A stretch of 64,000 bases of DNA from an uncultured Clostridia bacterium (GCA_934120045.1 CAKOTF010000003.1:1210-65209); one strand, 5' to 3'; positions 1 through 64,000 are shown, numbered from the stretch's first letter. Numbers and translations are program-made. Notes: a model not told the origin generated them from the letters alone.

Positions 1-1
1 C

Positions 2-946
2 ACAATAAGAGAAAAATTAGCACTATTTTGTAATGTAAGAAAAAGTAGTGTAATACAAAATAAAACAGCAGATAATTTATATGCAGTTCCACTAATGCTT
101 GAAGAAGAAGGGTTAGCCAGAGAAGTATGTAATCATATGAGATTAGATAGATATGTTCCAGATAATACAGAATGGCAAAAAATGATAGATAATATAAGAA
201 GCATAGGAAATGAATCTGTAAATATAGGAATAGTAGGAAAATATATTCAATTAGAAGATTCATATTTGTCAGTAATAGAAAGTTTACATCATGCAGGATT
301 TGCCAATAAGGTAAAAGTTAACATTAAATTAATAGATTGTGAAACAATAAATAAAGAAACAGCCCAAGAAAAATTAAAAGGATTGCAAGGAATAATAGTT
401 CCAGGTGGATTTGGAAATAGAGGAATAGAAGGAAAAATAGAAACAATTAGATATGCAAGAGAGAATAAAATTCCATTCTTAGGAATATGTTTAGGTATGC
501 AAATGGCAGTTATAGAATTTGCAAGAAATGTATTGGGACTAAAAGATGCAAATTCAGCAGAATTTAATGAATCTACTGCAAATCCAGTTATACATATAAT
601 GGATGATCAAATAGGAATAGATAAAAAAGGTGGAACAATGCGTTTAGGAGCATATCCATGTATATTAAAAGAAGGAACATTAGCAAAAGAATTATATGGA
701 AAAGAGCAAATTTCAGAAAGACACAGACATAGATATGAATATAATAATGAATATAAAGAAAGATTAGAAAAAGCAGGTTTAATATGTTCTGGAACATCAC
801 CAGATGGAAAATTAGTTGAAATAGTAGAATATAAAGAACATCCATATTTTATAGCAGGACAATTCCATCCAGAATTAAAATCAAGACCTAATAGACCAGC
901 ACCATTATTTGTAGGATTGGTTAAAGCAGCTAAAAATATTAAATAA
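2..946 (+). CDS. pyrG: CTP synthase, C-terminal glutamine amidotransferase part (5' end lies outside the window)
   Basis: The frame is open from the window edge. GATase class I motifs are visible (GICLGMQ, HRHRYE, GQFHPE). Protein length and order fit a PyrG C-terminus. Confidence 0.9.
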   Translation, partial: TIREKLALFCNVRKSSVIQNKTADNLYAVPLMLEEEGLAREVCNHMRLDRYVPDNTEWQKMIDNIRSIGNESVNIGIVGKYIQLEDSYLSVIESLHHAGFANKVKVNIKLIDCETINKETAQEKLKGLQGIIVPGGFGNRGIEGKIETIRYARENKIPFLGICLGMQMAVIEFARNVLGLKDANSAEFNESTANPVIHIMDDQIGIDKKGGTMRLGAYPCILKEGTLAKELYGKEQISERHRHRYEYNNEYKERLEKAGLICSGTSPDGKLVEIVEYKEHPYFIAGQFHPELKSRPNRPAPLFVGLVKAAKNIK

Positions 947-976
947 ATTATTCTAATATAAGAAAGGAAAAAGTTT

Positions 977-1498
977 ATGAATAATGAGTTTGAAAAATGG
1001 CAAGAAAAGTGTAAAGAATCAGGAAATAAAAGAAATGATTATTTGACTTGGGACGAATACTTTATGGCAATTGCAAAACTATCATCAAAAAGAAGTAAAG
1101 ATCCTAATACACAAGTTGGAGCATGTATTGTAAGTAATGATAATAGAATATTATCAATAGGATATAATGGAGCACCAAATGGATTTGAAGATGAAAATTT
1201 TCCATGGGCAAGAGATGGAGAAAAAATTTATACAAAATATCCATATGTATGTCATGCAGAAATGAATGCAATTTTAAATTATAGAGGAACAAAAAAAGAA
1301 TTTGAAAATGCAAAAATATATGTAGACTTATTTCCATGTAATGAATGTGCAAAATTAATAATTCAATCAGGAATAAAAGAAGTAATATATTTGTCAGATA
1401 AGTATAATGGAACAGATGAAAATATTGCATCAAAAAGATTATTTGACACATGTAAAGTTAAATATAAACAGATTGAATGTAAAGAAATAACAATTTAA
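977..1498 (+). CDS. dCMP/cytidine deaminase family protein (ComEB-like dCMP deaminase)
   Basis: Zinc-binding deaminase motifs HAEMNAI and PCNECAKLI in a 173-aa protein. Confidence 0.8.
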   Translation: MNNEFEKWQEKCKESGNKRNDYLTWDEYFMAIAKLSSKRSKDPNTQVGACIVSNDNRILSIGYNGAPNGFEDENFPWARDGEKIYTKYPYVCHAEMNAILNYRGTKKEFENAKIYVDLFPCNECAKLIIQSGIKEVIYLSDKYNGTDENIASKRLFDTCKVKYKQIECKEITI

Positions 1499-1608
1499 TA
1501 AAAATAGACTTATAGTTTGAAAATACTCAAATTATGGGTCTATTTTTTATATAATGAACATATAATTATTATGAATGTGAAGATTTTGTGAAAAATAAAT
1601 AAAACTAT

Positions 1609-1637
1609 TGACAAAGGAAAAAATAGGGTATATATTA
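1609..1637 (+). promoter_or_regulatory. sigma-A-type promoter for groES-groEL (ttgaca-17-tatatt)
   Basis: Near-consensus -35 and -10 hexamers with a 17-nt spacer, immediately upstream of the CIRCE element. Confidence 0.5.
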
Positions 1638-1992
<355 letters not shown>

Positions 1993-2027
1993 AAAAATTA
2001 TATTAACAAATAATTTTAGGAGGTTGA

Positions 2028-3671
<1,644 letters not shown>

Positions 3672-3700
3672 TAAAACATTATACAAAAGTGTCGAAAAAA

Positions 3701-3728
3701 GCAACAAATTTAGTTTTGTTGCTTTTTA
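3701..3728 (+). terminator. rho-independent terminator of groESL
   Basis: A gcaacaaa / tttgttgc stem followed by a T-tract. Confidence 0.6.
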
Positions 3729-3759
3729 TATAAAAAAATGACTTGTATGTATACATAAC

Positions 3760-3795
3760 TTGCAAAAAAAGTAAAAATATGGTATAATAGTTCTA
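3760..3795 (+). promoter_or_regulatory. putative promoter (ttgcaa-17-extended -10 tatggtataat)
   Basis: An extended -10 (TGnTATAAT) and a -35-like hexamer sit upstream of the GC-rich small ORF/RNA. Confidence 0.45.
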
Positions 3796-3828
3796 TCATG
3801 ATGGCTGTATGCCAAGGAGGTAAATTTC

Positions 3829-3972
3829 ATGATTAAATATGATGCTATCGTTGGGTTTTATTATGTGGATATGACCGGACAGGTTATGTCTGCAGAAATC
3901 TTCAAGCTGAATCAGGTGGCTCACGAATTGAACAGAAATCTGATCAGGCTCAGAGAGCTCAGCGCAAGTTAA
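3829..3972 (+). CDS. GC-rich 47-codon small ORF (MIKYDAIVGFYYVDMTGQVMSAEIFKLNQVAHELNRNLIRLRELSAS), or alternatively a structured small RNA
   Basis: A perfect RBS (aaggaggt) sits 8 nt before the ATG, a strong promoter lies upstream and an intrinsic terminator follows directly. The codon usage has G/C-ending codons, unlike all the neighbouring genes. It is too short to appear in the ORF track. Confidence 0.35.
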   Translation: MIKYDAIVGFYYVDMTGQVMSAEIFKLNQVAHELNRNLIRLRELSAS

Positions 3973-3996
3973 AGAACCAACAATATCCCTGGCAAG

Positions 3997-4025
3997 GGAC
4001 CCAAGCAGTGCTTGGGTCCTTTTTA
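3997..4025 (+). terminator. rho-independent terminator (ggacccaagc-agtg-cttgggtcc then TTTTT)
   Basis: A GC-rich perfect stem followed by a T-tract. Confidence 0.6.
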
Positions 4026-4072
4026 TATAGTAGGAAAGTTCTCCTTGTAGGAGGACTTTCTGTACTAGATAA

Positions 4073-4137
4073 ATATGGCGAGTCTTAGATTTTATTAAAA
4101 TTCTCATTTGATAGAAAATCTTATACTCGCTTTTTTA
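4073..4137 (+). repeat. copy A of a conserved roughly 65-bp hairpin repeat (aaatatggcgagtct...actcgctttttta)
   Basis: About 90% identical to 20843..20912. It forms a long imperfect hairpin followed by a T-tract and is terminator-like. Confidence 0.5.
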
Positions 4138-4162
4138 CATAAAAAATCACAAAAATTTCATT

Positions 4163-4191
4163 GACAATTCAAATTATTATCCTTATAATTA
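4163..4191 (+). promoter_or_regulatory. promoter of pflB (ttgaca-17-tataat)
   Basis: Consensus -35 and -10 hexamers with a 17-nt spacer. Confidence 0.5.
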
Positions 4192-4230
4192 GTATGGCAA
4201 AAGAATAAAAATGTAATACAATAAACAAAT

Positions 4231-6498
4231 ATGGAAAAAATAAAAATGGAGGTAATAAAAATGGATTTTGAACAATGGAAAGGCTTTGAAAAAGGCGAAT
4301 GGAAAAGAAAAATCGATGTAAGAAATTTCATTCAAAAGAACTATACACCATATGAAGGAAATGCAACATTTTTAACAGGAACAACAGAAAAAACAAAAAA
4401 ATTATGGGATGAAGTATTAAAATTATATGAAAAAGAAAGAAATTCAAATGGTTCAGTATTAGATATAGATACAAAAACAATATCAACAGTATCAGCACAT
4501 GAAGCTGGATATATAGATAAAGACTTAGAAGAAATAGTAGGATTACAAACAGATGCACCATTAAAAAGAGCAATAATGCCTTATGGTGGGATTAAAATAG
4601 TAGAAAAATCATGTGAAGCTTATGGAAGAGAAGTAGACCCAGAAGTTGACAAAATATTCCATACAGTAAGAAAAACACACAATGATGGAGTATTTAGTGT
4701 ATATACACCAGATATAAGAGCTGCAAGAAGTGCACACTTAATTACAGGACTTCCAGATGGATATGGAAGAGGAAGAATAATTGGAGATTACAGAAGAGTA
4801 GCACTATATGGTGTTGATGAATTAATTAGAGAAAAACAATTAGATTTAGAAGAATTAGATGTAGATGAATTTACAGAAGATGTAATAAGAGAAAGAGAAG
4901 AAATCTATGAACAAATAAAAGCATTAAACGAATTAAAAGCAATGGCTGCAAAATATGGATTTGATATATCAAGACCAGCTGGAAATGCAAAAGAAGCAAT
5001 ACAATGGTTATATTTTGGATATTTAGGAGCAATAAAAGATCAAAATGGTGCTGCAATGAGTATTGGTAGAACATCAACATTTTTAGATATATATATAGAA
5101 AGAGATTTCAAAAATGGAACATTAACAGAAGAACAAGCACAAGAATTAATGGATCATTTTGTAATGAAATTAAGATTAGTAAGATTTTTAAGAACACCAG
5201 AATACAATGAATTATTTAGTGGAGATCCAGTTTGGGTAACAGAAAGTATTGGTGGTATGGGAGTTGATGGAAGAACATTAGTAACAAAGAACTCATTCAG
5301 AATTTTACACACACTAGAAAATTTAGGACCTGCACCAGAACCAAATTTAACAGTATTATGGTCAACAAGATTACCAGAAGGATTTAAACGTTATACAGCA
5401 AACTTATCAATCAAAACATCTTCAATTCAATATGAAAATGATGATGTAATGAGAACAACATTAGGTGATGATTATGGAATTGCTTGTTGTGTATCACCAA
5501 TGAAGATAGGAAAACAAATGCAATTCTTTGGAGCAAGAGCAAATTTAGCAAAAACATTATTATATGCAATAAATGGTGGAAAAGACGAAAAATCTGGAAA
5601 ACAAGTAGCTCCAAGATTTGAACCAATAACATCAGAATATCTAGATTATGATGAAGTTATGGTAAAATTTGATCAAATGATGGATTATGTAGCAAAAATT
5701 TATATAAAAGCATTAAATGCAATACACTATATGCATGATAAATATTCTTATGAAGCAATAGAAATGGCTTTACATGATAAAGATGTAATAAGAACAATGG
5801 CATGTGGTATAGCTGGACTTTCAGTAGTTGCAGACTCATTATCAGCAATTAAATATGCAAAAGTAAAAGTTATAAGAGATGAAAACGGATTAGCAGTTGA
5901 CTATGAAATTGAAGGAGATTATCCAAAATTCGGAAATGATGATGACAGAGTTGATCAAATAGCTGTTGATGTTGTAACACAATTTTTAAGAAAATTAAAG
6001 AAACATCCTGCATATAGAGGGGCAAAACAAACATTATCAATATTAACAATAACATCAAATGTTGTATATGGAAAAGCAACAGGAAATACACCTGATGGAA
6101 GAAGAGCAGGAGCTCCATTTGGACCAGGTGCAAACCCATTACATGGAAGAGATACAAATGGTGCATTAGCTGTAATGAACTCAATTGCAAAATTACCATT
6201 TGAAGAATCAGAAGATGGTATTTCATTCACATTTGCAATTACACCTTCAACATTAGGTCAAGATATGTGGACAAAAGAAACAAATCTTGTAAGTATGTTA
6301 GATGGATATTTTGCAGAAACAGGACATCATATTAATGTTAATGTATTTGATAGAGCTTTACTTGAAGATGCTATGGAACATCCAGAAAAATATCCTCAAC
6401 TTACAATTAGAGTTTCAGGATATGCTGTAAACTTTACAAAATTAACAAGAGAACAACAATTAGATGTAATTAACAGAACAATTCATGAAAGAATTTAA
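4231..6498 (+). CDS. pflB: formate C-acetyltransferase (pyruvate formate-lyase), a glycyl radical enzyme
   Basis: A 755-aa protein with the C-terminal glycyl radical motif RVSGYAV and the active-site CC (GIACCVSPM). The overall PflB organisation is present. Confidence 0.93.
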
Positions 6499-6518
6499 TA
6501 AAAGATAGATATAAAGCT

Positions 6519-6592
6519 TTAAGAATTTCTATATAATAGTAATTCTTAAAGTTATTTTTTATATAGTAGGAAAGTTATACTTTCCTACTATA
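6519..6592 (+). terminator. tandem hairpins downstream of pflB (ctttaagaatt...aattcttaaag, then the perfect palindrome atatagtaggaaagt-tata-ctttcctactatat)
   Basis: Two inverted repeats seen directly, the first followed by a T-tract. The ttatatagtaggaaagtt motif is also present at 4024. Confidence 0.5.
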
Positions 6593-6739
6593 TAAAAAGT
6601 TACAATCGCTAGCATTTTGATATTTCATCGCTTCGCTCAGAAACTCAAATCGGGCGAAAACAAATAATAATGTTATAAAGATTGACGCAATTTACATAAT
6701 GTGATATACTGATAAATAGTGTAAAAAAGGAGAATTCAT

Positions 6740-8515
6740 ATGAATATAGAAATAAATACAGATAATAATCTACTACAGAATAGAACCAAATCAACCAATT
6801 GTGATGGGTTATCAGTTTCAAAAAAAATCGATTTATTTGAAAGATATTTGAAAGAAAATTCAAATGAATCAATTCATTCTAATACTATTTTTGAAGGATA
6901 TAATATAGGAAGAATTCTTATACAACTTAGATATTTAATGAAAAATAATTTGATAAAATATAACTCTGAAGAACTTAAAAGAATGGAAAATTTAGGATTA
7001 TTAGAAAACACTAAAGAAACAATATATGTAAAAATTAAACGTTTAAAACAGTTTTGCGAAAAACATCCTTATGCATTTTCCAATATTTATAGATTACGTA
7101 AAGATTTAAATAAGAAAGAAAAAATGGAATTTGAAAAAGTTTTTAAAGATTATACTTATATAAGGGAAAGAAAATCTAGAGGAAAATTGCCCAAAAAATT
7201 AGAAGAAGAATTAAATAATAGTCAAATTGGAGGAGTATTTAAAAAAGAGGATATTGGAGAACTTTATGAGAAATATGAAATTGGTGATAAAGAAAAAAGA
7301 CAAATAATAAATGAATTTGGAAATATGGAAAAATTAAAAAAATCTTATAAAAAATATATGATAAAACTTGCTAATGCTAAAAATTATAATGAGATACATA
7401 GAATAAAAATTGAAAATAAAGAGTCAGCTATGGAAAACCCAAAAATTCCATTAGTAAGAAATTTCTATTTAGGATCTCAAAGTTTAGAAAAACAGAAAGC
7501 TTTATTGAATTTTATCTCATATATGTACGGAGAAAAATATGCTACTAATATAATATTAGGACCAGAAGTTGATGTGATTTTAGAAAAAATCTTAAGAGAA
7601 ATGTTAACAGATAGAGAAAGACATATTGTGGAATTTAAATTTGGATTAAAAAGAGAAGAAGAAATACCCAAAGAAGTAAGGAATATGAAACAACAAAGCA
7701 TGTATCAAATAATGTGTTATCAAGTAGTACGAAAAATGCGTAAAAAAGAAATAAAAGATGTTTTTTTTAATCATCTTTATAAACCATCTGAAGAATTTAT
7801 TAGAGCATATTTTAGTAAAATGGATGTTTTTGAAAAAGATAGCGAACAGTTATCAGATGAAGATAAACAAGAACTATTAAATATGATAGATGTGGAAAAT
7901 GAAAATATTGGAGTAATAGATGAAGATACAATAGAAGAAATGGCAATTGAAAACATAAATTTTTCAACCCAATTATTATATAAGGCAATGAAATATAATG
8001 GGGTAAATACAGTTGGAGATTTATTAGCAAAAGCAAGAAGTAAAAAAGATTTATTAACTATGGCATATATTGGCAATAAAGAAGCAGAAGAAATAATAGA
8101 AAAATTATCAGAATTTGGAATTACAGTTTATAATGGAGTAAAAACGAGAGAAAAAATAGGACTAGAGATAAAAAGCTTAAACTTATCACATAGATCATAT
8201 ATGGTGTTGGCAAGAAATGAAATACATACAGTTGAACAATTAGTAGAGAGAATAAAAAGTAAGGATGATTTGTTGCAATTAAGATGGATTGGAGAAACAA
8301 CAGCTAATGAAATAATAGAAAAATTGGCTGAAAATGGAATTACAATTTATAAAGATGAAAATGAAGAAGCAATAAAAATAGCATTATCAAAATTAAGAAT
8401 ACAACAAGAAAAAATGCAAGAATTAGATGCGAATATTCTTTATCTTAAGAAACAAAGAGAAGTAGGAGAACAATTGGAAAATCAATCTAAAGGAGAAGAT
8501 GATAATGGAAGATAA
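6740..8515 (+). CDS. large K/E-rich protein that combines a sigma-70 region-4-like HTH (LTDRERHIVEFKFGL...), two tandem RNA polymerase alpha-subunit C-terminal-domain-like (HhH)2 modules and a C-terminal coiled coil
   Basis: Motif recognition. LSHRSYMVLARNEIHTVEQLVERIKSKDDLLQLRWIGETTANEIIEKLAENGI aligns with RpoA alpha-CTD ([21 protein letters not shown]...LL...[17 protein letters not shown]), and the module is duplicated. A strong promoter (ttgacg-17-TGtgatatact) lies upstream. Confidence 0.7.
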   Translation: MNIEINTDNNLLQNRTKSTNCDGLSVSKKIDLFERYLKENSNESIHSNTIFEGYNIGRILIQLRYLMKNNLIKYNSEELKRMENLGLLENTKETIYVKIKRLKQFCEKHPYAFSNIYRLRKDLNKKEKMEFEKVFKDYTYIRERKSRGKLPKKLEEELNNSQIGGVFKKEDIGELYEKYEIGDKEKRQIINEFGNMEKLKKSYKKYMIKLANAKNYNEIHRIKIENKESAMENPKIPLVRNFYLGSQSLEKQKALLNFISYMYGEKYATNIILGPEVDVILEKILREMLTDRERHIVEFKFGLKREEEIPKEVRNMKQQSMYQIMCYQVVRKMRKKEIKDVFFNHLYKPSEEFIRAYFSKMDVFEKDSEQLSDEDKQELLNMIDVENENIGVIDEDTIEEMAIENINFSTQLLYKAMKYNGVNTVGDLLAKARSKKDLLTMAYIGNKEAEEIIEKLSEFGITVYNGVKTREKIGLEIKSLNLSHRSYMVLARNEIHTVEQLVERIKSKDDLLQLRWIGETTANEIIEKLAENGITIYKDENEEAIKIALSKLRIQQEKMQELDANILYLKKQREVGEQLENQSKGEDDNGR

Positions 8516-8702
8516 AAAGCAATTTTTTGAAATATATCAAAAAGTAAAAAAAGAAGAAATGAATATAAAAACTTTAGATTCAAAAACAATATTAAAAATT
8601 TTACAGATGCTTAATGAAGAAATTAAAATAAATGATAGAAGAATTGCCCAAAAAACTGAAGAATATGAAAAACTTTTAAAGATACAAAAAAAGACTTCAT
8701 AA
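8499..8702 (+). CDS. small coiled-coil protein, translationally coupled to the preceding gene by a 17-nt overlap
   Basis: A 67-aa ORF whose ATG lies inside the stop region of the upstream gene. It is followed by a terminator-like sequence. Confidence 0.4.
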   Translation: MIMEDKKQFFEIYQKVKKEEMNIKTLDSKTILKILQMLNEEIKINDRRIAQKTEEYEKLLKIQKKTS

Positions 8703-8737
8703 CTAATGTTATGAGGCCTTTTTCTTGTATTTAAAGA

Positions 8738-9238
8738 TTAATGATTATTGTCATCATCATAGTAATTAGTTCTTCTATTATTAGAAGAAGCATAATACCA
8801 AATTAAAGCAATAATAACAGCAGTGGCAATAGCAATTATAATCCAAGTCCACATAGTAGAATTCATACCTAAGAAATTACCTGTGTTTGCATCTGTTGCT
8901 GTTCTAGTAGCATTATAACCTGTAGTATTTCTAACTGCTGTATTAGCATCATTACCAATACCAGTCATAATATTATTATTATTAGTATTATTTGTAGTAT
9001 TAGTATTTGCATTATTGTTGTTATTGTTCATATTAGTCATATCATTTATTCCATCTCCAACTCCTTTTACGGCATCTTCAACAGCATTTTCAGCTCCACC
9101 AACAACATCTCTTATACCATTAACAACATTATTACCAGCATTTTGCATAGTATTTTCAGTAGCAAAACTTAAAGTGATAGAAAAAGAGAATATTATTGCT
9201 ATAGCCAAACCAATTGCAAGAAACAATTTTTTACTCAT
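8738..9238 (-). CDS. secreted/membrane protein with an N-terminal signal peptide, an Asn/Thr-rich low-complexity region and a C-terminal TM helix
   Basis: N-terminus MSKKLFLAIGLAIAIIFS, a poly-N/T tract and C-terminal IIIAIATAVIIALIWYY. Confidence 0.55.
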   Translation of the reverse strand: MSKKLFLAIGLAIAIIFSFSITLSFATENTMQNAGNNVVNGIRDVVGGAENAVEDAVKGVGDGINDMTNMNNNNNNANTNTTNNTNNNNIMTGIGNDANTAVRNTTGYNATRTATDANTGNFLGMNSTMWTWIIIAIATAVIIALIWYYASSNNRRTNYYDDDNNH

Positions 9239-9386
9239 AATGTCTAAATTCCTTTCTAAAAATTACAATTAAAGGTTTCAAAACAAAACCTTATTTATAG
9301 TATTAATTTATTAAACCAAAATATACTTGAAAAATCTTGCAAAAAAATAAAAAATCATATAAAATTAATCAAAAGGAGCAAACATA

Positions 9387-9890
9387 ATGAGAATTATAAA
9401 CAATGTAGATGACTTTAAATCATTAAAATCAATAGATTTAGAAGATATGAAAACTACTAAAATTAATGATTTAAAAAGAAAAGATGAAGCTAAAACAAGA
9501 ATAATGAAATATATTGCATATAAAAAAAGAACAGAGCAAGAAGTAAGAAAAAAATTTAAAAATGAAATAGATGAACAATTACTTGATGAAATAATTGAAT
9601 ATCTTAAAGAAGCTAGCTATTTAGATGACTATCAATTTATTAAAAAACAAGTAAATGAATATATGATGTTAAAAATATTATCAATAAGAGAATTAAAATA
9701 CAAACTTTTAGAAAAAGGATTAGACAAAAAATTAGTCGAAAAATATATAGAAGATAATAAAGAAGAACTTGAAGAATATGAAAAGAAATGTATAGAAAAA
9801 ATAAGAAGAAAAAAAGCAGGAAATATGGAAGAAGAAAAAATTAATCAATATTTGTTTAGAAAAGGATATCCAATAAGCAAATATGAATAA
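9387..9890 (+). CDS. recX: RecX-like regulatory protein
   Basis: The repeated three-helix pattern (KYIAYKKRTEQEVRKKF...ASYLDDYQF...IRELKYKLLEKGL) is typical of RecX. It is short for the family. Confidence 0.5.
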   Translation: MRIINNVDDFKSLKSIDLEDMKTTKINDLKRKDEAKTRIMKYIAYKKRTEQEVRKKFKNEIDEQLLDEIIEYLKEASYLDDYQFIKKQVNEYMMLKILSIRELKYKLLEKGLDKKLVEKYIEDNKEELEEYEKKCIEKIRRKKAGNMEEEKINQYLFRKGYPISKYE

Positions 9891-9933
9891 ATTAATTTTG
9901 GACAGAGTTGTAGCTTAAAGGAAGGAAAAACAA

Positions 9934-10701
9934 ATGCAAAATTTAATTACAATGGGAAAAATATATTCAATAAAATTAGAAAATTTTGAAGGACCATTAG
10001 ATTTATTATGTCACTTAATAGACAAAAATAAAATGGATATTTATGACATAAATATTAGTGAAATAGCAGATCAATATATAGATTATATAAATCAAATGGA
10101 AAAAATGAATTTAGATATAACAAGTGAATTTTTAGTTATGTCATCAACATTATTATATTTAAAATCAAAACATTTATTACCAAAAGTAGAAAATGAAGAG
10201 GAAGAAATTACAGAAGAAGAACTTATTAGAAGAATAATTGAATATAAAAAATATAAAGAAATAACAAAAAAATTAAAAGAAGCATTTTTAGTAAATTCAA
10301 AAAGATTATTTAAAATGACAGAAGAAATTGAATTACCAAAACAAAAAATTCAAAAAGAATATACTCCAAATATAATACCAGAAGTTTATCAAAAATTGTT
10401 GCAAACAAATGCTGAAAAAATAAATGAAAATGCTGCAAATATTGAGAAAATAGCGATAACAGAAACATTTTCCGTTGGAGATAAAGTAAAAGATATGTAT
10501 AGAGTATTAATAAAATATAAGAAATTTACATTTAATAAATTATTTACATTAAAAAAACATAGTAAAAATGAAGTTGTTACAGCATTTACAGGACTTTTAG
10601 AAATGTCACGTAGAAATAAAGTTGTAACAGAACAAGATGAATTATTTGGAGATATAGAGGTAGAAAAGTCAAAATTTCACCCAAAACAAATTGAAGATTA
10701 A
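9934..10701 (+). CDS. scpA: segregation and condensation protein A (kleisin)
   Basis: N-terminal FEGPLDLLCHLIDKNKMDIYDINISEIADQY, the ScpA hallmark. Confidence 0.85.
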   Translation: MQNLITMGKIYSIKLENFEGPLDLLCHLIDKNKMDIYDINISEIADQYIDYINQMEKMNLDITSEFLVMSSTLLYLKSKHLLPKVENEEEEITEEELIRRIIEYKKYKEITKKLKEAFLVNSKRLFKMTEEIELPKQKIQKEYTPNIIPEVYQKLLQTNAEKINENAANIEKIAITETFSVGDKVKDMYRVLIKYKKFTFNKLFTLKKHSKNEVVTAFTGLLEMSRRNKVVTEQDELFGDIEVEKSKFHPKQIED

Positions 10702-10748
10702 AAAAGAAAAAATAGGAAAAAATAATATTATAACTTTTAAGAAAAGAG

Positions 10749-11339
10749 TTGATAATATTGTTTTTTCTTTTTATATTAGGAATATTTACAATTTTGATAA
10801 TTGCAATACATACAAGTAAAATTGGTATAGATATAAAAAATCTTATAATTGATACAGATGCAGAAGAAAAAGTAAATGAAGATGGAAAAATATATGTTTA
10901 TTTATTATTGTTTAATAAAATTAAATTATTTAGAAAAAATGTAAGAAGTTTACCAATGAAAGATGTGAAATTCGAAGCAAGTGATTTTGATATAAAAATT
11001 TTTAAAAATAAAGATATAAAAATAAATTATATTGAATTGATTAGAAATATTGATATAGATATAAAAAATATAGATTTGAATGTCAAGATTGGAACAGAAG
11101 ATGCAGGAATAACTGCAATATTAGTGGGAATTTTGGCTGGAATATTGGGAATAATTATAAAAAAGTCGAAATATCAGATTTTGCCAATTTATGCAAATAG
11201 AAATTTATTAAAAATTAATCTAAATGGTATATTTACAATATATTTGATGCATTATATATATAAATTTATAAAAGACAATATAAAGGAAAGGTTTATGGAT
11301 AAATCCTTAAATAAAAATCTAAATTTTAAAGTAAGGTAA
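10749..11339 (+). CDS. membrane protein, YtfI/DUF2953-like (sporulation-associated), TTG start
   Basis: An N-terminal TM segment. It sits immediately upstream of ytfJ/gerW, as in Bacillus/Clostridium ytfI-ytfJ. Confidence 0.4.
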   Translation: MIILFFLFILGIFTILIIAIHTSKIGIDIKNLIIDTDAEEKVNEDGKIYVYLLLFNKIKLFRKNVRSLPMKDVKFEASDFDIKIFKNKDIKINYIELIRNIDIDIKNIDLNVKIGTEDAGITAILVGILAGILGIIIKKSKYQILPIYANRNLLKINLNGIFTIYLMHYIYKFIKDNIKERFMDKSLNKNLNFKVR

Positions 11340-11347
11340 GTGATATT

Positions 11348-11965
11348 ATGGGAGAACATCCTATTGAAAATTTAATGATGACAGCAATGAATAGTATTCA
11401 AAACATGGTAGATGTGAATACTATAGTAGGTGAGCCAATTCAATCAATGAATGGAATTACAATTATTCCAATTTCTAAAGTATCTTTTGGATTCGCAGCA
11501 GGTGGAAGTGAATTTACAGGTGAAACTATAAAACAATATAGAATGAAAGACAAAGATGAAGAAATTGAATACAAATTACCATTTGGAGGTGGAGCAGGGG
11601 CAGGTGTTTCAATAAATCCAGTTGCTTTTTTAGTTGTGCAAGGAGATAATGTAAAATTAATGCCTGTTGACCATCAATCTTGTATTGATAGACTTATAGA
11701 TTATGTTCCAGATTTAATGCAGAAAATTAATGAAATGTTTAATAAATCTATTTGTCAAAAAGATGAAAGAACACAAAGAATTTTAGAAGATATAAAAAAG
11801 AAGAATTGTAAAAAATCGGATTGTAATAAGAATCAAGAGGAAAAAGGTGAAGAAGTGAAAAAACAAGATGAAAAAATTGCTCAAAATGAAGCTGATTCTC
11901 AAAAAGAAAATAAGATGAATATTGAAATAATTGAATCAGATGGAGAAGTTTTTGGGGAAGAATAA
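11348..11965 (+). CDS. ytfJ: GerW/YtfJ family sporulation protein with a long charged C-terminal extension
   Basis: VGEPIQSMNGITIIPISKVSFGFAAGGSEF, the Spore_YtfJ core. About 90 extra K/E/D-rich residues follow. Confidence 0.7.
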   Translation: MGEHPIENLMMTAMNSIQNMVDVNTIVGEPIQSMNGITIIPISKVSFGFAAGGSEFTGETIKQYRMKDKDEEIEYKLPFGGGAGAGVSINPVAFLVVQGDNVKLMPVDHQSCIDRLIDYVPDLMQKINEMFNKSICQKDERTQRILEDIKKKNCKKSDCNKNQEEKGEEVKKQDEKIAQNEADSQKENKMNIEIIESDGEVFGEE

Positions 11966-11981
11966 AGAGATAGTTTTATAA

Positions 11982-13367
11982 CTATCTCTTTTCAACAATC
12001 ATAGGTCCTATATTTGTAACAGTTCCAGCTCCTAAAGTAAGAACAATATCATCTTTTTTTACATTTTCTTTTAGATAAGAAGCACATTCTTCGAGAGAAG
12101 GAAGATATATAGCATTTTTTCCTAATTCAATTATTTTATTAACCAAATCTTTTGAAGAAATATTATAAGTATTAGTTTCTCTTGCTGCATAAATATCTGT
12201 AACAATAATATTATCAAATTCAAGTAAAGCATTTGCAAAATCATCTAAAAGATTAAATGTTCTACTATATGTATGTGGTTGAAATACAACCCAAGATTTA
12301 TTATATTTTTTATTTTTTAAAGCTTTTGCAGTAGCTTTAACTTCTGTTGGATGATGACCATAATCATCATAAACTCTAGCACCATTTAACATACCTTTAA
12401 ATTCAAATCTTCTATCAGCACCTTTAAATTTATGAATAGCATTTTTTATATCAGTTTTTGAAATTCCATAAGTATCACATAACGCAATACAAGCTAAAGC
12501 ATTTAAAACATTGTGTTTTCCTGGAATAGAAAGTGAAATATGTTCATAAAATTCATTATATTTATAAACATCAAATTCAGCCATTCCTTCATCATCAAAT
12601 TTAATATTTTTTGCTTGAAAATCAACATCATCATTTTCGATACCATATTTAATTGCTTGAGCTTTTGAATAAACAGGTAGGTCTAAACAATTATTATCAT
12701 CAGCATTTATTATTAAATGTCCATCTTCAGGTAGTAATTTTACATATTTTATAAAAGCATTCTTTATATTTTCTAAATTTTTATAATAATCTAGATGATC
12801 ATTATCAATGTTTAAAATTATTTCAGATTTTGGACTAAATTTTAAAAAACTCTCAACATATTCACAAGCTTCTATTATAAAATTTTCACTATTTCCAATT
12901 CTATAATTTCCATCAAGTTCTTTTATTATTGCACCAACTTGTATACTTGGATCTCTTAATGCTTCTAAGAAACATAAAGAAACAAGTGATGTTGTAGTTG
13001 TTTTTCCATGTGTTCCTGAAATTGCAATAGTATTTTTATAACATCTTGTAAGTTCACCTAAAAAATCAGATCTTTCTATAGTAGGAATTCCAAGTTCTTT
13101 TGCATGTACAAGTTCTGGATTGTCTTGATGGATTGCAGCTGTATAAACAACACAATCAGCTCCAATTACATTTTTTGCATCATGACCAACAAATACTTTA
13201 ATTCCTGCATTTTCTAAAGTATGTAAAATTTCTGAATCAACATTATTGCTTCCAGAAACAGAAAATCCCCAATTAGCAAGTATTTCTGCAATTCCACTCA
13301 TGCTAATTCCACCAATTCCTATCATATGTATTTTTTGATATTTTTTAATATTTTCAATATTTGGCAT
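11982..13367 (-). CDS. murC: UDP-N-acetylmuramate--L-alanine ligase
   Basis: MIGIGGISMSGIAEIL N-terminus, GTHGKTTTTS P-loop, 461 aa. Confidence 0.92.
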   Translation of the reverse strand: MPNIENIKKYQKIHMIGIGGISMSGIAEILANWGFSVSGSNNVDSEILHTLENAGIKVFVGHDAKNVIGADCVVYTAAIHQDNPELVHAKELGIPTIERSDFLGELTRCYKNTIAISGTHGKTTTTSLVSLCFLEALRDPSIQVGAIIKELDGNYRIGNSENFIIEACEYVESFLKFSPKSEIILNIDNDHLDYYKNLENIKNAFIKYVKLLPEDGHLIINADDNNCLDLPVYSKAQAIKYGIENDDVDFQAKNIKFDDEGMAEFDVYKYNEFYEHISLSIPGKHNVLNALACIALCDTYGISKTDIKNAIHKFKGADRRFEFKGMLNGARVYDDYGHHPTEVKATAKALKNKKYNKSWVVFQPHTYSRTFNLLDDFANALLEFDNIIVTDIYAARETNTYNISSKDLVNKIIELGKNAIYLPSLEECASYLKENVKKDDIVLTLGAGTVTNIGPMIVEKR

Positions 13368-13598
13368 TATAAAATCTCTCCTTGTATTTTCAAAATATAT
13401 GTCTAAATTATTAGTTCACATTATATACTTATATAATGCAAATTTCAAGTTTTTTGAGACAATAAATCTAAAAAAAAATAAAATAAAAAATTTTTTTGAA
13501 AAAAAAGAGGGAAAAAAGAAAATATTGGAGAATAATAGACTAGTACATAAGATATAAAACTTATTAGTACAAAAAATTTAACAGTGGAGGTGCACACA

Positions 13599-13871
13599 AT
13601 GCAAATAACAGACGTACGTTTAAGAAAAGTAAATTCAGAGAACAGAATGAAAGCTGTTGCTTCTGTAACATTCGATAATGAATTTGTTATCCATGATATC
13701 AAAGTTATCGAAAGTCAAGATGGATTATTCATTGCTATGCCAAGCAGAAAAACTCCAAACGGAGAATTCAAAGACATAGCTCATCCAATCAATGCTGAGA
13801 CAAGAGAAAAAATTCAAAAAGCTATTTTAGAAGCTTACAACGCTCCTGAAACAGAAGAATCAGCAGAATAA
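13599..13871 (+). CDS. spoVG: septation/stage V sporulation protein G
   Basis: [38 protein letters not shown], the canonical SpoVG. A ggagg RBS precedes the ATG at 13599 (the ORF track starts at an upstream in-frame GTG). Confidence 0.9.
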
Positions 13872-13917
13872 TATATAAATATTATTAAAGCCCCAATTAA
13901 GGGGCTTTCTTTTATAT

Positions 13918-14163
13918 CTATATAATTTGTTTCCTGATAGAATCAACAATAATACCACAAATGACAAATTGTGTAGCAAAAGTAAAACTAGACTTAATTA
14001 AAACTTCACCAATATGATAAAATAAGTTAATTCCAAGTAATATGTAAGAAATTAATATTGCAGATGCAATACTTGCAAGAAATATTGAAAATAATATACC
14101 ATATTTTATAATTTTATAAGTATCTTTATCTAAATTTTTTAACCCTGTAATAATTTTATTCAT
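13918..14163 (-). CDS. small two-TM membrane protein
   Basis: An 81-aa ORF with two hydrophobic helices. The region is free of other genes. Confidence 0.4.
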   Translation of the reverse strand: MNKIITGLKNLDKDTYKIIKYGILFSIFLASIASAILISYILLGINLFYHIGEVLIKSSFTFATQFVICGIIVDSIRKQII

Positions 14164-14360
14164 AATAAATTCCAGTCCTTTCTGTCTTAAAACAAAGGCA
14201 AAATAAAATTAGTTCTTATAATTAATAATAACATCAAAATTTGTCGAAATCAAAGGAAATAAATCACAAATAATTACAAACATTTTTTCGAAAATATATT
14301 GACTAATAAAAACAAAAAATATATAATTCAAAAAGAAAAATAAGATAGGAATGATGAAAA

Positions 14361-15722
14361 ATGGCAAAAGCAAAAACAATATTTGTATGTAGTGAATGTG
14401 GAAATGAATCACCAAAATGGTTAGGAAAATGTCCAGCATGTAATAGTTGGAATACATTTTATGAACAAAAAATAGAAAAATACACAGAAGAAAACAAAAT
14501 AGAAAAAAAGATAAATAATACGCCAAAACCATTAAACACATATATAGGACAAGAAGCAAATAGAACATCAACAGGATATTCAGAATTAGATAGAGTTTTA
14601 GGGGGGGGATTAGTAAAAGGCTCATTGATATTATTAGGAGGAGAACCTGGAATAGGAAAATCAACATTAATATTACAATTATGTGAGAAAGTACAAGGAG
14701 AAGGAAAGGTATTATATGTATCTGGAGAAGAATCAGCAGAACAAATAAAATTAAGAGCAGATAGATTAAATGTAAAAAGTGAAGAATTAATGTTTTTAGG
14801 AGAAACAGATATTGACATAGTAAAAGAAGCAATATCAGAAATGCAACCAAAACTAGTAATAATAGACTCAATACAAACAATGTATTCAGATGAAATAACT
14901 GCTGCAGCAGGAAGTGTAAGTCAAGTAAGAGAAATAACAGCACAAATAATGAGAGTATGTAAAGCACAACAAATAACAACAATAATAATAGGACATGTAA
15001 CAAAAGAAGGAAACATAGCAGGTCCAAGAGTCTTAGAACATATGGTAGATACAGTACTTTATTTAGAAGGAGAGAGATATAATACATATAGAATATTAAG
15101 AGCAGTAAAAAATAGATTTGGATCAACAAATGAAATAGGAATGTTTGAAATGAGACAAGAAGGAATGTGTGAAGTAACAAATCCATCAGACATTTTAATA
15201 ACAGAAAGAGAAGACAATCCATCTGGCTCATGTATTATAGCAAGCATAGAAGGAACGAGACCAATACTAGTAGAAATGCAAGCACTAACATCACAATCAG
15301 TATTTGGAATACCAAAAAGAACTGCAAATGGATTTGATTATAACAGATTAGCAGTATTAATTGCAGTTTTAGAAAAAAGAGCAGGACTAGCATTGGGAGG
15401 GCAAGATATTTATTTAAATATAGCAGGTGGAATGAAATTAAATGAACCAGCAGTCGATTTAGGAATAATAGCAACAGTTGCATCTGCATATAAAAATATA
15501 CCAATTCCACAAAGTACAGTTGTTATGGGAGAAGTAGGCTTAACAGGAGAAGTAAGAAGAATTAATTTAATTGAAAAAAGATTAAAAGAAGCAGAAAAAT
15601 TGGGTTTTAAAACATGTATAATTCCAGAAAATAACAAAAAAAGCTTGAAAGATGAATACAAATTAGATATAATAGGTGTGAAAAATATTGGAGAAGCACT
15701 AAGAAAATTAGGAATAAAATAA
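14361..15722 (+). CDS. radA: DNA repair protein RadA/Sms
   Basis: N-terminal C4 zinc finger (CSECGNESPKWLGKCPACNSWNT), RecA-like Walker A (GGEPGIGKST) and a Lon-like C-terminus. The promoter is ttgact-17-tataat. Confidence 0.95.
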   Translation: MAKAKTIFVCSECGNESPKWLGKCPACNSWNTFYEQKIEKYTEENKIEKKINNTPKPLNTYIGQEANRTSTGYSELDRVLGGGLVKGSLILLGGEPGIGKSTLILQLCEKVQGEGKVLYVSGEESAEQIKLRADRLNVKSEELMFLGETDIDIVKEAISEMQPKLVIIDSIQTMYSDEITAAAGSVSQVREITAQIMRVCKAQQITTIIIGHVTKEGNIAGPRVLEHMVDTVLYLEGERYNTYRILRAVKNRFGSTNEIGMFEMRQEGMCEVTNPSDILITEREDNPSGSCIIASIEGTRPILVEMQALTSQSVFGIPKRTANGFDYNRLAVLIAVLEKRAGLALGGQDIYLNIAGGMKLNEPAVDLGIIATVASAYKNIPIPQSTVVMGEVGLTGEVRRINLIEKRLKEAEKLGFKTCIIPENNKKSLKDEYKLDIIGVKNIGEALRKLGIK

Positions 15723-15772
15723 AAACAAAAGATTAGAAAAATAGGCTTTATAGTAGAGAGGAAGGTTTTTCA

Positions 15773-16843
15773 ATGAAGGCAATAAAAGAAGATCCAATTG
15801 CAGAAATTTTAAAGAAAATAGCACCAGGAACACCTATAAGAGAAGGACTAGACAATATATTAAAAGCAAGAACAGGAGCATTATTATTAATAACAGATAA
15901 GCAGGAAGTAATTGATGAAATTGTTGATGGTGGATTTAATATAAATGAAGATTATACATCATCAAAATTATATGAATTAGCAAAAATGGATGGTGCAATA
16001 ATATTAAGTGGAGATATGAAAAAAATATTATTTGCAAATGCACAATTAATACCATCATATCAAATACCAACAGTTGAAACAGGAACGAGACACAGAACTG
16101 CAGAAAGAACAGCAAAACAAACAGGAGAATTAGTTATAAGTATATCTCAAAGAAGAAATATAATAACAATCTTTAAAGACAACTATAGATATATATTAGA
16201 AGATACAGATGTAGTATTAAACAAAGCAAATCAAGCAATTCAAACATTAGAAAAATACAGAAAAGTATATGATAGTAAATTAAGTATATTAAATGAATAT
16301 GAATTTAATGATATTGTAACATTAGATAATGTAATATCTGTAATTCAAAGAGCAGAAATGGTAAAAAGAATTGTAGAAGAAATAAAGAAGAAAATTTATG
16401 AATTAGGTGAAGATGGAAGACTTGTAAGTATGCAATTAGAGGAACTAATTGGGGGATTAGAAAAAGAAGAAATGCAATTAGTTAAAGATTATTTAGTTTC
16501 AGAATCAACTCCAGATGAAGTAATAGAACATTTAGAAAACTTAAATCACGAAGAATTAATGAAACAAAATACTATAGCTAAATTACTAGGATATGAAAGC
16601 TTTGAAAATTATGAAGATTTAGCAGTATATCCAAAAGGATATAGAATATTAAACAAAGTTCCAAGAATGCCAAGCTCAATTGTTGATAATTTAGTAAAAT
16701 CATTTAAATCATTTCAACATATATTAGTTGCAGACATAAATGACTTGGACAAGGTAGATGGAATTGGAGAAGTAAGAGCAGAAGCAATAAAACAATATTT
16801 AAGAAAAATGCAAGAACAATTTGCTTTTGATAATTTAACTTAG
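15773..16843 (+). CDS. disA: DNA integrity scanning protein DisA (diadenylate cyclase)
   Basis: DAC domain (DGAIIL, RHRTAERTAKQTGELVISIS) and a C-terminal HhH (VDGIGEVRAEAI). Confidence 0.93.
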   Translation: MKAIKEDPIAEILKKIAPGTPIREGLDNILKARTGALLLITDKQEVIDEIVDGGFNINEDYTSSKLYELAKMDGAIILSGDMKKILFANAQLIPSYQIPTVETGTRHRTAERTAKQTGELVISISQRRNIITIFKDNYRYILEDTDVVLNKANQAIQTLEKYRKVYDSKLSILNEYEFNDIVTLDNVISVIQRAEMVKRIVEEIKKKIYELGEDGRLVSMQLEELIGGLEKEEMQLVKDYLVSESTPDEVIEHLENLNHEELMKQNTIAKLLGYESFENYEDLAVYPKGYRILNKVPRMPSSIVDNLVKSFKSFQHILVADINDLDKVDGIGEVRAEAIKQYLRKMQEQFAFDNLT

Positions 16844-16956
16844 AATTTTTTTTAAAATTAAAAATAAAAATGTGAAATGTTTCTGAAAAATGTTGCAATT
16901 TAAAAAAATAAAATGTATAATTAGCTTCGTAAAACACAAAAGGAAGGATTAAAAAA

Positions 16957-17778
16957 ATGAAAAAAATATCAAACATTTTAACAATAATAGCATTAGTTGT
17001 TATTGTAGTATTAATAGGAACAATATCATTTGGATATTACAAAAAAATAACAATGGAAGTAAAAAATCCAATAGTAACAATGGAAGTGAAAGATTTTGGA
17101 ACAATAAAATTAGAATTATATCCAGAGATGGCTCCAGATACAGTTGCTAATTTCATAACATTAGCAAATCATGGATTTTATGATGGATTAAAATTTCATA
17201 GAATTGTAAAAGGATTTATGATTCAAGGTGGAGATAGCAATGGAGATGGTACAGGTTCTCCAGAATTAAGTGATATAGGATTAGCAGAATCAGGAACAGA
17301 TACAGATAAGAAATATGCAATAACTGGTGAATTTCTTGCAAATGGATATAAAAATAAAATAAAGAATGTGGAAGGAACTATTGCTATGGCAAGAGCTGAT
17401 TATACTTCATATTCATCACAATTAACAACAGAAAGTTATAATTCAGCAGGTTCACAATTTTTTATAAATACAGCAAATAATTCTTCACTTGATGGAAGTT
17501 ATGCTACATTTGGTAAAGTAATAGAGGGATTAGATGTAGTACATGCAATTGAAAATGTTGAAGTAAAGGCAACAGCAAAATCAACAGATTCAAATTCTGA
17601 TTCAAAATCAAATACAGAAGTAAGTACACCAGTAAATGATGTTATAATATCAAGTGTTACAGTAGAAACATATGGTATTGACTATGGAAAACCAAAAACA
17701 TTAGATGTATGGGATTATTATGATTGGGTATATAAAACATATGGAATAAATTTGAAATCATATAATACAGGAAATTAA
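16957..17778 (+). CDS. peptidyl-prolyl cis-trans isomerase, cyclophilin type, membrane-anchored with a Ser/Thr-rich C-terminal extension
   Basis: FHRIVKGFMIQGGD cyclophilin core with an N-terminal TM helix. Confidence 0.85.
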   Translation: MKKISNILTIIALVVIVVLIGTISFGYYKKITMEVKNPIVTMEVKDFGTIKLELYPEMAPDTVANFITLANHGFYDGLKFHRIVKGFMIQGGDSNGDGTGSPELSDIGLAESGTDTDKKYAITGEFLANGYKNKIKNVEGTIAMARADYTSYSSQLTTESYNSAGSQFFINTANNSSLDGSYATFGKVIEGLDVVHAIENVEVKATAKSTDSNSDSKSNTEVSTPVNDVIISSVTVETYGIDYGKPKTLDVWDYYDWVYKTYGINLKSYNTGN

Positions 17779-17783
17779 CAAAA

Positions 17784-17828
17784 AAAGATTTATAATAAAC
17801 TTTTGATTTATTATAAATCTTTTTTTAG
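17784..17828. terminator. bidirectional hairpin terminator (aaagatttataataaa / tttattataaatcttt flanked by A and T tracts)
   Basis: A perfect 16-bp inverted repeat lying between convergent ORFs. Confidence 0.5.
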
Positions 17829-17833
17829 TATGA

Positions 17834-17983
17834 TTATTTTTTATTGGATTTTTTTTCAGATGGAACGATAATTTTCTTTGTAGTTTTTGGCTTAGGGGTA
17901 ACATCTTTAATATGATTATATACAGGTGAAATGTCTAATGTTGAACCATCTCCATCAACAATCTTTATTTTATTATTTGCCAT
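17834..17983 (-). CDS. possible 49-aa basic small protein (MANNKIKIVDGDGSTLDISPVYNHIKDVTPKPKTTKKIIVPSEKKSNKK)
   Basis: An ATG with an aaaggat RBS. It ends at the bidirectional terminator and is below the ORF-track size cutoff. Confidence 0.25.
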   Translation of the reverse strand: MANNKIKIVDGDGSTLDISPVYNHIKDVTPKPKTTKKIIVPSEKKSNKK

Positions 17984-18118
17984 AACTAATCCTTTCTAAA
18001 AAAGTAGACTTTTATTTATATTATCATAAAAAATGATATATGACAATAAAATTTATTGAAAAAAGTTAATAAAAGTGATATAATATTTGTTACAAAAACC
18101 ATAAGGAGGTTTATTAAT

Positions 18119-18922
18119 ATGGTTAAACGGTTTGTGAGTATTTTCTTGGTTGGTATTGTACTTTGCATTTGCAATGTATGTGCAATGGCAGAAAATCCTT
18201 CTGAAGTCAAAGAGGAAGGAGAGTATTTCTGCGAAGTTGATGAGAATATTGTTACTGGAATTGTTAATGCCAATAATATTATTCTCAGAGATGGTCCAAC
18301 AGTAGAAAATAACAAAATTGCAACTTTAGAAAAAGGAACACGGGTAAGCATCATTATTGGAAGTGAGGTAGAAAATCAAGACAAATATGGTACAAGGATC
18401 AGAGTAAGGACTGAAAACTTAGAAGGATATGTAGCCCAAAAATATGTTTTGACCACAGAAACTGATGGGACAGAATGGTACCTTTTAAGTTATGCAACAA
18501 CCAAAGCAGGTGCCAATGCAGATCGTGATGTTAATGTGAAAATTGCATCAGAATACATTAATGGTAAGGTTTTAAGTCCGAACGAGAAGTTCTCTTTTTG
18601 GGATACTGTAGGTAAGTGTACTTATGAAAAAGGCTATAAGGATGCTACTGTTTACAGTAATGGTAAAAAAACACAAGGTATTGGTGGTGGTGTATGTCAA
18701 GTATCCACTACAGTGAACATTGCGGCAAAAAGTGCTGGAATTGTTACAAATGCAAGACGGCATTCTCTTCCTGTTAGTTATGCTAAGCGTGAAGATGAAG
18801 CAACAGTTTCTTATGGAAATTGTGACTTTAAATTCACAAATACTACGGAAAAGACAGTAAAAATTGTAATGAAAACAGGAGAAGGATTTTGCACGTGTGA
18901 AATTTGGGCAAAAGTTGAATAA
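18119..18922 (+). CDS. VanW-domain protein with a signal peptide and an SH3b-like domain
   Basis: GGGVCQVSTTVNIAAKSAG VanW motif. An aaggagg RBS sits before the ATG at 18119. GC content is noticeably higher than in the flanks. Confidence 0.75.
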   Translation: MVKRFVSIFLVGIVLCICNVCAMAENPSEVKEEGEYFCEVDENIVTGIVNANNIILRDGPTVENNKIATLEKGTRVSIIIGSEVENQDKYGTRIRVRTENLEGYVAQKYVLTTETDGTEWYLLSYATTKAGANADRDVNVKIASEYINGKVLSPNEKFSFWDTVGKCTYEKGYKDATVYSNGKKTQGIGGGVCQVSTTVNIAAKSAGIVTNARRHSLPVSYAKREDEATVSYGNCDFKFTNTTEKTVKIVMKTGEGFCTCEIWAKVE

Positions 18923-18934
18923 AGTTTAACAAAA

Positions 18935-18968
18935 ACAGAGGGAGTCATTGACTCCTTCTGTTGATTTT
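18935..18968 (+). terminator. rho-independent terminator after the vanW-like gene
   Basis: A cagagggagtc / gactccttctg stem followed by a T-rich tail. Confidence 0.5.
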
Positions 18969-19067
18969 ATAACTAAAAAATAATTGTGAAAAATTTCACA
19001 AAAAGTATTGACAAAGAAAAAAACGAATAGTATAATAAGAAAGCATTCGGCGAGTGCATAAAATCTT

Positions 19068-19153
19068 GGACAGATGGCCGAGTGGCTAAAGGCGGCAGAC
19101 TGTAAATCTGTTCTCATATGAGTACGATGGTTCGAATCCATCTCTGTCCACCA
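19068..19153 (+). tRNA. tRNA-Tyr (anticodon GTA), long variable arm, encoded CCA
   Basis: Acceptor stem GGACAGA/TCTGTCC and anticodon loop cagaCTGTAAatctg with a type II variable arm. A ttgaca-17-tataat promoter lies upstream. Confidence 0.9.
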
Positions 19154-19268
19154 AAAAAAGAAATCTAAAATGCTTTATAGTATTTTAGATTTTTTTATTG
19201 ACAATTTTAATATAAAAGAGATAAAATTTATTTAGAATAATAAAAAATAAATAGGAGAACAGAAGAAA

Positions 19269-20840
19269 ATGAAAATAATAAAAAAGGTAACAATAATTTT
19301 GAGCATAATTCTTTTTATTATAAGCTTAGAAGAAAATTTAGTAGCATATGCAAGTACAACAGAAGATATATCTGTAATAAAAAATCCAGATAGAGGTTTT
19401 TTTAAAACAATTAAAGTAGAGCTTCAAAAACAAGATGAAAATTTTGAAGAATTTGAAGAAAAAATTGATGAAATAAAAGATAATGATAAAGACGTATCAT
19501 TAATTTCACTACAATTAAATTTAAAAAACTTTGTTAAAGAATATGAAATAACAACAAAAAAGATAGAAGAAATTAATAAATATTTTTCAATAATAAGAGA
19601 AAATGGATATAAAACTATATTTAGAGTTGTATATAATTCAGAAGGAAATCAAAAACCAGAACCAGAAATTGATATTATTTTAAAACAAATAGAGCAGTTA
19701 AAAGATGTGTATGTATCAAATAAAGATATAATTTTTGTGGTGGAAGCTGGATTTTTAGGAGAAAATGGAGAATGGGTAAATGGAAGATATGATGGATCTG
19801 TTGTTGAAAGAAATAAAGTTATATCTAAGATGTTAGAAGTTATACCACAAGAAATACAAATAAATTTTAGAAAACCAAATTTTATAACAGATTATTTAGA
19901 AAGTAAAAATACTGTAAATGAGCAAAATGCATATTCAAGTGAGATAATAGCAAGAGTTGGATTATACAATACAGGATATTTATCATCTGAAACAGATAAT
20001 AATACATATCAAAGAATAGATAGAACAGAGAGTTTAAAATGGCAAAATTTTCAAACAAAATATACTATATTTGGTGGAATAGTGAAAAACTGGAAAAGTA
20101 CATATAACGATTTAGAAAATGCCATAAATGATATGAAAAATAGACATTGTACATACTTAGATAAAGATGAAGAACAAAATGTTAAAGAAAAATGGAAAAA
20201 TACATTATATATAGGAAGTGAAGAATTATATAATAGACAAAATGGATATATATATATTCAAAATCATTTAGGCTATAGATTATTATTAACAAACGCAGAA
20301 ATAAAAGGAACTGAAGCAGGAAAATCTGCCAATATATCTATAAATTTAGAAAATATAGGATTTGGAAATATAATAAAAGAAAAAAAGACTAGCATAATTT
20401 ATAAGAACTCAAAAAATACATATAAAGTTGAAACAAATATTGATATTAGAAAACAATTAAAAGATAATAATTATATTTTAAAAATTAATGAAGATATTCC
20501 AGAATATATGGAAAATGGAGAATATGATGTATATTTAAGCATAGGTGAGCCATATGAAACATTAGAAAATAATTCTAATTATTATATAAAGTTAGCTAAT
20601 AAAAATTTGTGGAGTGAAGAAACTAAAGGAAATTATCTAGGAAAAGTAACAATTGGGACTAATGCAAATAAGAATGGAAGCAATTCTGCAGATACAATAA
20701 ACCAAGTTACAGACAATCAAGGAAATACAATAAATTCTAAAATTATTATAGGAAGTGTAGTTGGAATTCTTGTTATAATAGTTTTAATAATAATTATAAT
20801 AATAAAAAAGAAAAAAGATACAGATTTATCAATTAAATAA
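19269..20840 (+). CDS. surface protein with a signal peptide and a C-terminal TM anchor, possibly glycoside-hydrolase-like
   Basis: An N-terminal signal and C-terminal IIIGSVVGILVIIVLIIIIIIKKKK. The family call is weak. Confidence 0.55.
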   Translation: MKIIKKVTIILSIILFIISLEENLVAYASTTEDISVIKNPDRGFFKTIKVELQKQDENFEEFEEKIDEIKDNDKDVSLISLQLNLKNFVKEYEITTKKIEEINKYFSIIRENGYKTIFRVVYNSEGNQKPEPEIDIILKQIEQLKDVYVSNKDIIFVVEAGFLGENGEWVNGRYDGSVVERNKVISKMLEVIPQEIQINFRKPNFITDYLESKNTVNEQNAYSSEIIARVGLYNTGYLSSETDNNTYQRIDRTESLKWQNFQTKYTIFGGIVKNWKSTYNDLENAINDMKNRHCTYLDKDEEQNVKEKWKNTLYIGSEELYNRQNGYIYIQNHLGYRLLLTNAEIKGTEAGKSANISINLENIGFGNIIKEKKTSIIYKNSKNTYKVETNIDIRKQLKDNNYILKINEDIPEYMENGEYDVYLSIGEPYETLENNSNYYIKLANKNLWSEETKGNYLGKVTIGTNANKNGSNSADTINQVTDNQGNTINSKIIIGSVVGILVIIVLIIIIIIKKKKDTDLSIK

Positions 20841-20842
20841 AT

Positions 20843-20912
20843 ATGGCGAGTCTAAGATTTTCTTAAAATTTTCATTTGATAGAAAATTTTAGACTCGCTT
20901 TTTTATACATAT
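20843..20912 (+). repeat. copy B of the conserved hairpin repeat (aaatatggcgagtctaagatttt...aaaattttagactcgctttttta)
   Basis: About 90% identical to 4073..4137. It forms a near-perfect 16-bp stem followed by a T-tract. Confidence 0.5.
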
Positions 20913-21004
20913 AGAAAAATTAACAATCTATTAATAATTAAAAAAACTATTGAAAAAAAGTAAAAAAAGAAATAAAATATACCCATAAATTTTATAGAAA
21001 AGGA

Positions 21005-21652
21005 ATGATAAAAATGAAAATAGCAATAATAAATGAAAATAGTCAAGCAACAAAAAATAAAATAATATATGATGCATTAAAAACAATAGCAGATAAAAAA
21101 GGATATGAAGTATATAATTATGGAATGGAAAATCCAGATGAAGAGAATTTAACATATGTGCAAGCAGGATTATTATCAGCAATATTAATAAACTCTAAAG
21201 CTGTAGATTTCATAATAACAGGTTGTGGAACAGGAGAAGGTGCAATGCTTGCATTAAATAGTTTTCCAAATGTATTATGTGGACATATAGAAGATCCAAC
21301 AGATGCATATTTATTTAGCCAAATAAATGCTGGAAATGCAGTAGCAATAGGATATGCAAAAGGATTTGGTTGGGGAAGTGAATTAACATTAACATACATA
21401 TTTGAAAAATTATTTGAATCAGATTTTGGAGGAGGATATCCAAAAGAAAGAGTTGTTCTAGAACAAGCAAATAAAAAAATATTAGATGAAGTAAAAAAGA
21501 TAACACATAAAGATATGATGACAATATTGAAAGAAATAGATCAAAAATTTTTATACCAAACAGTAAATAGAAATCAATTCAAAAAATACTTCTTTGAAAA
21601 TGCTGAAGATGGTGAAATAAAAGAATATATAAGAAAAATACTACAAAAATAA
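21005..21652 (+). CDS. RpiB/LacA/LacB-family sugar-phosphate isomerase-like protein with a C-terminal extension
   Basis: MKIAIINENSQ...DFIITGCGTGEGAMLALNSFPNV resembles the RpiB fold. Confidence 0.5.
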   Translation: MIKMKIAIINENSQATKNKIIYDALKTIADKKGYEVYNYGMENPDEENLTYVQAGLLSAILINSKAVDFIITGCGTGEGAMLALNSFPNVLCGHIEDPTDAYLFSQINAGNAVAIGYAKGFGWGSELTLTYIFEKLFESDFGGGYPKERVVLEQANKKILDEVKKITHKDMMTILKEIDQKFLYQTVNRNQFKKYFFENAEDGEIKEYIRKILQK

Positions 21653-21799
21653 TTTACATAAAAAGTAAAAAATAGCAGAAATTTTATTAAAATTATTGCA
21701 AAATAATAATAAACATAGTATAATATAAAAGGCAAAAAAATACAATATAGTAAATATAAAGAAAAAATATATAATATAAGAAAAAAGAGAGGTTAAAAA

Positions 21800-23053
21800 A
21801 TGGAATATTTATATATACTAAAGCAAGCACTTATATGGGTGTTAACAGCATTTTGGTGTTATCAATTTGTAATAAGTTTGTGTGCATTAGTTAAATTGAA
21901 AGATAAACCATATTTAGTAAATAAAAATCACAAATTTATGGCAATAATACCAGCACATAATGAAGAAATGGTAGTTGGAAATTTAATAGAGAGCCTAAAA
22001 AATCAAACATATGATAAAAACTTATATGATATATATGTTATTGCAGATAACTGTACAGATAAAACAGCAGATGTTGCAAGAAAAGCAGGAGCAATAGTAT
22101 ATGAAAGATTTGATAATGCACATAAAACAAAAGGATATGCATTACAATGGTTTTTAAAACAAAAAATAGCAGAAAATGCAGATTATGATGCATTCTTTGT
22201 ATTTGATGCAGACAACATTGTTGATAAAAACTTTATAAAAAATATGAACAAAAAACTATGTCAAGGAGAAGAAGTTGTTCAAGGATATAGAGATATAAAA
22301 AATCCAACAGACAATTGGATAACAGCAGGATATGCATTGTTTTATTGGACAATGCACAGAATGTACCATTTAGCAAGATATAATATAGGATTATCACCAT
22401 TACTAAATGGAACAGGATTTATGGTAAAATTTGATGTAGTAAAACCAAATGGATGGGAAACAGAAACACTAACAGAAGATATTGAATTTTCATTAAAACA
22501 AATAATTCAAGGAAGAAAATTAGGCTGGGCAACAGATGCAATAGTATATGATGAACAACCAACATCATTTAAACAAGCATGGTCACAAAGAAGTAGATGG
22601 ACAGTAGGACATATGCAATGTTTAAAAAAATATACAGGTAAATTATACAAAGCAGTAAAAGAACACAAAACATTAATGAATTTTGACGGATTGCTATATA
22701 TAGCAGGAACAACACCAATATTAGTAGTAACATTTGGATTAATATTAATAAACTGTATAATGTATGCAAGCCAAGCAATGACAACGTGGTTATTTATAGT
22801 AAATATTTTAAATTATTTAATTCCAACATTAATATTCCCAATATTTACAGCACTATTTGTAATGATATTAGAAAAGAAACCAATAAAACCAATGATAAAA
22901 GGATTGTTATGTTATCCAGCATTTATGGGAACATGGGTAATAATAAACTTGAAATGTTTATTTAAACGAGAAACAACATGGGAAAAAATAGATCATGTTA
23001 GAGATATAAAAATAGCAGAAGTTAAAGAGGAAGAAGTTCCTGAAAAGATTTAA
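21800..23053 (+). CDS. family 2 glycosyltransferase, membrane-integrated and processive type
   Basis: AIIPAHNEE...YVIADNCTD (DXD region), QRSRWTVGHMQ (QxxRW) and several TM segments. Confidence 0.85.
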   Translation: MEYLYILKQALIWVLTAFWCYQFVISLCALVKLKDKPYLVNKNHKFMAIIPAHNEEMVVGNLIESLKNQTYDKNLYDIYVIADNCTDKTADVARKAGAIVYERFDNAHKTKGYALQWFLKQKIAENADYDAFFVFDADNIVDKNFIKNMNKKLCQGEEVVQGYRDIKNPTDNWITAGYALFYWTMHRMYHLARYNIGLSPLLNGTGFMVKFDVVKPNGWETETLTEDIEFSLKQIIQGRKLGWATDAIVYDEQPTSFKQAWSQRSRWTVGHMQCLKKYTGKLYKAVKEHKTLMNFDGLLYIAGTTPILVVTFGLILINCIMYASQAMTTWLFIVNILNYLIPTLIFPIFTALFVMILEKKPIKPMIKGLLCYPAFMGTWVIINLKCLFKRETTWEKIDHVRDIKIAEVKEEEVPEKI

Positions 23054-23157
23054 AACTAAAGACACGTACAATCGTGTCTTTATCATGTAAATAAGGTGGA
23101 CAAAATAATCCACTTTTGTTTTACTAAAAAGATAAAAATTAAAATAGAGGAAAAAAT

Positions 23158-24009
23158 ATGGGATTTGAAAAAATCAAAGTATATGCATTTGTAGGACCAT
23201 CTGGAACAGGAAAAAGTTATAGAGCACAGATGGTTGCGAGTGAAAATGATATAAACTTCATAATAGATGATGGGTTACTTATAAAAGATAATGAAATTGT
23301 TGCTGGATTATCTGCAAAAAAAGCACCAACAAAAATAGAAACAGTAAAACACGCATTATTTTTAAATAAAGAGGAACAAGATCAAATAGATAAAGCATTA
23401 AAAAAATATAAACCTAAAAAAATATTAATATTAGGAACATCTGATGGAATGGTAGCCAAAATAGCAGAAAATTTAGGCTTACCACAAATATCAAAAACAA
23501 CATATATAAGTGAAGTAGCAACAGAAGAAGAAATGAAAACAGCAAGACATATTAGAGAAACAGAAGGAAAACATGTAATACCAGTACCAACATTTGAATT
23601 GAAAAAAGATTTCTCAGGATATTTATTAGATCCATTACAAATTTTCAAATCAAAAGGAATTGGAGAAAAACCATATATATCAGAAAAAACAATAATAAGA
23701 CCAACATTTAGCTATATGGGAAAATTCACAATATCTGACACAGTATTTAGACAAATAATGGAAAATGTTGCAAGAAAAATTCCAGAGATATATAAAGTTC
23801 AAAGAACAAGAGTAACAAGCTCTGCAGAAGGACCGAGTATCTATATGGAAGTAACAATAATATATGGTTGTAAAGTAAAAGATGTTTTAAGAGAATTTAA
23901 AGAAAGGGCAAAAAAGGAAATGGATAAATTAACATCAATGAATGTTGTATCATTAGAAGTAGTAGCTAAAAATGTCTATGTCCCAGAAAAAGAAAATGAA
24001 GAAAATTAA
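23158..24009 (+). CDS. P-loop NTPase (GPSGTGKS) fused to an Asp23/Gls24-like C-terminal domain
   Basis: Walker A FVGPSGTGKSYRAQ. The C-terminal half resembles alkaline-shock Asp23-family proteins. Confidence 0.5.
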   Translation: MGFEKIKVYAFVGPSGTGKSYRAQMVASENDINFIIDDGLLIKDNEIVAGLSAKKAPTKIETVKHALFLNKEEQDQIDKALKKYKPKKILILGTSDGMVAKIAENLGLPQISKTTYISEVATEEEMKTARHIRETEGKHVIPVPTFELKKDFSGYLLDPLQIFKSKGIGEKPYISEKTIIRPTFSYMGKFTISDTVFRQIMENVARKIPEIYKVQRTRVTSSAEGPSIYMEVTIIYGCKVKDVLREFKERAKKEMDKLTSMNVVSLEVVAKNVYVPEKENEEN

Positions 24010-24610
24010 ATTATTTTTTAAACAGATAATTAGAATAATAGTAAGATTTGCTATAAAGCTGTATTTTGTAGTAATATATAGAGTAAAAGTTATTGGACAA
24101 GAAAACATTCCAAAGAATAAAAAAGAGCCATTAATATATTGTGGAAATCATAGAACATATAAAGACCCACCATTAATAGTAGTAACAGCAAAAAGACATG
24201 TAAGATTTTTAGCAAAAGAAGAACTACGAAAAAACAAATTTTTTGCATTTCTTGGAGTTGTATTTGATGGAATATATGTTAAAAGAGACTCAAAAGATTT
24301 ATCAGCTATAAAAACAACATTAAAAGCATTAAAAAATGGTGAAAGTATAGCACTATTTCCAGAAGGAACAAGAAATGGAATAGAAAAAGGTGAAAAAGTA
24401 AAAGATGGTGCTGCATTTTTTGCTGTTAGAACTGGTGCCAAAGTTATTCCAGTAGGAATAACTGGAGGAGAAAAACCATTTAAACAAATGACAATTAGAT
24501 ATGGAAAACCAATGGACTTTAGTGATAGAGATAAAAATGATAAAGAAGAACTTGATAAAATAACAGAAGAAATAATGGAAGAGATAATTAAATTAAGTAA
24601 AGAAAAATAA
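23996..24610 (+). CDS. plsC: 1-acyl-sn-glycerol-3-phosphate acyltransferase (LPLAT family)
   Basis: NHRTYKD (HX4D) and FPEGTRN motifs. The ATG at 23996 is in frame and overlaps the end of the upstream gene. Confidence 0.8.
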   Translation: MKKIKLFFKQIIRIIVRFAIKLYFVVIYRVKVIGQENIPKNKKEPLIYCGNHRTYKDPPLIVVTAKRHVRFLAKEELRKNKFFAFLGVVFDGIYVKRDSKDLSAIKTTLKALKNGESIALFPEGTRNGIEKGEKVKDGAAFFAVRTGAKVIPVGITGGEKPFKQMTIRYGKPMDFSDRDKNDKEELDKITEEIMEEIIKLSKEK

Positions 24611-24677
24611 AAACGTTAATAAAACCAAAACACGAATAGTGCAAAAATCAAAGTAATAAAAAAGGAAGGAAATAAAA

Positions 24678-26498
24678 ATGAATAACAAAAATATAAGAAA
24701 TATAGCAATTATAGCACACGTTGACCATGGAAAAACAACATTAGTAGATGCATTATTAAGACAAAGCCATGTATTTAGAGATAATGAACAAGTAGCAGAA
24801 AGAGTAATGGACTCAAATGACCAAGAAAAAGAAAGAGGAATTACAATATTAGCAAAAAATACAGCAGTTATGTTTAATGGAGTAAAAATTAATATAGTTG
24901 ACACTCCTGGACATGCTGATTTTGGTGGAGAAGTAGAAAGAGTTTTAAAAACAGTTGATGGAGTACTTTTATTAGTAGATGCATTTGAAGGAGCAATGCC
25001 ACAAACAAGAGAAGTATTGAAAAAATCATTAGCAATGAATTTAAAACCAATTGTAGTAATAAACAAAATAGACAGACCAGGTGCAGAACCACAAAAAGTA
25101 TTAGATGAAGTAATGGAATTATTCATAGAATTAGATGCAAATGATGATCAATTAGATTTCCCAGTAGTATATGCATCAGCTAAAAATGGAGTTGCAAAAT
25201 TAAACTTAGATGATCCAGATGGAGATTTAACATGTTTATTTGAAACAATAATAAACACAATTCAAGCACCAAACTGTGATGTAGAAGGACCTGCACAAAT
25301 GTTAGTATCAAATATTGATTATGATGATTATGTAGGAAGAATTGCAGTAGGAAGACTTGAAAGAGGAACAATAAAAGTTGGTATGCCAGTAAGCATTTGT
25401 GAAAAAGATGATAAAATATCACAAGGAAAAGTAGCAAAAGTTTATACACATATGGGATTAAAGAAAGTAGAAGTTGATGAAGCATCTGCTGGAGATATTA
25501 TAGAATTAGCAGGACTTCCAAACATTCATATTGGAGATACAATCTGTGATTTCAATAATCCAGAAAAAATACCATTTGTAGATATTGATGAACCAACAGT
25601 ATCTATGACATTTAGTGTAAACAATGGACCATTTGCAGGAAGAGAAGGACAATTCATAACATCAAGACATTTAAGAGATAGATTATTCAAAGAATTAGAC
25701 AGAAATGTAAGCTTAAGAGTTGAAGAAACAGCATCACCTGATTCATTTATAGTATCAGGAAGAGGAGAATTACACTTATCAGTATTAATAGAAACAATGA
25801 GAAGAGAAGGATATGAATTATTAGTATCTAGACCAAAAGTAATCATGAAAGAAATTGATGGTGTAAAATGTGAACCAATTGAAAGATTAGTTGTAAACAT
25901 TCCAGATGATTCAGTAGGAACAGTAATTGAAAAACTAGGAAGAAGAAAAGCTGAAATGGTTAATATGGAACCAGCTGAAGCAGGACATACAAAAATCGAA
26001 TTCAAGATTCCAGCAAGAGGATTAATTGGATATAGAACAGAATTCCTTACAGATACAAAAGGTGAAGGAGTTATGAACAGTATATTTGATTGCTACGAAC
26101 CATATAAAGGAGAAGTTGTAGCAAGAGTTAGAGGAACAATTGTAGCATTTGAAGCAGGAACATCAATAACATATGGATTATACAATGCACAAGACAAAGG
26201 AGAATTATTCATAGGACCTGGTGTTGATGTATATGAAGGAATGATAGTTGGATTAAATTCAAGAGGAGAAGATTTAGCTATAAATGTATGTAAAGAAAAA
26301 CATTTAACAAACACAAGAGCTTCAGGATCTGATGATGCCTTAAGATTAGTACCACCAATTCAAATGTCACTTGAAAAAGCAATAGAATTTATCCAAGATG
26401 ATGAATTAGTAGAAGTTACACCAAAATCAATAAGATTAAGAAAGAAAATCTTAGACAATAAAGAAAGAGAAAGAGCAGCAAGAAACGCAAATAAATAG
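24678..26498 (+). CDS. typA: translational GTPase TypA/BipA
   Basis: IRNIAIIAHVDHGKTTLVD, DTPGHADF, 606 aa, EF-G-like architecture. Confidence 0.95.
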   Translation: MNNKNIRNIAIIAHVDHGKTTLVDALLRQSHVFRDNEQVAERVMDSNDQEKERGITILAKNTAVMFNGVKINIVDTPGHADFGGEVERVLKTVDGVLLLVDAFEGAMPQTREVLKKSLAMNLKPIVVINKIDRPGAEPQKVLDEVMELFIELDANDDQLDFPVVYASAKNGVAKLNLDDPDGDLTCLFETIINTIQAPNCDVEGPAQMLVSNIDYDDYVGRIAVGRLERGTIKVGMPVSICEKDDKISQGKVAKVYTHMGLKKVEVDEASAGDIIELAGLPNIHIGDTICDFNNPEKIPFVDIDEPTVSMTFSVNNGPFAGREGQFITSRHLRDRLFKELDRNVSLRVEETASPDSFIVSGRGELHLSVLIETMRREGYELLVSRPKVIMKEIDGVKCEPIERLVVNIPDDSVGTVIEKLGRRKAEMVNMEPAEAGHTKIEFKIPARGLIGYRTEFLTDTKGEGVMNSIFDCYEPYKGEVVARVRGTIVAFEAGTSITYGLYNAQDKGELFIGPGVDVYEGMIVGLNSRGEDLAINVCKEKHLTNTRASGSDDALRLVPPIQMSLEKAIEFIQDDELVEVTPKSIRLRKKILDNKERERAARNANK

Positions 26499-26577
26499 AT
26501 TATTAAAACAAAGACTGATTTGGTGAAATAAATTTATCTAATTAGTCTTTGTTTCTATTGAGAAAGGAAGGAGTTTT

Positions 26578-26841
26578 ATGTCAAAAAGAGATTGCAATAG
26601 AAAAGGTTATTTAAAAGGAAGTGTAAGAAGTAAAATTGTTTGTAAGAAACAATTAATAAGTATTGAAAAAGCTGCAAAAGATAAAAAAGAGATAAGAAAA
26701 CCACAATTAGGACCAAGAGCTTTAGCATGGAATGAATTCAAAAAAACTGGAAAAATAGACAGAGCATATGAAATGATTGCTGAAATATATGGAGAAAATA
26801 CTTTTTCTAATAATGTTATACTTCAATGGATTAATGAATAA
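26578..26841 (+). CDS. small basic hypothetical protein
   Basis: An 87-aa ORF with an RBS (aaggaagg) in an otherwise empty intergenic gap. Confidence 0.4.
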   Translation: MSKRDCNRKGYLKGSVRSKIVCKKQLISIEKAAKDKKEIRKPQLGPRALAWNEFKKTGKIDRAYEMIAEIYGENTFSNNVILQWINE

Positions 26842-26887
26842 ATGCAAAAAGAAGAACAAAAAAGAGAAGATTTAAAAGGTAGTAGTT

Positions 26888-27502
26888 ATGATGAGGCAAG
26901 ATAGAATGAATAAAAAAGAATTAGAAAAAATAAAACAAAAAGCATTGGAAGAACATATTCCAATAATAATGGATGATACATTAGAAGTTGTAGATAAAAT
27001 TTTAAAAGAAGTAAAACCAAAAAGAATATTAGAAATAGGAACAGCTGTTGGATATTCAGCAATGTGTTTTTCCGAATATCTTGAAGATGATGGAATAATA
27101 GATACAATAGAAAGAGATGAAGAAAGAATTGCAGAAGCTAAAATAAATATAAAAAATGTTGGGGTAGAAGATAAGATAAATATTTATGAAGGTGATGCTG
27201 TTGAAATTCTACCAACTTTAAATGAACAATATGATATAGCATTTATAGATGCTGCAAAAGGAAAATATCCATTTTTCTTAAAAGAAGCATTGCGAATGTT
27301 AAAACCTAATGGAGTTATATTAGCTGATAATATATTATATAAAGGTTATGTTATGAGTGATTATAATAAACATAAACAACGTACAGCTGTAAGAAATTTG
27401 CGTGAATATATAAAAGAGGTTACAGAAGATCCAAACCTTGAAACTGAAATACTAGAAGTTGGAGATGGTCTTGCTGTAAGTAGAAGAAAAAAAATCGACT
27501 AA
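26888..27502 (+). CDS. class I SAM-dependent O-methyltransferase (caffeoyl-CoA OMT / YrrM-like)
   Basis: EIGTAVGYSA SAM-binding loop, IAFIDAAKGKYP and LKPNGVILADN. Confidence 0.8.
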   Translation: MMRQDRMNKKELEKIKQKALEEHIPIIMDDTLEVVDKILKEVKPKRILEIGTAVGYSAMCFSEYLEDDGIIDTIERDEERIAEAKINIKNVGVEDKINIYEGDAVEILPTLNEQYDIAFIDAAKGKYPFFLKEALRMLKPNGVILADNILYKGYVMSDYNKHKQRTAVRNLREYIKEVTEDPNLETEILEVGDGLAVSRRKKID

Positions 27503-27523
27503 TTTAGCCGATTTTTTTAGTTT

Positions 27524-28510
27524 TTATTTTAATTTCTTTCTTACTTGGTCAATTTGTTCTTGAGTAGCATTTGTACATTTTTTTATTTCGTCATCTTTGT
27601 AATTAAGATTAAGCATATTTTTTATAGTTGAAAATAGATTTTCTAATTTTCCTCTAGTTTCACCAATTTTTATATTTTTCTTCTTTTCCAATCTTATATT
27701 ATTATTAATTCTTTCAATTAAATCTTCCATATTTTCGTTTTTCTCCTTTTCATATAACAATTTTAAAATTTTTGATTTAGAAGTATCATCTAAAGTTTTA
27801 GCAAAAACATATGTTACTAAATTATTAACCCATTCTTTTGTATTAGATGTGTTTGCATGAATTGCAATATATTCAAGTGTTTGTGCTAATTCTAAATGAT
27901 TTTTACACTTTTCAATTAAAAGCATATAAGATATTTTATTGTGGATATTTTTTAATTTATCTATACTGTAAGCATGAATATCAATTAGCTTATAAATTTG
28001 ATTGATAACAAATGATTTGTTAGAAAAATTAAATGTTTGAGTATCTGAAAAATTAGTTGGAATATTCCAAGGTTGTTTTCCTGTGTAAATAACAATTGGA
28101 ACAATTAAAGGATTTTTTAATTCAATTTTATTTTTCTTGATTTCACGCATAAGTTCAGTAGAATATTCTAAAATTCTTCTAGGCATGTCAATGTTTACAG
28201 TGGATTGATGTTCAATTAAATAAAAAGTATTTTGAATTATATCTTTATATAAAATATCTGATTCTCTTCGCTTGTAATTATTTGTAATAAAACTACTATT
28301 ATATATTTTTAAATTTTCTGAATTCACCTCCAATCCAATAAATGTTTTTAAAAAATCTGTCATTTCATATGAACTCTTTAATATTTCTTTGAATGTTTTA
28401 TCATGAACTTGAAATATAACATCTTTAGAAATGATAATAATGTCATTTGAGTAAGTTGATGAAAATTCGCTCGAAGAAATAGAGTTGTTTGTATTTAAAA
28501 ATTTGGGCAA
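27524..28510 (-). CDS. Rpn-family recombination-promoting nuclease / putative transposase (Transposase_31-like)
   Basis: An N-terminal DxxFKxIL...IEHQST region typical of the YhgA/Rpn PD-(D/E)XK family. Confidence 0.55.
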   Translation of the reverse strand: MPKFLNTNNSISSSEFSSTYSNDIIIISKDVIFQVHDKTFKEILKSSYEMTDFLKTFIGLEVNSENLKIYNSSFITNNYKRRESDILYKDIIQNTFYLIEHQSTVNIDMPRRILEYSTELMREIKKNKIELKNPLIVPIVIYTGKQPWNIPTNFSDTQTFNFSNKSFVINQIYKLIDIHAYSIDKLKNIHNKISYMLLIEKCKNHLELAQTLEYIAIHANTSNTKEWVNNLVTYVFAKTLDDTSKSKILKLLYEKEKNENMEDLIERINNNIRLEKKKNIKIGETRGKLENLFSTIKNMLNLNYKDDEIKKCTNATQEQIDQVRKKLK

Positions 28511-28873
28511 TAAAAATCACCTTTACCTTTCTGTTTTCTCTTATTGAAATAGAAATTAATAAGAAAATAATTTATGAGATTATAAAAAATATGAATAATA
28601 AGTTTTTTACACAATGAAAATGTGTGAAATAAAAGTGTATAAAAAATATACACAAATAATATATCATAAAATGGTGTAATTAACAAGAGTAATCTTAAAA
28701 ATAATATAAAAAAATTTCGACAAAATATGTCAAATTTATTTTACAATTTTATACTTTTTGTGAAATAAATTTTAATGAAATGTCGAAAAAAGTATTGATA
28801 AAATAAAAATGTATTGATATAATTAAATTGATTTTATAATCATTAAGAATAACAAAAGAAAGAGGCGAAAATA

Positions 28874-30931
28874 TTGAAAAATAAAGAAAAAACAAGAAAA
28901 AAGAAGAATCAAGATGGGCCTATAGTAATAGAATTAAATTTAAGTTTAACAGTGGGAATAATTGGAGCAATAATAGCAATAATAGTTGCAATAACAACAG
29001 TAAAAGTAATAACAACAATGATCCAAGCAAATGAAAACAAAAATGCAGCAAATGAAAGTGATATAAATCAATATGCAACATATGTAACAAGTACAACTAA
29101 AAATGAGAGTGGAAATATTGTAGAAGACAAAGATAGTAATGGAAATGTTATAAAAATTCCAGTTCCAAAAGGATATACTGCGTCACAAATAGATGGTGAA
29201 ACATCATTAAATAAAGGCTTTGTAATTTATGAAGGAGATGTAGACTGGAATACAATATTATTAAATACAAGTATGCAAAGTACAAATTCAAGTAATACAA
29301 AACCAGTAAATACTAATACAGAAAGCACACAAAGTAGTAAAACACAGCCTACAAATAGTGAGGAAACACAAAATACAGAAACACAAAGTACAACAACACA
29401 ATCTACAAACACAGAAACAAAATCAACAAATGATATGCCAAACGATGAAGAACAAACAGAAGAAAATACAATAATAGATAATGTTCAAAATACACAAAGT
29501 ACAATGAATACACAAACATCAAGTACAGATGCAACAAATAATAAAACAATAAGTACTGAAAAAACAAGCGAAACACTAAAAACAGAAAATGAAGAAAATA
29601 AAAATGAAAATCAAAATAATATAACAACATCAACAAAACAAGAAGAAAATCAAGAGAATCAAGCAACAAAAAGTACAGTAGAAGATAGCTCAACATCAAA
29701 TAAAGTAACAAATTCAACAGCAAATAATACAACAGAAAGCACTAACCCAAAACAAAATGAGAACAATGAAAATAATATACAAGAAAATCCAAAAGAAACA
29801 ATAGTAGAAAAAAGTACAGAAAATGGAATAGATGGAACGAATGCAGTAGATGTAGAAGATGAAACAGCAGATGATACAGGTACAACAGGTTCAACAGAAT
29901 TAACATTAGAAGAACAACAAAACAAAAATATATTTGATTTACAAAAGGAAAGAAACCAGTATGTATGGGTGCCAGTAAGTAACATATCAGAAATATATGG
30001 AGTAGATAGTAATAAAAAAATATGGGGAAAATTATACAACTTTTCAAGTTCAGGAAGATCAAATAGAAACTGGACAGAAACAAATGGAATAATGAGTATA
30101 ACAAATGCAACAAACTATAGAGAACCAGATGTGTTAAGTAATTTTTCAGGTAACTATGAGTATCAACATTACGACCAAGACGGTTATTCATATATGCACA
30201 GTTATGGATTAGGACAAACAAGATATGAAATGTTAGCACAGGAATTAGAACAAAACTATTTAGAAATAATGGAAAGCATAAAGAAATATGGAGGCTTTTA
30301 TATAGGAAGATATGAAACAGGAGGATTGAACGGAACAGCAGTAGTAAGAAAAATGGACACAAATATAGCTTCTCAAAATTGGTATACGATGTATAAAAAA
30401 TGTTTAACATTAAAAGGAAGTAATGATAATATAAAAACAATGATGATAACAGGAAGTTTGTGGGATGAGACATTAGAGTGGTTAGTGAAATCAGGAGCAA
30501 CGAATTCAGCAGGAACAACATTAACATATCAATTAGTAGGAAGCAATTCAACAACATTCGGAAATTATAATAATGCAACATTTAGTTATATAGCGAAAGA
30601 TGCAGAACAGCCAGTAGAGACAGAGACAAAAGAGACAAGTAAAGGTGTTTTAATACCAACAGGAAGTGCAGAATATACGAAGACGAATAACATATATGAT
30701 ATGGCAGGAAATGTGTGGGAGTGGACTACAGAGGCCTACTCTTCTTTCTCCAGGGTCTATCGTGGTGGCGTTTACAACAGCTACGGCTACGGCTATCCGA
30801 TGGCATACCGTAACGACGGCAGTCCGAGCAACTACAGCAGTGACTTACGGGTGCAGGAGCTTACTTTGCATAAAATAGGGTATCCTGAAACACTGTATCC
30901 TGATACAGCACCAAGAAGAGTAACAAATTGA
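28874..30931 (+). CDS. DGR variable (target) protein: N-terminal TM helix, long Thr/Asn/Gln/Ser-rich linker and a C-terminal FGE-sulfatase / C-type-lectin-fold domain containing the VR
   Basis: YIGRYETG...NIYDMAGNVWEWT...RGG FGE-sulfatase signature. The VR occupies the last about 65 codons. The start may be TTG at 28874 or ATG at 28913. Confidence 0.85.
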   Translation: MKNKEKTRKKKNQDGPIVIELNLSLTVGIIGAIIAIIVAITTVKVITTMIQANENKNAANESDINQYATYVTSTTKNESGNIVEDKDSNGNVIKIPVPKGYTASQIDGETSLNKGFVIYEGDVDWNTILLNTSMQSTNSSNTKPVNTNTESTQSSKTQPTNSEETQNTETQSTTTQSTNTETKSTNDMPNDEEQTEENTIIDNVQNTQSTMNTQTSSTDATNNKTISTEKTSETLKTENEENKNENQNNITTSTKQEENQENQATKSTVEDSSTSNKVTNSTANNTTESTNPKQNENNENNIQENPKETIVEKSTENGIDGTNAVDVEDETADDTGTTGSTELTLEEQQNKNIFDLQKERNQYVWVPVSNISEIYGVDSNKKIWGKLYNFSSSGRSNRNWTETNGIMSITNATNYREPDVLSNFSGNYEYQHYDQDGYSYMHSYGLGQTRYEMLAQELEQNYLEIMESIKKYGGFYIGRYETGGLNGTAVVRKMDTNIASQNWYTMYKKCLTLKGSNDNIKTMMITGSLWDETLEWLVKSGATNSAGTTLTYQLVGSNSTTFGNYNNATFSYIAKDAEQPVETETKETSKGVLIPTGSAEYTKTNNIYDMAGNVWEWTTEAYSSFSRVYRGGVYNSYGYGYPMAYRNDGSPSNYSSDLRVQELTLHKIGYPETLYPDTAPRRVTN
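30731..30866 (+). repeat. DGR variable region (VR)
   Basis: It aligns base-for-base with 32924..33059. About 35 differences all fall where the TR has A, and it ends in a conserved gggtgcaggagcttact (IMH-like). Confidence 0.88.
30889..30906 (+). other. short hairpin (ctgtatc-ct-gatacag) just downstream of the VR/IMH
   Basis: A perfect 7-bp inverted repeat 24 nt after the IMH-like sequence. Such hairpins are known to flank DGR VRs. Confidence 0.4.
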
Positions 30932-31123
30932 AAACATAAAAGGCGAGAAAATTTTTCACAAGTTCATATAAAAAGTAAATAAAAAGCCAAACAATTCTTT
31001 TTAGAATTGTTTGGCAAAATATAAAAATAAACTTATTGTCGAGAGTTATATTTTTATAAAGTCAAATAATGGAAATTGAATTGAATTAATGAGGTAGTAT
31101 AATATTAGGCAGAAAGGAAAAAG

Positions 31124-31522
31124 ATGAAATATATAGAAATACTACAAAAATTACAAAAAGAAGAACCAGACCACATAATTCTGATGAAAAATGGAATCTT
31201 TTTTATAGCAATAGGAAAAGATGCAATAGAATTAAATAAATTAATAGGACTTCAATTAACATGTATGAAAAAAGAATTATGCAAAGTTGGTTTTCAAACT
31301 AAGAGTTTGGAAAAATATATAGAAAAAATAAAAGAAACACAAAAATCATTTATAATATATACATATAATAAAGAAACCCAAAAAGAAGAAAAAATATATC
31401 AATATACAAATGAGCCAGTAACTGAAACAAAAACATGTAATGATTGTAACAAATGCAGTAGAAAAAAAGAAACAGAAGATGAAATAATAGAAAGAGTGAA
31501 AAAACTTGGAACAATATCTTAA
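31124..31522 (+). CDS. DGR accessory ORF with an N-terminal MutS domain-I (mismatch-binding)-like segment and a CxxCxxC motif
   Basis: KYIEILQKLQKEEPDHIILMKNGIFFIAIGKDAIELNKLIGLQLT resembles the MutS N-terminus ([45 protein letters not shown]). It lies between the target gene and avd. Confidence 0.5.
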   Translation: MKYIEILQKLQKEEPDHIILMKNGIFFIAIGKDAIELNKLIGLQLTCMKKELCKVGFQTKSLEKYIEKIKETQKSFIIYTYNKETQKEEKIYQYTNEPVTETKTCNDCNKCSRKKETEDEIIERVKKLGTIS

Positions 31523-31922
31523 TATACAAGATAAGAAAAAGCAAGAACAAAGAATAATAGAAAATAATTGCTTAACAATAATTCCAAAAACAGAAAGATA
31601 TATACAATATATGCTTGACTTAATATTAAAATTACCAAGAACAGAAAAATTTAATATAGGAACAGAATATAAGACGAGTATGTATCAAATGATGGAAGAA
31701 GTAATTTATGTTAGTAAATTACCACTTGAAGAAAGATATACACATGTTATAAAAATAGATGTTTTAGTTCAATTACAAAGAATATATTTAAGACTTATGA
31801 AAAATAATAAATGGATTGATGAAAGAAAATTTAAAATAGCAATAGAGCAATTAGGCGAAATAGGAAAAATAAATGGAGGTTTAATAAAGTTCTATGGCAA
31901 GAACTATAAGAAACCAATTTGA
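31506..31922 (+). CDS. avd: Avd (accessory variability determinant) homologue, a four-helix-bundle protein
   Basis: The ERYIQYMLDLILKLPRTEKF and LVQLQRIYLRLMKNNKWIDERKFKIAIEQLGEIGKINGGLI pattern parallels Bordetella bAvd (ERYERVISYLYPIAQSIPRKH ... LRFWLRFL...AEVGRILGSWI). It overlaps the RT start. Confidence 0.7.
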   Translation: MEQYLNIQDKKKQEQRIIENNCLTIIPKTERYIQYMLDLILKLPRTEKFNIGTEYKTSMYQMMEEVIYVSKLPLEERYTHVIKIDVLVQLQRIYLRLMKNNKWIDERKFKIAIEQLGEIGKINGGLIKFYGKNYKKPI

Positions 31923-32904
31923 TAAATATTTAACATATGATAACTTAATGAAAGCACATAAGTTATCAAGAAAAGGTAAAAACCTAAGAAGGGAAGTAGT
32001 ATTATTTGACTTAAAGCAAGAAGAATATATACAATGGATATATGAACAACTGAAAACAGAAAAATATCAGCATGGAGGATACAGAATATTTATAATAACA
32101 ATACCAAAAGAAAGAAAAGTACAAGCATCAAGATATATAGACAGAATAGTACACAGATGGGTAGTAGATAATTTTTTAAAACCATATTTTGAAACACAAT
32201 TCATAAATACAACATATGCTTGCATAAAAAATAGAGGAATGCATAGAGCAACGCTAGATGTTCAAAAAGCGATGAGACATTGCAAAAATAAATGGCAAGA
32301 TTATTATATATTGAAAATGGATGTAGCAAAATACTTTCAAAATATTGATAAAGATATTTTATTTAAAATTTTAAAAAGAAAGATTAAAGATAAAAAATTA
32401 TTAAACCTAATGTGGAAAATAATATATTCAGAAGAATCACCTAAAGGAATGCCAATAGGAAATTATACTTCACAAACACTAGCAAACATATATTTGAATG
32501 AAGTTGATCAATATGCGAAAAATGAATTAAAATGTAAATATTATTTTAGATATATGGATGATACAATAATTTTATTAAAAACAAAACAAGAAGCTATCAT
32601 AGTACTAGAAAAAATAAGAAAATTCTTAAAAGAAAAGTTAGAACTTGAACTGAATTCAAAAACTCAAATTTTCAAGTCAAAACAAGGAGTGAATTTTTGT
32701 GGATATAAAATTAATGAATATAGATTAAAAATTAGAACAAGAGGAAAAAAGAGCTTAAAAGATAAAGTAAAAAAATTAGAAACGCAAATACAGCAAGGAA
32801 AGTTGACAACAAAAGATGCTTATAAATTTCTAAGTGGACATTTAGGATACATACAAATAGCTAATGTAAAAACATTAGAAAATAAATTATTTTATGAAGA
32901 TTAA
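31894..32904 (+). CDS. DGR reverse transcriptase
   Basis: RT motifs are present, including PIGNYTSQTLANIYLNEVD (the DGR-specific [IVL]GxxxSQ) and FRYMDDTIIL (YxDD). The 336-aa size is typical of DGR RTs. Confidence 0.92.
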   Translation: MARTIRNQFDKYLTYDNLMKAHKLSRKGKNLRREVVLFDLKQEEYIQWIYEQLKTEKYQHGGYRIFIITIPKERKVQASRYIDRIVHRWVVDNFLKPYFETQFINTTYACIKNRGMHRATLDVQKAMRHCKNKWQDYYILKMDVAKYFQNIDKDILFKILKRKIKDKKLLNLMWKIIYSEESPKGMPIGNYTSQTLANIYLNEVDQYAKNELKCKYYFRYMDDTIILLKTKQEAIIVLEKIRKFLKEKLELELNSKTQIFKSKQGVNFCGYKINEYRLKIRTRGKKSLKDKVKKLETQIQQGKLTTKDAYKFLSGHLGYIQIANVKTLENKLFYED

Positions 32905-32923
32905 AATAATAGGGATAAATCGT

Positions 32924-33059
32924 AAGGCCAACTCTACTAACAACAGGGTCTATCGTGGTGGCAATTACAACAACAACGGCAACAACAATCCGATGGCAAA
33001 CCGTAACAACAACAATCCGAACAACAACAACAGTAACAAACGGGTGCAGGAGCTTACTC
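32924..33059 (+). repeat. DGR template repeat (TR), AAC-rich
   Basis: It is homologous to the VR, with adenines at every variable position, and lies immediately 3' of the RT gene. Confidence 0.88.
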
Positions 33060-33243
33060 TAATATCATTCTAGATTATTTATTTCATGGAATAAATACAA
33101 CGAAATATTAGATATTAAAGAGGTTTATTCCTTCCTAATTTAGGTAAAAATGTATCGGCTAATTATGTGTTAGTAGTTATTATGAAAATATGTAATTTAG
33201 CAAAAATATTTTGAATAAAAAATTCAAAACATAGGAATAAGAA

Positions 33244-33516
33244 ATGAATGAATGTTTTTTTATAGGAAAAATAATAAAAAACAATGGATTTAAATTTATT
33301 TTAAACAAAAAAAATAAATCTAAAATTGAATTTGAACTGAAATTAATAGATAATAACATATTAAAAATAGTTGCATATGATGAAAAAGCAGATTTTATAT
33401 TCAGAAATAATTTTGATATAAATGATATTGTTTTCATTAAGGGAAAAATAAGAACAGAACATGAAAAATTAATAATTGTTATTAATTATATAGAAAAAAT
33501 ATTTAGGAAAAAATAG
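33244..33516 (+). CDS. small hypothetical protein upstream of the pilus operon
   Basis: A 90-aa ORF with no recognisable motifs. Confidence 0.35.
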   Translation: MNECFFIGKIIKNNGFKFILNKKNKSKIEFELKLIDNNILKIVAYDEKADFIFRNNFDINDIVFIKGKIRTEHEKLIIVINYIEKIFRKK

Positions 33517-33536
33517 AAGGGAGGTATACCAAAGAA

Positions 33537-36500
33537 ATGAGCAAAAAGAAACTTACGAAAAAAAGTATAATATTAAGAACAATAATTGTACTAATAGCAG
33601 TAAGTATAGTAATTGGTATATATGTATTAAACAAAACACAAAAAATTGATAAATCTACAATGTCATCAGAATTACAAAGAACACAAGCATATGATGATGT
33701 AAAAGATGGAGATAATGCAATAAAAGATAATGCTGGAAATACAGTAAATGCAGTAAAATTTGATGCATTTTTCTTAAAAGATAAAAATGGAGACGGAGTA
33801 GCAGAATCAATAAGAGGAACATGTAATGAAATAGGAAGCCAAGCAAGTTTATACATGGAATTAAGTGTACTTGAACAAGGAAGACTAAAAGATGGAAAAA
33901 TAACAATTAATTCTAACAACTTTTATTTTAATACAACAATTGTAAAAGACAACGAAGTAAAAGACAACTATATTTCATCAAATACAAAAGAAATAAACTT
34001 TAATGAAATAGGTAATGGTACACAAAAATTATTAATAGGTTCAGTTCGTTCAGGTGATTATTCAAATTCTTATACAAAAACAAGTGCAATTGGAAATGAT
34101 ACAACAAAATATAGTAAAGAAAATTCTATAACATTTTCAGGAACATTTGTAGATAGTGAAGGGAATGAAACTACATTTTCTAAGGAAGTTCCGTTTACAG
34201 TTGACTGGTATGGTGAAACACATGTAGAAATTGATCCTAAAAGTCAAACTGTAGAAGTTACAGAAATGAATGATTTATCTACAGAAGATGGAGTAAAATT
34301 AAATTTTAATATTAGAACTGTAGAAAATAAAAACCAATTAAGTATATCAAGTTCAGAAATTAGTGGAACTATACCAGAATTAAATGGATATAAACCAACA
34401 TCAGTAAAAATATCTGGAACAAATGTAACATATACATATGATGCAGAAACAAGTGAATTTACAGCACAAAGAACAGCTGTGTTAAATGAAACTGGAGTTA
34501 TAACTTCAAATGGATATTCTTATTCATACTCTTCTGGTAATAGATATACAGAATTTAATTTTGAAATAACATATCCGGAAGAAGCATATACAGCTTTAGG
34601 TCAAGATGTAACAAGTTTTGAATTAGCAATTCCTGTACAAGCAGTAACAAGAGGATATAACAATCCAAATGAAGAAGACGGATTTATAAATCCATATGTA
34701 TCAAATACTGCAACAGGAATAGTAACAACAACATGGAGAAAACATGTAGGGCAATTATATGATTTTGCTATATATGTAGGAACATATATGGGTTCACCAT
34801 ATAATACATATGTTATTCAAAAGAAGAAACCATTAAACATTTATAATGGAATATCAGCAGAAGAAAAAAATGATACATATTTAGTACAATGGAGAACATA
34901 TACAGGCTCAAATGGTGCAACAGATGGAATAATAATGAATGAAACAACAGGAAAAACAGATTCATTTTTAAACACATCAGCAAAATATGAATCAATGGAT
35001 GAATTAACAACAAATGTTGGAATTTATTTTAGTGGTGCAAATAATGCATTAAATTCTGATGGATGGATTAAAGTATATGATGCAGATACAGATACACTAA
35101 TAAATACATTTACAGAAGAAGACTGGTCAGACTATACTTCTTCAAATCCATATAAATACGAAAATTCTATAAAACATATTAGAGTAGAAACAAGTAGTAC
35201 AAATGAACAATGTTATTTCTATGTAAATAATATCAAAGAATTAGATGATGAATATATAACAACAAAATATACAAAAGAAGAATTTGACAATTTATCATAC
35301 ATATACAGTTATTTAGATGGAAAAATGATAAAACCAAAAACAGATGAAAATGAAGAAACAACATATTGTTTTAAAGAAAGTGAAAGTAATAGAGCATTAT
35401 ATCAAGCACCAACATCTGTTGCAACAATATCAATAAAAGACAATACAATATCAACACATGTAACAGCAGAACACCAACAAATAACAATATCAACACAAAC
35501 ATCAGGATATAATGAACAAGGTTGGAAAAATAGTTCATTTTTAGTACAATTACCAAGTGAAATAATACTTGGAGAAATTAATACTGTAACAACAAATAAT
35601 TCAAATGTAAAAATAACAGCATATGATATATATGAAGAAAATGGAAATTATTACATAAGAATATTAACAGAAAATTCAAATGAGGAAACATTTAATATTA
35701 TAGTAGATTGTGATTTAACACCAGACCCAAGAATAGCAAAAACAACAAAATATGTAAAATTATGGGCTAAAAATGGAATAGCATCAGATTATTATTATTC
35801 TGGTGAAGATAAATATGATGTTGATGGAAATTCTAATACAACAGAAAAAGTAAATTATAGAGAAACATCATTTACATTTGATCCAGGTTCAAGTTTAAGT
35901 ACAACTCAAGTAGGAAGTAATTATGATGGTGAAGGTGGTATAACAATAGCACCAAGAGTTGCAAAAACAGATAAAGGACAAAGAACAGCAACAATTACAG
36001 TATCTGCAACAAATAATTACACATATGATATACAAGACTTGAAAATATTGGGTGTAATACCATTTGAAGGAAATCAATTTGTAATTAGTGGAAATGATTT
36101 AGGTTCAACATTTACAACATATATAAGTAAAGGTGGATTATCAACAATAACTAATGCAATAAAAGATAAAGTAAAAATATATTATTCAACAACAGAAAGA
36201 CCAAGCAAAGATGTAGAAGATTTAGCAAATGGTTGGAAATTAGCTAATGATGTTGAAGATTGGACAAAAATAAAAACATATTTAATTGTATTAGATAATT
36301 CATATAAATTATCATCAGGAGATAAAATTGAATTTGAATATGAAATCAATTTACCAGAAGGTGTTGATTATAATAAAATAGCATATTCAGAACATGCAAT
36401 ATATTTCGCATTAAATACTGATGAAGGATTATATTATACCTCAACAGGCTCTGCAAGATTAGGATTTATGATAGCAAAACAATATGATTTAGAAATTGTA

Positions 36501-39500
36501 AAATATCAAAAAGATACTGAAAAAACATTACAAGGAATAACATTTGCAATTACTGAAGATGGTGCAGAAACAAGTACAATTAAAACAACAGATGCAGATG
36601 GAAAACTTTTAGTAACAGGTTTATATGCAGAAAGATATTATACAATAAAAGAAATAAAAACAACAGATGATTATGTATTAAATCAAGAAGAAATAAGATT
36701 TTATACATACACAAAAATAAATGAAGATGGATCAGAGAGTTTATATTTAACATATCCAAATAAAGAAAATGAAAGTACACATTTGAATGTTATATATAAA
36801 ACAGTTAGAAATGACCAAGTAAATCCACCAAGTAATGGAAAAGATTATAAAATTCAAGTAAAAGTTAATAATGAAGTAAAAGCTAAATTAAAAATTAATA
36901 AAACAGATTTATCTGGAAATGTTTTAAAAAATGTTAAATTTATATTAACAGGAGAAGGAAAAAATGGCGAGATATTAACAACAGATAAAAATGGAGATAT
37001 TAATACATCAGGACTTCTTTTAGGTAAAGAATATACATTAGAAGAGATAAAAGCAACAGGTTATTATATTCCACAGACAAAAATTAAGTTTACAATATCA
37101 AATAATAATGGAAATTTTGAATTAAATTATACAGATAATAATACAACAAAAACAAAACAGATTATAACAACAGATGAAATACCAACAATAGAGTTAAATT
37201 TACAAAATGAAAAAATACCTACATATAGTTTACAATTAACCAAATATGCAAAAGGAGAAAAAGATACAAATGGAAATGATAAAAAATTAGCAAAAGCTCA
37301 ATATTTAATTAAAGGTGAAGGCATAAAAGATGAAGGTAAGATTTATACAACAGATGATAATGGAGTTCTTACAATAAATGATTTATATGAATATGTAGAA
37401 GGAAAATATATAACAGGTGAATATATATTAAAAGAAATTTATGCACCAGAAGGATATTCTCTAGACTCTACTGAATTGAAATTTAAAGCATATAGAGAAA
37501 ATGGGACATTGAAAATACAAATTCTTGAAGGTGATTCTGTAATTAGAAAGATTACAGTTGATGGTGTAGATAAAACAGACTTAAATATAAAAGATGCAGC
37601 TACTTCAAATGCAATAATTGAAATAGGTGTTGAAGATGGACAAATATTTTCAATTTATAAATATTATCAAGATGGTACAAGTTCAGCTAAAAAGCCAATA
37701 CCTGGAACAAGATTTAAAATTACAGATTTAAATGGAAATTATGTTACAGGTTCAGATGGGAAGACTGTTGGACAATGGTTTGATACAACTCCAGAACAAT
37801 TACCTGTACCAGATATAACATTATCTTCTACAGGAACATATCAATGGACACAAAGAGATGATGGAACTTGGGAAAGTACAGGAATTTATCATCAAGCAAG
37901 TAAAACAACAACATTGACATCAAATGAAATAGATTTAAAGCAAGCAGCAACATTGAAATTTGATTGGTCAGTATCATCTGAAAGTGTAAGTTATGATTAT
38001 GTTTATTATACAATTACAAATTTAGATACAAATAAAGTAGTAAATGGAACAGGAACATCAACCAAAATTGGTGGAACAAGTTATGGAACAGTTTATGAAA
38101 GTTTGAAATTTTTAAATGTATCATTAGATTTAACAGCAGGAAAATATAAAATCGAATTTACTTATAGGAAAGATGGATCAGGAGATAAAGGCTTAGACGC
38201 AGCTTTTATAAGAAATGTAAGATTTGAACAAAAAGAAGTTGAAAAAACAGGATATTATGCTGTAACAACAGATTCAAATGGACAAATAACAGCAAATTTA
38301 CCAGAAGGTTTATACAAGGCAATAGAAGTATATACAAATGATAGATATGTATTACCAGAAAAAGAAGCAGATAGAACATATTATTTTGGAATTGGTTCAT
38401 CACAAGCAGCAACATGGGATTGGGTAACAGGATTAACAGGAGAAGGTTGGAACTATGTAAATTCAGTTTCTGCACAAAAAGATGGAGGAGTAATAGCAGT
38501 TGGTTCATTCTCTAAATATTCAACAAATGTTGTAGCAAATGCTGTAGATGGAATTGATATAGATAATGATGGAACAGTTGATGAAATATCAGAAGGAAGC
38601 AATGATGGACTAATAATATCTTATGATACAGACGGAAAAGTAGTATGGTCAAAAACATTTGGAGGAGATAGTGATGATTCATTAAATAAAGTTATTCAAA
38701 CATCAGATGGAGGATATGTTGCAGTTGGATATGCTGAGAGTAATTCAATAAAATATGATGGAAAAATAATAAGTGAGCTTTCAAGAACATCAACAGATAA
38801 TTTATCACAAAAAGATGCAATATTATTAAAAATAAGTAAAGATGGAACTTATGAATGGGGCTTAAGAATTGGTGGAACAGGTGATGATGAAATACAATCA
38901 GTAATAGAAACAAGTGAAGGAAATTTCGCAATTACAGGAAACTATTATAGTTCACCATTTAACTTTTTTGATAGAGCAGGAACTGAAGTCAAAGGAACAA
39001 TGACAAATACTGGAGAAAGAGATGCATTTGTAGCATCATATTCTTCAACAGGAATATATCAGTGGAGTTCAGCAATAGGAGGAACAAATAATCAAGATGC
39101 GCCAGATTTAACAGAATATTCTACAGGAATTGCAGTAGCATCAAATTCAAGTACATCAGCACGTATCAGCTTATATTCATTAACAGGATCAGCTATAAAA
39201 AGTGCATTTTTAATAGGTAGTGGAACAAGCAAAATAACAAGTTTAGATACATATACAGATGGAACAATTATTGCAGGTGTAAATTATACAGGAACACAAT
39301 TTGATGCAGGAATATATAAAATAACAACAACAGGAAGTTCAACAAGAATTTATGAATTAACAGGAACTTATGATGAATATGTATCAGATGTACAAGTAAC
39401 ATCAGATGGAGGAATTTTATTTGGAGGCTGGTATTATTCAACAGATACAGCTGGAAGTGATGGAACAACATTTGAAGAAAAATCTGGTGAATATGCATGT

Positions 39501-41228
39501 GATGGATATGTAATAAAACTAAATTCAAAAAATGTTGTTGAATATTCAAGCAGATTATATGGAGACAATTATGATGGAGTAAATACAGTTACAGAAACAA
39601 GAAATGGAGCATTAGTATCTGGAGGATTTTATAATTCGTCAACATTTAGTGCAACAAATTGTAAAATAGAGAAAAGTGAAGATGATACAACACCAGTAGA
39701 ACAAATGCTTACAAGAGTTGGAAATTCAGAAGCATTTATAATAGCAGAAGGTGCATCAGGTGCAGAAGTACCAGAATCACAAAAATTAGAAGTTGAAAAC
39801 CAAATAAAATCATTCAAAATAACAACAGAGGTTAAAAAGAAAAATAATGTAGCTGGTGGAGATATAGATGGACAAACAGGTGTAACAATAGATGGAGTTA
39901 ACTATACAAAAGACGGAATAAGATATGTAGAAAAAGTAAAATATGGAGAAAATTCAAAAAATGCAATAAAAATAACACCAAATGCAAAATATGTAATAGA
40001 CAGTATAATAATAAATGGAAAAGAATATACAAACTTTACAACAGCAGAAGATGGAACAGTAACATTACCAATATTTGATAATGTATTAGAAGATAAGCAC
40101 ATTGTAGTACAATTTAGTAATACAATGGCAAATATAGAAGTAAATCATTATCTATGGACAAAAGCTGATGGGCCAACAACTACAAAAGTAGCAGAAACAC
40201 AAACAAGTACAGGAGAAGTTGGAACAACATATGAAACATCACCAAATACAGATATAGAATATGTAATTATAACAAATTCAGATTATTATGGTGAGAATTT
40301 ACCAGAAGGAGTAGTAGGAAGTGATTACTATATTCCAGCAAATTATAAAGGAACATATACAGAAGGAACAAAAGAAGTAATAAATTATTATTATAAAGAA
40401 AAAACATATAAATTAACAGTTCATCACTATTTAGATGGAACAACAGAATCAGTACCACTTAAAGATTCAACAACAGGTGAAAAAGTAGCAGATGAAATAA
40501 CAGAAGATTTAAAGAAAAATAGTGAATACACAACAACACAAGCAGGAGAAACAAAAATAGATTATTCAATTTATGAACTAGTTTCAATTCCAGAAAATGC
40601 TACTGGAACAATACAAGAAGATACAGAAGTAACATATTATTATAAAATAAAAACAGCAGATATTAGAATAACTAAAGTAGCAGAAGAAGATCATGAAAAA
40701 ACATTAGTAGATACGCAATTTGTATTATATCAATTTGTAGGAACAACTTCAAAAGATGAATTGATAGATACAAAAAATGTAAGCTCAGATTGGAAATTAA
40801 TTGGAACATATGCAACATCAAATTTAGGAATATTAAAACTAGAAAATTTACCAATAAATGAAGAATATAGATTAATAGAAATAAAAGCAACAGAAGGAAG
40901 AATAATTCCAGATGGACAATGGAAAATTCAATTTGTTACTGGAAATTATGACACAACAGATACATCAATAGTTACTATTAATGGGGTACCATTTAAAATA
41001 AATGCAATAGGAAATCCACCAGCTATGGTAAAAACAGATGATGGAAAACTATTACTTCCAAACAAGGAATATTATAAATTTCCAACAAGTGGAAGTATAG
41101 AACTAAAAATGTTTTATCAAACTGGAATGATTATTGTTACGATAGGGGTTGTTATAATGGCTCTTATAATAGTAAAAAGGTGTTATGTAAAAAACACTAA
41201 AAAAGTAAAGAAAGGGAGAAAACACTAA
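33537..41228 (+). CDS. giant (2563-aa) pilus tip/surface adhesin with an N-terminal signal-anchor, several Cna-B/SpaA-like isopeptide domains, an SBBP beta-propeller repeat region and a C-terminal membrane anchor
   Basis: Repeated domains of the form LEIVKYQKDTEKTLQGITFAITEDG...YYTIKEIKTTDDY (prealbumin-like fold). Repeats GGDSDDSLNKVIQTSDGGYVAVGY and GGTGDDEIQSVIETSEGNFAITGN are SBBP-type. The C-terminus has a hydrophobic helix and a KRK tail after FPTSG. Confidence 0.85.
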   Translation: MSKKKLTKKSIILRTIIVLIAVSIVIGIYVLNKTQKIDKSTMSSELQRTQAYDDVKDGDNAIKDNAGNTVNAVKFDAFFLKDKNGDGVAESIRGTCNEIGSQASLYMELSVLEQGRLKDGKITINSNNFYFNTTIVKDNEVKDNYISSNTKEINFNEIGNGTQKLLIGSVRSGDYSNSYTKTSAIGNDTTKYSKENSITFSGTFVDSEGNETTFSKEVPFTVDWYGETHVEIDPKSQTVEVTEMNDLSTEDGVKLNFNIRTVENKNQLSISSSEISGTIPELNGYKPTSVKISGTNVTYTYDAETSEFTAQRTAVLNETGVITSNGYSYSYSSGNRYTEFNFEITYPEEAYTALGQDVTSFELAIPVQAVTRGYNNPNEEDGFINPYVSNTATGIVTTTWRKHVGQLYDFAIYVGTYMGSPYNTYVIQKKKPLNIYNGISAEEKNDTYLVQWRTYTGSNGATDGIIMNETTGKTDSFLNTSAKYESMDELTTNVGIYFSGANNALNSDGWIKVYDADTDTLINTFTEEDWSDYTSSNPYKYENSIKHIRVETSSTNEQCYFYVNNIKELDDEYITTKYTKEEFDNLSYIYSYLDGKMIKPKTDENEETTYCFKESESNRALYQAPTSVATISIKDNTISTHVTAEHQQITISTQTSGYNEQGWKNSSFLVQLPSEIILGEINTVTTNNSNVKITAYDIYEENGNYYIRILTENSNEETFNIIVDCDLTPDPRIAKTTKYVKLWAKNGIASDYYYSGEDKYDVDGNSNTTEKVNYRETSFTFDPGSSLSTTQVGSNYDGEGGITIAPRVAKTDKGQRTATITVSATNNYTYDIQDLKILGVIPFEGNQFVISGNDLGSTFTTYISKGGLSTITNAIKDKVKIYYSTTERPSKDVEDLANGWKLANDVEDWTKIKTYLIVLDNSYKLSSGDKIEFEYEINLPEGVDYNKIAYSEHAIYFALNTDEGLYYTSTGSARLGFMIAKQYDLEIVKYQKDTEKTLQGITFAITEDGAETSTIKTTDADGKLLVTGLYAERYYTIKEIKTTDDYVLNQEEIRFYTYTKINEDGSESLYLTYPNKENESTHLNVIYKTVRNDQVNPPSNGKDYKIQVKVNNEVKAKLKINKTDLSGNVLKNVKFILTGEGKNGEILTTDKNGDINTSGLLLGKEYTLEEIKATGYYIPQTKIKFTISNNNGNFELNYTDNNTTKTKQIITTDEIPTIELNLQNEKIPTYSLQLTKYAKGEKDTNGNDKKLAKAQYLIKGEGIKDEGKIYTTDDNGVLTINDLYEYVEGKYITGEYILKEIYAPEGYSLDSTELKFKAYRENGTLKIQILEGDSVIRKITVDGVDKTDLNIKDAATSNAIIEIGVEDGQIFSIYKYYQDGTSSAKKPIPGTRFKITDLNGNYVTGSDGKTVGQWFDTTPEQLPVPDITLSSTGTYQWTQRDDGTWESTGIYHQASKTTTLTSNEIDLKQAATLKFDWSVSSESVSYDYVYYTITNLDTNKVVNGTGTSTKIGGTSYGTVYESLKFLNVSLDLTAGKYKIEFTYRKDGSGDKGLDAAFIRNVRFEQKEVEKTGYYAVTTDSNGQITANLPEGLYKAIEVYTNDRYVLPEKEADRTYYFGIGSSQAATWDWVTGLTGEGWNYVNSVSAQKDGGVIAVGSFSKYSTNVVANAVDGIDIDNDGTVDEISEGSNDGLIISYDTDGKVVWSKTFGGDSDDSLNKVIQTSDGGYVAVGYAESNSIKYDGKIISELSRTSTDNLSQKDAILLKISKDGTYEWGLRIGGTGDDEIQSVIETSEGNFAITGNYYSSPFNFFDRAGTEVKGTMTNTGERDAFVASYSSTGIYQWSSAIGGTNNQDAPDLTEYSTGIAVASNSSTSARISLYSLTGSAIKSAFLIGSGTSKITSLDTYTDGTIIAGVNYTGTQFDAGIYKITTTGSSTRIYELTGTYDEYVSDVQVTSDGGILFGGWYYSTDTAGSDGTTFEEKSGEYACDGYVIKLNSKNVVEYSSRLYGDNYDGVNTVTETRNGALVSGGFYNSSTFSATNCKIEKSEDDTTPVEQMLTRVGNSEAFIIAEGASGAEVPESQKLEVENQIKSFKITTEVKKKNNVAGGDIDGQTGVTIDGVNYTKDGIRYVEKVKYGENSKNAIKITPNAKYVIDSIIINGKEYTNFTTAEDGTVTLPIFDNVLEDKHIVVQFSNTMANIEVNHYLWTKADGPTTTKVAETQTSTGEVGTTYETSPNTDIEYVIITNSDYYGENLPEGVVGSDYYIPANYKGTYTEGTKEVINYYYKEKTYKLTVHHYLDGTTESVPLKDSTTGEKVADEITEDLKKNSEYTTTQAGETKIDYSIYELVSIPENATGTIQEDTEVTYYYKIKTADIRITKVAEEDHEKTLVDTQFVLYQFVGTTSKDELIDTKNVSSDWKLIGTYATSNLGILKLENLPINEEYRLIEIKATEGRIIPDGQWKIQFVTGNYDTTDTSIVTINGVPFKINAIGNPPAMVKTDDGKLLLPNKEYYKFPTSGSIELKMFYQTGMIIVTIGVVIMALIIVKRCYVKNTKKVKKGRKH

Positions 41229-42793
41229 TGAAAGAAAAAACATTATTTAAAGCAATAGTTGTTGCTATTGCAATTGTCCTAATTGTTATGGGACTAAATT
41301 TACAAGCGTTTGCATCAATAACTACAACAACAAATACAAAAAATATTACTGTTTCAGGAATTGAAGCAGGAGTAAAAGTATCTGCATATCAATTAACAAC
41401 AGTTAATTATGATTATACAGCAGACCAACCACAAGCTGTTCCATATACTTGGAATAGCAGTGTGAAAACATGGGTAGATGCTAATTATTCAACATATTCA
41501 AACCCAGAAAACTTTTATAAAAATGTAACAAGTAATTCTGATGAAGCAAAAGAATTTTATAGTGCATTATCAGGAGCTATAAAAGCTGGAACTGTTACAT
41601 TAACAGCAAAAACAGAAACTGCAACAGGAACAGCATCATATCCTGTTACAGATGATAAATTAACAGGAACAGTTACATTCACAGGATGTGAAATGGGAAC
41701 ATATTTAATTTTAATTGAAAATGGTTACAAAGTATATACACCATCTGTAATTAATTTAACACCAGAATTTGATAGAACATCAAATGAATGGAAATTACCA
41801 GATTCAATGATAGTAACAGTAAAAGCAACTAATCCCCAAGTTACAAAAACTGTTACAGATACAGCAAAAAACAAAGATAATTACAGTACAAAAGATGTAA
41901 TACCATTTACAATCGTTGCAGATATACCAACATATTTAACAGGAAGTTTATCAAAAACATATAAAGTTGGAGATACATTAAGTAATGGTTTAAAATTAGA
42001 TGATTCAACAATTAAAGTATATGGACAAAAAGGTTCAGGAAATCCTGTTGAATTAACAAAAACAACAGATTATACAAGTTCAGTAACAGGAACAACATCA
42101 TTTGAAATTAATTTTAAATATGATCAAATAAAAAATTATGACAAAGTAAGAGTTACATATAGTGCATCTCTTGCAAAAGAAACAACAACAAATATTGGTG
42201 GAGCTGGAAATACAAACACAGCAAAATTAACATATAGCAATAATCCATATGTTGCAAATTCTACACAAGAACAAGAAACAAGCAACAAAGTATTTACATA
42301 TGGTGCAGAAATTACAAAAACAGATAAAACATCTGGTGAAGCATTAACAGGTGCTGAATTTGAATTAACAAAAGATTCAAACAAATTATATTTTGTAAAA
42401 ACAGCTGATGGAGTATATTATCAAGCAAATAGCTCTGATGTAGGAGCAACAACAACTTTAGGAGTTGATAATAAGGGAAAATTAAACATATTTGGTTTAG
42501 CAGAAGGAACATATAGTTTAACAGAAACAAAAGCACCTTCAGGATATAATAAATCAGCAGAAACAAAAGAAATAAAAATAACAGATGCTGACTTAAATGG
42601 AGCATTAGATGATGAAACAGGTTCAACAGGAATTTATAAATTAACATTCCCTAACTCACAAGGATTCCAATTACCAGTAACAGGTGGAGCTGGAACAGTA
42701 GCATTTGTAGCAGGAGGAGTAGTATTTGTTGGATTAGGTATTGCATTATTTGTAATTGCTATGAAAAAAGGAAAAAAAGTAAATGAAAAATAA
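41228..42793 (+). CDS. major pilin subunit, LPXTG-anchored (LPVTGG, TM, KKGKK)
   Basis: A signal peptide and a C-terminal sorting signal LPVTGGAGTVAFVAGGVVFVGLGIALFVIAMKKGKK. A Cna-B-like domain is present (ETKAPSGYN). The start overlaps the adhesin stop (taATGa). Confidence 0.8.
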   Translation: MKEKTLFKAIVVAIAIVLIVMGLNLQAFASITTTTNTKNITVSGIEAGVKVSAYQLTTVNYDYTADQPQAVPYTWNSSVKTWVDANYSTYSNPENFYKNVTSNSDEAKEFYSALSGAIKAGTVTLTAKTETATGTASYPVTDDKLTGTVTFTGCEMGTYLILIENGYKVYTPSVINLTPEFDRTSNEWKLPDSMIVTVKATNPQVTKTVTDTAKNKDNYSTKDVIPFTIVADIPTYLTGSLSKTYKVGDTLSNGLKLDDSTIKVYGQKGSGNPVELTKTTDYTSSVTGTTSFEINFKYDQIKNYDKVRVTYSASLAKETTTNIGGAGNTNTAKLTYSNNPYVANSTQEQETSNKVFTYGAEITKTDKTSGEALTGAEFELTKDSNKLYFVKTADGVYYQANSSDVGATTTLGVDNKGKLNIFGLAEGTYSLTETKAPSGYNKSAETKEIKITDADLNGALDDETGSTGIYKLTFPNSQGFQLPVTGGAGTVAFVAGGVVFVGLGIALFVIAMKKGKKVNEK

Positions 42794-43676
42794 TAGTGAA
42801 AAACTACTATTAATAATATCAATAATTTTTATAATACTAGGGGTAGGAATTTTCCTATACCCTAGTATTAGTAATTATTTGGCAGAAAAAAATCATATTG
42901 ATATAATTAGAAATTATGATAATCTAATTGTAAAAATAAATGAAGAAAAAATAAATGAGGAAAAAGAAAAAGCTAGAATATATAATGAAAACTTGTCTGG
43001 AGATCCAGTACATGACCCATTTGTTATAGGAAGCGGATATGCTTTACCTGAAAATTATAAAGAAGTACTTAATGTTAGTGATGATGGTGTAATGGGATAT
43101 GTTGAAATTCCCAAAATTTCAGTATATTTACCAATATATCATGGAACAAGTGATGAGGTACTTGAAAAAGGTGTAGGACATATTCAAAATACTTCTGTAC
43201 CTATTGGTGGAAATTCTACACATAGTATATTAACAGGACATACAGGTTTGCCAAATGCAGAATTATTTACAAGACTTGATGAACTTGGAATAGATGATAT
43301 TTTCTATATTCATGTTTTAGGTGATGTATTAACATATAAAGTTTTTGAAACAAAAGTTATATTACCAGATAAAATTGATGAATTACGAATATTAAATGGA
43401 AAAGATTATGTAACATTAGTAACATGTACACCATATGGAGTAAATTCACATAGACTATTAGTAAAAGCAGAAAGAGTAGAATATGAGGAATATTTTGCAA
43501 ATAAGGACAATACTAATAATGAAGGAACAAACACTAAAACAGAAAATGTAAGTAAACATTATTATTTAACAGGAGCTCAGATTGGTATTGTAATATTGGC
43601 TTTAATTTTGATGATTACTGTAATTATTATTGTATCAATGAGAAACAAAAAGAATAAATATAAAATAAAAAAATAG
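42783..43676 (+). CDS. class C (pilus-specific) sortase
   Basis: N- and C-terminal TM helices, a DPF lid motif, catalytic LTGHTG His and a TLVTCTPY Cys motif. Confidence 0.85.
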   Translation: MKNNSEKLLLIISIIFIILGVGIFLYPSISNYLAEKNHIDIIRNYDNLIVKINEEKINEEKEKARIYNENLSGDPVHDPFVIGSGYALPENYKEVLNVSDDGVMGYVEIPKISVYLPIYHGTSDEVLEKGVGHIQNTSVPIGGNSTHSILTGHTGLPNAELFTRLDELGIDDIFYIHVLGDVLTYKVFETKVILPDKIDELRILNGKDYVTLVTCTPYGVNSHRLLVKAERVEYEEYFANKDNTNNEGTNTKTENVSKHYYLTGAQIGIVILALILMITVIIIVSMRNKKNKYKIKK

Positions 43677-43701
43677 CATATACAAAATTTTAAGATAGGG
43701 T

Positions 43702-44397
43702 GTGATAAATTTGAAAGAAAAAATATTAATTATAATTTCAATTATATTGATTTTAGTTGGTATATCAATGTTTTGCTTTCCACATGTAAGTAATTTTGTA
43801 TATGAAAAGGGTGTTGAAAGAGACAAAGAGGAATTTGTAGAGAAAATATCAAAAGATGAAAATGAAGAAGTTCTAGATAGGTTATATAAAGATTTACAAG
43901 AAAAAAATAAAATACTTTATAAAGATATGCAAAATAATTTAGTTGATCCATTTTCATATGAGCAACCAGCAATAGATTTGAATGAATATGGAATTGATAA
44001 TAATGTTATAGGATATATAAATATTCCTAAAATGAATATTGAACTTCCGATATTATTAGGTGCAAATTCTTCTAATATGTTAAAAGGTGCAGTTCATCTT
44101 ACAGAAACATCTTATCCAATTGGTGGAATTAATACAAATAGTGTTATTGCAGGACATAGAGGATATGGAAGAGCAACATTATTTAGACATATTGAAAAGC
44201 TTGAAATTGGAGATGAAATTTATATTAAAAATTTTAAAGAAGAGCTTACATATGTTGTTTATGATATTAAAATTATTGAACCAGATGATGTTAGTGAACT
44301 TAAGGTTCAAGATGGGGAAGATATTATTACATTAATAACATGTCATCCATATCGTGTAAATTCTCATAGATATATTGTAAAAGCAAAGAGAAAATAA
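43702..44397 (+). CDS. class C sortase, second copy
   Basis: DPF lid, IAGHRG and ITLITCHPY. The GTG/TTG start is ambiguous (43702 or 43711). Confidence 0.85.
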   Translation: MINLKEKILIIISIILILVGISMFCFPHVSNFVYEKGVERDKEEFVEKISKDENEEVLDRLYKDLQEKNKILYKDMQNNLVDPFSYEQPAIDLNEYGIDNNVIGYINIPKMNIELPILLGANSSNMLKGAVHLTETSYPIGGINTNSVIAGHRGYGRATLFRHIEKLEIGDEIYIKNFKEELTYVVYDIKIIEPDDVSELKVQDGEDIITLITCHPYRVNSHRYIVKAKRK

Positions 44398-44492
44398 AAT
44401 AGCATTACGGAAATATTCCATAAGTGGAAAATTTCGTAATGCTTTAATTTATAATGTTTTAAATTTTATATAATTTAGTAGGTTTGAGTAAA

Positions 44493-45647
44493 TTATATAT
44501 TATAATTATAATTTATAGTAACACTAGGTGATGGATATGCAATATCATCTATCATTATTTTAGACCAGTCTTCTTGAGAACCTTTATAATTCAATATTGA
44601 AAGTTCATTAAAAAATCCAGTTCCAATTTTTTCAATACTTTTTGGCATTAAGACTATTAAGTTCCAATTATTAGATTCAAAAGCATTATTTGCAATAACT
44701 TTTGTTCCATCTTTTATTTCAATTCTTTTTCTTTGGCTTAAACTACCTTTATAAGTGTAGTATATATTTCCTATATAAACATCTTTATTATTTGTTTGAT
44801 TTTTATACCATTTTGTTCCGGTAAATGAATTTCCATAAATTGATGTTACACTTTCTGGAACATCAATATTTTCCAAATTAGAACAATTTTTAAAAGTATT
44901 TGATCCTATTTCTGAAACAGTATTTGGAATTATGATTTCAGTTAATCCTTTGCAATATATAAAAGCATTGTCTGAAATTTTCTCAATACCAGAATTTAAA
45001 GTTATTTTACTTAAATTTGTAAAACATCCAAATGAAGTAGTAGGAATATTTTTTACTGTTGATGGAATATTAACACCTTTTAATTTTGGAGTTCCTGCCA
45101 TAGAACTTGTTTTTGTTTCGCCATATTTACTTAATTCATTTATTTGGCTTGATATTACTAAGTCTCCATCAAGATTATAACTTATCTTTGTAAGTTTTTT
45201 TTCATCTACAGTTATATCACCATTATCTATAAGTTCTTTCCAAGATTTTATTAATTGAGTTGTTCCTGCTTGATACAATCCAGGTTTTAATTCATCATCA
45301 TCTTCTAAATTAAAATTTATGTTATGACTTCCAATTGTTATAGTGCCATCATTTTGAACTTGTTCTATTTCATTATCATATAAAAGTCCTTTTTCTTTTA
45401 AAGTTTCTAATAGTTCTTCAAGTGTTTTAGCAGTTGAAAATCCCATTTCATTGTCTGTTCTAACATTACTTTTCCAGAGGTTACAATATTCTTCAACAGA
45501 GCCACCTCTGCTTTCTTCTTTTGATTTTTTTGCTTGCCTTATAATACTATTTTCTCCTGTAAAGAGATTAATGCTTACTCCTGCAAGTATTAACATTACT
45601 ATTATTGTTACGGCTAATGCTATTAAAGTTACACCTTTATTTTTCAT
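44493..45647 (-). CDS. protein with a type IV prepilin-like N-terminus (KG/VTLIALAV...) and a BspA-type leucine-rich-repeat C-terminal domain
   Basis: MKNKGVTLIALAVTIIVMLILAGVS resembles a class III signal peptide but has Ala, not Glu, at mature position 5. LRR_5-like repeats are present (KITLNSGIEKISDNAFIYCKGLTEIIIPNTVSEIGSNTFKNCSNLENIDVPESV). Confidence 0.6.
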   Translation of the reverse strand: MKNKGVTLIALAVTIIVMLILAGVSINLFTGENSIIRQAKKSKEESRGGSVEEYCNLWKSNVRTDNEMGFSTAKTLEELLETLKEKGLLYDNEIEQVQNDGTITIGSHNINFNLEDDDELKPGLYQAGTTQLIKSWKELIDNGDITVDEKKLTKISYNLDGDLVISSQINELSKYGETKTSSMAGTPKLKGVNIPSTVKNIPTTSFGCFTNLSKITLNSGIEKISDNAFIYCKGLTEIIIPNTVSEIGSNTFKNCSNLENIDVPESVTSIYGNSFTGTKWYKNQTNNKDVYIGNIYYTYKGSLSQRKRIEIKDGTKVIANNAFESNNWNLIVLMPKSIEKIGTGFFNELSILNYKGSQEDWSKIMIDDIAYPSPSVTINYNYNI

Positions 45648-45699
45648 ATAATCACCTATCTTTTTTTCTTTTGATTACATATATATTTTAATAGATTTT

Positions 45700-46635
45700 T
45701 TAATATATATCAATACAAGTTTGTAATTTTTTCATATCTTCTGGTAATTCACAGTAAATATCTATAACTTTATTTGAAATAGGGTGAATGAGAGAAATAT
45801 GATAGCTATGCAATGCTTGCTTATTGATTAGATCAGATTTTGAGCCATATAAAGAATCACCAATAAGAGGATGACCAATTGAACTAAAATGAACTCTTAT
45901 TTGATGAGTACGACCTGTTTGTAATACACATTTTACAACAGACATATTATCTAATTCTTTAATAACAGAATAATCTGTAATTGCAGTTTGGCCATTTTCA
46001 GAAATACATCTTTCAATAATACTTCCATCTTTGCGAGAAATAGGAAGGTTAATAGTACCAGTTTTTTCTTTTAAAATTCCAGAAACAATTGCTATATATT
46101 CTTTCTTTAAAATATGTGAATTCATTTGTTGAATTAAACACTCTTGAATATATTCATTTTTTGCAAAAATTATAATTCCAGAAGTATCTAAATCAAGCCT
46201 ATTAACAGGTCTAATTTTTTTCTTCAAACCAATTGAATCAAAATAAAATCTAACTCCATTTGATAAACTATCTTTAAAATGTAAAATAGATGGGTGTACA
46301 GCAATTCCAGCAGGCTTATTTAATATTAATAATCCATCATCTTCATATAATATATTTAGTTTCATTTGTGTTGAAACAATATTATCATTTTCTTCTTCAT
46401 AATTTAAGTCAACTTTTATTGTGTCTCCATAGTTTGGTCGATTTCGTGTGTCTGTTTGCATGCCGTTTAATAAGACAAGATTGTTGCTTATTACTTTGTG
46501 CATTAATCTTGCAGAAAGTTTGAATTCTTGTTTTAAAATTTGATTTATATTTGTATATTTATTATCTATAACTTTATATTCTAAGTACATATTAGCCTCC
46601 GCAATTATTTTACAAAATCTTTTATAAATAGTCAA
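45700..46635 (-). CDS. RluA-family 23S rRNA pseudouridine synthase (RluD-like) with an N-terminal S4 domain
   Basis: HRLDLDTSGIIIFAKNE catalytic motif, 311 aa. Confidence 0.85.
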   Translation of the reverse strand: MTIYKRFCKIIAEANMYLEYKVIDNKYTNINQILKQEFKLSARLMHKVISNNLVLLNGMQTDTRNRPNYGDTIKVDLNYEEENDNIVSTQMKLNILYEDDGLLILNKPAGIAVHPSILHFKDSLSNGVRFYFDSIGLKKKIRPVNRLDLDTSGIIIFAKNEYIQECLIQQMNSHILKKEYIAIVSGILKEKTGTINLPISRKDGSIIERCISENGQTAITDYSVIKELDNMSVVKCVLQTGRTHQIRVHFSSIGHPLIGDSLYGSKSDLINKQALHSYHISLIHPISNKVIDIYCELPEDMKKLQTCIDIY

Positions 46636-46720
46636 ATTTTGTGAAAGAAAATAAAAAGTGTTTACAAAAAAATATATTATTGTTATAATTTATTTGTACT
46701 AATGAAAGTGGAAAATAAAA

Positions 46721-47956
46721 ATGAAAAAGATAAGTATAATGTTAGTGATGATGGTATTAATTAGTAATATGGTAATTGATGTTTTTGCGATAACTGAGGC
46801 AACAGACAAAATTAGCAATAGTAAAATTACAAAAGAACAATTAAAAGAACAATTTCAACAGCTTAAAGAGTATATGAATTCAGATGATGATGAGAGTTCA
46901 AAAATAGAAAATATTGCTGTTAATGATAAGTCAATAGAAGTAACTACAGATAAAAATAAGTATGAAATGAATTATGAAATACAAGATAATAAAGTTGTAT
47001 TTTCAAGTGAAACAGAGATAAAACAAGGAATGAGTTATGAAGAATATCAAAGAAATACAAAGGATATAGACAATGTATTTTGGGGATATTTGGCTGTTGC
47101 AAATATATTAGGAATAAAATATGAAGATTCAGTTATGTATTGTGCTTTTGCTAAATTAAGTGGTACAAGTGGAACATTGGATACAAGTGATTCGTATACT
47201 ATTTATACTCCAGCACCAGGAGTAACATTAGAAAACCCTGATGATAAAATAATTATTTCAACAGAATTTGGAAATAGAACAATGGAATATTTTAATTCTG
47301 TTTATAAAGAAGATAAACATACATATAATGATTCAGAACAATATAATACATTTGAATGTGTAGTAGAAAAGAAAGAAAAAAAAGATACATCTTGTAAATT
47401 GTCAGAAACATTAACTATAAATACAGAAGCAGATTTTTCGAAGATAAGTGGGATTTCTAATTCATTTTTAGATAATGGAGTTACAAAAGAAAATGCAGAT
47501 TATGTATATAATATGAAAATAGGGCAAAAGTTAAAGTTTGAAACTAATGAAAAATTTTCAGAATATCAAAGTGTTGGGGAAGGAGTTGAAAATTCTGAAA
47601 ATGAAAAGGAACTTGTTGCAACAAAAAAAGGAACAACTAAAGGATATATAACATTTGGTAGTACAAAAAAATCTTTCTATATTACAGTTGAAGAGAATAT
47701 AAATAATGAACAATTAGAAGATATTATAGTAAAAATAGACTCTGATGAATCAAAAACGGAAAATTCAAATGATAAAATAGAAAACAATACTAATGATGTA
47801 AAAAGTAATGAAAAACAAACAGCTAACATATCAGTTATGCCAAAAACAGGAAGAGAACAAAATATAGTTTTGATTATTTTATATATTTTAATAGCTATTG
47901 CAATTATTGGTATAGTTAGTTTAATTTTTTCTGGAAAAAGAATAAATAAAAAGTAA
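46721..47956 (+). CDS. secreted surface protein with the C-terminal sorting signal MPKTG, a TM helix and KRINKK
   Basis: A signal peptide and SVMPKTGREQNIVLIILYILIAIAIIGIVSLIFSGKRINKK. Confidence 0.65.
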   Translation: MKKISIMLVMMVLISNMVIDVFAITEATDKISNSKITKEQLKEQFQQLKEYMNSDDDESSKIENIAVNDKSIEVTTDKNKYEMNYEIQDNKVVFSSETEIKQGMSYEEYQRNTKDIDNVFWGYLAVANILGIKYEDSVMYCAFAKLSGTSGTLDTSDSYTIYTPAPGVTLENPDDKIIISTEFGNRTMEYFNSVYKEDKHTYNDSEQYNTFECVVEKKEKKDTSCKLSETLTINTEADFSKISGISNSFLDNGVTKENADYVYNMKIGQKLKFETNEKFSEYQSVGEGVENSENEKELVATKKGTTKGYITFGSTKKSFYITVEENINNEQLEDIIVKIDSDESKTENSNDKIENNTNDVKSNEKQTANISVMPKTGREQNIVLIILYILIAIAIIGIVSLIFSGKRINKK

Positions 47957-48003
47957 GCAGTTGGAAAAATTTTCTAACTGCTTTATAAAAAGGAGTATAT
48001 TTA

Positions 48004-48630
48004 ATGGATAAAGGAGAAAGAATTTGTATTTTTTTTCTACTATTATTGATATTAATTTTTTCTATTATTTTAGTATATAGAATAAAGTCAGGACCACAAT
48101 ATAATGAAAAATTATATAATGAAGTATATGAAGAATATGGACAATTATTTGAAAATAATAAAGAAGAACCAGAAGGAGATAATATCTCTAATTCAAGAAA
48201 AAAAGATAATGCAATTTATATAAGAGTAGATGCACAAGGAAATGAATATAGAGTTATTGGAAAAATAGTTATTCCTAAAATTAGTATACAATATCCCATT
48301 ATTTATGAAACATCTGAAAGTTATTTAAAAATAGCCCCAACCAAGTTATTTGGACCAGATATTAATGAAGTTGGAAACTTATGTATAGTAGGACATAATT
48401 ATAGAAATAAACAGTTTTTTAGTAGGTTATCAGAATTGAATATTGGAGATAAGGTGTATTTAACTTCAAATAATGGAAATGATATGACTTATTTGGTTTA
48501 TGATAAGTACGAAATTGAAGAAAATGACATGGAATGTACTAGCCAAGATACAAAAGGAAATATAGAATTGACATTAATAACATGTACTTCCAAAAAGAAG
48601 AAGAGGTTAGTTGTAAAATGTAAAGCATGA
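48004..48630 (+). CDS. sortase (small, class B/other) adjacent to the MPKTG substrate
   Basis: An N-terminal TM helix, LCIVGHNYRN (His) and ELTLITCTS (Cys). Confidence 0.75.
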   Translation: MDKGERICIFFLLLLILIFSIILVYRIKSGPQYNEKLYNEVYEEYGQLFENNKEEPEGDNISNSRKKDNAIYIRVDAQGNEYRVIGKIVIPKISIQYPIIYETSESYLKIAPTKLFGPDINEVGNLCIVGHNYRNKQFFSRLSELNIGDKVYLTSNNGNDMTYLVYDKYEIEENDMECTSQDTKGNIELTLITCTSKKKKRLVVKCKA

Positions 48631-48810
48631 AATTTTATTAAAAATAATATAAAGCTAATTAAGAATGTTTAGTTGTTGATAAAAAGGTGACAAAAGGTGA
48701 CAAAGTCACTTTTTTTGTTTTATTCCAAATACAAATTGACTATCTGTACAAAACTTGATATAATAACATACGTAGAAAATAAGGCAGAAGAAGGGAAATG
48801 AAACAAAATA

Positions 48811-49383
48811 ATGAACATAGTAGAAAAAATATTCAAACATATAAAACTAGTATCAAAACACAAATGGGTAGTATTTAAATTAGCATGTAAAGTAGGAATA
48901 CCATGGAGAGGATTTATGCATGATTGGTCAAAATTCTCACCAGAAGAATTTTTTGAAAGCGTAAAATACTATAATGGTAAAAAAAGCCCCATAATAGTAT
49001 GCAAGCAAAAAAATGGATATTCAAAAGCATGGCTACATCACAAAGGAAGAAATAAACATCATCCAGAATATTGGGTAGACTGGGCATTGCCACAAAAAGC
49101 AATAATAATGCCATATAAATATGCAGTAGAAATGGTATGTGACAAAATGGCAGCAGGAATAGTATATAATGGTAAAGATTGGAAACAAGACACACAAATA
49201 AAATATTATATGAAAGAAAGAGAAACATCAATAGTACATCCACAAATAGACAAATTTTTATTAGAAATATTTACACAAGTAAGTGAACAAGGAATAGATA
49301 AAACACTTACAAAAAAGAATGTTAGAGAAGTATATGACAAATATTGTGTAAGAATGGAGAAGTTAGATGAGAATAAGGTTTAA
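48811..49383 (+). CDS. hypothetical His/Trp-rich protein
   Basis: A 190-aa ORF with no confidently recognised family. The promoter is ttgact-17-tataat. Confidence 0.5.
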
Positions 49384-50032
49384 ACCATGGGCAAGACCAG
49401 AACTAGAAGCAAGTGAATTTTATAGAGACAATCCAGAAGAATTAAAAGGAAAATGGATACAAGAGTTTAGCAATAAAGAAAATCCAATACATTTAGAATT
49501 AGGTTGTGGAAAGGGACAATTTATATCACAAATAGCATTTCAAAATCCAGAAATAAATTATATTGCAATAGATTTAGTTGATGCAATGTTAGGACTAGCA
49601 AAAAGAACAGTTGAACAAACATATAATGAAGCAAATAAAGAAATAGATAATGTATTATTAACAAGGTTTGACATAGAAAGAATAGGATTAATACTAGCTA
49701 AAGAAGACAATGTTAAAAGAATATATATAAATTTCTGTAATCCTTGGCCAAAGGGAAAACACAGAAAAAAGAGATTAACACATACAAGACAATTAGAAAA
49801 ATATAAAGAATTTTTAGCAAATGATGCAGAAATTTACTTCAAAACAGATGATGATGATTTATTTAGAGCAAGTTTAGGATATTTTGAAGAAGCTGGTTTT
49901 GAGATAATAAATAAAACATATGATTTACATAGTGAATCAATATGGGAAAACAACATAGAAACAGAACATGAAAAAATGTTTTCAAAACAAGGAATAAAAA
50001 TAAAAGCATTAATAGCAAAAATAAAAAATTAG
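49367..50032 (+). CDS. trmB: tRNA (guanine46-N7)-methyltransferase
   Basis: [13 protein letters not shown] motif and [15 protein letters not shown] (the FPDPWxKxRHxKRR equivalent). Confidence 0.88.
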
Positions 50033-50056
50033 ATGAACAAAGGAGTCTTGATAAAA

Positions 50057-50533
50057 ATGAAGAAAAAAAGAGTATTATTTATATCAAGTACAGGTGGACA
50101 TTTTAATGAATTACAACAATTACAACCATTATTTGAAAAATATGATTACCATATAATAACAGAAAAAGACAAATCAACAGAAAAATTAACAGAAAAATAT
50201 GGTGATAAAATAATGTATTTACCATATGGAACAAGACAAAAATTATTTAGATATATTTTTATTTATACATTTTTATGTTTTAAAACAATATATTTATATT
50301 TTAAATTAAGACCACAATATATAGTAACAACAGGAACACATACAGCAGGACCAATGTGTTATTTAGGAAAAATATTTGGAAGTAAAATAATATATATAGA
50401 AACATTTGCAAATAGAAATAGAAAAACTGCAACAGGAAGGTTAGTTTACCCAATAGCAGACTTATTTATTGTACAATGGGAAGAATTGTTAAAAATATAT
50501 CCAAAAGCTGTATATGGAGGTGCAATATATTGA
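50057..50533 (+). CDS. Alg14-like glycosyltransferase membrane subunit (PssD/Cps14F-type)
   Basis: KRVLFISSTGGHFNEL N-terminal motif. An aaaggag RBS sits before the ATG at 50057. Confidence 0.7.
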   Translation: MKKKRVLFISSTGGHFNELQQLQPLFEKYDYHIITEKDKSTEKLTEKYGDKIMYLPYGTRQKLFRYIFIYTFLCFKTIYLYFKLRPQYIVTTGTHTAGPMCYLGKIFGSKIIYIETFANRNRKTATGRLVYPIADLFIVQWEELLKIYPKAVYGGAIY

Positions 50534-51003
50534 TATTAGTAACATTAGGAACACAAAATAATAGTTTCCATAGACTATTAGAAGAAGTTCAAAAAAATAT
50601 AGATAATGGAAAAATAAAAGAAGAAGTTGTTGTACAAAGTGGATATACAAAATTTACTTCGCCTAATATGAAAATACTAGATGAAGTACCACAAGACGAG
50701 TTTGCAAAATTAGTAGATAAAGCAGATTTAATTATTACACATGGAGGGGTAGGATCAATAATAACAGCTATAACAAAAGGAAAAAAAGTAATAGCAGTTC
50801 CAAGATTAGGAAAATATAATGAACATGTTAATGACCATCAAGTAGAAATAATAGAATCATTTAATGAAAAAGGATATATAATAGGACTACATGATGTAAG
50901 TGAATTAGGTGAGGCATTAGACAAAGTAAAAAAATTTATTCCTCAAAAATATGTAAAAAATACAGGAAAAATATTAAAAATTGTCGAAGATTTTATTGGA
51001 TAA
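50530..51003 (+). CDS. Alg13-like glycosyltransferase catalytic subunit (PssE/Cps14G-type), TTG start overlapping the upstream stop by 4 nt
   Basis: MILVTLGTQ...ITHGGVGSIITAI. A GGAGG RBS lies 9 nt upstream of the TTG. Confidence 0.7.
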   Translation: MILVTLGTQNNSFHRLLEEVQKNIDNGKIKEEVVVQSGYTKFTSPNMKILDEVPQDEFAKLVDKADLIITHGGVGSIITAITKGKKVIAVPRLGKYNEHVNDHQVEIIESFNEKGYIIGLHDVSELGEALDKVKKFIPQKYVKNTGKILKIVEDFIG

Positions 51004-51159
51004 AAGAGACTATTTTAAAAAATTTACAAAGAATTTACAAATAAGAGATAAATAGAGAAAAAGGGGCAAAATTCCACAAAATTTTGCTCTTTAACTATTG
51101 CAAAAAAAGAGTATTATTGTTATGATAAGAGAGAGTAAAATTTCGAAAGGGAAAGAAAA

Positions 51160-51846
51160 ATGATAGAATTTAAGAATGTTTGTAAAAGATATAATACTGG
51201 AACTGAAGCAGTAAAAAATGCAAGTTTTAAAATCGAAAAAGGAGAATTTGCATTTTTAGTAGGAAGTTCTGGAAGCGGAAAATCAACATTAATTAAATTA
51301 ATATTAAAAGAAGAAGAACCAACAAGTGGAAATATAATAATAAATGGTAAAGACACAACATTTTTAAAACAAAGTAGAGTACCATATTTAAGAAGAAGTA
51401 TGGGAATAGTATTCCAAGACTTCAGATTATTACCAGATAAAACAGTATATGAAAATGTGGCATTTGCAATGTATATAGTAAAAGCTACACCAAGACATAT
51501 TCGTAGACAAGTACCAATGGTATTATCATTAGTAGGTTTAAGTGGAAAAGCAAAAATGTATCCTAATGAATTATCAGGAGGAGAACAACAAAGAGTAGCA
51601 TTAGCAAGAGCACTTGTAAACAATCCATCAATGATAATCGCAGACGAGCCTACAGGAAACTTAGATCCAGATACAGCATGGGATATAATGAATTTATTAA
51701 ATGAAATAAATTTAAGAGGAACAACAGTTGTTGTTGCAACACATGCAAAAGATATAGTTGATCAAATGAGAAAAAGAGTAATACATATACACAAAGGTGT
51801 AATCGTAAAAGATGATAAAAAAGGTGGGTACGATTGTGAGATTTAA
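51160..51846 (+). CDS. ftsE: cell division ATP-binding protein FtsE
   Basis: ABC ATPase motifs (GSSGSGKST, LSGGEQQR), 228 aa, followed directly by ftsX. Confidence 0.92.
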   Translation: MIEFKNVCKRYNTGTEAVKNASFKIEKGEFAFLVGSSGSGKSTLIKLILKEEEPTSGNIIINGKDTTFLKQSRVPYLRRSMGIVFQDFRLLPDKTVYENVAFAMYIVKATPRHIRRQVPMVLSLVGLSGKAKMYPNELSGGEQQRVALARALVNNPSMIIADEPTGNLDPDTAWDIMNLLNEINLRGTTVVVATHAKDIVDQMRKRVIHIHKGVIVKDDKKGGYDCEI

Positions 51847-52729
51847 TGTTATAAGTTATTTATTAAAAGAAGGAATTAGAAATGTATTCAAAAACAAAAA
51901 ATCAACAATATCATGTTTAATGATAATGTGTGCAACAATGCTTATATTTGGATTATTTCTAGTTATAGGAGAAAATATTAACGCATTTGTAAAAAGTGTT
52001 GCAGATGCCCAAGGAATAATGGTGTATCTAAAAACAGGAGCAACAGATGAAGAAATTGAACAAGTTGGGAAAGACATATTACAAATAGATGGTGTAAGAG
52101 ATGCAAAATATATATCAAATACTGAAGGACTTGAATCAATGAGAGATACTTTGGGAGACAAAATGATTGAAGGATATACAACAGAAAATATATTGCCAGC
52201 AAGTTATGAAGTAACACTTACAGATTTGGAATTAAGTTCAGATGTTCAAGATAGCTTGAAACAAATACCCAATATAGATGATATACGTTCAAGTAATATT
52301 ATAATTGAGCAAATAATAAGATTAGCAAAAGGAATAAAAATTGTTACATGGGTAATTTTAGTACTATTAATAATAATTTCTACTGCAATAATATCAAATA
52401 CAATAAAATTAACAGTACATGCAAGAAGAAAAGAAATATCAATAATGAAATATGTTGGAGCTACAAATAGCTTTATAAGATGGCCATTTTTAGTTGAAGG
52501 TATTATTATAGGTGTTATAGCAGGAGCAATTTCAGTTGGAATTATAGGATTAGCATATACATATATTGTTGGACAAATTTCAGGAACATCATTCTTTGAA
52601 ATAGCAAATATAAGTTTCATTGATTTCTCAAGTATGAGTGAATTATTAATATTAGTATATCTTGGATTAGGAATAGGGGTAGGAGCAGTAGGAAGTACAA
52701 TATCTATGAAAAAATATTTGGAAGTTTAG
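51836..52729 (+). CDS. ftsX: cell division permease-like protein FtsX
   Basis: Four TM segments and a large extracellular loop. The GTG start is preceded by aaggtggg and overlaps the ftsE stop. Confidence 0.85.
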   Translation: MRFNVISYLLKEGIRNVFKNKKSTISCLMIMCATMLIFGLFLVIGENINAFVKSVADAQGIMVYLKTGATDEEIEQVGKDILQIDGVRDAKYISNTEGLESMRDTLGDKMIEGYTTENILPASYEVTLTDLELSSDVQDSLKQIPNIDDIRSSNIIIEQIIRLAKGIKIVTWVILVLLIIISTAIISNTIKLTVHARRKEISIMKYVGATNSFIRWPFLVEGIIIGVIAGAISVGIIGLAYTYIVGQISGTSFFEIANISFIDFSSMSELLILVYLGLGIGVGAVGSTISMKKYLEV

Positions 52730-52740
52730 GAGGTCAGAGT

Positions 52741-53940
52741 ATGCGCAAATATTTAATAACTATTTTTGCTGTTGTAACAATGAGCGTTACAAGTATTTGC
52801 GTATATGCTGAAAATATTACAGAATTACAAGACAAATCTAATGAAATAACTCAAAATATTACAGAAGCAAATAATAGGTTACAAGTTGTACAAGAACAAA
52901 TGTCAGAAAACATGCAACAATTACAAGAACTTGATACACAATTAGCACAATCTGAAGAAGAGTTAAATAAAATAAATACAGAAGTTAGTACATTAACAAC
53001 TCAAATATCAGAAAATGAGCAAAAATTATCAAATGTCCAAGAAAACTATAATAAGATAAAAAAAGTATTAGATGCAAGAGTTATAGAAATTTATAAATCA
53101 GATAATTTACAATTATTAGGAACACTATTTGCATCAAAAAATGTAAAAGAATTTTTTCAGACATATGATAAATTAATATTGTTAAGCAAATATGATAAAA
53201 CACTATTAGACAGTGCAGAAAAACAAATAGAAGAAATAGAATTAACAAAAAAAATACTAGATGAAAAAAAGAAACAAATTGTTGAGAGCAAACAATTACA
53301 ACAAAAGAAAACACAAGTAGTTCAAAATTCTAAAACAAGAAGACAATATTATTTAAGTAAATTAACTAAACAAGAACAAGAACTTCAGGCACAGATTGAT
53401 GAATATAATTCACAAGTAACACAAATTGAAAATGAAATAAAATTATTAGCATTAGGGACTATAGGAGAAGATTATGTTGGAGGAACATTGGTATGGCCAG
53501 TTCCAGGACGTACATCATTGACATCACTTTATGGAATGAGAGTTCATCCAATTACAGGAGCATATAGATTACATACAGGTATTGATATAAGTGCACCAAT
53601 TGGGACAAACTTTGTTGCAGCAGCAAATGGAGTTGTTTCTAAAGCAACATATAATACAGCATATGGAAATATGGTAATAATTGACCATGGTGGTGGAGTA
53701 CAAACATTATATGCACATGGAAGTGAAATTCTAGTTCAAGTTGGAGATGAGGTAAAGGCAGGTACTCCAGTTTTAGCAGTAGGCTCAACAGGATATTCAA
53801 CAGGACCACATGCACATTTCGAAATAAGAATAAATGGTCAAACAGTAAATCCATTAGATTATTATCAAAATAAAAACAGTGTAACATCAAGTACAAATAA
53901 AGATGAAGAAAATAAAACAGAAAGTACAGAGAATAATTAA
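52741..53940 (+). CDS. coiled-coil M23 metallopeptidase (EnvC/CwlO-partner-like)
   Basis: A signal peptide, a long coiled coil, HTGIDISAP...HAHFEIR M23 motifs (catalytic residues present) and a C-terminal low-complexity tail. Confidence 0.8.
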   Translation: MRKYLITIFAVVTMSVTSICVYAENITELQDKSNEITQNITEANNRLQVVQEQMSENMQQLQELDTQLAQSEEELNKINTEVSTLTTQISENEQKLSNVQENYNKIKKVLDARVIEIYKSDNLQLLGTLFASKNVKEFFQTYDKLILLSKYDKTLLDSAEKQIEEIELTKKILDEKKKQIVESKQLQQKKTQVVQNSKTRRQYYLSKLTKQEQELQAQIDEYNSQVTQIENEIKLLALGTIGEDYVGGTLVWPVPGRTSLTSLYGMRVHPITGAYRLHTGIDISAPIGTNFVAAANGVVSKATYNTAYGNMVIIDHGGGVQTLYAHGSEILVQVGDEVKAGTPVLAVGSTGYSTGPHAHFEIRINGQTVNPLDYYQNKNSVTSSTNKDEENKTESTENN

Positions 53941-53964
53941 AAAACACAAGAAAGGAAAAAAATT

Positions 53965-55137
53965 ATGAAAAAGAAAATAATAGAAATTATTGGAATTATA
54001 ATATCTATAATAATAATTTTTCAAAATATATCATATGCAACAAGCTCGAAGTCAAGTTTACAAAATCAAAAATCAGATATTGATAATCAAATAAAAGAAC
54101 TTGAAAATGAACAAAAAGAAATACAAGCAAATAAATCTGAGACAATGAAATCAGTAGAAGAGTTAATCTATCAAATTTCAGATGTTGAAAATGAAATTGA
54201 TGATTTGAAAACTCAAGTAAGAGATTTACAATCACAGATAAAAGCTACTGAAAAAAGCATAGAACAAAAAGAAGAAGAATATAATAAACAAAAAGAATTA
54301 TTAGATGCAAGAGTTATTGCATTATATAAAAATGGAGAAAATTCATATTTAGAGATATTTTTATCATCATCTAGTTTAAAAGATTTTTTATCAAAATATT
54401 ATTATGCAGAAACTTTAATGAATGCTGATAAAGAATTTATGCAAAAAGTAACAGAAGAAAAGAAAGAAATAGAAGAAAAGAAAGAAGAACTTGAAAAAAG
54501 TAAAAAAGATTTAAATGATGCGTTAATACAACAACAAGCAAAACAAAAATCATTAGAAAATCTAAAATCTGAAAAACAGGCATATGTAGCAAAATTAACA
54601 GCAGATGAAAAAGAAAATCAGCAAGAAATAGAAAAATTTGAGGAAGATAAGAGAAAAATTCAAGCAGAATTAAAAAGAATTGCTGAAGAAGAATCTAAGA
54701 AAAATACAACAAATATTACAACAAAACCAAGTGCAAGTGGATATATATTTCCAGTACAAGGACTAAGTAAATCAAATATAAATAATAAAACATATCCATC
54801 ATATAAAGGACATACAGGTGTTGATGTTAACATAGGAGTTGTTGGTAAGAATGTTGTAGCAGTAAAAGATGGAACAGTAGTTATATCAACAGCACGTATA
54901 AGTAATGGAAGGTACTTTAGTTATGGAGAATATGTAGTTATAAGTCATGGAGATGGAACAATGACATTATATGGACATATGTTAGCGAATTCAAGAAAAG
55001 TTCAACCTGGAGATAAAGTAAAACAAGGTCAAGTCATCGGAACAGTAGGATCAACAGGTAATTCAACAGGAACACATCTTCATTTTGAAGTTAGAGTTGG
55101 TGGAAGTCCTGTAAATCCATTGCCATATTTACCATAA
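53965..55137 (+). CDS. second coiled-coil M23 metallopeptidase
   Basis: A signal-anchor, a coiled coil and GHTGVDV...THLHFEVR. Confidence 0.8.
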   Translation: MKKKIIEIIGIIISIIIIFQNISYATSSKSSLQNQKSDIDNQIKELENEQKEIQANKSETMKSVEELIYQISDVENEIDDLKTQVRDLQSQIKATEKSIEQKEEEYNKQKELLDARVIALYKNGENSYLEIFLSSSSLKDFLSKYYYAETLMNADKEFMQKVTEEKKEIEEKKEELEKSKKDLNDALIQQQAKQKSLENLKSEKQAYVAKLTADEKENQQEIEKFEEDKRKIQAELKRIAEEESKKNTTNITTKPSASGYIFPVQGLSKSNINNKTYPSYKGHTGVDVNIGVVGKNVVAVKDGTVVISTARISNGRYFSYGEYVVISHGDGTMTLYGHMLANSRKVQPGDKVKQGQVIGTVGSTGNSTGTHLHFEVRVGGSPVNPLPYLP

Positions 55138-55167
55138 AATATTTAAAGATAAAGGAGAATAAATTAA

Positions 55168-56427
55168 ATGGAAGATAATAACAAATACATAAAAAGACAA
55201 AGAATATATAAGATTATAATGTTAATGGTATTAACAGCATTTATTACAAGTATATTAACTGCTATGTATGTTGTAAATTTAGGAGAAAATAATCAACAGT
55301 TATCAACTGGTAATTCAAGTACATCTTCAATATTAAGTAGTTTAACAAATGATAGCAATTTATCAAAATCATTAAAATTTATTGAAAAGTTAGTAAAAAG
55401 TAAATATTTAAATGCATCAAGTATAGACGAAACAAAAGCGATTGATGGAGCTATAGAAGGATATATAGATTCTTTAGGAGATGAATATACAGAATATATT
55501 CCAGCAGACAAAATGAAAGATTATACAGAAAATATAATGGGAAATTTTGTTGGAATAGGAATATATATGGTAAAAAATACTGAAAAAAATTTAGTACAAG
55601 TACTTTCACCAATTAGAGAGAGCCCTGCAGAAAAGGCAGGAATTAAAGCAGGAGATTTAATAACAAAAGTAGATGGAGTTACATATACAGCAGATCAAAT
55701 GTCAGAGATGGCTGATAAAATAAAAGGTGAAGCTGGTTCTAAAGTGAATCTTGAAATTCTAAGAGGAGAACAATTATTAACATTTGAGGTTATAAGAGAA
55801 AAAGTTAATACAAACCCTGTTTATTCAGAAAAATTAGAAAATAATATTGGATACTTAGATATATCTAGTTTTGATGACGGAACAGCCGAAGATTTTAAAG
55901 CAAAATATTTATCATTAAAAGAACAAGGAATAAAAGGATTAATAATAGATTTGAGAGATAATGGTGGGGGAATTGTAGATGAGGCTTTAAAAATAGTTGA
56001 TTATATAGTTCCAAAAGATCAAACAACATTAATAACAGTAGATAAAGATGGAAAAGAAGAAGTTACAAAATCAAAAGAAGATAAATTAATTGAAGAACCA
56101 GTAGTTGTATTAGTAAATGCAAGTTCTGCAAGTGCTTCTGAAATAATGGCTGGAGCCTTAAAAGATTTAAATGTAGCTCAAATTGTTGGAACAAAAACTT
56201 ATGGAAAAGGTGTAATTCAACAGCTTCTAACATTAACTAATGGAGCAGGTTTAAAAATTACAGTAGAGGAATATTACACTCCAAATAAAACAAAGATAAA
56301 TAAAGTTGGAATAACACCAGATTATGAAGTATTATTAGAAACAAGTGTAACAAGAGAACCAACAGATGCAAATGATACACAACTTAATAAAGCAAAAGAA
56401 ATACTAAAAGAAAAAATAGGAAATTAG
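55168..56427 (+). CDS. ctpA: carboxy-terminal processing protease (S41) with a PDZ domain
   Basis: GIGIYM...ESPAEKAGIKAGDLI PDZ domain, plus the NASSASASEI and TKTYGKG S41 core. Confidence 0.88.
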   Translation: MEDNNKYIKRQRIYKIIMLMVLTAFITSILTAMYVVNLGENNQQLSTGNSSTSSILSSLTNDSNLSKSLKFIEKLVKSKYLNASSIDETKAIDGAIEGYIDSLGDEYTEYIPADKMKDYTENIMGNFVGIGIYMVKNTEKNLVQVLSPIRESPAEKAGIKAGDLITKVDGVTYTADQMSEMADKIKGEAGSKVNLEILRGEQLLTFEVIREKVNTNPVYSEKLENNIGYLDISSFDDGTAEDFKAKYLSLKEQGIKGLIIDLRDNGGGIVDEALKIVDYIVPKDQTTLITVDKDGKEEVTKSKEDKLIEEPVVVLVNASSASASEIMAGALKDLNVAQIVGTKTYGKGVIQQLLTLTNGAGLKITVEEYYTPNKTKINKVGITPDYEVLLETSVTREPTDANDTQLNKAKEILKEKIGN

Positions 56428-56476
56428 TCCAATAAAGAAATATAAGCTACTTTTTGTAGCTTATATTTAAGTTATA

Positions 56477-57148
56477 TTGAAAGGAAAATTAAAAATGAAG
56501 ATGAATTTAGCAAATAAATTAACAATATTTAGAATATTATTAGTACCAGTTATGATGTTAGTTCCTATAATTGATAATTTAGTAGGCATTCATGTTGAAT
56601 TTCTTGGAATTTCAACAGCATTTTGGATAATGAACATTATATTTATAATAGCATCTATAACAGATAAATTAGATGGATATATAGCAAGAAGTAGAAATCA
56701 AGTAACAACATTTGGAAAATTTTTAGATCCATTAGCAGATAAAATATTAGTATTATCAGCATTAGTTATATTAGTAGAGTATGGAAAAATACCATCATGG
56801 ATTCCAATAATAGTATTATCAAGAGAATTTATTGTATCAGGATATAGATTAATTGCAGTAGAAAAAGGTGGAAAAGTAATTGCAGCATCAATATGGGGAA
56901 AATTAAAAACAGTAACTCAGATGATAGGAATAATATTTGCATTTTTAGATAAATTCAGCTTTGGAGAATTCATATTTAGAGTATCAACACAAGCTGAGGC
57001 TCAAATAAATTTAGCAAGTATATATATGACAACAGGACAATTTGTAATAAATATAATAACAACAATAGTATTAACATTATCAGTAATAGCTACAATATTT
57101 TCAGGAATAAACTACTTGAAAGGTGGAAAAGAGTTATTTAAAGATTAA
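56477..57148 (+). CDS. pgsA: CDP-diacylglycerol--glycerol-3-phosphate 3-phosphatidyltransferase-like (CDP-alcohol phosphatidyltransferase)
   Basis: NKLTIFRILLVP, DGYIAR and DPLADK motifs. Alternative ATG starts lie at 56495 and 56501. Confidence 0.8.
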   Translation: MKGKLKMKMNLANKLTIFRILLVPVMMLVPIIDNLVGIHVEFLGISTAFWIMNIIFIIASITDKLDGYIARSRNQVTTFGKFLDPLADKILVLSALVILVEYGKIPSWIPIIVLSREFIVSGYRLIAVEKGGKVIAASIWGKLKTVTQMIGIIFAFLDKFSFGEFIFRVSTQAEAQINLASIYMTTGQFVINIITTIVLTLSVIATIFSGINYLKGGKELFKD

Positions 57149-57255
57149 AAACTATTGACAAAAAACAAAAAATAATATAATATACTGCATAAACAAAATT
57201 ATGAATTTTGGAAAATCTTATAATATTTTATGCATAAGAAAGGATTGCGATTATT

Positions 57256-57732
57256 ATGGAAGAGAAAGAAGTAATATTAACACAAGAAGGATATGACAAA
57301 ATAGAAAAAGAATTAGAATTTTTAAGAACAGAAAAAAGAACAGAAATTGCAGAAAGAATAAAGGTGGCATTAGGTTTTGGAGATTTATCAGAAAATTCTG
57401 AATATGATGAAGCTAAAAATGCACAAGCTGAAAATGAAGGAAAAATAGCAGAATTAGAAAATAAAATAAGACATGCAAAAATAATAGATGAGGCAGAAAT
57501 AGATACAAAAACTGTTCAAATAGGAAATACAGTAAAACTATATGATGTAGAATTTGAAGAAGAAGTTGAATATACAATAGTTGGATCAACAGAAGTAAAC
57601 TTGGCAGAAAATAAAATATCTAATGAATCACCAATAGGAAAAGCATTATTAGGAGCTAAAAAAGGAAGTACAGTTGAAGTTAATGCGCCAGCAGGTGTTA
57701 TAAAATATCAAATTTTATCAATAACAAAATAA
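57256..57732 (+). CDS. greA: transcription elongation factor GreA
   Basis: [28 protein letters not shown] coiled-coil N-terminus and an FKBP-like C-terminus. Confidence 0.93.
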
Positions 57733-57736
57733 TTTA

Positions 57737-57775
57737 AAGAAATGTCAAATATTTGTTTGACATTTCTTTTCTTTT
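57737..57775 (+). terminator. rho-independent terminator after greA (aaagaaatgtcaaa-tattt-gtttgacatttcttt)
   Basis: A perfect 14-bp stem followed by a T-tract. Confidence 0.6.
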
Positions 57776-57801
57776 ATGATAGTATATAGTCATGATAAAC
57801 G

Positions 57802-57813
57802 GAATAAATGTTC
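57802..57813 (+). promoter_or_regulatory. putative LexA (SOS/Cheo) box GAATAAATGTTC upstream of lexA
   Basis: It matches GAAC-N4-GTTC with one mismatch and lies about 25 nt upstream of the lexA RBS. Confidence 0.45.
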
Positions 57814-57836
57814 TGTATAGAAGGAGAAGTGATTAA

Positions 57837-58484
57837 ATGGGAACAAGAGCTGAAACTACCAAAAAAGAAAAAGCAATCTTGAAATTTATAGAAACACAAG
57901 TATTAGAAAACGGATATCCACCATCAGTAAGAGAGATTGGGAAAGCAATAGGATTAAGTTCAACAGCAACAGTACATGCATATTTAGAAAAGTTAGAAAA
58001 AGATGGATATATAAAAAAAGAAGATAAAAAAGGAAGAACACTAAAAATTATAAAAGGAAGCAATGGTGAACCATATGTAAAATCTTCTAAAGATTTTTAT
58101 GTTCAAAAAGAATTAGTAGATGTTCCTGTTATAGGAAGAATAACAGCAGGTCAACCAATATTAGCAGTAGAAAATGTAACAGATACTTTTCCAATTCCAG
58201 TAGACTTTGTAGGAAATAGTGAAAGTTTTATGCTAACAGTAAGAGGAGAAAGCATGATAGAAGCTGGAATATTAGATGGTGATTATATATTGGTAAAAAA
58301 ACAAAGTAATGCAAATAATGGGGAGATAGTAGTAGCATTAATTGGAGATGAAGCAACAGTAAAGACATTTTATAAAGAAAAAGATCACATTCGACTTCAA
58401 CCAGAAAATCATACAATGGATCCAATAATAGTTCCAGACTGTAGTATTTTAGGTAAAGTTGCAGGAGTTTTTAGAAAAATGTAA
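57837..58484 (+). CDS. lexA: LexA repressor
   Basis: N-terminal winged HTH ([30 protein letters not shown]) and an S24 peptidase domain (RGESM, K in LVKKQ). Confidence 0.93.
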
Positions 58485-58575
58485 TAAGAAAAAATTAATA
58501 CAAAATAGCAAGAAAAATCTTGCTATTTTATTATTGATATAATATAATTAAACAAAAAGCGAGGAGAGCAAACAA

Positions 58576-60279
58576 ATGAAGCATAAAAATGACCTAAAAA
58601 TTAAGATAGATAAAGAGTCAAGAAAGAAAGACAATATATTAAAAAGAATAGTAATAATTGCAATTTTATTACTTATTGTAATTTTTGTATTAAATAAAGC
58701 AGAAAATTATTTAAAAGAAAAAACAGCAAATGAAATAAATTTGGTACTTAATAATAAAAATGTTACTGCAAATTTAAAGCATGAAATAATAGAAGAAGAT
58801 GGAAACATCTATATGTCAATGGATGATATAAAAAACTATTTTGATAAATACATATATATAGAAGATGAAATAAATGAGATAGTAACAACATATGATAAAA
58901 AAATAGCAAGTATAGGATTTGAAACAAATAAATTAACATTAAATGGAGCAACCAAAAAAATATATGCACATGCAATAAAAAAAGATGATGTAATATATAT
59001 GCCAATTATTGAAATGAAAGATGTATATAATTTAGAAACAACAATTGTAGAGAAAAATGTTATATTAGATTCATTAACGAGAAAGCAAGTAAAAGCATAT
59101 GCCAAAACAAATTTATCAGCAAAATGGAAATCTGATTTTTTCTCAAAGACAGTTGACAAAATAGATAAAGGTGATGTAGTTATAGCAATAGAGGAGAAAA
59201 ATGGATGGACAAGAATTAGAACTGAAAGTGGAAATGTAGGATTTGTAAAAAGTAGTAAATTGACAAATTATACAACAACTCGAGATGATTGGGAAGAAGA
59301 AAAACAAATAACTGGAAAAGTAAATATGTTTTGGGATTATTACTCAAAATATGTACAAGCACCAGATAGAACAGGTCAAGTAATTGAAGGTATAAATGTA
59401 GTATCACCAACATTTTTCTATATAGATACTAATGGAAATTTGAAAAATAAAATAGGAGAATCTGGAAAAAAATATATAGAATGGGCTCATTCAAATGGAT
59501 ATAAGGTTTGGCCAGCTATACAAAACGATGAAGCAGGAATAAAGGTAACATCAACAATATTGAATAGTTATACTAAAAGACAAGAATTAATTGAAAATAT
59601 AGTTGAAGCATGTGTAGAATATCAATTGGATGGAATAAATATAGATTTTGAAAATATGTATCAAGCTGATAAAGATAAATTTTCAAGATTTATAATAGAA
59701 TTAGATCCAAGAATGAAAGAATTAGGAGCTGTATTATCTGTTGATGTAACAGCACCAGATGGTGATGCAAATTGGTCATTATGTTATGATAGAAATGTAA
59801 TTGGACATGTTGCAGATTACTTAATATTTATGGCATATGATCAATATGGAACTTCGAGTACAAAACCAGGGACAACAGCAGGATATAATTGGGTAGAGAC
59901 AAATTTAAAGAAAATTATTGAATATGATGAAGTAAAAGCAGAAAAAATTATTTTAGCAGTGCCATTTTATACAAGACAATGGAAAGTAAATGCTAATGGG
60001 GAATTAATAGGAAAGCCATCTACAGTAAGCATGTTAAACATAAAAATTCCAAATGGAGTTGAAAAACAATGGGATGAAGATTTACAACAATATTATATTG
60101 AATATGCAGATGGAAAAGATACTGTAAAGATGTGGATTGAAGATGGAACATCAATTACAGCAAAAGTTTCACTAGTTTCAAAATATGGATTAGGTGGAAC
60201 ATCTGGCTGGAGAAAAGATATGGAAACATCTAATGTATGGTCAATAATTAATACTGAATTACAAAAAGCATCAAATTAA
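58576..60279 (+). CDS. membrane-anchored GH18-family glycoside hydrolase-like protein with an SH3b-like domain
   Basis: LDGINIDFENM (DxxDxDxE) GH18 catalytic motif. It also has an N-terminal TM helix and a KGDVVIAIEEKNGWTRIRTESGNVGFVKSSKL SH3b-like segment. Confidence 0.75.
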   Translation: MKHKNDLKIKIDKESRKKDNILKRIVIIAILLLIVIFVLNKAENYLKEKTANEINLVLNNKNVTANLKHEIIEEDGNIYMSMDDIKNYFDKYIYIEDEINEIVTTYDKKIASIGFETNKLTLNGATKKIYAHAIKKDDVIYMPIIEMKDVYNLETTIVEKNVILDSLTRKQVKAYAKTNLSAKWKSDFFSKTVDKIDKGDVVIAIEEKNGWTRIRTESGNVGFVKSSKLTNYTTTRDDWEEEKQITGKVNMFWDYYSKYVQAPDRTGQVIEGINVVSPTFFYIDTNGNLKNKIGESGKKYIEWAHSNGYKVWPAIQNDEAGIKVTSTILNSYTKRQELIENIVEACVEYQLDGINIDFENMYQADKDKFSRFIIELDPRMKELGAVLSVDVTAPDGDANWSLCYDRNVIGHVADYLIFMAYDQYGTSSTKPGTTAGYNWVETNLKKIIEYDEVKAEKIILAVPFYTRQWKVNANGELIGKPSTVSMLNIKIPNGVEKQWDEDLQQYYIEYADGKDTVKMWIEDGTSITAKVSLVSKYGLGGTSGWRKDMETSNVWSIINTELQKASN

Positions 60280-60463
60280 AAAAGAAGAAGGAAATGCACC
60301 TTATTTAGTAGACAAAAAATGAGTCAACTAAACTGAGGTGTATTTTTATATATTAGTTTTGATGTAAAATTTATATGAAAAGCCTTGTCAAAAAGCAAGA
60401 AAAAAGATATAATGAGGGTGAACTAGGTGTCAACAATAAAAGAAAAGAGAGGAGCGATTTTTT

Positions 60464-60988
60464 ATGAAAATAAAAATTACAGGAAAAGAACTTAAGATAA
60501 CAGATGCAATAAACGATTATGCAGAAAAGAAAATGGAAAGGATAGAAAAATACTTTGACAATGCTGAAGCTGAAATAATAGCAAAAGTTGAAAAAAATTA
60601 TCAAATAGCTGAAATCAAAGTAATAGCTAATGGAGAAACATTTAGAGCAGTTGCTGAAGAAAAAGACTTATATGCATCTATAGATAAAGATATAGATATA
60701 ATAGAAGGACAAATTAGAAAAGCAAAAACCAAAAGAGAAAAAATGCAAAAAGATTCAAGTTTAAAAGACTTAAATGCACAAACAACAGTACATGAAGTTG
60801 AAGATGAAATTTTAAAAGTAGAATACTATGAAATAAAACCAATGACACCAGAAGATGCAAAACTAAAATTAGAAGAAAGATCAAGTCAAATGTTTTTAAC
60901 ATTTGTTAACCAAGAAAGTGGTAAAGTAAATGTTATCCATAGATTAAAAGATGGTAAAAACTTTGGTTTAATAGAACCAGAAGCATAA
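60464..60988 (+). CDS. hpf: ribosome hibernation promoting factor (long HPF)
   Basis: MKIKITGKELKITDAINDYAEKKMERIEKYF with a C-terminal dimerisation domain, 174 aa. Confidence 0.9.
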   Translation: MKIKITGKELKITDAINDYAEKKMERIEKYFDNAEAEIIAKVEKNYQIAEIKVIANGETFRAVAEEKDLYASIDKDIDIIEGQIRKAKTKREKMQKDSSLKDLNAQTTVHEVEDEILKVEYYEIKPMTPEDAKLKLEERSSQMFLTFVNQESGKVNVIHRLKDGKNFGLIEPEA

Positions 60989-61012
60989 ATAAAAAAATTA
61001 ATGAGGCTCAAA

Positions 61013-62734
61013 TTAATGAGCCTCATTATAATATGTAACTGAAATTGTTTTATTATTTGTAAAAATTACCATACCAGGTTTTGCACCATTAGGTTTTTTT
61101 ACATATTGAACCTTGCAATAATCAACAGGAACATTAGATGAGAATTTTGCTTTGCTATGTTCAACAGCAAGTTTAGCACATTTTACTAATGTATCATCAG
61201 AAACATTTTGACCAGAATTTTTTAGTATAACATGACTTCCTTGAATATCTTTTGTATGAAGCCAAATATCATTTTTGTTGGCAAATGTGAATGTAAGCCA
61301 ATCATTTTCTTTATTATTTTTTCCGACATATACATCAAAATTATCTATATTAAAATGTAAAGGGGAATATTGCTTATCTAATTTTTTCTTTTTTGAAATT
61401 TTAGTATTTTGTTTCTTTGAATTTTGTTTCTTTTTTATAATTAAGTTTTCAGATATCTCATCCAAAATTTCTTGAATTTCAGTAACAGAAGAGGCTGATT
61501 CAATTTCATAAATAATACTTTCAATATAATTTAATTCTGTTTCTGTTTCTGATTTTTGAATTGAAACAATTTGAAGTGCATTTTTTAATTTGTTATATTT
61601 TTTGAAATAATGTTTTGCATTTATATTTGGAGAATATTTTCTATCTAATGGAATTTTGATTAGATTATTATTATCATAATAATTCTCAAGTTCAATACAA
61701 TCTGTGTGAGTATTTGTTAATTTATATAAATTTGAAGTTATTAATTCTCCATAAAGTCTATATTTATCTCTTTCTTCACAATCTTTTAATTTGGTATTAA
61801 TACTATTTAAACGATTTAATAATTTTTTTTGTAAATCAATTACTAATTTTAAAGCATTATTTTTATAATTATTAAAATTTTCAATCTCTTCTCTATTAAA
61901 ATAGAAATTATCAATAAATCTGTTTAATATAAGTTCATTTGTTTGACTATCTCCAAGTGTTAAGGCAAAATCTGAAAGTTTATTATTTTTATATATTTCA
62001 GTAAATTGTAACTTATTTGTAAATGTTAAGATATTATTTAGATATTTTTCTAATTTTATTATATTTTCTTTATTAATAGTGTTAATATTACACTTTTCAA
62101 GAGAAGATTTTACAAATGATAAACTAAATCCGGTAAATGTATTAGCAAATCGTTTTGAAAATTCTTCAACCGATAGATTTAAATTATCTTGAAAGATATT
62201 GTATATATTAGATATTTTTGTGTAATCTAATTTTTCAGAAGTAGGGAAACTATATGTTCTAGATGGAAGAATATCTCTATAGATAGTATCTGTTGCGTAA
62301 ATATGTCTTGAAGCATCAAGTATAATATTTTTACTATTTACCAAGATAATATTGCTATGTTTTCCCATAAGTTCAATTATTAAACTTTTTATTTCGATTT
62401 CATTAAAATCATTAATTGTTTCAATATCAATTTTTACTAATCTTTCTAATCCATACATTTCGATATTTGAAATTTTTCCACTAATTAGATGTTTTCTTAG
62501 TAACATACAAAAATTTGGAGCGACAAATGGATTAGGTTTTGAGTTTGTTGTTAAATTTATTCTGTAATTGTGTGCATCAATACATATGTTTAAGGCATAA
62601 TGCACTGAATTGGAGTAAATTCCTAATACAATAGTGTTTTTATCAGGTTGGTGTATTTTATCGATTTTTCCACCAATTAAAATATTTTTAAATTCATTTG
62701 TAATTGCTTTTGTAACAATTCCATCAAATGCCAT
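61013..62734 (-). CDS. rqcH: RqcH / NFACT-family (FbpA-like) ribosome quality control protein
   Basis: MAFDGIVTKAITNEFKNILIGGKIDKIHQP N-terminus, and a C-terminal DUF814-like region including GSHVILK. 573 aa. Confidence 0.85.
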   Translation of the reverse strand: MAFDGIVTKAITNEFKNILIGGKIDKIHQPDKNTIVLGIYSNSVHYALNICIDAHNYRINLTTNSKPNPFVAPNFCMLLRKHLISGKISNIEMYGLERLVKIDIETINDFNEIEIKSLIIELMGKHSNIILVNSKNIILDASRHIYATDTIYRDILPSRTYSFPTSEKLDYTKISNIYNIFQDNLNLSVEEFSKRFANTFTGFSLSFVKSSLEKCNINTINKENIIKLEKYLNNILTFTNKLQFTEIYKNNKLSDFALTLGDSQTNELILNRFIDNFYFNREEIENFNNYKNNALKLVIDLQKKLLNRLNSINTKLKDCEERDKYRLYGELITSNLYKLTNTHTDCIELENYYDNNNLIKIPLDRKYSPNINAKHYFKKYNKLKNALQIVSIQKSETETELNYIESIIYEIESASSVTEIQEILDEISENLIIKKKQNSKKQNTKISKKKKLDKQYSPLHFNIDNFDVYVGKNNKENDWLTFTFANKNDIWLHTKDIQGSHVILKNSGQNVSDDTLVKCAKLAVEHSKAKFSSNVPVDYCKVQYVKKPNGAKPGMVIFTNNKTISVTYYNEAH

Positions 62735-62810
62735 TATAAATCAGTCCTTATTTATAAATTTAGATTTTATGGATATCTATAACCATTAATGATAATACCA
62801 TAAAAATAGG

Positions 62811-63449
62811 CTATTGTAAATAATCTAATGGATTTACATAGTTGTTTTCAACTCTAAAACCTATATGAAGATGACAACCTGTTGTGGCTCCATTTGTCGG
62901 TTTTCCAGTATTTGGATCACTATAAGTATTTCCAGCTACTCCATAAACATATTTGGGTCCAACATTTCCAATAATTTGACCTTGCTTAATTATTTGGTCA
63001 ACAAAAACAATGTAGAGAGGTGAGACATGACAATAAGAAATTTTTATACCATCATAATTAGTAAGCGTTATTGTATATCCACCACCTCCAAGAAATCCAG
63101 TAAAAGTAATGATTCCATCACAGGTAGCAATTAAATTTGTTCCTTCTGGTGCAGGTATGTCAATACCTTTGTGAAATGTAGATGCTCCTGTTGTTGGAGC
63201 AACTCTTTTTCCAAATTTTGAGGAAAGAGTGGTATAGCCTGGAATTGGCCAAGAATAATTAGAATTTCCTAAAAATATTAAATCTTTTTCAGGAGAGATT
63301 CGTTCAAAATTTGATGAAGAAAATATTGGAACGAAAAATGTGCATATGATAAGTGTAAATATAATTATTGAATAAAAAGTTTTTGACAAATAATCAGTCC
63401 TCCTTTCAGGATAAAAAAAATAGAGAATAGCTAATACTATTCTCTTCAA
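62811..63449 (-). CDS. M23 family metallopeptidase, membrane-anchored
   Basis: FHKGIDIPAPEGT and GCHLHIGFR motifs. Confidence 0.8.
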   Translation of the reverse strand: MKRIVLAILYFFYPERRTDYLSKTFYSIIIFTLIICTFFVPIFSSSNFERISPEKDLIFLGNSNYSWPIPGYTTLSSKFGKRVAPTTGASTFHKGIDIPAPEGTNLIATCDGIITFTGFLGGGGYTITLTNYDGIKISYCHVSPLYIVFVDQIIKQGQIIGNVGPKYVYGVAGNTYSDPNTGKPTNGATTGCHLHIGFRVENNYVNPLDYLQ

Positions 63450-63451
63450 TA

Positions 63452-63526
63452 TGGCAGGGGTACTAGGATTCGAACCCAGACAAGCGGTTTTGGAGACCGA
63501 TGTGCTACCATTGACACTATGCCCCT
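63452..63526 (-). tRNA. tRNA-Trp (anticodon CCA)
   Basis: The reverse complement reads AGGGGCATAGTGTCAATGGTAGCACATCGGTCTCCAAAACCGCTTGTCTGGGTTCGAATCCTAGTACCCCTGCCA. This is very close to Bacillus tRNA-Trp, with a C6:A67 mismatch in the acceptor stem. Confidence 0.85.
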
Positions 63527-63592
63527 AAATCAATTACTTACTTATAGTAACACAGATTAAAAAAAATTACAATAGATTTCTTTAAAAAAAAT

Positions 63593-63628
63593 AAAAAAGA
63601 AAGTCTATTTAATAAACTTTCTTTTTTA
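63593..63628. terminator. hairpin terminator (aaagaaagt-ctatttaataa-actttcttt) between the tRNA-Trp region and the convergent surface-protein gene
   Basis: A 9-bp perfect stem with flanking A and T tracts. Confidence 0.45.
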
Positions 63629-63633
63629 TAAGA

Positions 63634-64000
63634 TTAAAAATCAAATTTTTTAGACTTTAATCCCAATATAACAGTTATTATAGCTATGATAGATATAAAT
63701 CCAATTATTATAGGAGCACCTGTTTTTGGCAATTCTTCAGGAGCTTTTGTTTCATCATTTGTTGGTCGAGTTAATTGTTGAATTGCAGTAAGTTTTATTT
63801 TTGGTGTTACATCAGATTTTGTAGTTTTTGCAGTATTATCAAAATCTTTATAATTAATTTCAACTTTTTGATTTGTATTTAATATTTGATCTATTATTTT
63901 TTCGTCAAATTTATCTTTTAAAGTTAAAGTATATTGAACTTTTAAAGTTTCTTCAGCCTTTAATTCTGGAATTGTCCAAGTTATACTATTTGTTTCTTTA
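63634..64000 (-). CDS. C-terminal part of an LPXTG (LPKTG) cell-wall-anchored surface protein; the gene continues beyond the window end
   Basis: The minus-strand translation ends ...TKAPEELPKTGAPIIIGFISIIAIITVILGLKSKKFDF*, which is a sortase signal, a TM helix and a basic tail. Confidence 0.6.
   Translation of the reverse strand, partial: KETNSITWTIPELKAEETLKVQYTLTLKDKFDEKIIDQILNTNQKVEINYKDFDNTAKTTKSDVTPKIKLTAIQQLTRPTNDETKAPEELPKTGAPIIIGFISIIAIITVILGLKSKKFDF

Follow-up and report, generated by a model that had tools for sequence, protein, structure and literature searches.

A putative sortase-assembled pilus operon with a 2563-residue, propeller-bearing adhesin in an uncultured gut Clostridia bacterium

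A 64,000-nucleotide stretch of DNA from an uncultured, low-GC gut Clostridia bacterium (hereafter, the window) contains an intact pilus gene cluster on the + strand (33537-44397, by ORF calling), which encodes a giant adhesin, a pilin and two class C sortases. We consider it probable that its four genes (adhesin, pilin, SrtC1 and SrtC2) make up a functional operon for a two-pilin, sortase-assembled pilus and that the adhesin occupies the tip of the fibre. The features originally described were all located at the positions given for them, and the prediction of a sortase-dependent pilus cluster is supported; the pilin and both sortases scored above the NCBIfam cut-offs and the tight gene order was intact. 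All features described below lie on the + strand and are numbered from the first nucleotide of the window.

Results

The stop codon of the adhesin gene (33537..41228) and the start codon of the pilin gene (41228..42793) share one base (TAATG) and the pilin ribosome-binding site, GGGAG, sits within the last adhesin codons, which bears out the translational coupling proposed for this pair. The pilin and SrtC1 reading frames share 11 nt, and the operon end is marked by a terminator-like hairpin with a U-rich tract behind it (44401..44443; RNA fold -18.4 kcal/mol, z = -5.2, with 0 of 200 shuffled sequences as stable). No disruption of the operon was seen, all four genes being unbroken in the window, which is known here from metagenome-assembled sequence. 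The operon itself contains neither a housekeeping sortase gene nor a basal pilin gene.

The 521-residue pilin is identified as a major (shaft) pilin by the SpaH/EbpB major pilin profile NF033902 (113.5 bits, cut-off 95) and also matches GramPos_pilinBB, SpaA and Gram_pos_anchor in Pfam. It has a signal peptide (AFA/S), a pilin-motif lysine, Lys199 (41822-41824), aligned to the Lys of INPK in solved chains (9vo4), an E-box, YSLTETKAPSGY, at residue 429 (42512-42547) and an LPVTG at residue 482 (42671-42685); its C-terminus reads LPVTGG, then a hydrophobic stretch, then KKGKK. Among solved structures it comes nearest to chains 5xcc, 6ixy and 9vo4 (E ~1e-20), which we take to be CppA of C. perfringens, and on sequence grounds the protein is classed as a CppA-like major pilin.

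Both sortases were assigned to class C by NF033745 (cut-off 160 bits). SrtC1 (42783..43676; 297 residues, 277 bits) has a DPF lid, TLVTC, GH and HR motifs and a C-terminal membrane helix. SrtC2 (43702..44397; 231 residues, 218 bits, with an uncertain GTG start) has a DPF lid and TLITC, GH and HR motifs and lacks the C-terminal helix.

The adhesin, a putative pilus tip subunit of 2563 residues, is a member of a large family, so far without a name, of 2400-4460-residue proteins from gut Clostridia metagenome-assembled genomes. A total of 486 homologues were found and, among the 120 matches listed, all had E = 0 and the full architecture. A dN/dS of 0.31 against the 85%-identical orthologue of locus L001 indicates purifying selection and, judged by this sequence record, the ORF is not a chance reading frame.

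A basic and hydrophobic N-terminal export signal is predicted at residues 1 to ~38 (33537..33650); sequence inspection revealed no obvious AXA cleavage site in it. Residues 40-985 (33654..36491) form a chain of beta-sandwich (Ig-like) domains, nearly all beta in an AlphaFold2 model based on a 16-sequence alignment (pLDDT 87.6, pTM 0.70). Pfam and PDB sequence searches with this part returned no match, and its top Foldseek matches were the PrgB Ig-like domains (E 1e-17), integrin legs, alpha-2-macroglobulin MG domains and the AgI/II C-terminus. Next in the chain, at residues 985-1345, comes a tandem array of three SpaA/CnaB-type stalk domains (36489..37571; three PF17802 stretches, E 2e-32), and then a fourth SpaA domain (37623..38411), for which PF17802 matched partially, in the C-terminal half. 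Homologue alignment places within the fourth domain an insertion of ~150 residues (residues ~1413-1565; 37773-38231) that some homologues have and others lack, and for which a PDB search gave no relative. Beyond the propeller, a module of ~115 residues and two MucBP domains (residues 2086-2382; 39792..40682; PF06458, two stretches, E 2e-6) show the strongest constraint within the gene (dN/dS 0.12), and a fifth SpaA domain (40683..41036; PF17802, E 6e-9) adjoins the sorting signal. In total PF17802 matches the adhesin five times (E 5e-36 for the whole protein). Of the Lys, Asn/Asp and Glu/Asp triad that an intramolecular isopeptide bond would require, the Lys of the first strand and the Glu of the E-box line up in each of the five domains, the last-strand Asn/Asp not being confidently alignable. 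Neither a vWA nor a TED domain was found by Pfam profile searches of the adhesin or by Foldseek of its N-terminal part. In short, beta-sandwich, SpaA and MucBP modules build a long stalk that bears a propeller. We know of no characterised pilus tip with a propeller, and all characterised tip pilins known to us are far smaller than 2563 residues.

The propeller (residues 1629-2071; 38421..39749) was modelled by AlphaFold2 as a seven-bladed ring closed by its own N-terminal strand (pLDDT 87.5, pTM 0.89), in which the 28 core strands are grouped four to a blade and two hairpins are added, as counted from the strand list rather than from coordinates. Its dN/dS against the L001 orthologue is 0.23. 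The closest solved fold is the CylK propeller (Foldseek, E 3e-16, TM 0.69), and the family profile also matches CylK in sequence (E 2e-11); the Pfam family Beta-prop_EMC1_N is weakly related and matched by 12 of 21 relatives. Of the architecture proposed originally, Cna-B/SpaA-like domains with a central block of SBBP propeller repeats, the SpaA domains and the propeller fold stand, and the GGxxDD...DGGY repeats are present and fold as a propeller. The SBBP label (PF06739) was rejected, every profile search being negative: there was no match at E <= 10 with the whole adhesin, a 490-residue piece, a three-blade piece or the family consensus, none of 21 family members matched, and the domain is absent from the precomputed Pfam domains of the 120 listed adhesin homologues. 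The propeller is most likely the ligand-binding module and possibly binds glycans, the ligand being a guess.

At the C-terminus of the adhesin (41079..41225), FPTSG (41079-41093; residues 2515-2519) is followed by a spacer in which Y-Q-x-G is conserved, then by a hydrophobic helix that begins ~11 residues past the Gly, and by a basic tail, a tripartite layout that is positionally homologous to bona fide LPXTG signals. All 36 distinct homologous C-termini keep P, S and G while nearby residues vary; N(-6) and G(+22) are likewise invariant, and Y(+12) and G(+15) nearly so. In an alignment, the motif has the same register and spacing as [LFIM]PxTG in 18 related C-termini, which share G-x-G and aromatic-x-x-G features with the serine-type signals. 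The conserved internal residues differ from those of the pilin signal, and Gram_pos_anchor (PF00746) and TIGR01167 match the pilin but not the adhesin C-terminus. Because of this conservation and positional homology with LPxTG, FPTSG is read here as a genuine conserved variant sorting signal, as had been suggested, and not as a plain membrane anchor. Its proposed assignment to the second sortase found no support, since one serine-type locus (L017) has a single, SrtC1-type sortase.

All eight serine-type loci having downstream sequence (the window, L001, L002, L007, L008, L011, L016 and L017) keep adhesin, pilin and SrtC1-type sortase in that order, and seven of the eight have an SrtC2 orthologue, L017 lacking it. 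For the suggestion that two class C sortases hint at tip and shaft specialisation, the presence of the pair says little alone, although it is retained in seven of eight loci; known pilus islands commonly combine a single pilin with a pair of class C sortases. A pilin is missing from the threonine-type relatives L003, L010 and L015, and L012 and L013 have a pilin of another type. L009, L010 and L015 have the same adhesin architecture without pilus genes (and L009 without sortase genes nearby), so the adhesin family is not intrinsically a pilin family. A neighbour-joining tree (without support values) nests a pilin-less threonine subclade among serine-type sequences and places the latter largely in one clade; the 8/8 co-occurrence with the pilin thus represents only a few independent events. 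Split genes occur in L007 (SrtC1 and MSL) and in L003 (adhesin).

Upstream lies a diversity-generating retroelement (DGR; 28874..33058), delineated by Pfam, NCBIfam and a TR/VR repeat. Its target is a 685-residue membrane-anchored C-type-lectin protein (28874-30931; Pfam FGE-sulfatase), with the VR (30732-30865) at the 3' end of the lectin-fold gene, followed by MSL (31124-31522; MutS_I), a described DGR accessory gene (PMC5758913), Avd (31506-31922; bAvd, NF033474), the reverse transcriptase (31894-32904; RVT_1) and the TR (32925-33058). The TR and VR are 134 nt long and 81% identical, with 25 of 25 mismatches on TR adenines; no other VR occurs in the window, the adhesin being without one. 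A homologue of the lectin target usually lies directly upstream of the adhesin gene in relatives, a position conserved across 12 assembled loci whether or not the pilin is present. The DGR and this conserved gene directly upstream of the adhesin locus had been overlooked in the original prediction.

A small ORF of 90 residues (33244..33516; weak OB-fold match PF01336, E 0.003) stops 20 nt short of the adhesin start codon and had been counted as an operon member. It is present in the four DGR-bearing loci and missing from DGR-less loci, and in 34 of 38 metagenome loci with the small ORF a DGR reverse transcriptase lies alongside, several of them without any adhesin. By its distribution the ORF belongs, in evolutionary terms, to the DGR cassette and not to the pilus operon; it may still be co-transcribed with the adhesin.

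Discussion

The assembly mechanism that we infer for this locus is modelled on BcpA/BcpB of Bacillus cereus. After export, the C-terminal signals of the two precursors would hold them in the membrane. The FPTSG of the adhesin would be cut between Ser and Gly by a class C sortase, which would link that serine (Ser2518) to Lys199 of the first pilin, and the giant protein would therefore be confined to the distal tip. Pilins would then polymerise via LPVTG and Lys199, and the fibre would finally be handed to the cell wall via the canonical signal of the pilin. The analysis itself establishes the gene content, the families of the pilin and sortases, the propeller fold, the conservation and positional homology of the signal, and the synteny; the Ser-Gly cleavage, the tip placement, the ligand and any division of labour between the sortases are inferences.

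A less probable, though by no means negligible, explanation treats the giant protein as an independent fibrillar adhesin, attached to the wall on its own by a neighbouring or unlinked sortase, which shares its operon with a single-subunit pilus. The same architecture occurs in at least 120 relatives, many with canonical LPxTG-type signals and without an adjoining pilin (L003, L010, L015), L009 has no nearby sortase genes at all, and the size of the protein is atypical for a tip pilin. Furthermore, the LPKSG of Enterococcus faecium PrpA, a natural Ser-for-Thr signal that is assumed to be functional, is assumed to give ordinary wall anchoring (PMC4682149). Against these points, the adhesin stop overlaps the pilin start, the serine-type signal is always found with a pilin and a class C sortase (8/8 loci), the signal takes the threonine form where the pilin is lost, and the adhesin signal departs from the pilin signal as tip signals do in B. 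cereus (PMC3297441).

It is improbable that FPTSG goes unprocessed, with the C-terminal helix as a simple anchor that tethers the adhesin to the membrane. The missing canonical Thr, the failure of Gram_pos_anchor and TIGR01167 to match and the helix start ~11 residues after the Gly would fit such an anchor, but it would need neither the conservation of P, S and G amid varying neighbours nor the exact [LFIM]PxTG register, and is disfavoured for that reason. Least credible of all is a decaying or silent remnant whose features are inherited rather than functional: the cluster is known only from metagenome-assembled genomes and genes are split in L007 and L003, yet none of the four genes in the window is broken, near-identical full-length proteins occur in public-data clusters of 267 and 568 members, and the dN/dS of 0.31 overall falls to 0.12-0.23 in the MucBP and propeller parts.

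Within the preferred reading of a two-pilin pilus with the adhesin at its tip, the serine-form signal would act as the pilus-entry ticket in the adhesin clade, and the pilin-less, threonine-form relatives would presumably be anchored straight to the wall. More speculatively, and as a tentative joint reading that we hold to be rather doubtful as a whole, [F/L/I/M]PxSG may be a natural orthogonal signal read only by class C sortases in this clade, a Thr/Ser switch deciding between pilus tip and wall for the ~280-kDa adhesin, and the pilus/adhesin genes and the DGR-diversified lectin protein may form one functional surface module. If true, a single Thr/Ser change at the cleavage site would set pilus-tip versus direct-wall display of a propeller adhesin.

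Comparison with known systems

The B. cereus BcpA-BcpB-SrtD locus and the present one each have two structural genes, a pilus sortase and an LPVTG major pilin with a pilin-motif lysine, and in both the minor component (BcpB or the adhesin) has a divergent signal. The present locus differs in its two class C sortases and in the domain make-up of its tip candidate, which is several times the size of BcpB. The IPNTG of BcpB is cut only by the pilus sortase and BcpB is confined to the tip for that reason, BcpA carrying LPVTG (PMC3297441); the sorting signal of a tip pilin suffices for tip placement (PMC11389406). IPNTG diverges at positions 1 and 3, whereas the adhesin signal diverges at the cleavage-site residue, Ser for Thr. 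PrpA is a single protein without pilus context; in the adhesin, by comparison, the Ser form is kept across a whole clade, next to a pilin that retains Thr.

The C. perfringens Cpp pilus provides the closest solved pilin relatives, with the pilin-motif Lys and E-box aligned and the sequences diverged, and polymerisation of its major pilin by the adjacent class C sortase is cited in PMC8088525. No propeller adhesin is described for the Cpp island in the cited literature, and the comparison covers the major pilin.

The propeller finds its best fold and profile match in the C-terminal seven-bladed propeller of CylK (PDB 7fh6, 7ron), a cyanobacterial Friedel-Crafts alkylating enzyme. Both have seven blades, acidic blade junctions, which in CylK bind Ca2+ (PMC8916777), and the common repeat D-a-x-l-x-K-y-d-x-x-G-x-x-x-W-x-k-x-f-G. 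CylK is, however, a soluble enzyme whose N-terminal Ca-binding domain forms part of the active site and is missing from the adhesin, and the likeness does not imply an enzymatic role.

For Bacteroides type V pili, a preprint describes a DGR that diversifies the pilus adhesin (bioRxiv 10.1101/2024.11.15.621889). Both cases concern gut bacteria with a DGR genetically tied to pilus/adhesin genes. The Bacteroides pilus is a Gram-negative one of type V, and its own adhesin is the target; the DGR target here is a separate membrane-anchored lectin-fold protein beside a sortase pilus.

With RrgA, GBS104, SpaC, EbpA, CnaA and Cpa, the adhesin shares a CnaB/SpaA-type stalk bearing a binding module, together with a sorting signal at the C-terminus, which in the characterised tips is read by a pilus sortase. 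Those proteins, of roughly 700-1600 residues, carry vWA, thioester or collagen-binding CnaA modules, whereas the adhesin has a beta-propeller, MucBP domains and a 950-residue beta-sandwich array.

Organization of the pilus operon

The window is AT-rich (GC about 27%) and contains, as originally predicted, a cluster of five plus-strand ORFs between 33244 and 44397. These comprise a small ORF (33244-33516; 90 aa), the adhesin gene (33537-41228; 2563 aa), the pilin gene (41228-42793; 521 aa) and the sortase genes SrtC1 (42783-43676; 297 aa) and SrtC2 (43702-44397; 231 aa). The anticipated adhesin/pilin junction was also found: the adhesin stop and pilin start have one base in common (TAATG), with a GGGAG ribosome-binding site just 5', and the pilin and SrtC1 genes overlap by 11 nt. 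The operon is closed by a hairpin followed by a U-rich tract (44401-44443; -18.4 kcal/mol, z = -5.2), beyond which lies a convergent gene. A promoter scan of this AT-rich DNA gave fewer hits than its shuffles did and was uninformative.

The pilin and both sortases are ordinary members of known families. Against an NCBIfam class C sortase cut-off of 160 bits, SrtC1 scored 277 and SrtC2 218; both carry the DPF lid, TLxTC and the His and Arg motifs, and a C-terminal membrane helix is present in SrtC1 only, not in SrtC2. The pilin scored 113.5 bits with the SpaH/EbpB major-pilin model (cut-off 95) and has a predicted cleavable signal peptide, an E-box (YSLTETKAPSGY) and, at the C-terminus, LPVTGG with a hydrophobic segment and a basic tail behind it. 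The solved chains nearest to the pilin are 5xcc, 6ixy and 9vo4 (E about 1e-20), which we take to be Clostridium perfringens CppA; pilin Lys199, located in VTVKATNP, aligned to the Lys of INPK in these chains.

Architecture of the adhesin

Pfam assigned five SpaA stalk domains and two MucBP domains to the adhesin and nothing else, and a PDB sequence search with the whole protein returned no match. Two regions, residues 1615-2085 and residues 40-985, were considered as structural models built from homologue alignments. The confident model of residues 1615-2085 (pLDDT 87.5, pTM 0.89) has strands arranged in seven four-stranded blades, with the N-terminal strand closing the ring, and Foldseek ranks as its top match the propeller of CylK, a cyanobacterial enzyme, which likewise has seven blades (E 3e-16, TM 0.69). 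A profile of the adhesin family also retrieved CylK by sequence (E 2e-11), in a match that runs through the repeated motif D-x-x-l-x-K-y-d-x-x-G-x-x-x-W-x-k-x-f-G. The CylK propeller has Ca2+ sites at its blade junctions (PMC8916777), to which the acidic GGxxDD junctions of the adhesin propeller may, by analogy, be equivalent.

The central block had been described as an SBBP propeller, with a Pfam search proposed as the check. That check did not bear out the label: PF06739 (SBBP) gave no match in the whole adhesin or in seven pieces of it at E <= 10, nor in 21 family members, the family consensus or a three-blade fragment. The sole Pfam propeller signal was Beta-prop_EMC1_N, in 12 of the 21 relatives (best E 5e-6). 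The SBBP label was consequently dropped, while the propeller itself, resting on the model and the CylK match, was kept.

The model of residues 40-985 (pLDDT 87.6) is a chain of beta-sandwich domains resembling, by fold search, the Ig-like domains of PrgB, integrin legs and macroglobulin domains; neither vWA nor thioester domains were detected in the N-terminal 950 aa by Pfam, PDB profile or fold search. The fourth SpaA domain is interrupted by a 150-aa insertion, present in some relatives only, for which a PDB sequence search found no relative; the same search with the pre-MucBP module gave nothing usable. Motif-level alignment did not place the third residue of the isopeptide triads. Relative to the 85%-identical orthologue, dN/dS of the adhesin is 0.31 overall, with the lowest values, 0.12 and 0.23, in the MucBP part and the propeller respectively; these two parts are the likeliest to be relevant to binding.

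The adhesin family

A homologue search with the adhesin found 486 proteins. The best 120 of these all have E = 0 and lengths of 1548-4466 aa, originate from gut metagenomes or MAGs and, where named, are called 'hypothetical' or 'DUF11 domain-containing'; segment-wise BLAST showed that the domain order of N-terminal array, SpaA, propeller and MucBP is held in essentially all of them. The closest genomes belong to uncultured Clostridia and are MAGs recovered from human (Hadza and Nepali) and mouse guts.

Alleles of the adhesin have a mosaic structure. Of two homologous adhesins (P0009 and P0017) compared with that of the window, P0009 shares 98-99% identity with it across the N-terminal 1370 aa, a figure that falls to 64-79% between the propeller and the C-terminus. 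Synonymous divergence, calculated by region against L001, the locus carrying the 85%-identical orthologue, ranges from 0.14 in the propeller to 0.39 in the N-terminal array. Together, the mosaic alleles and uneven dS suggest recombination between adhesin alleles.

The C-terminal sorting signal and its association with pilus genes

The adhesin C-terminus carries FPTSG (aa 2515-2519), for which a variant sorting signal and a simple membrane anchor are the competing readings. The pattern [F/L/I/M]-P-x-S-G, here termed serine-type, occurs in 45 of the best 120 of the 486 homologues, giving 36 distinct signals in which P, S, G, Asn -6 and Gly +22 are invariant and Tyr +12 and Gly +15 nearly so, with adjacent positions variable. 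Among the matches listed, 18 related proteins have [L/F/I/M]-P-x-T-G (threonine-type) at the identical place and with equal helix spacing. The invariant residues and the register shared with the threonine-type relatives show that FPTSG is a conserved Thr-to-Ser variant of a sorting signal and not a plain anchor.

We then compared signal type with the gene neighbourhoods of 16 relatives, which were read and subsequently searched with the window proteins. A CppA-like pilin ending in LP[VT]TGG, together with SrtC1 and SrtC2 orthologues, accompanies the serine-type adhesins of the window, L001, L002, L007, L008, L011 and L016; in L017, where the signal is MPTSG, the same pilin type is found with an SrtC1-type sortase only. 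The pilin and the SrtC1 orthologue are thus present in all eight serine-type loci with downstream sequence, and SrtC2 in seven of the eight. The threonine-type loci L003, L010 and L015 have no pilin; L014 has a sortase upstream, its contig stopping just past the adhesin; and in L012 and L013 the pilin is of another (D1) type and at most one sortase gene lies close by. A rough NJ tree places the majority of the serine-type proteins in a single clade, and a pilin-less threonine subclade is nested among them. Across these loci and this tree, signal type and pilin presence co-vary, over few independent events.

The original prediction had also suggested that FPTSG serves the second sortase. This assignment is not supported, because L017 combines a serine-type signal and a pilin with an SrtC1-type sortase alone; the signal cannot be allotted to SrtC2 specifically. 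In B. cereus, only the pilus sortase cleaves the divergent signal of the tip pilin, while both sortases cleave the LPVTG of the major pilin (PMC3297441), and the sorting signal of a tip pilin has been found sufficient for tip placement (PMC11389406). The co-occurrence of serine signal and pilus genes fits both the B. cereus tip-pilin logic and a tip-pilin signal that suffices for placement.

In the threonine-type locus L013 (14018-15817), the adhesin is followed by the D1-type pilin and then by a 599-aa protein that has a thioester domain (TED) plus SpaA and an LPVTG end, so that the adhesin family is joined to different pilus kits across lineages.

The upstream retroelement and the small ORF

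A complete diversity-generating retroelement (DGR) lies directly upstream of the pilus operon (28874-33058, plus strand). Its target gene (28874-30931, plus strand) encodes a protein of 685 aa, in which a membrane helix at the N-terminus is connected through a low-complexity linker to an FGE-sulfatase (C-type-lectin) domain at the C-terminus; the MSL, Avd and reverse transcriptase (RT) genes lie on the same strand within the element, MSL being a described DGR accessory gene (PMC5758913). The 134-nt template repeat (TR; 32925-33058) and the variable repeat (VR; 30732-30865), the latter within the target gene, show 25 mismatches, every one at an adenine of the TR. The adhesin was considered as a further target and rejected: only one sequence in the 64-kb window, in the 685-aa gene, matches the non-adenine positions of the TR (80/80), and since the window has no second VR the adhesin is not diversified.

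The small ORF had been counted as part of the pilus operon. Its distribution does not bear out a pilus gene or chaperone and identifies it instead as a DGR companion: it lies downstream of the TR in all four DGR-bearing loci and is absent from the DGR-less ones, and in a metagenome scan seeded with it (38 loci, L019-L056) a DGR RT adjoins in 34, at least eight of which have no adhesin within the flank. On this co-occurrence, the small ORF is a DGR-associated gene; as only 20 nt lie between the two, it may nonetheless share a transcript with the adhesin in the window. It shows weak OB-fold similarity (E 0.003) and recurs beside MSL/Avd-type DGRs, just after the TR or after MSL. As it is missing from the named accessory genes Avd, HRDC, MSL and CH1 (PMC5758913), it may be a further DGR accessory protein.

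Pairing of the lectin-fold target with the adhesin

In 12 assembled loci (the window, L001, L003, L007, L008, L009, L010, L011, L012, L013, L014 and L016), the adhesin gene is directly preceded by one for a homologue of the lectin-fold target. The pairing is kept with or without an intervening DGR and with or without a downstream pilin, the outer flanking genes vary between loci, and adhesin N-terminal identity across the 12 is 43-80%. Conservation is thus stronger for the lectin-adhesin pair than for the pair of adhesin and pilin.

A YhgA-like putative transposase gene (Pfam Transposase_31; 27524-28510, minus strand) lies just upstream of the lectin-target gene in the window, and another is similarly placed in L016 (2581-3669); in L007 a PDDEXK_2 gene follows the sortases. 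These neighbours may point to mobility of the surface module.

Other surface genes in the window

A second sortase-substrate pair is located at 46721-48630 (plus strand). The substrate gene comes first and encodes a secreted protein of 411 aa whose C-terminus consists of MPKTG, a hydrophobic segment and a basic tail; the sortase encoded after it is divergent (208 aa), its best match being class C at 68 bits, under every class cut-off. The pair is missing from the otherwise syntenic L001, and relatives of the 208-aa sortase occur 3 kb downstream of the pilin-less adhesins in L003 and L010. The gene at 44493-45647 (minus strand) encodes a leucine-rich-repeat protein of the BspA type; its N-terminus, KGVTLIALAVTIIVMLILAGV, resembles the leader of a type IV prepilin or pseudopilin. 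N-termini like it begin other genes in L001 and L017 and appear to begin minus-strand DGR target genes in the metagenome loci L035, L036, L042 and L043. At 63634-63999 (minus strand), a further surface protein is represented by its C-terminal part, which closes with LPKTG, a hydrophobic segment and a basic tail; its ORF continues to the window end at 64000.

Significance and comparison with known systems

Sortase pili, well understood in pathogens, have hardly been described for the uncultured Clostridia dominant in many guts. The present locus is a genuine sortase-pilus operon, and such systems are already known in kind; what is new is a giant tip candidate carrying a CylK-like propeller, a clade-wide serine-type sorting signal linked to pilus genes, and a conserved genetic pairing of adhesin and DGR target. 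Everything proposed about mechanism that goes further than gene content, folds and conservation is inferred. If our reading is right, the locus defines a large family, as yet unnamed, of giant adhesins (2400-4460 aa) with a CylK-like propeller as binding module, and the conserved pairing with a hypervariable lectin-fold protein hints at a fixed long-range adhesin combined with a rapidly evolving short-range binder; if it is wrong, this is just another pilus island beside a large surface protein gene. We know of no report of a CylK-like propeller at a pilus tip.

The same reading would make FPTSG a natural serine-type signal paired with its own class C sortases, and confirmed specificity would explain how tip identity is encoded here. 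PrpA of E. faecium is on record with a natural LPKSG signal, in which Ser likewise replaces Thr (PMC4682149); a serine in the signal is thus unusual yet not unprecedented. Elsewhere in the literature LPXSG is mainly the target of engineered sortases; with specificity confirmed, the locus would supply a natural LPXSG-type sortase/substrate pair of the kind now obtained by engineering.
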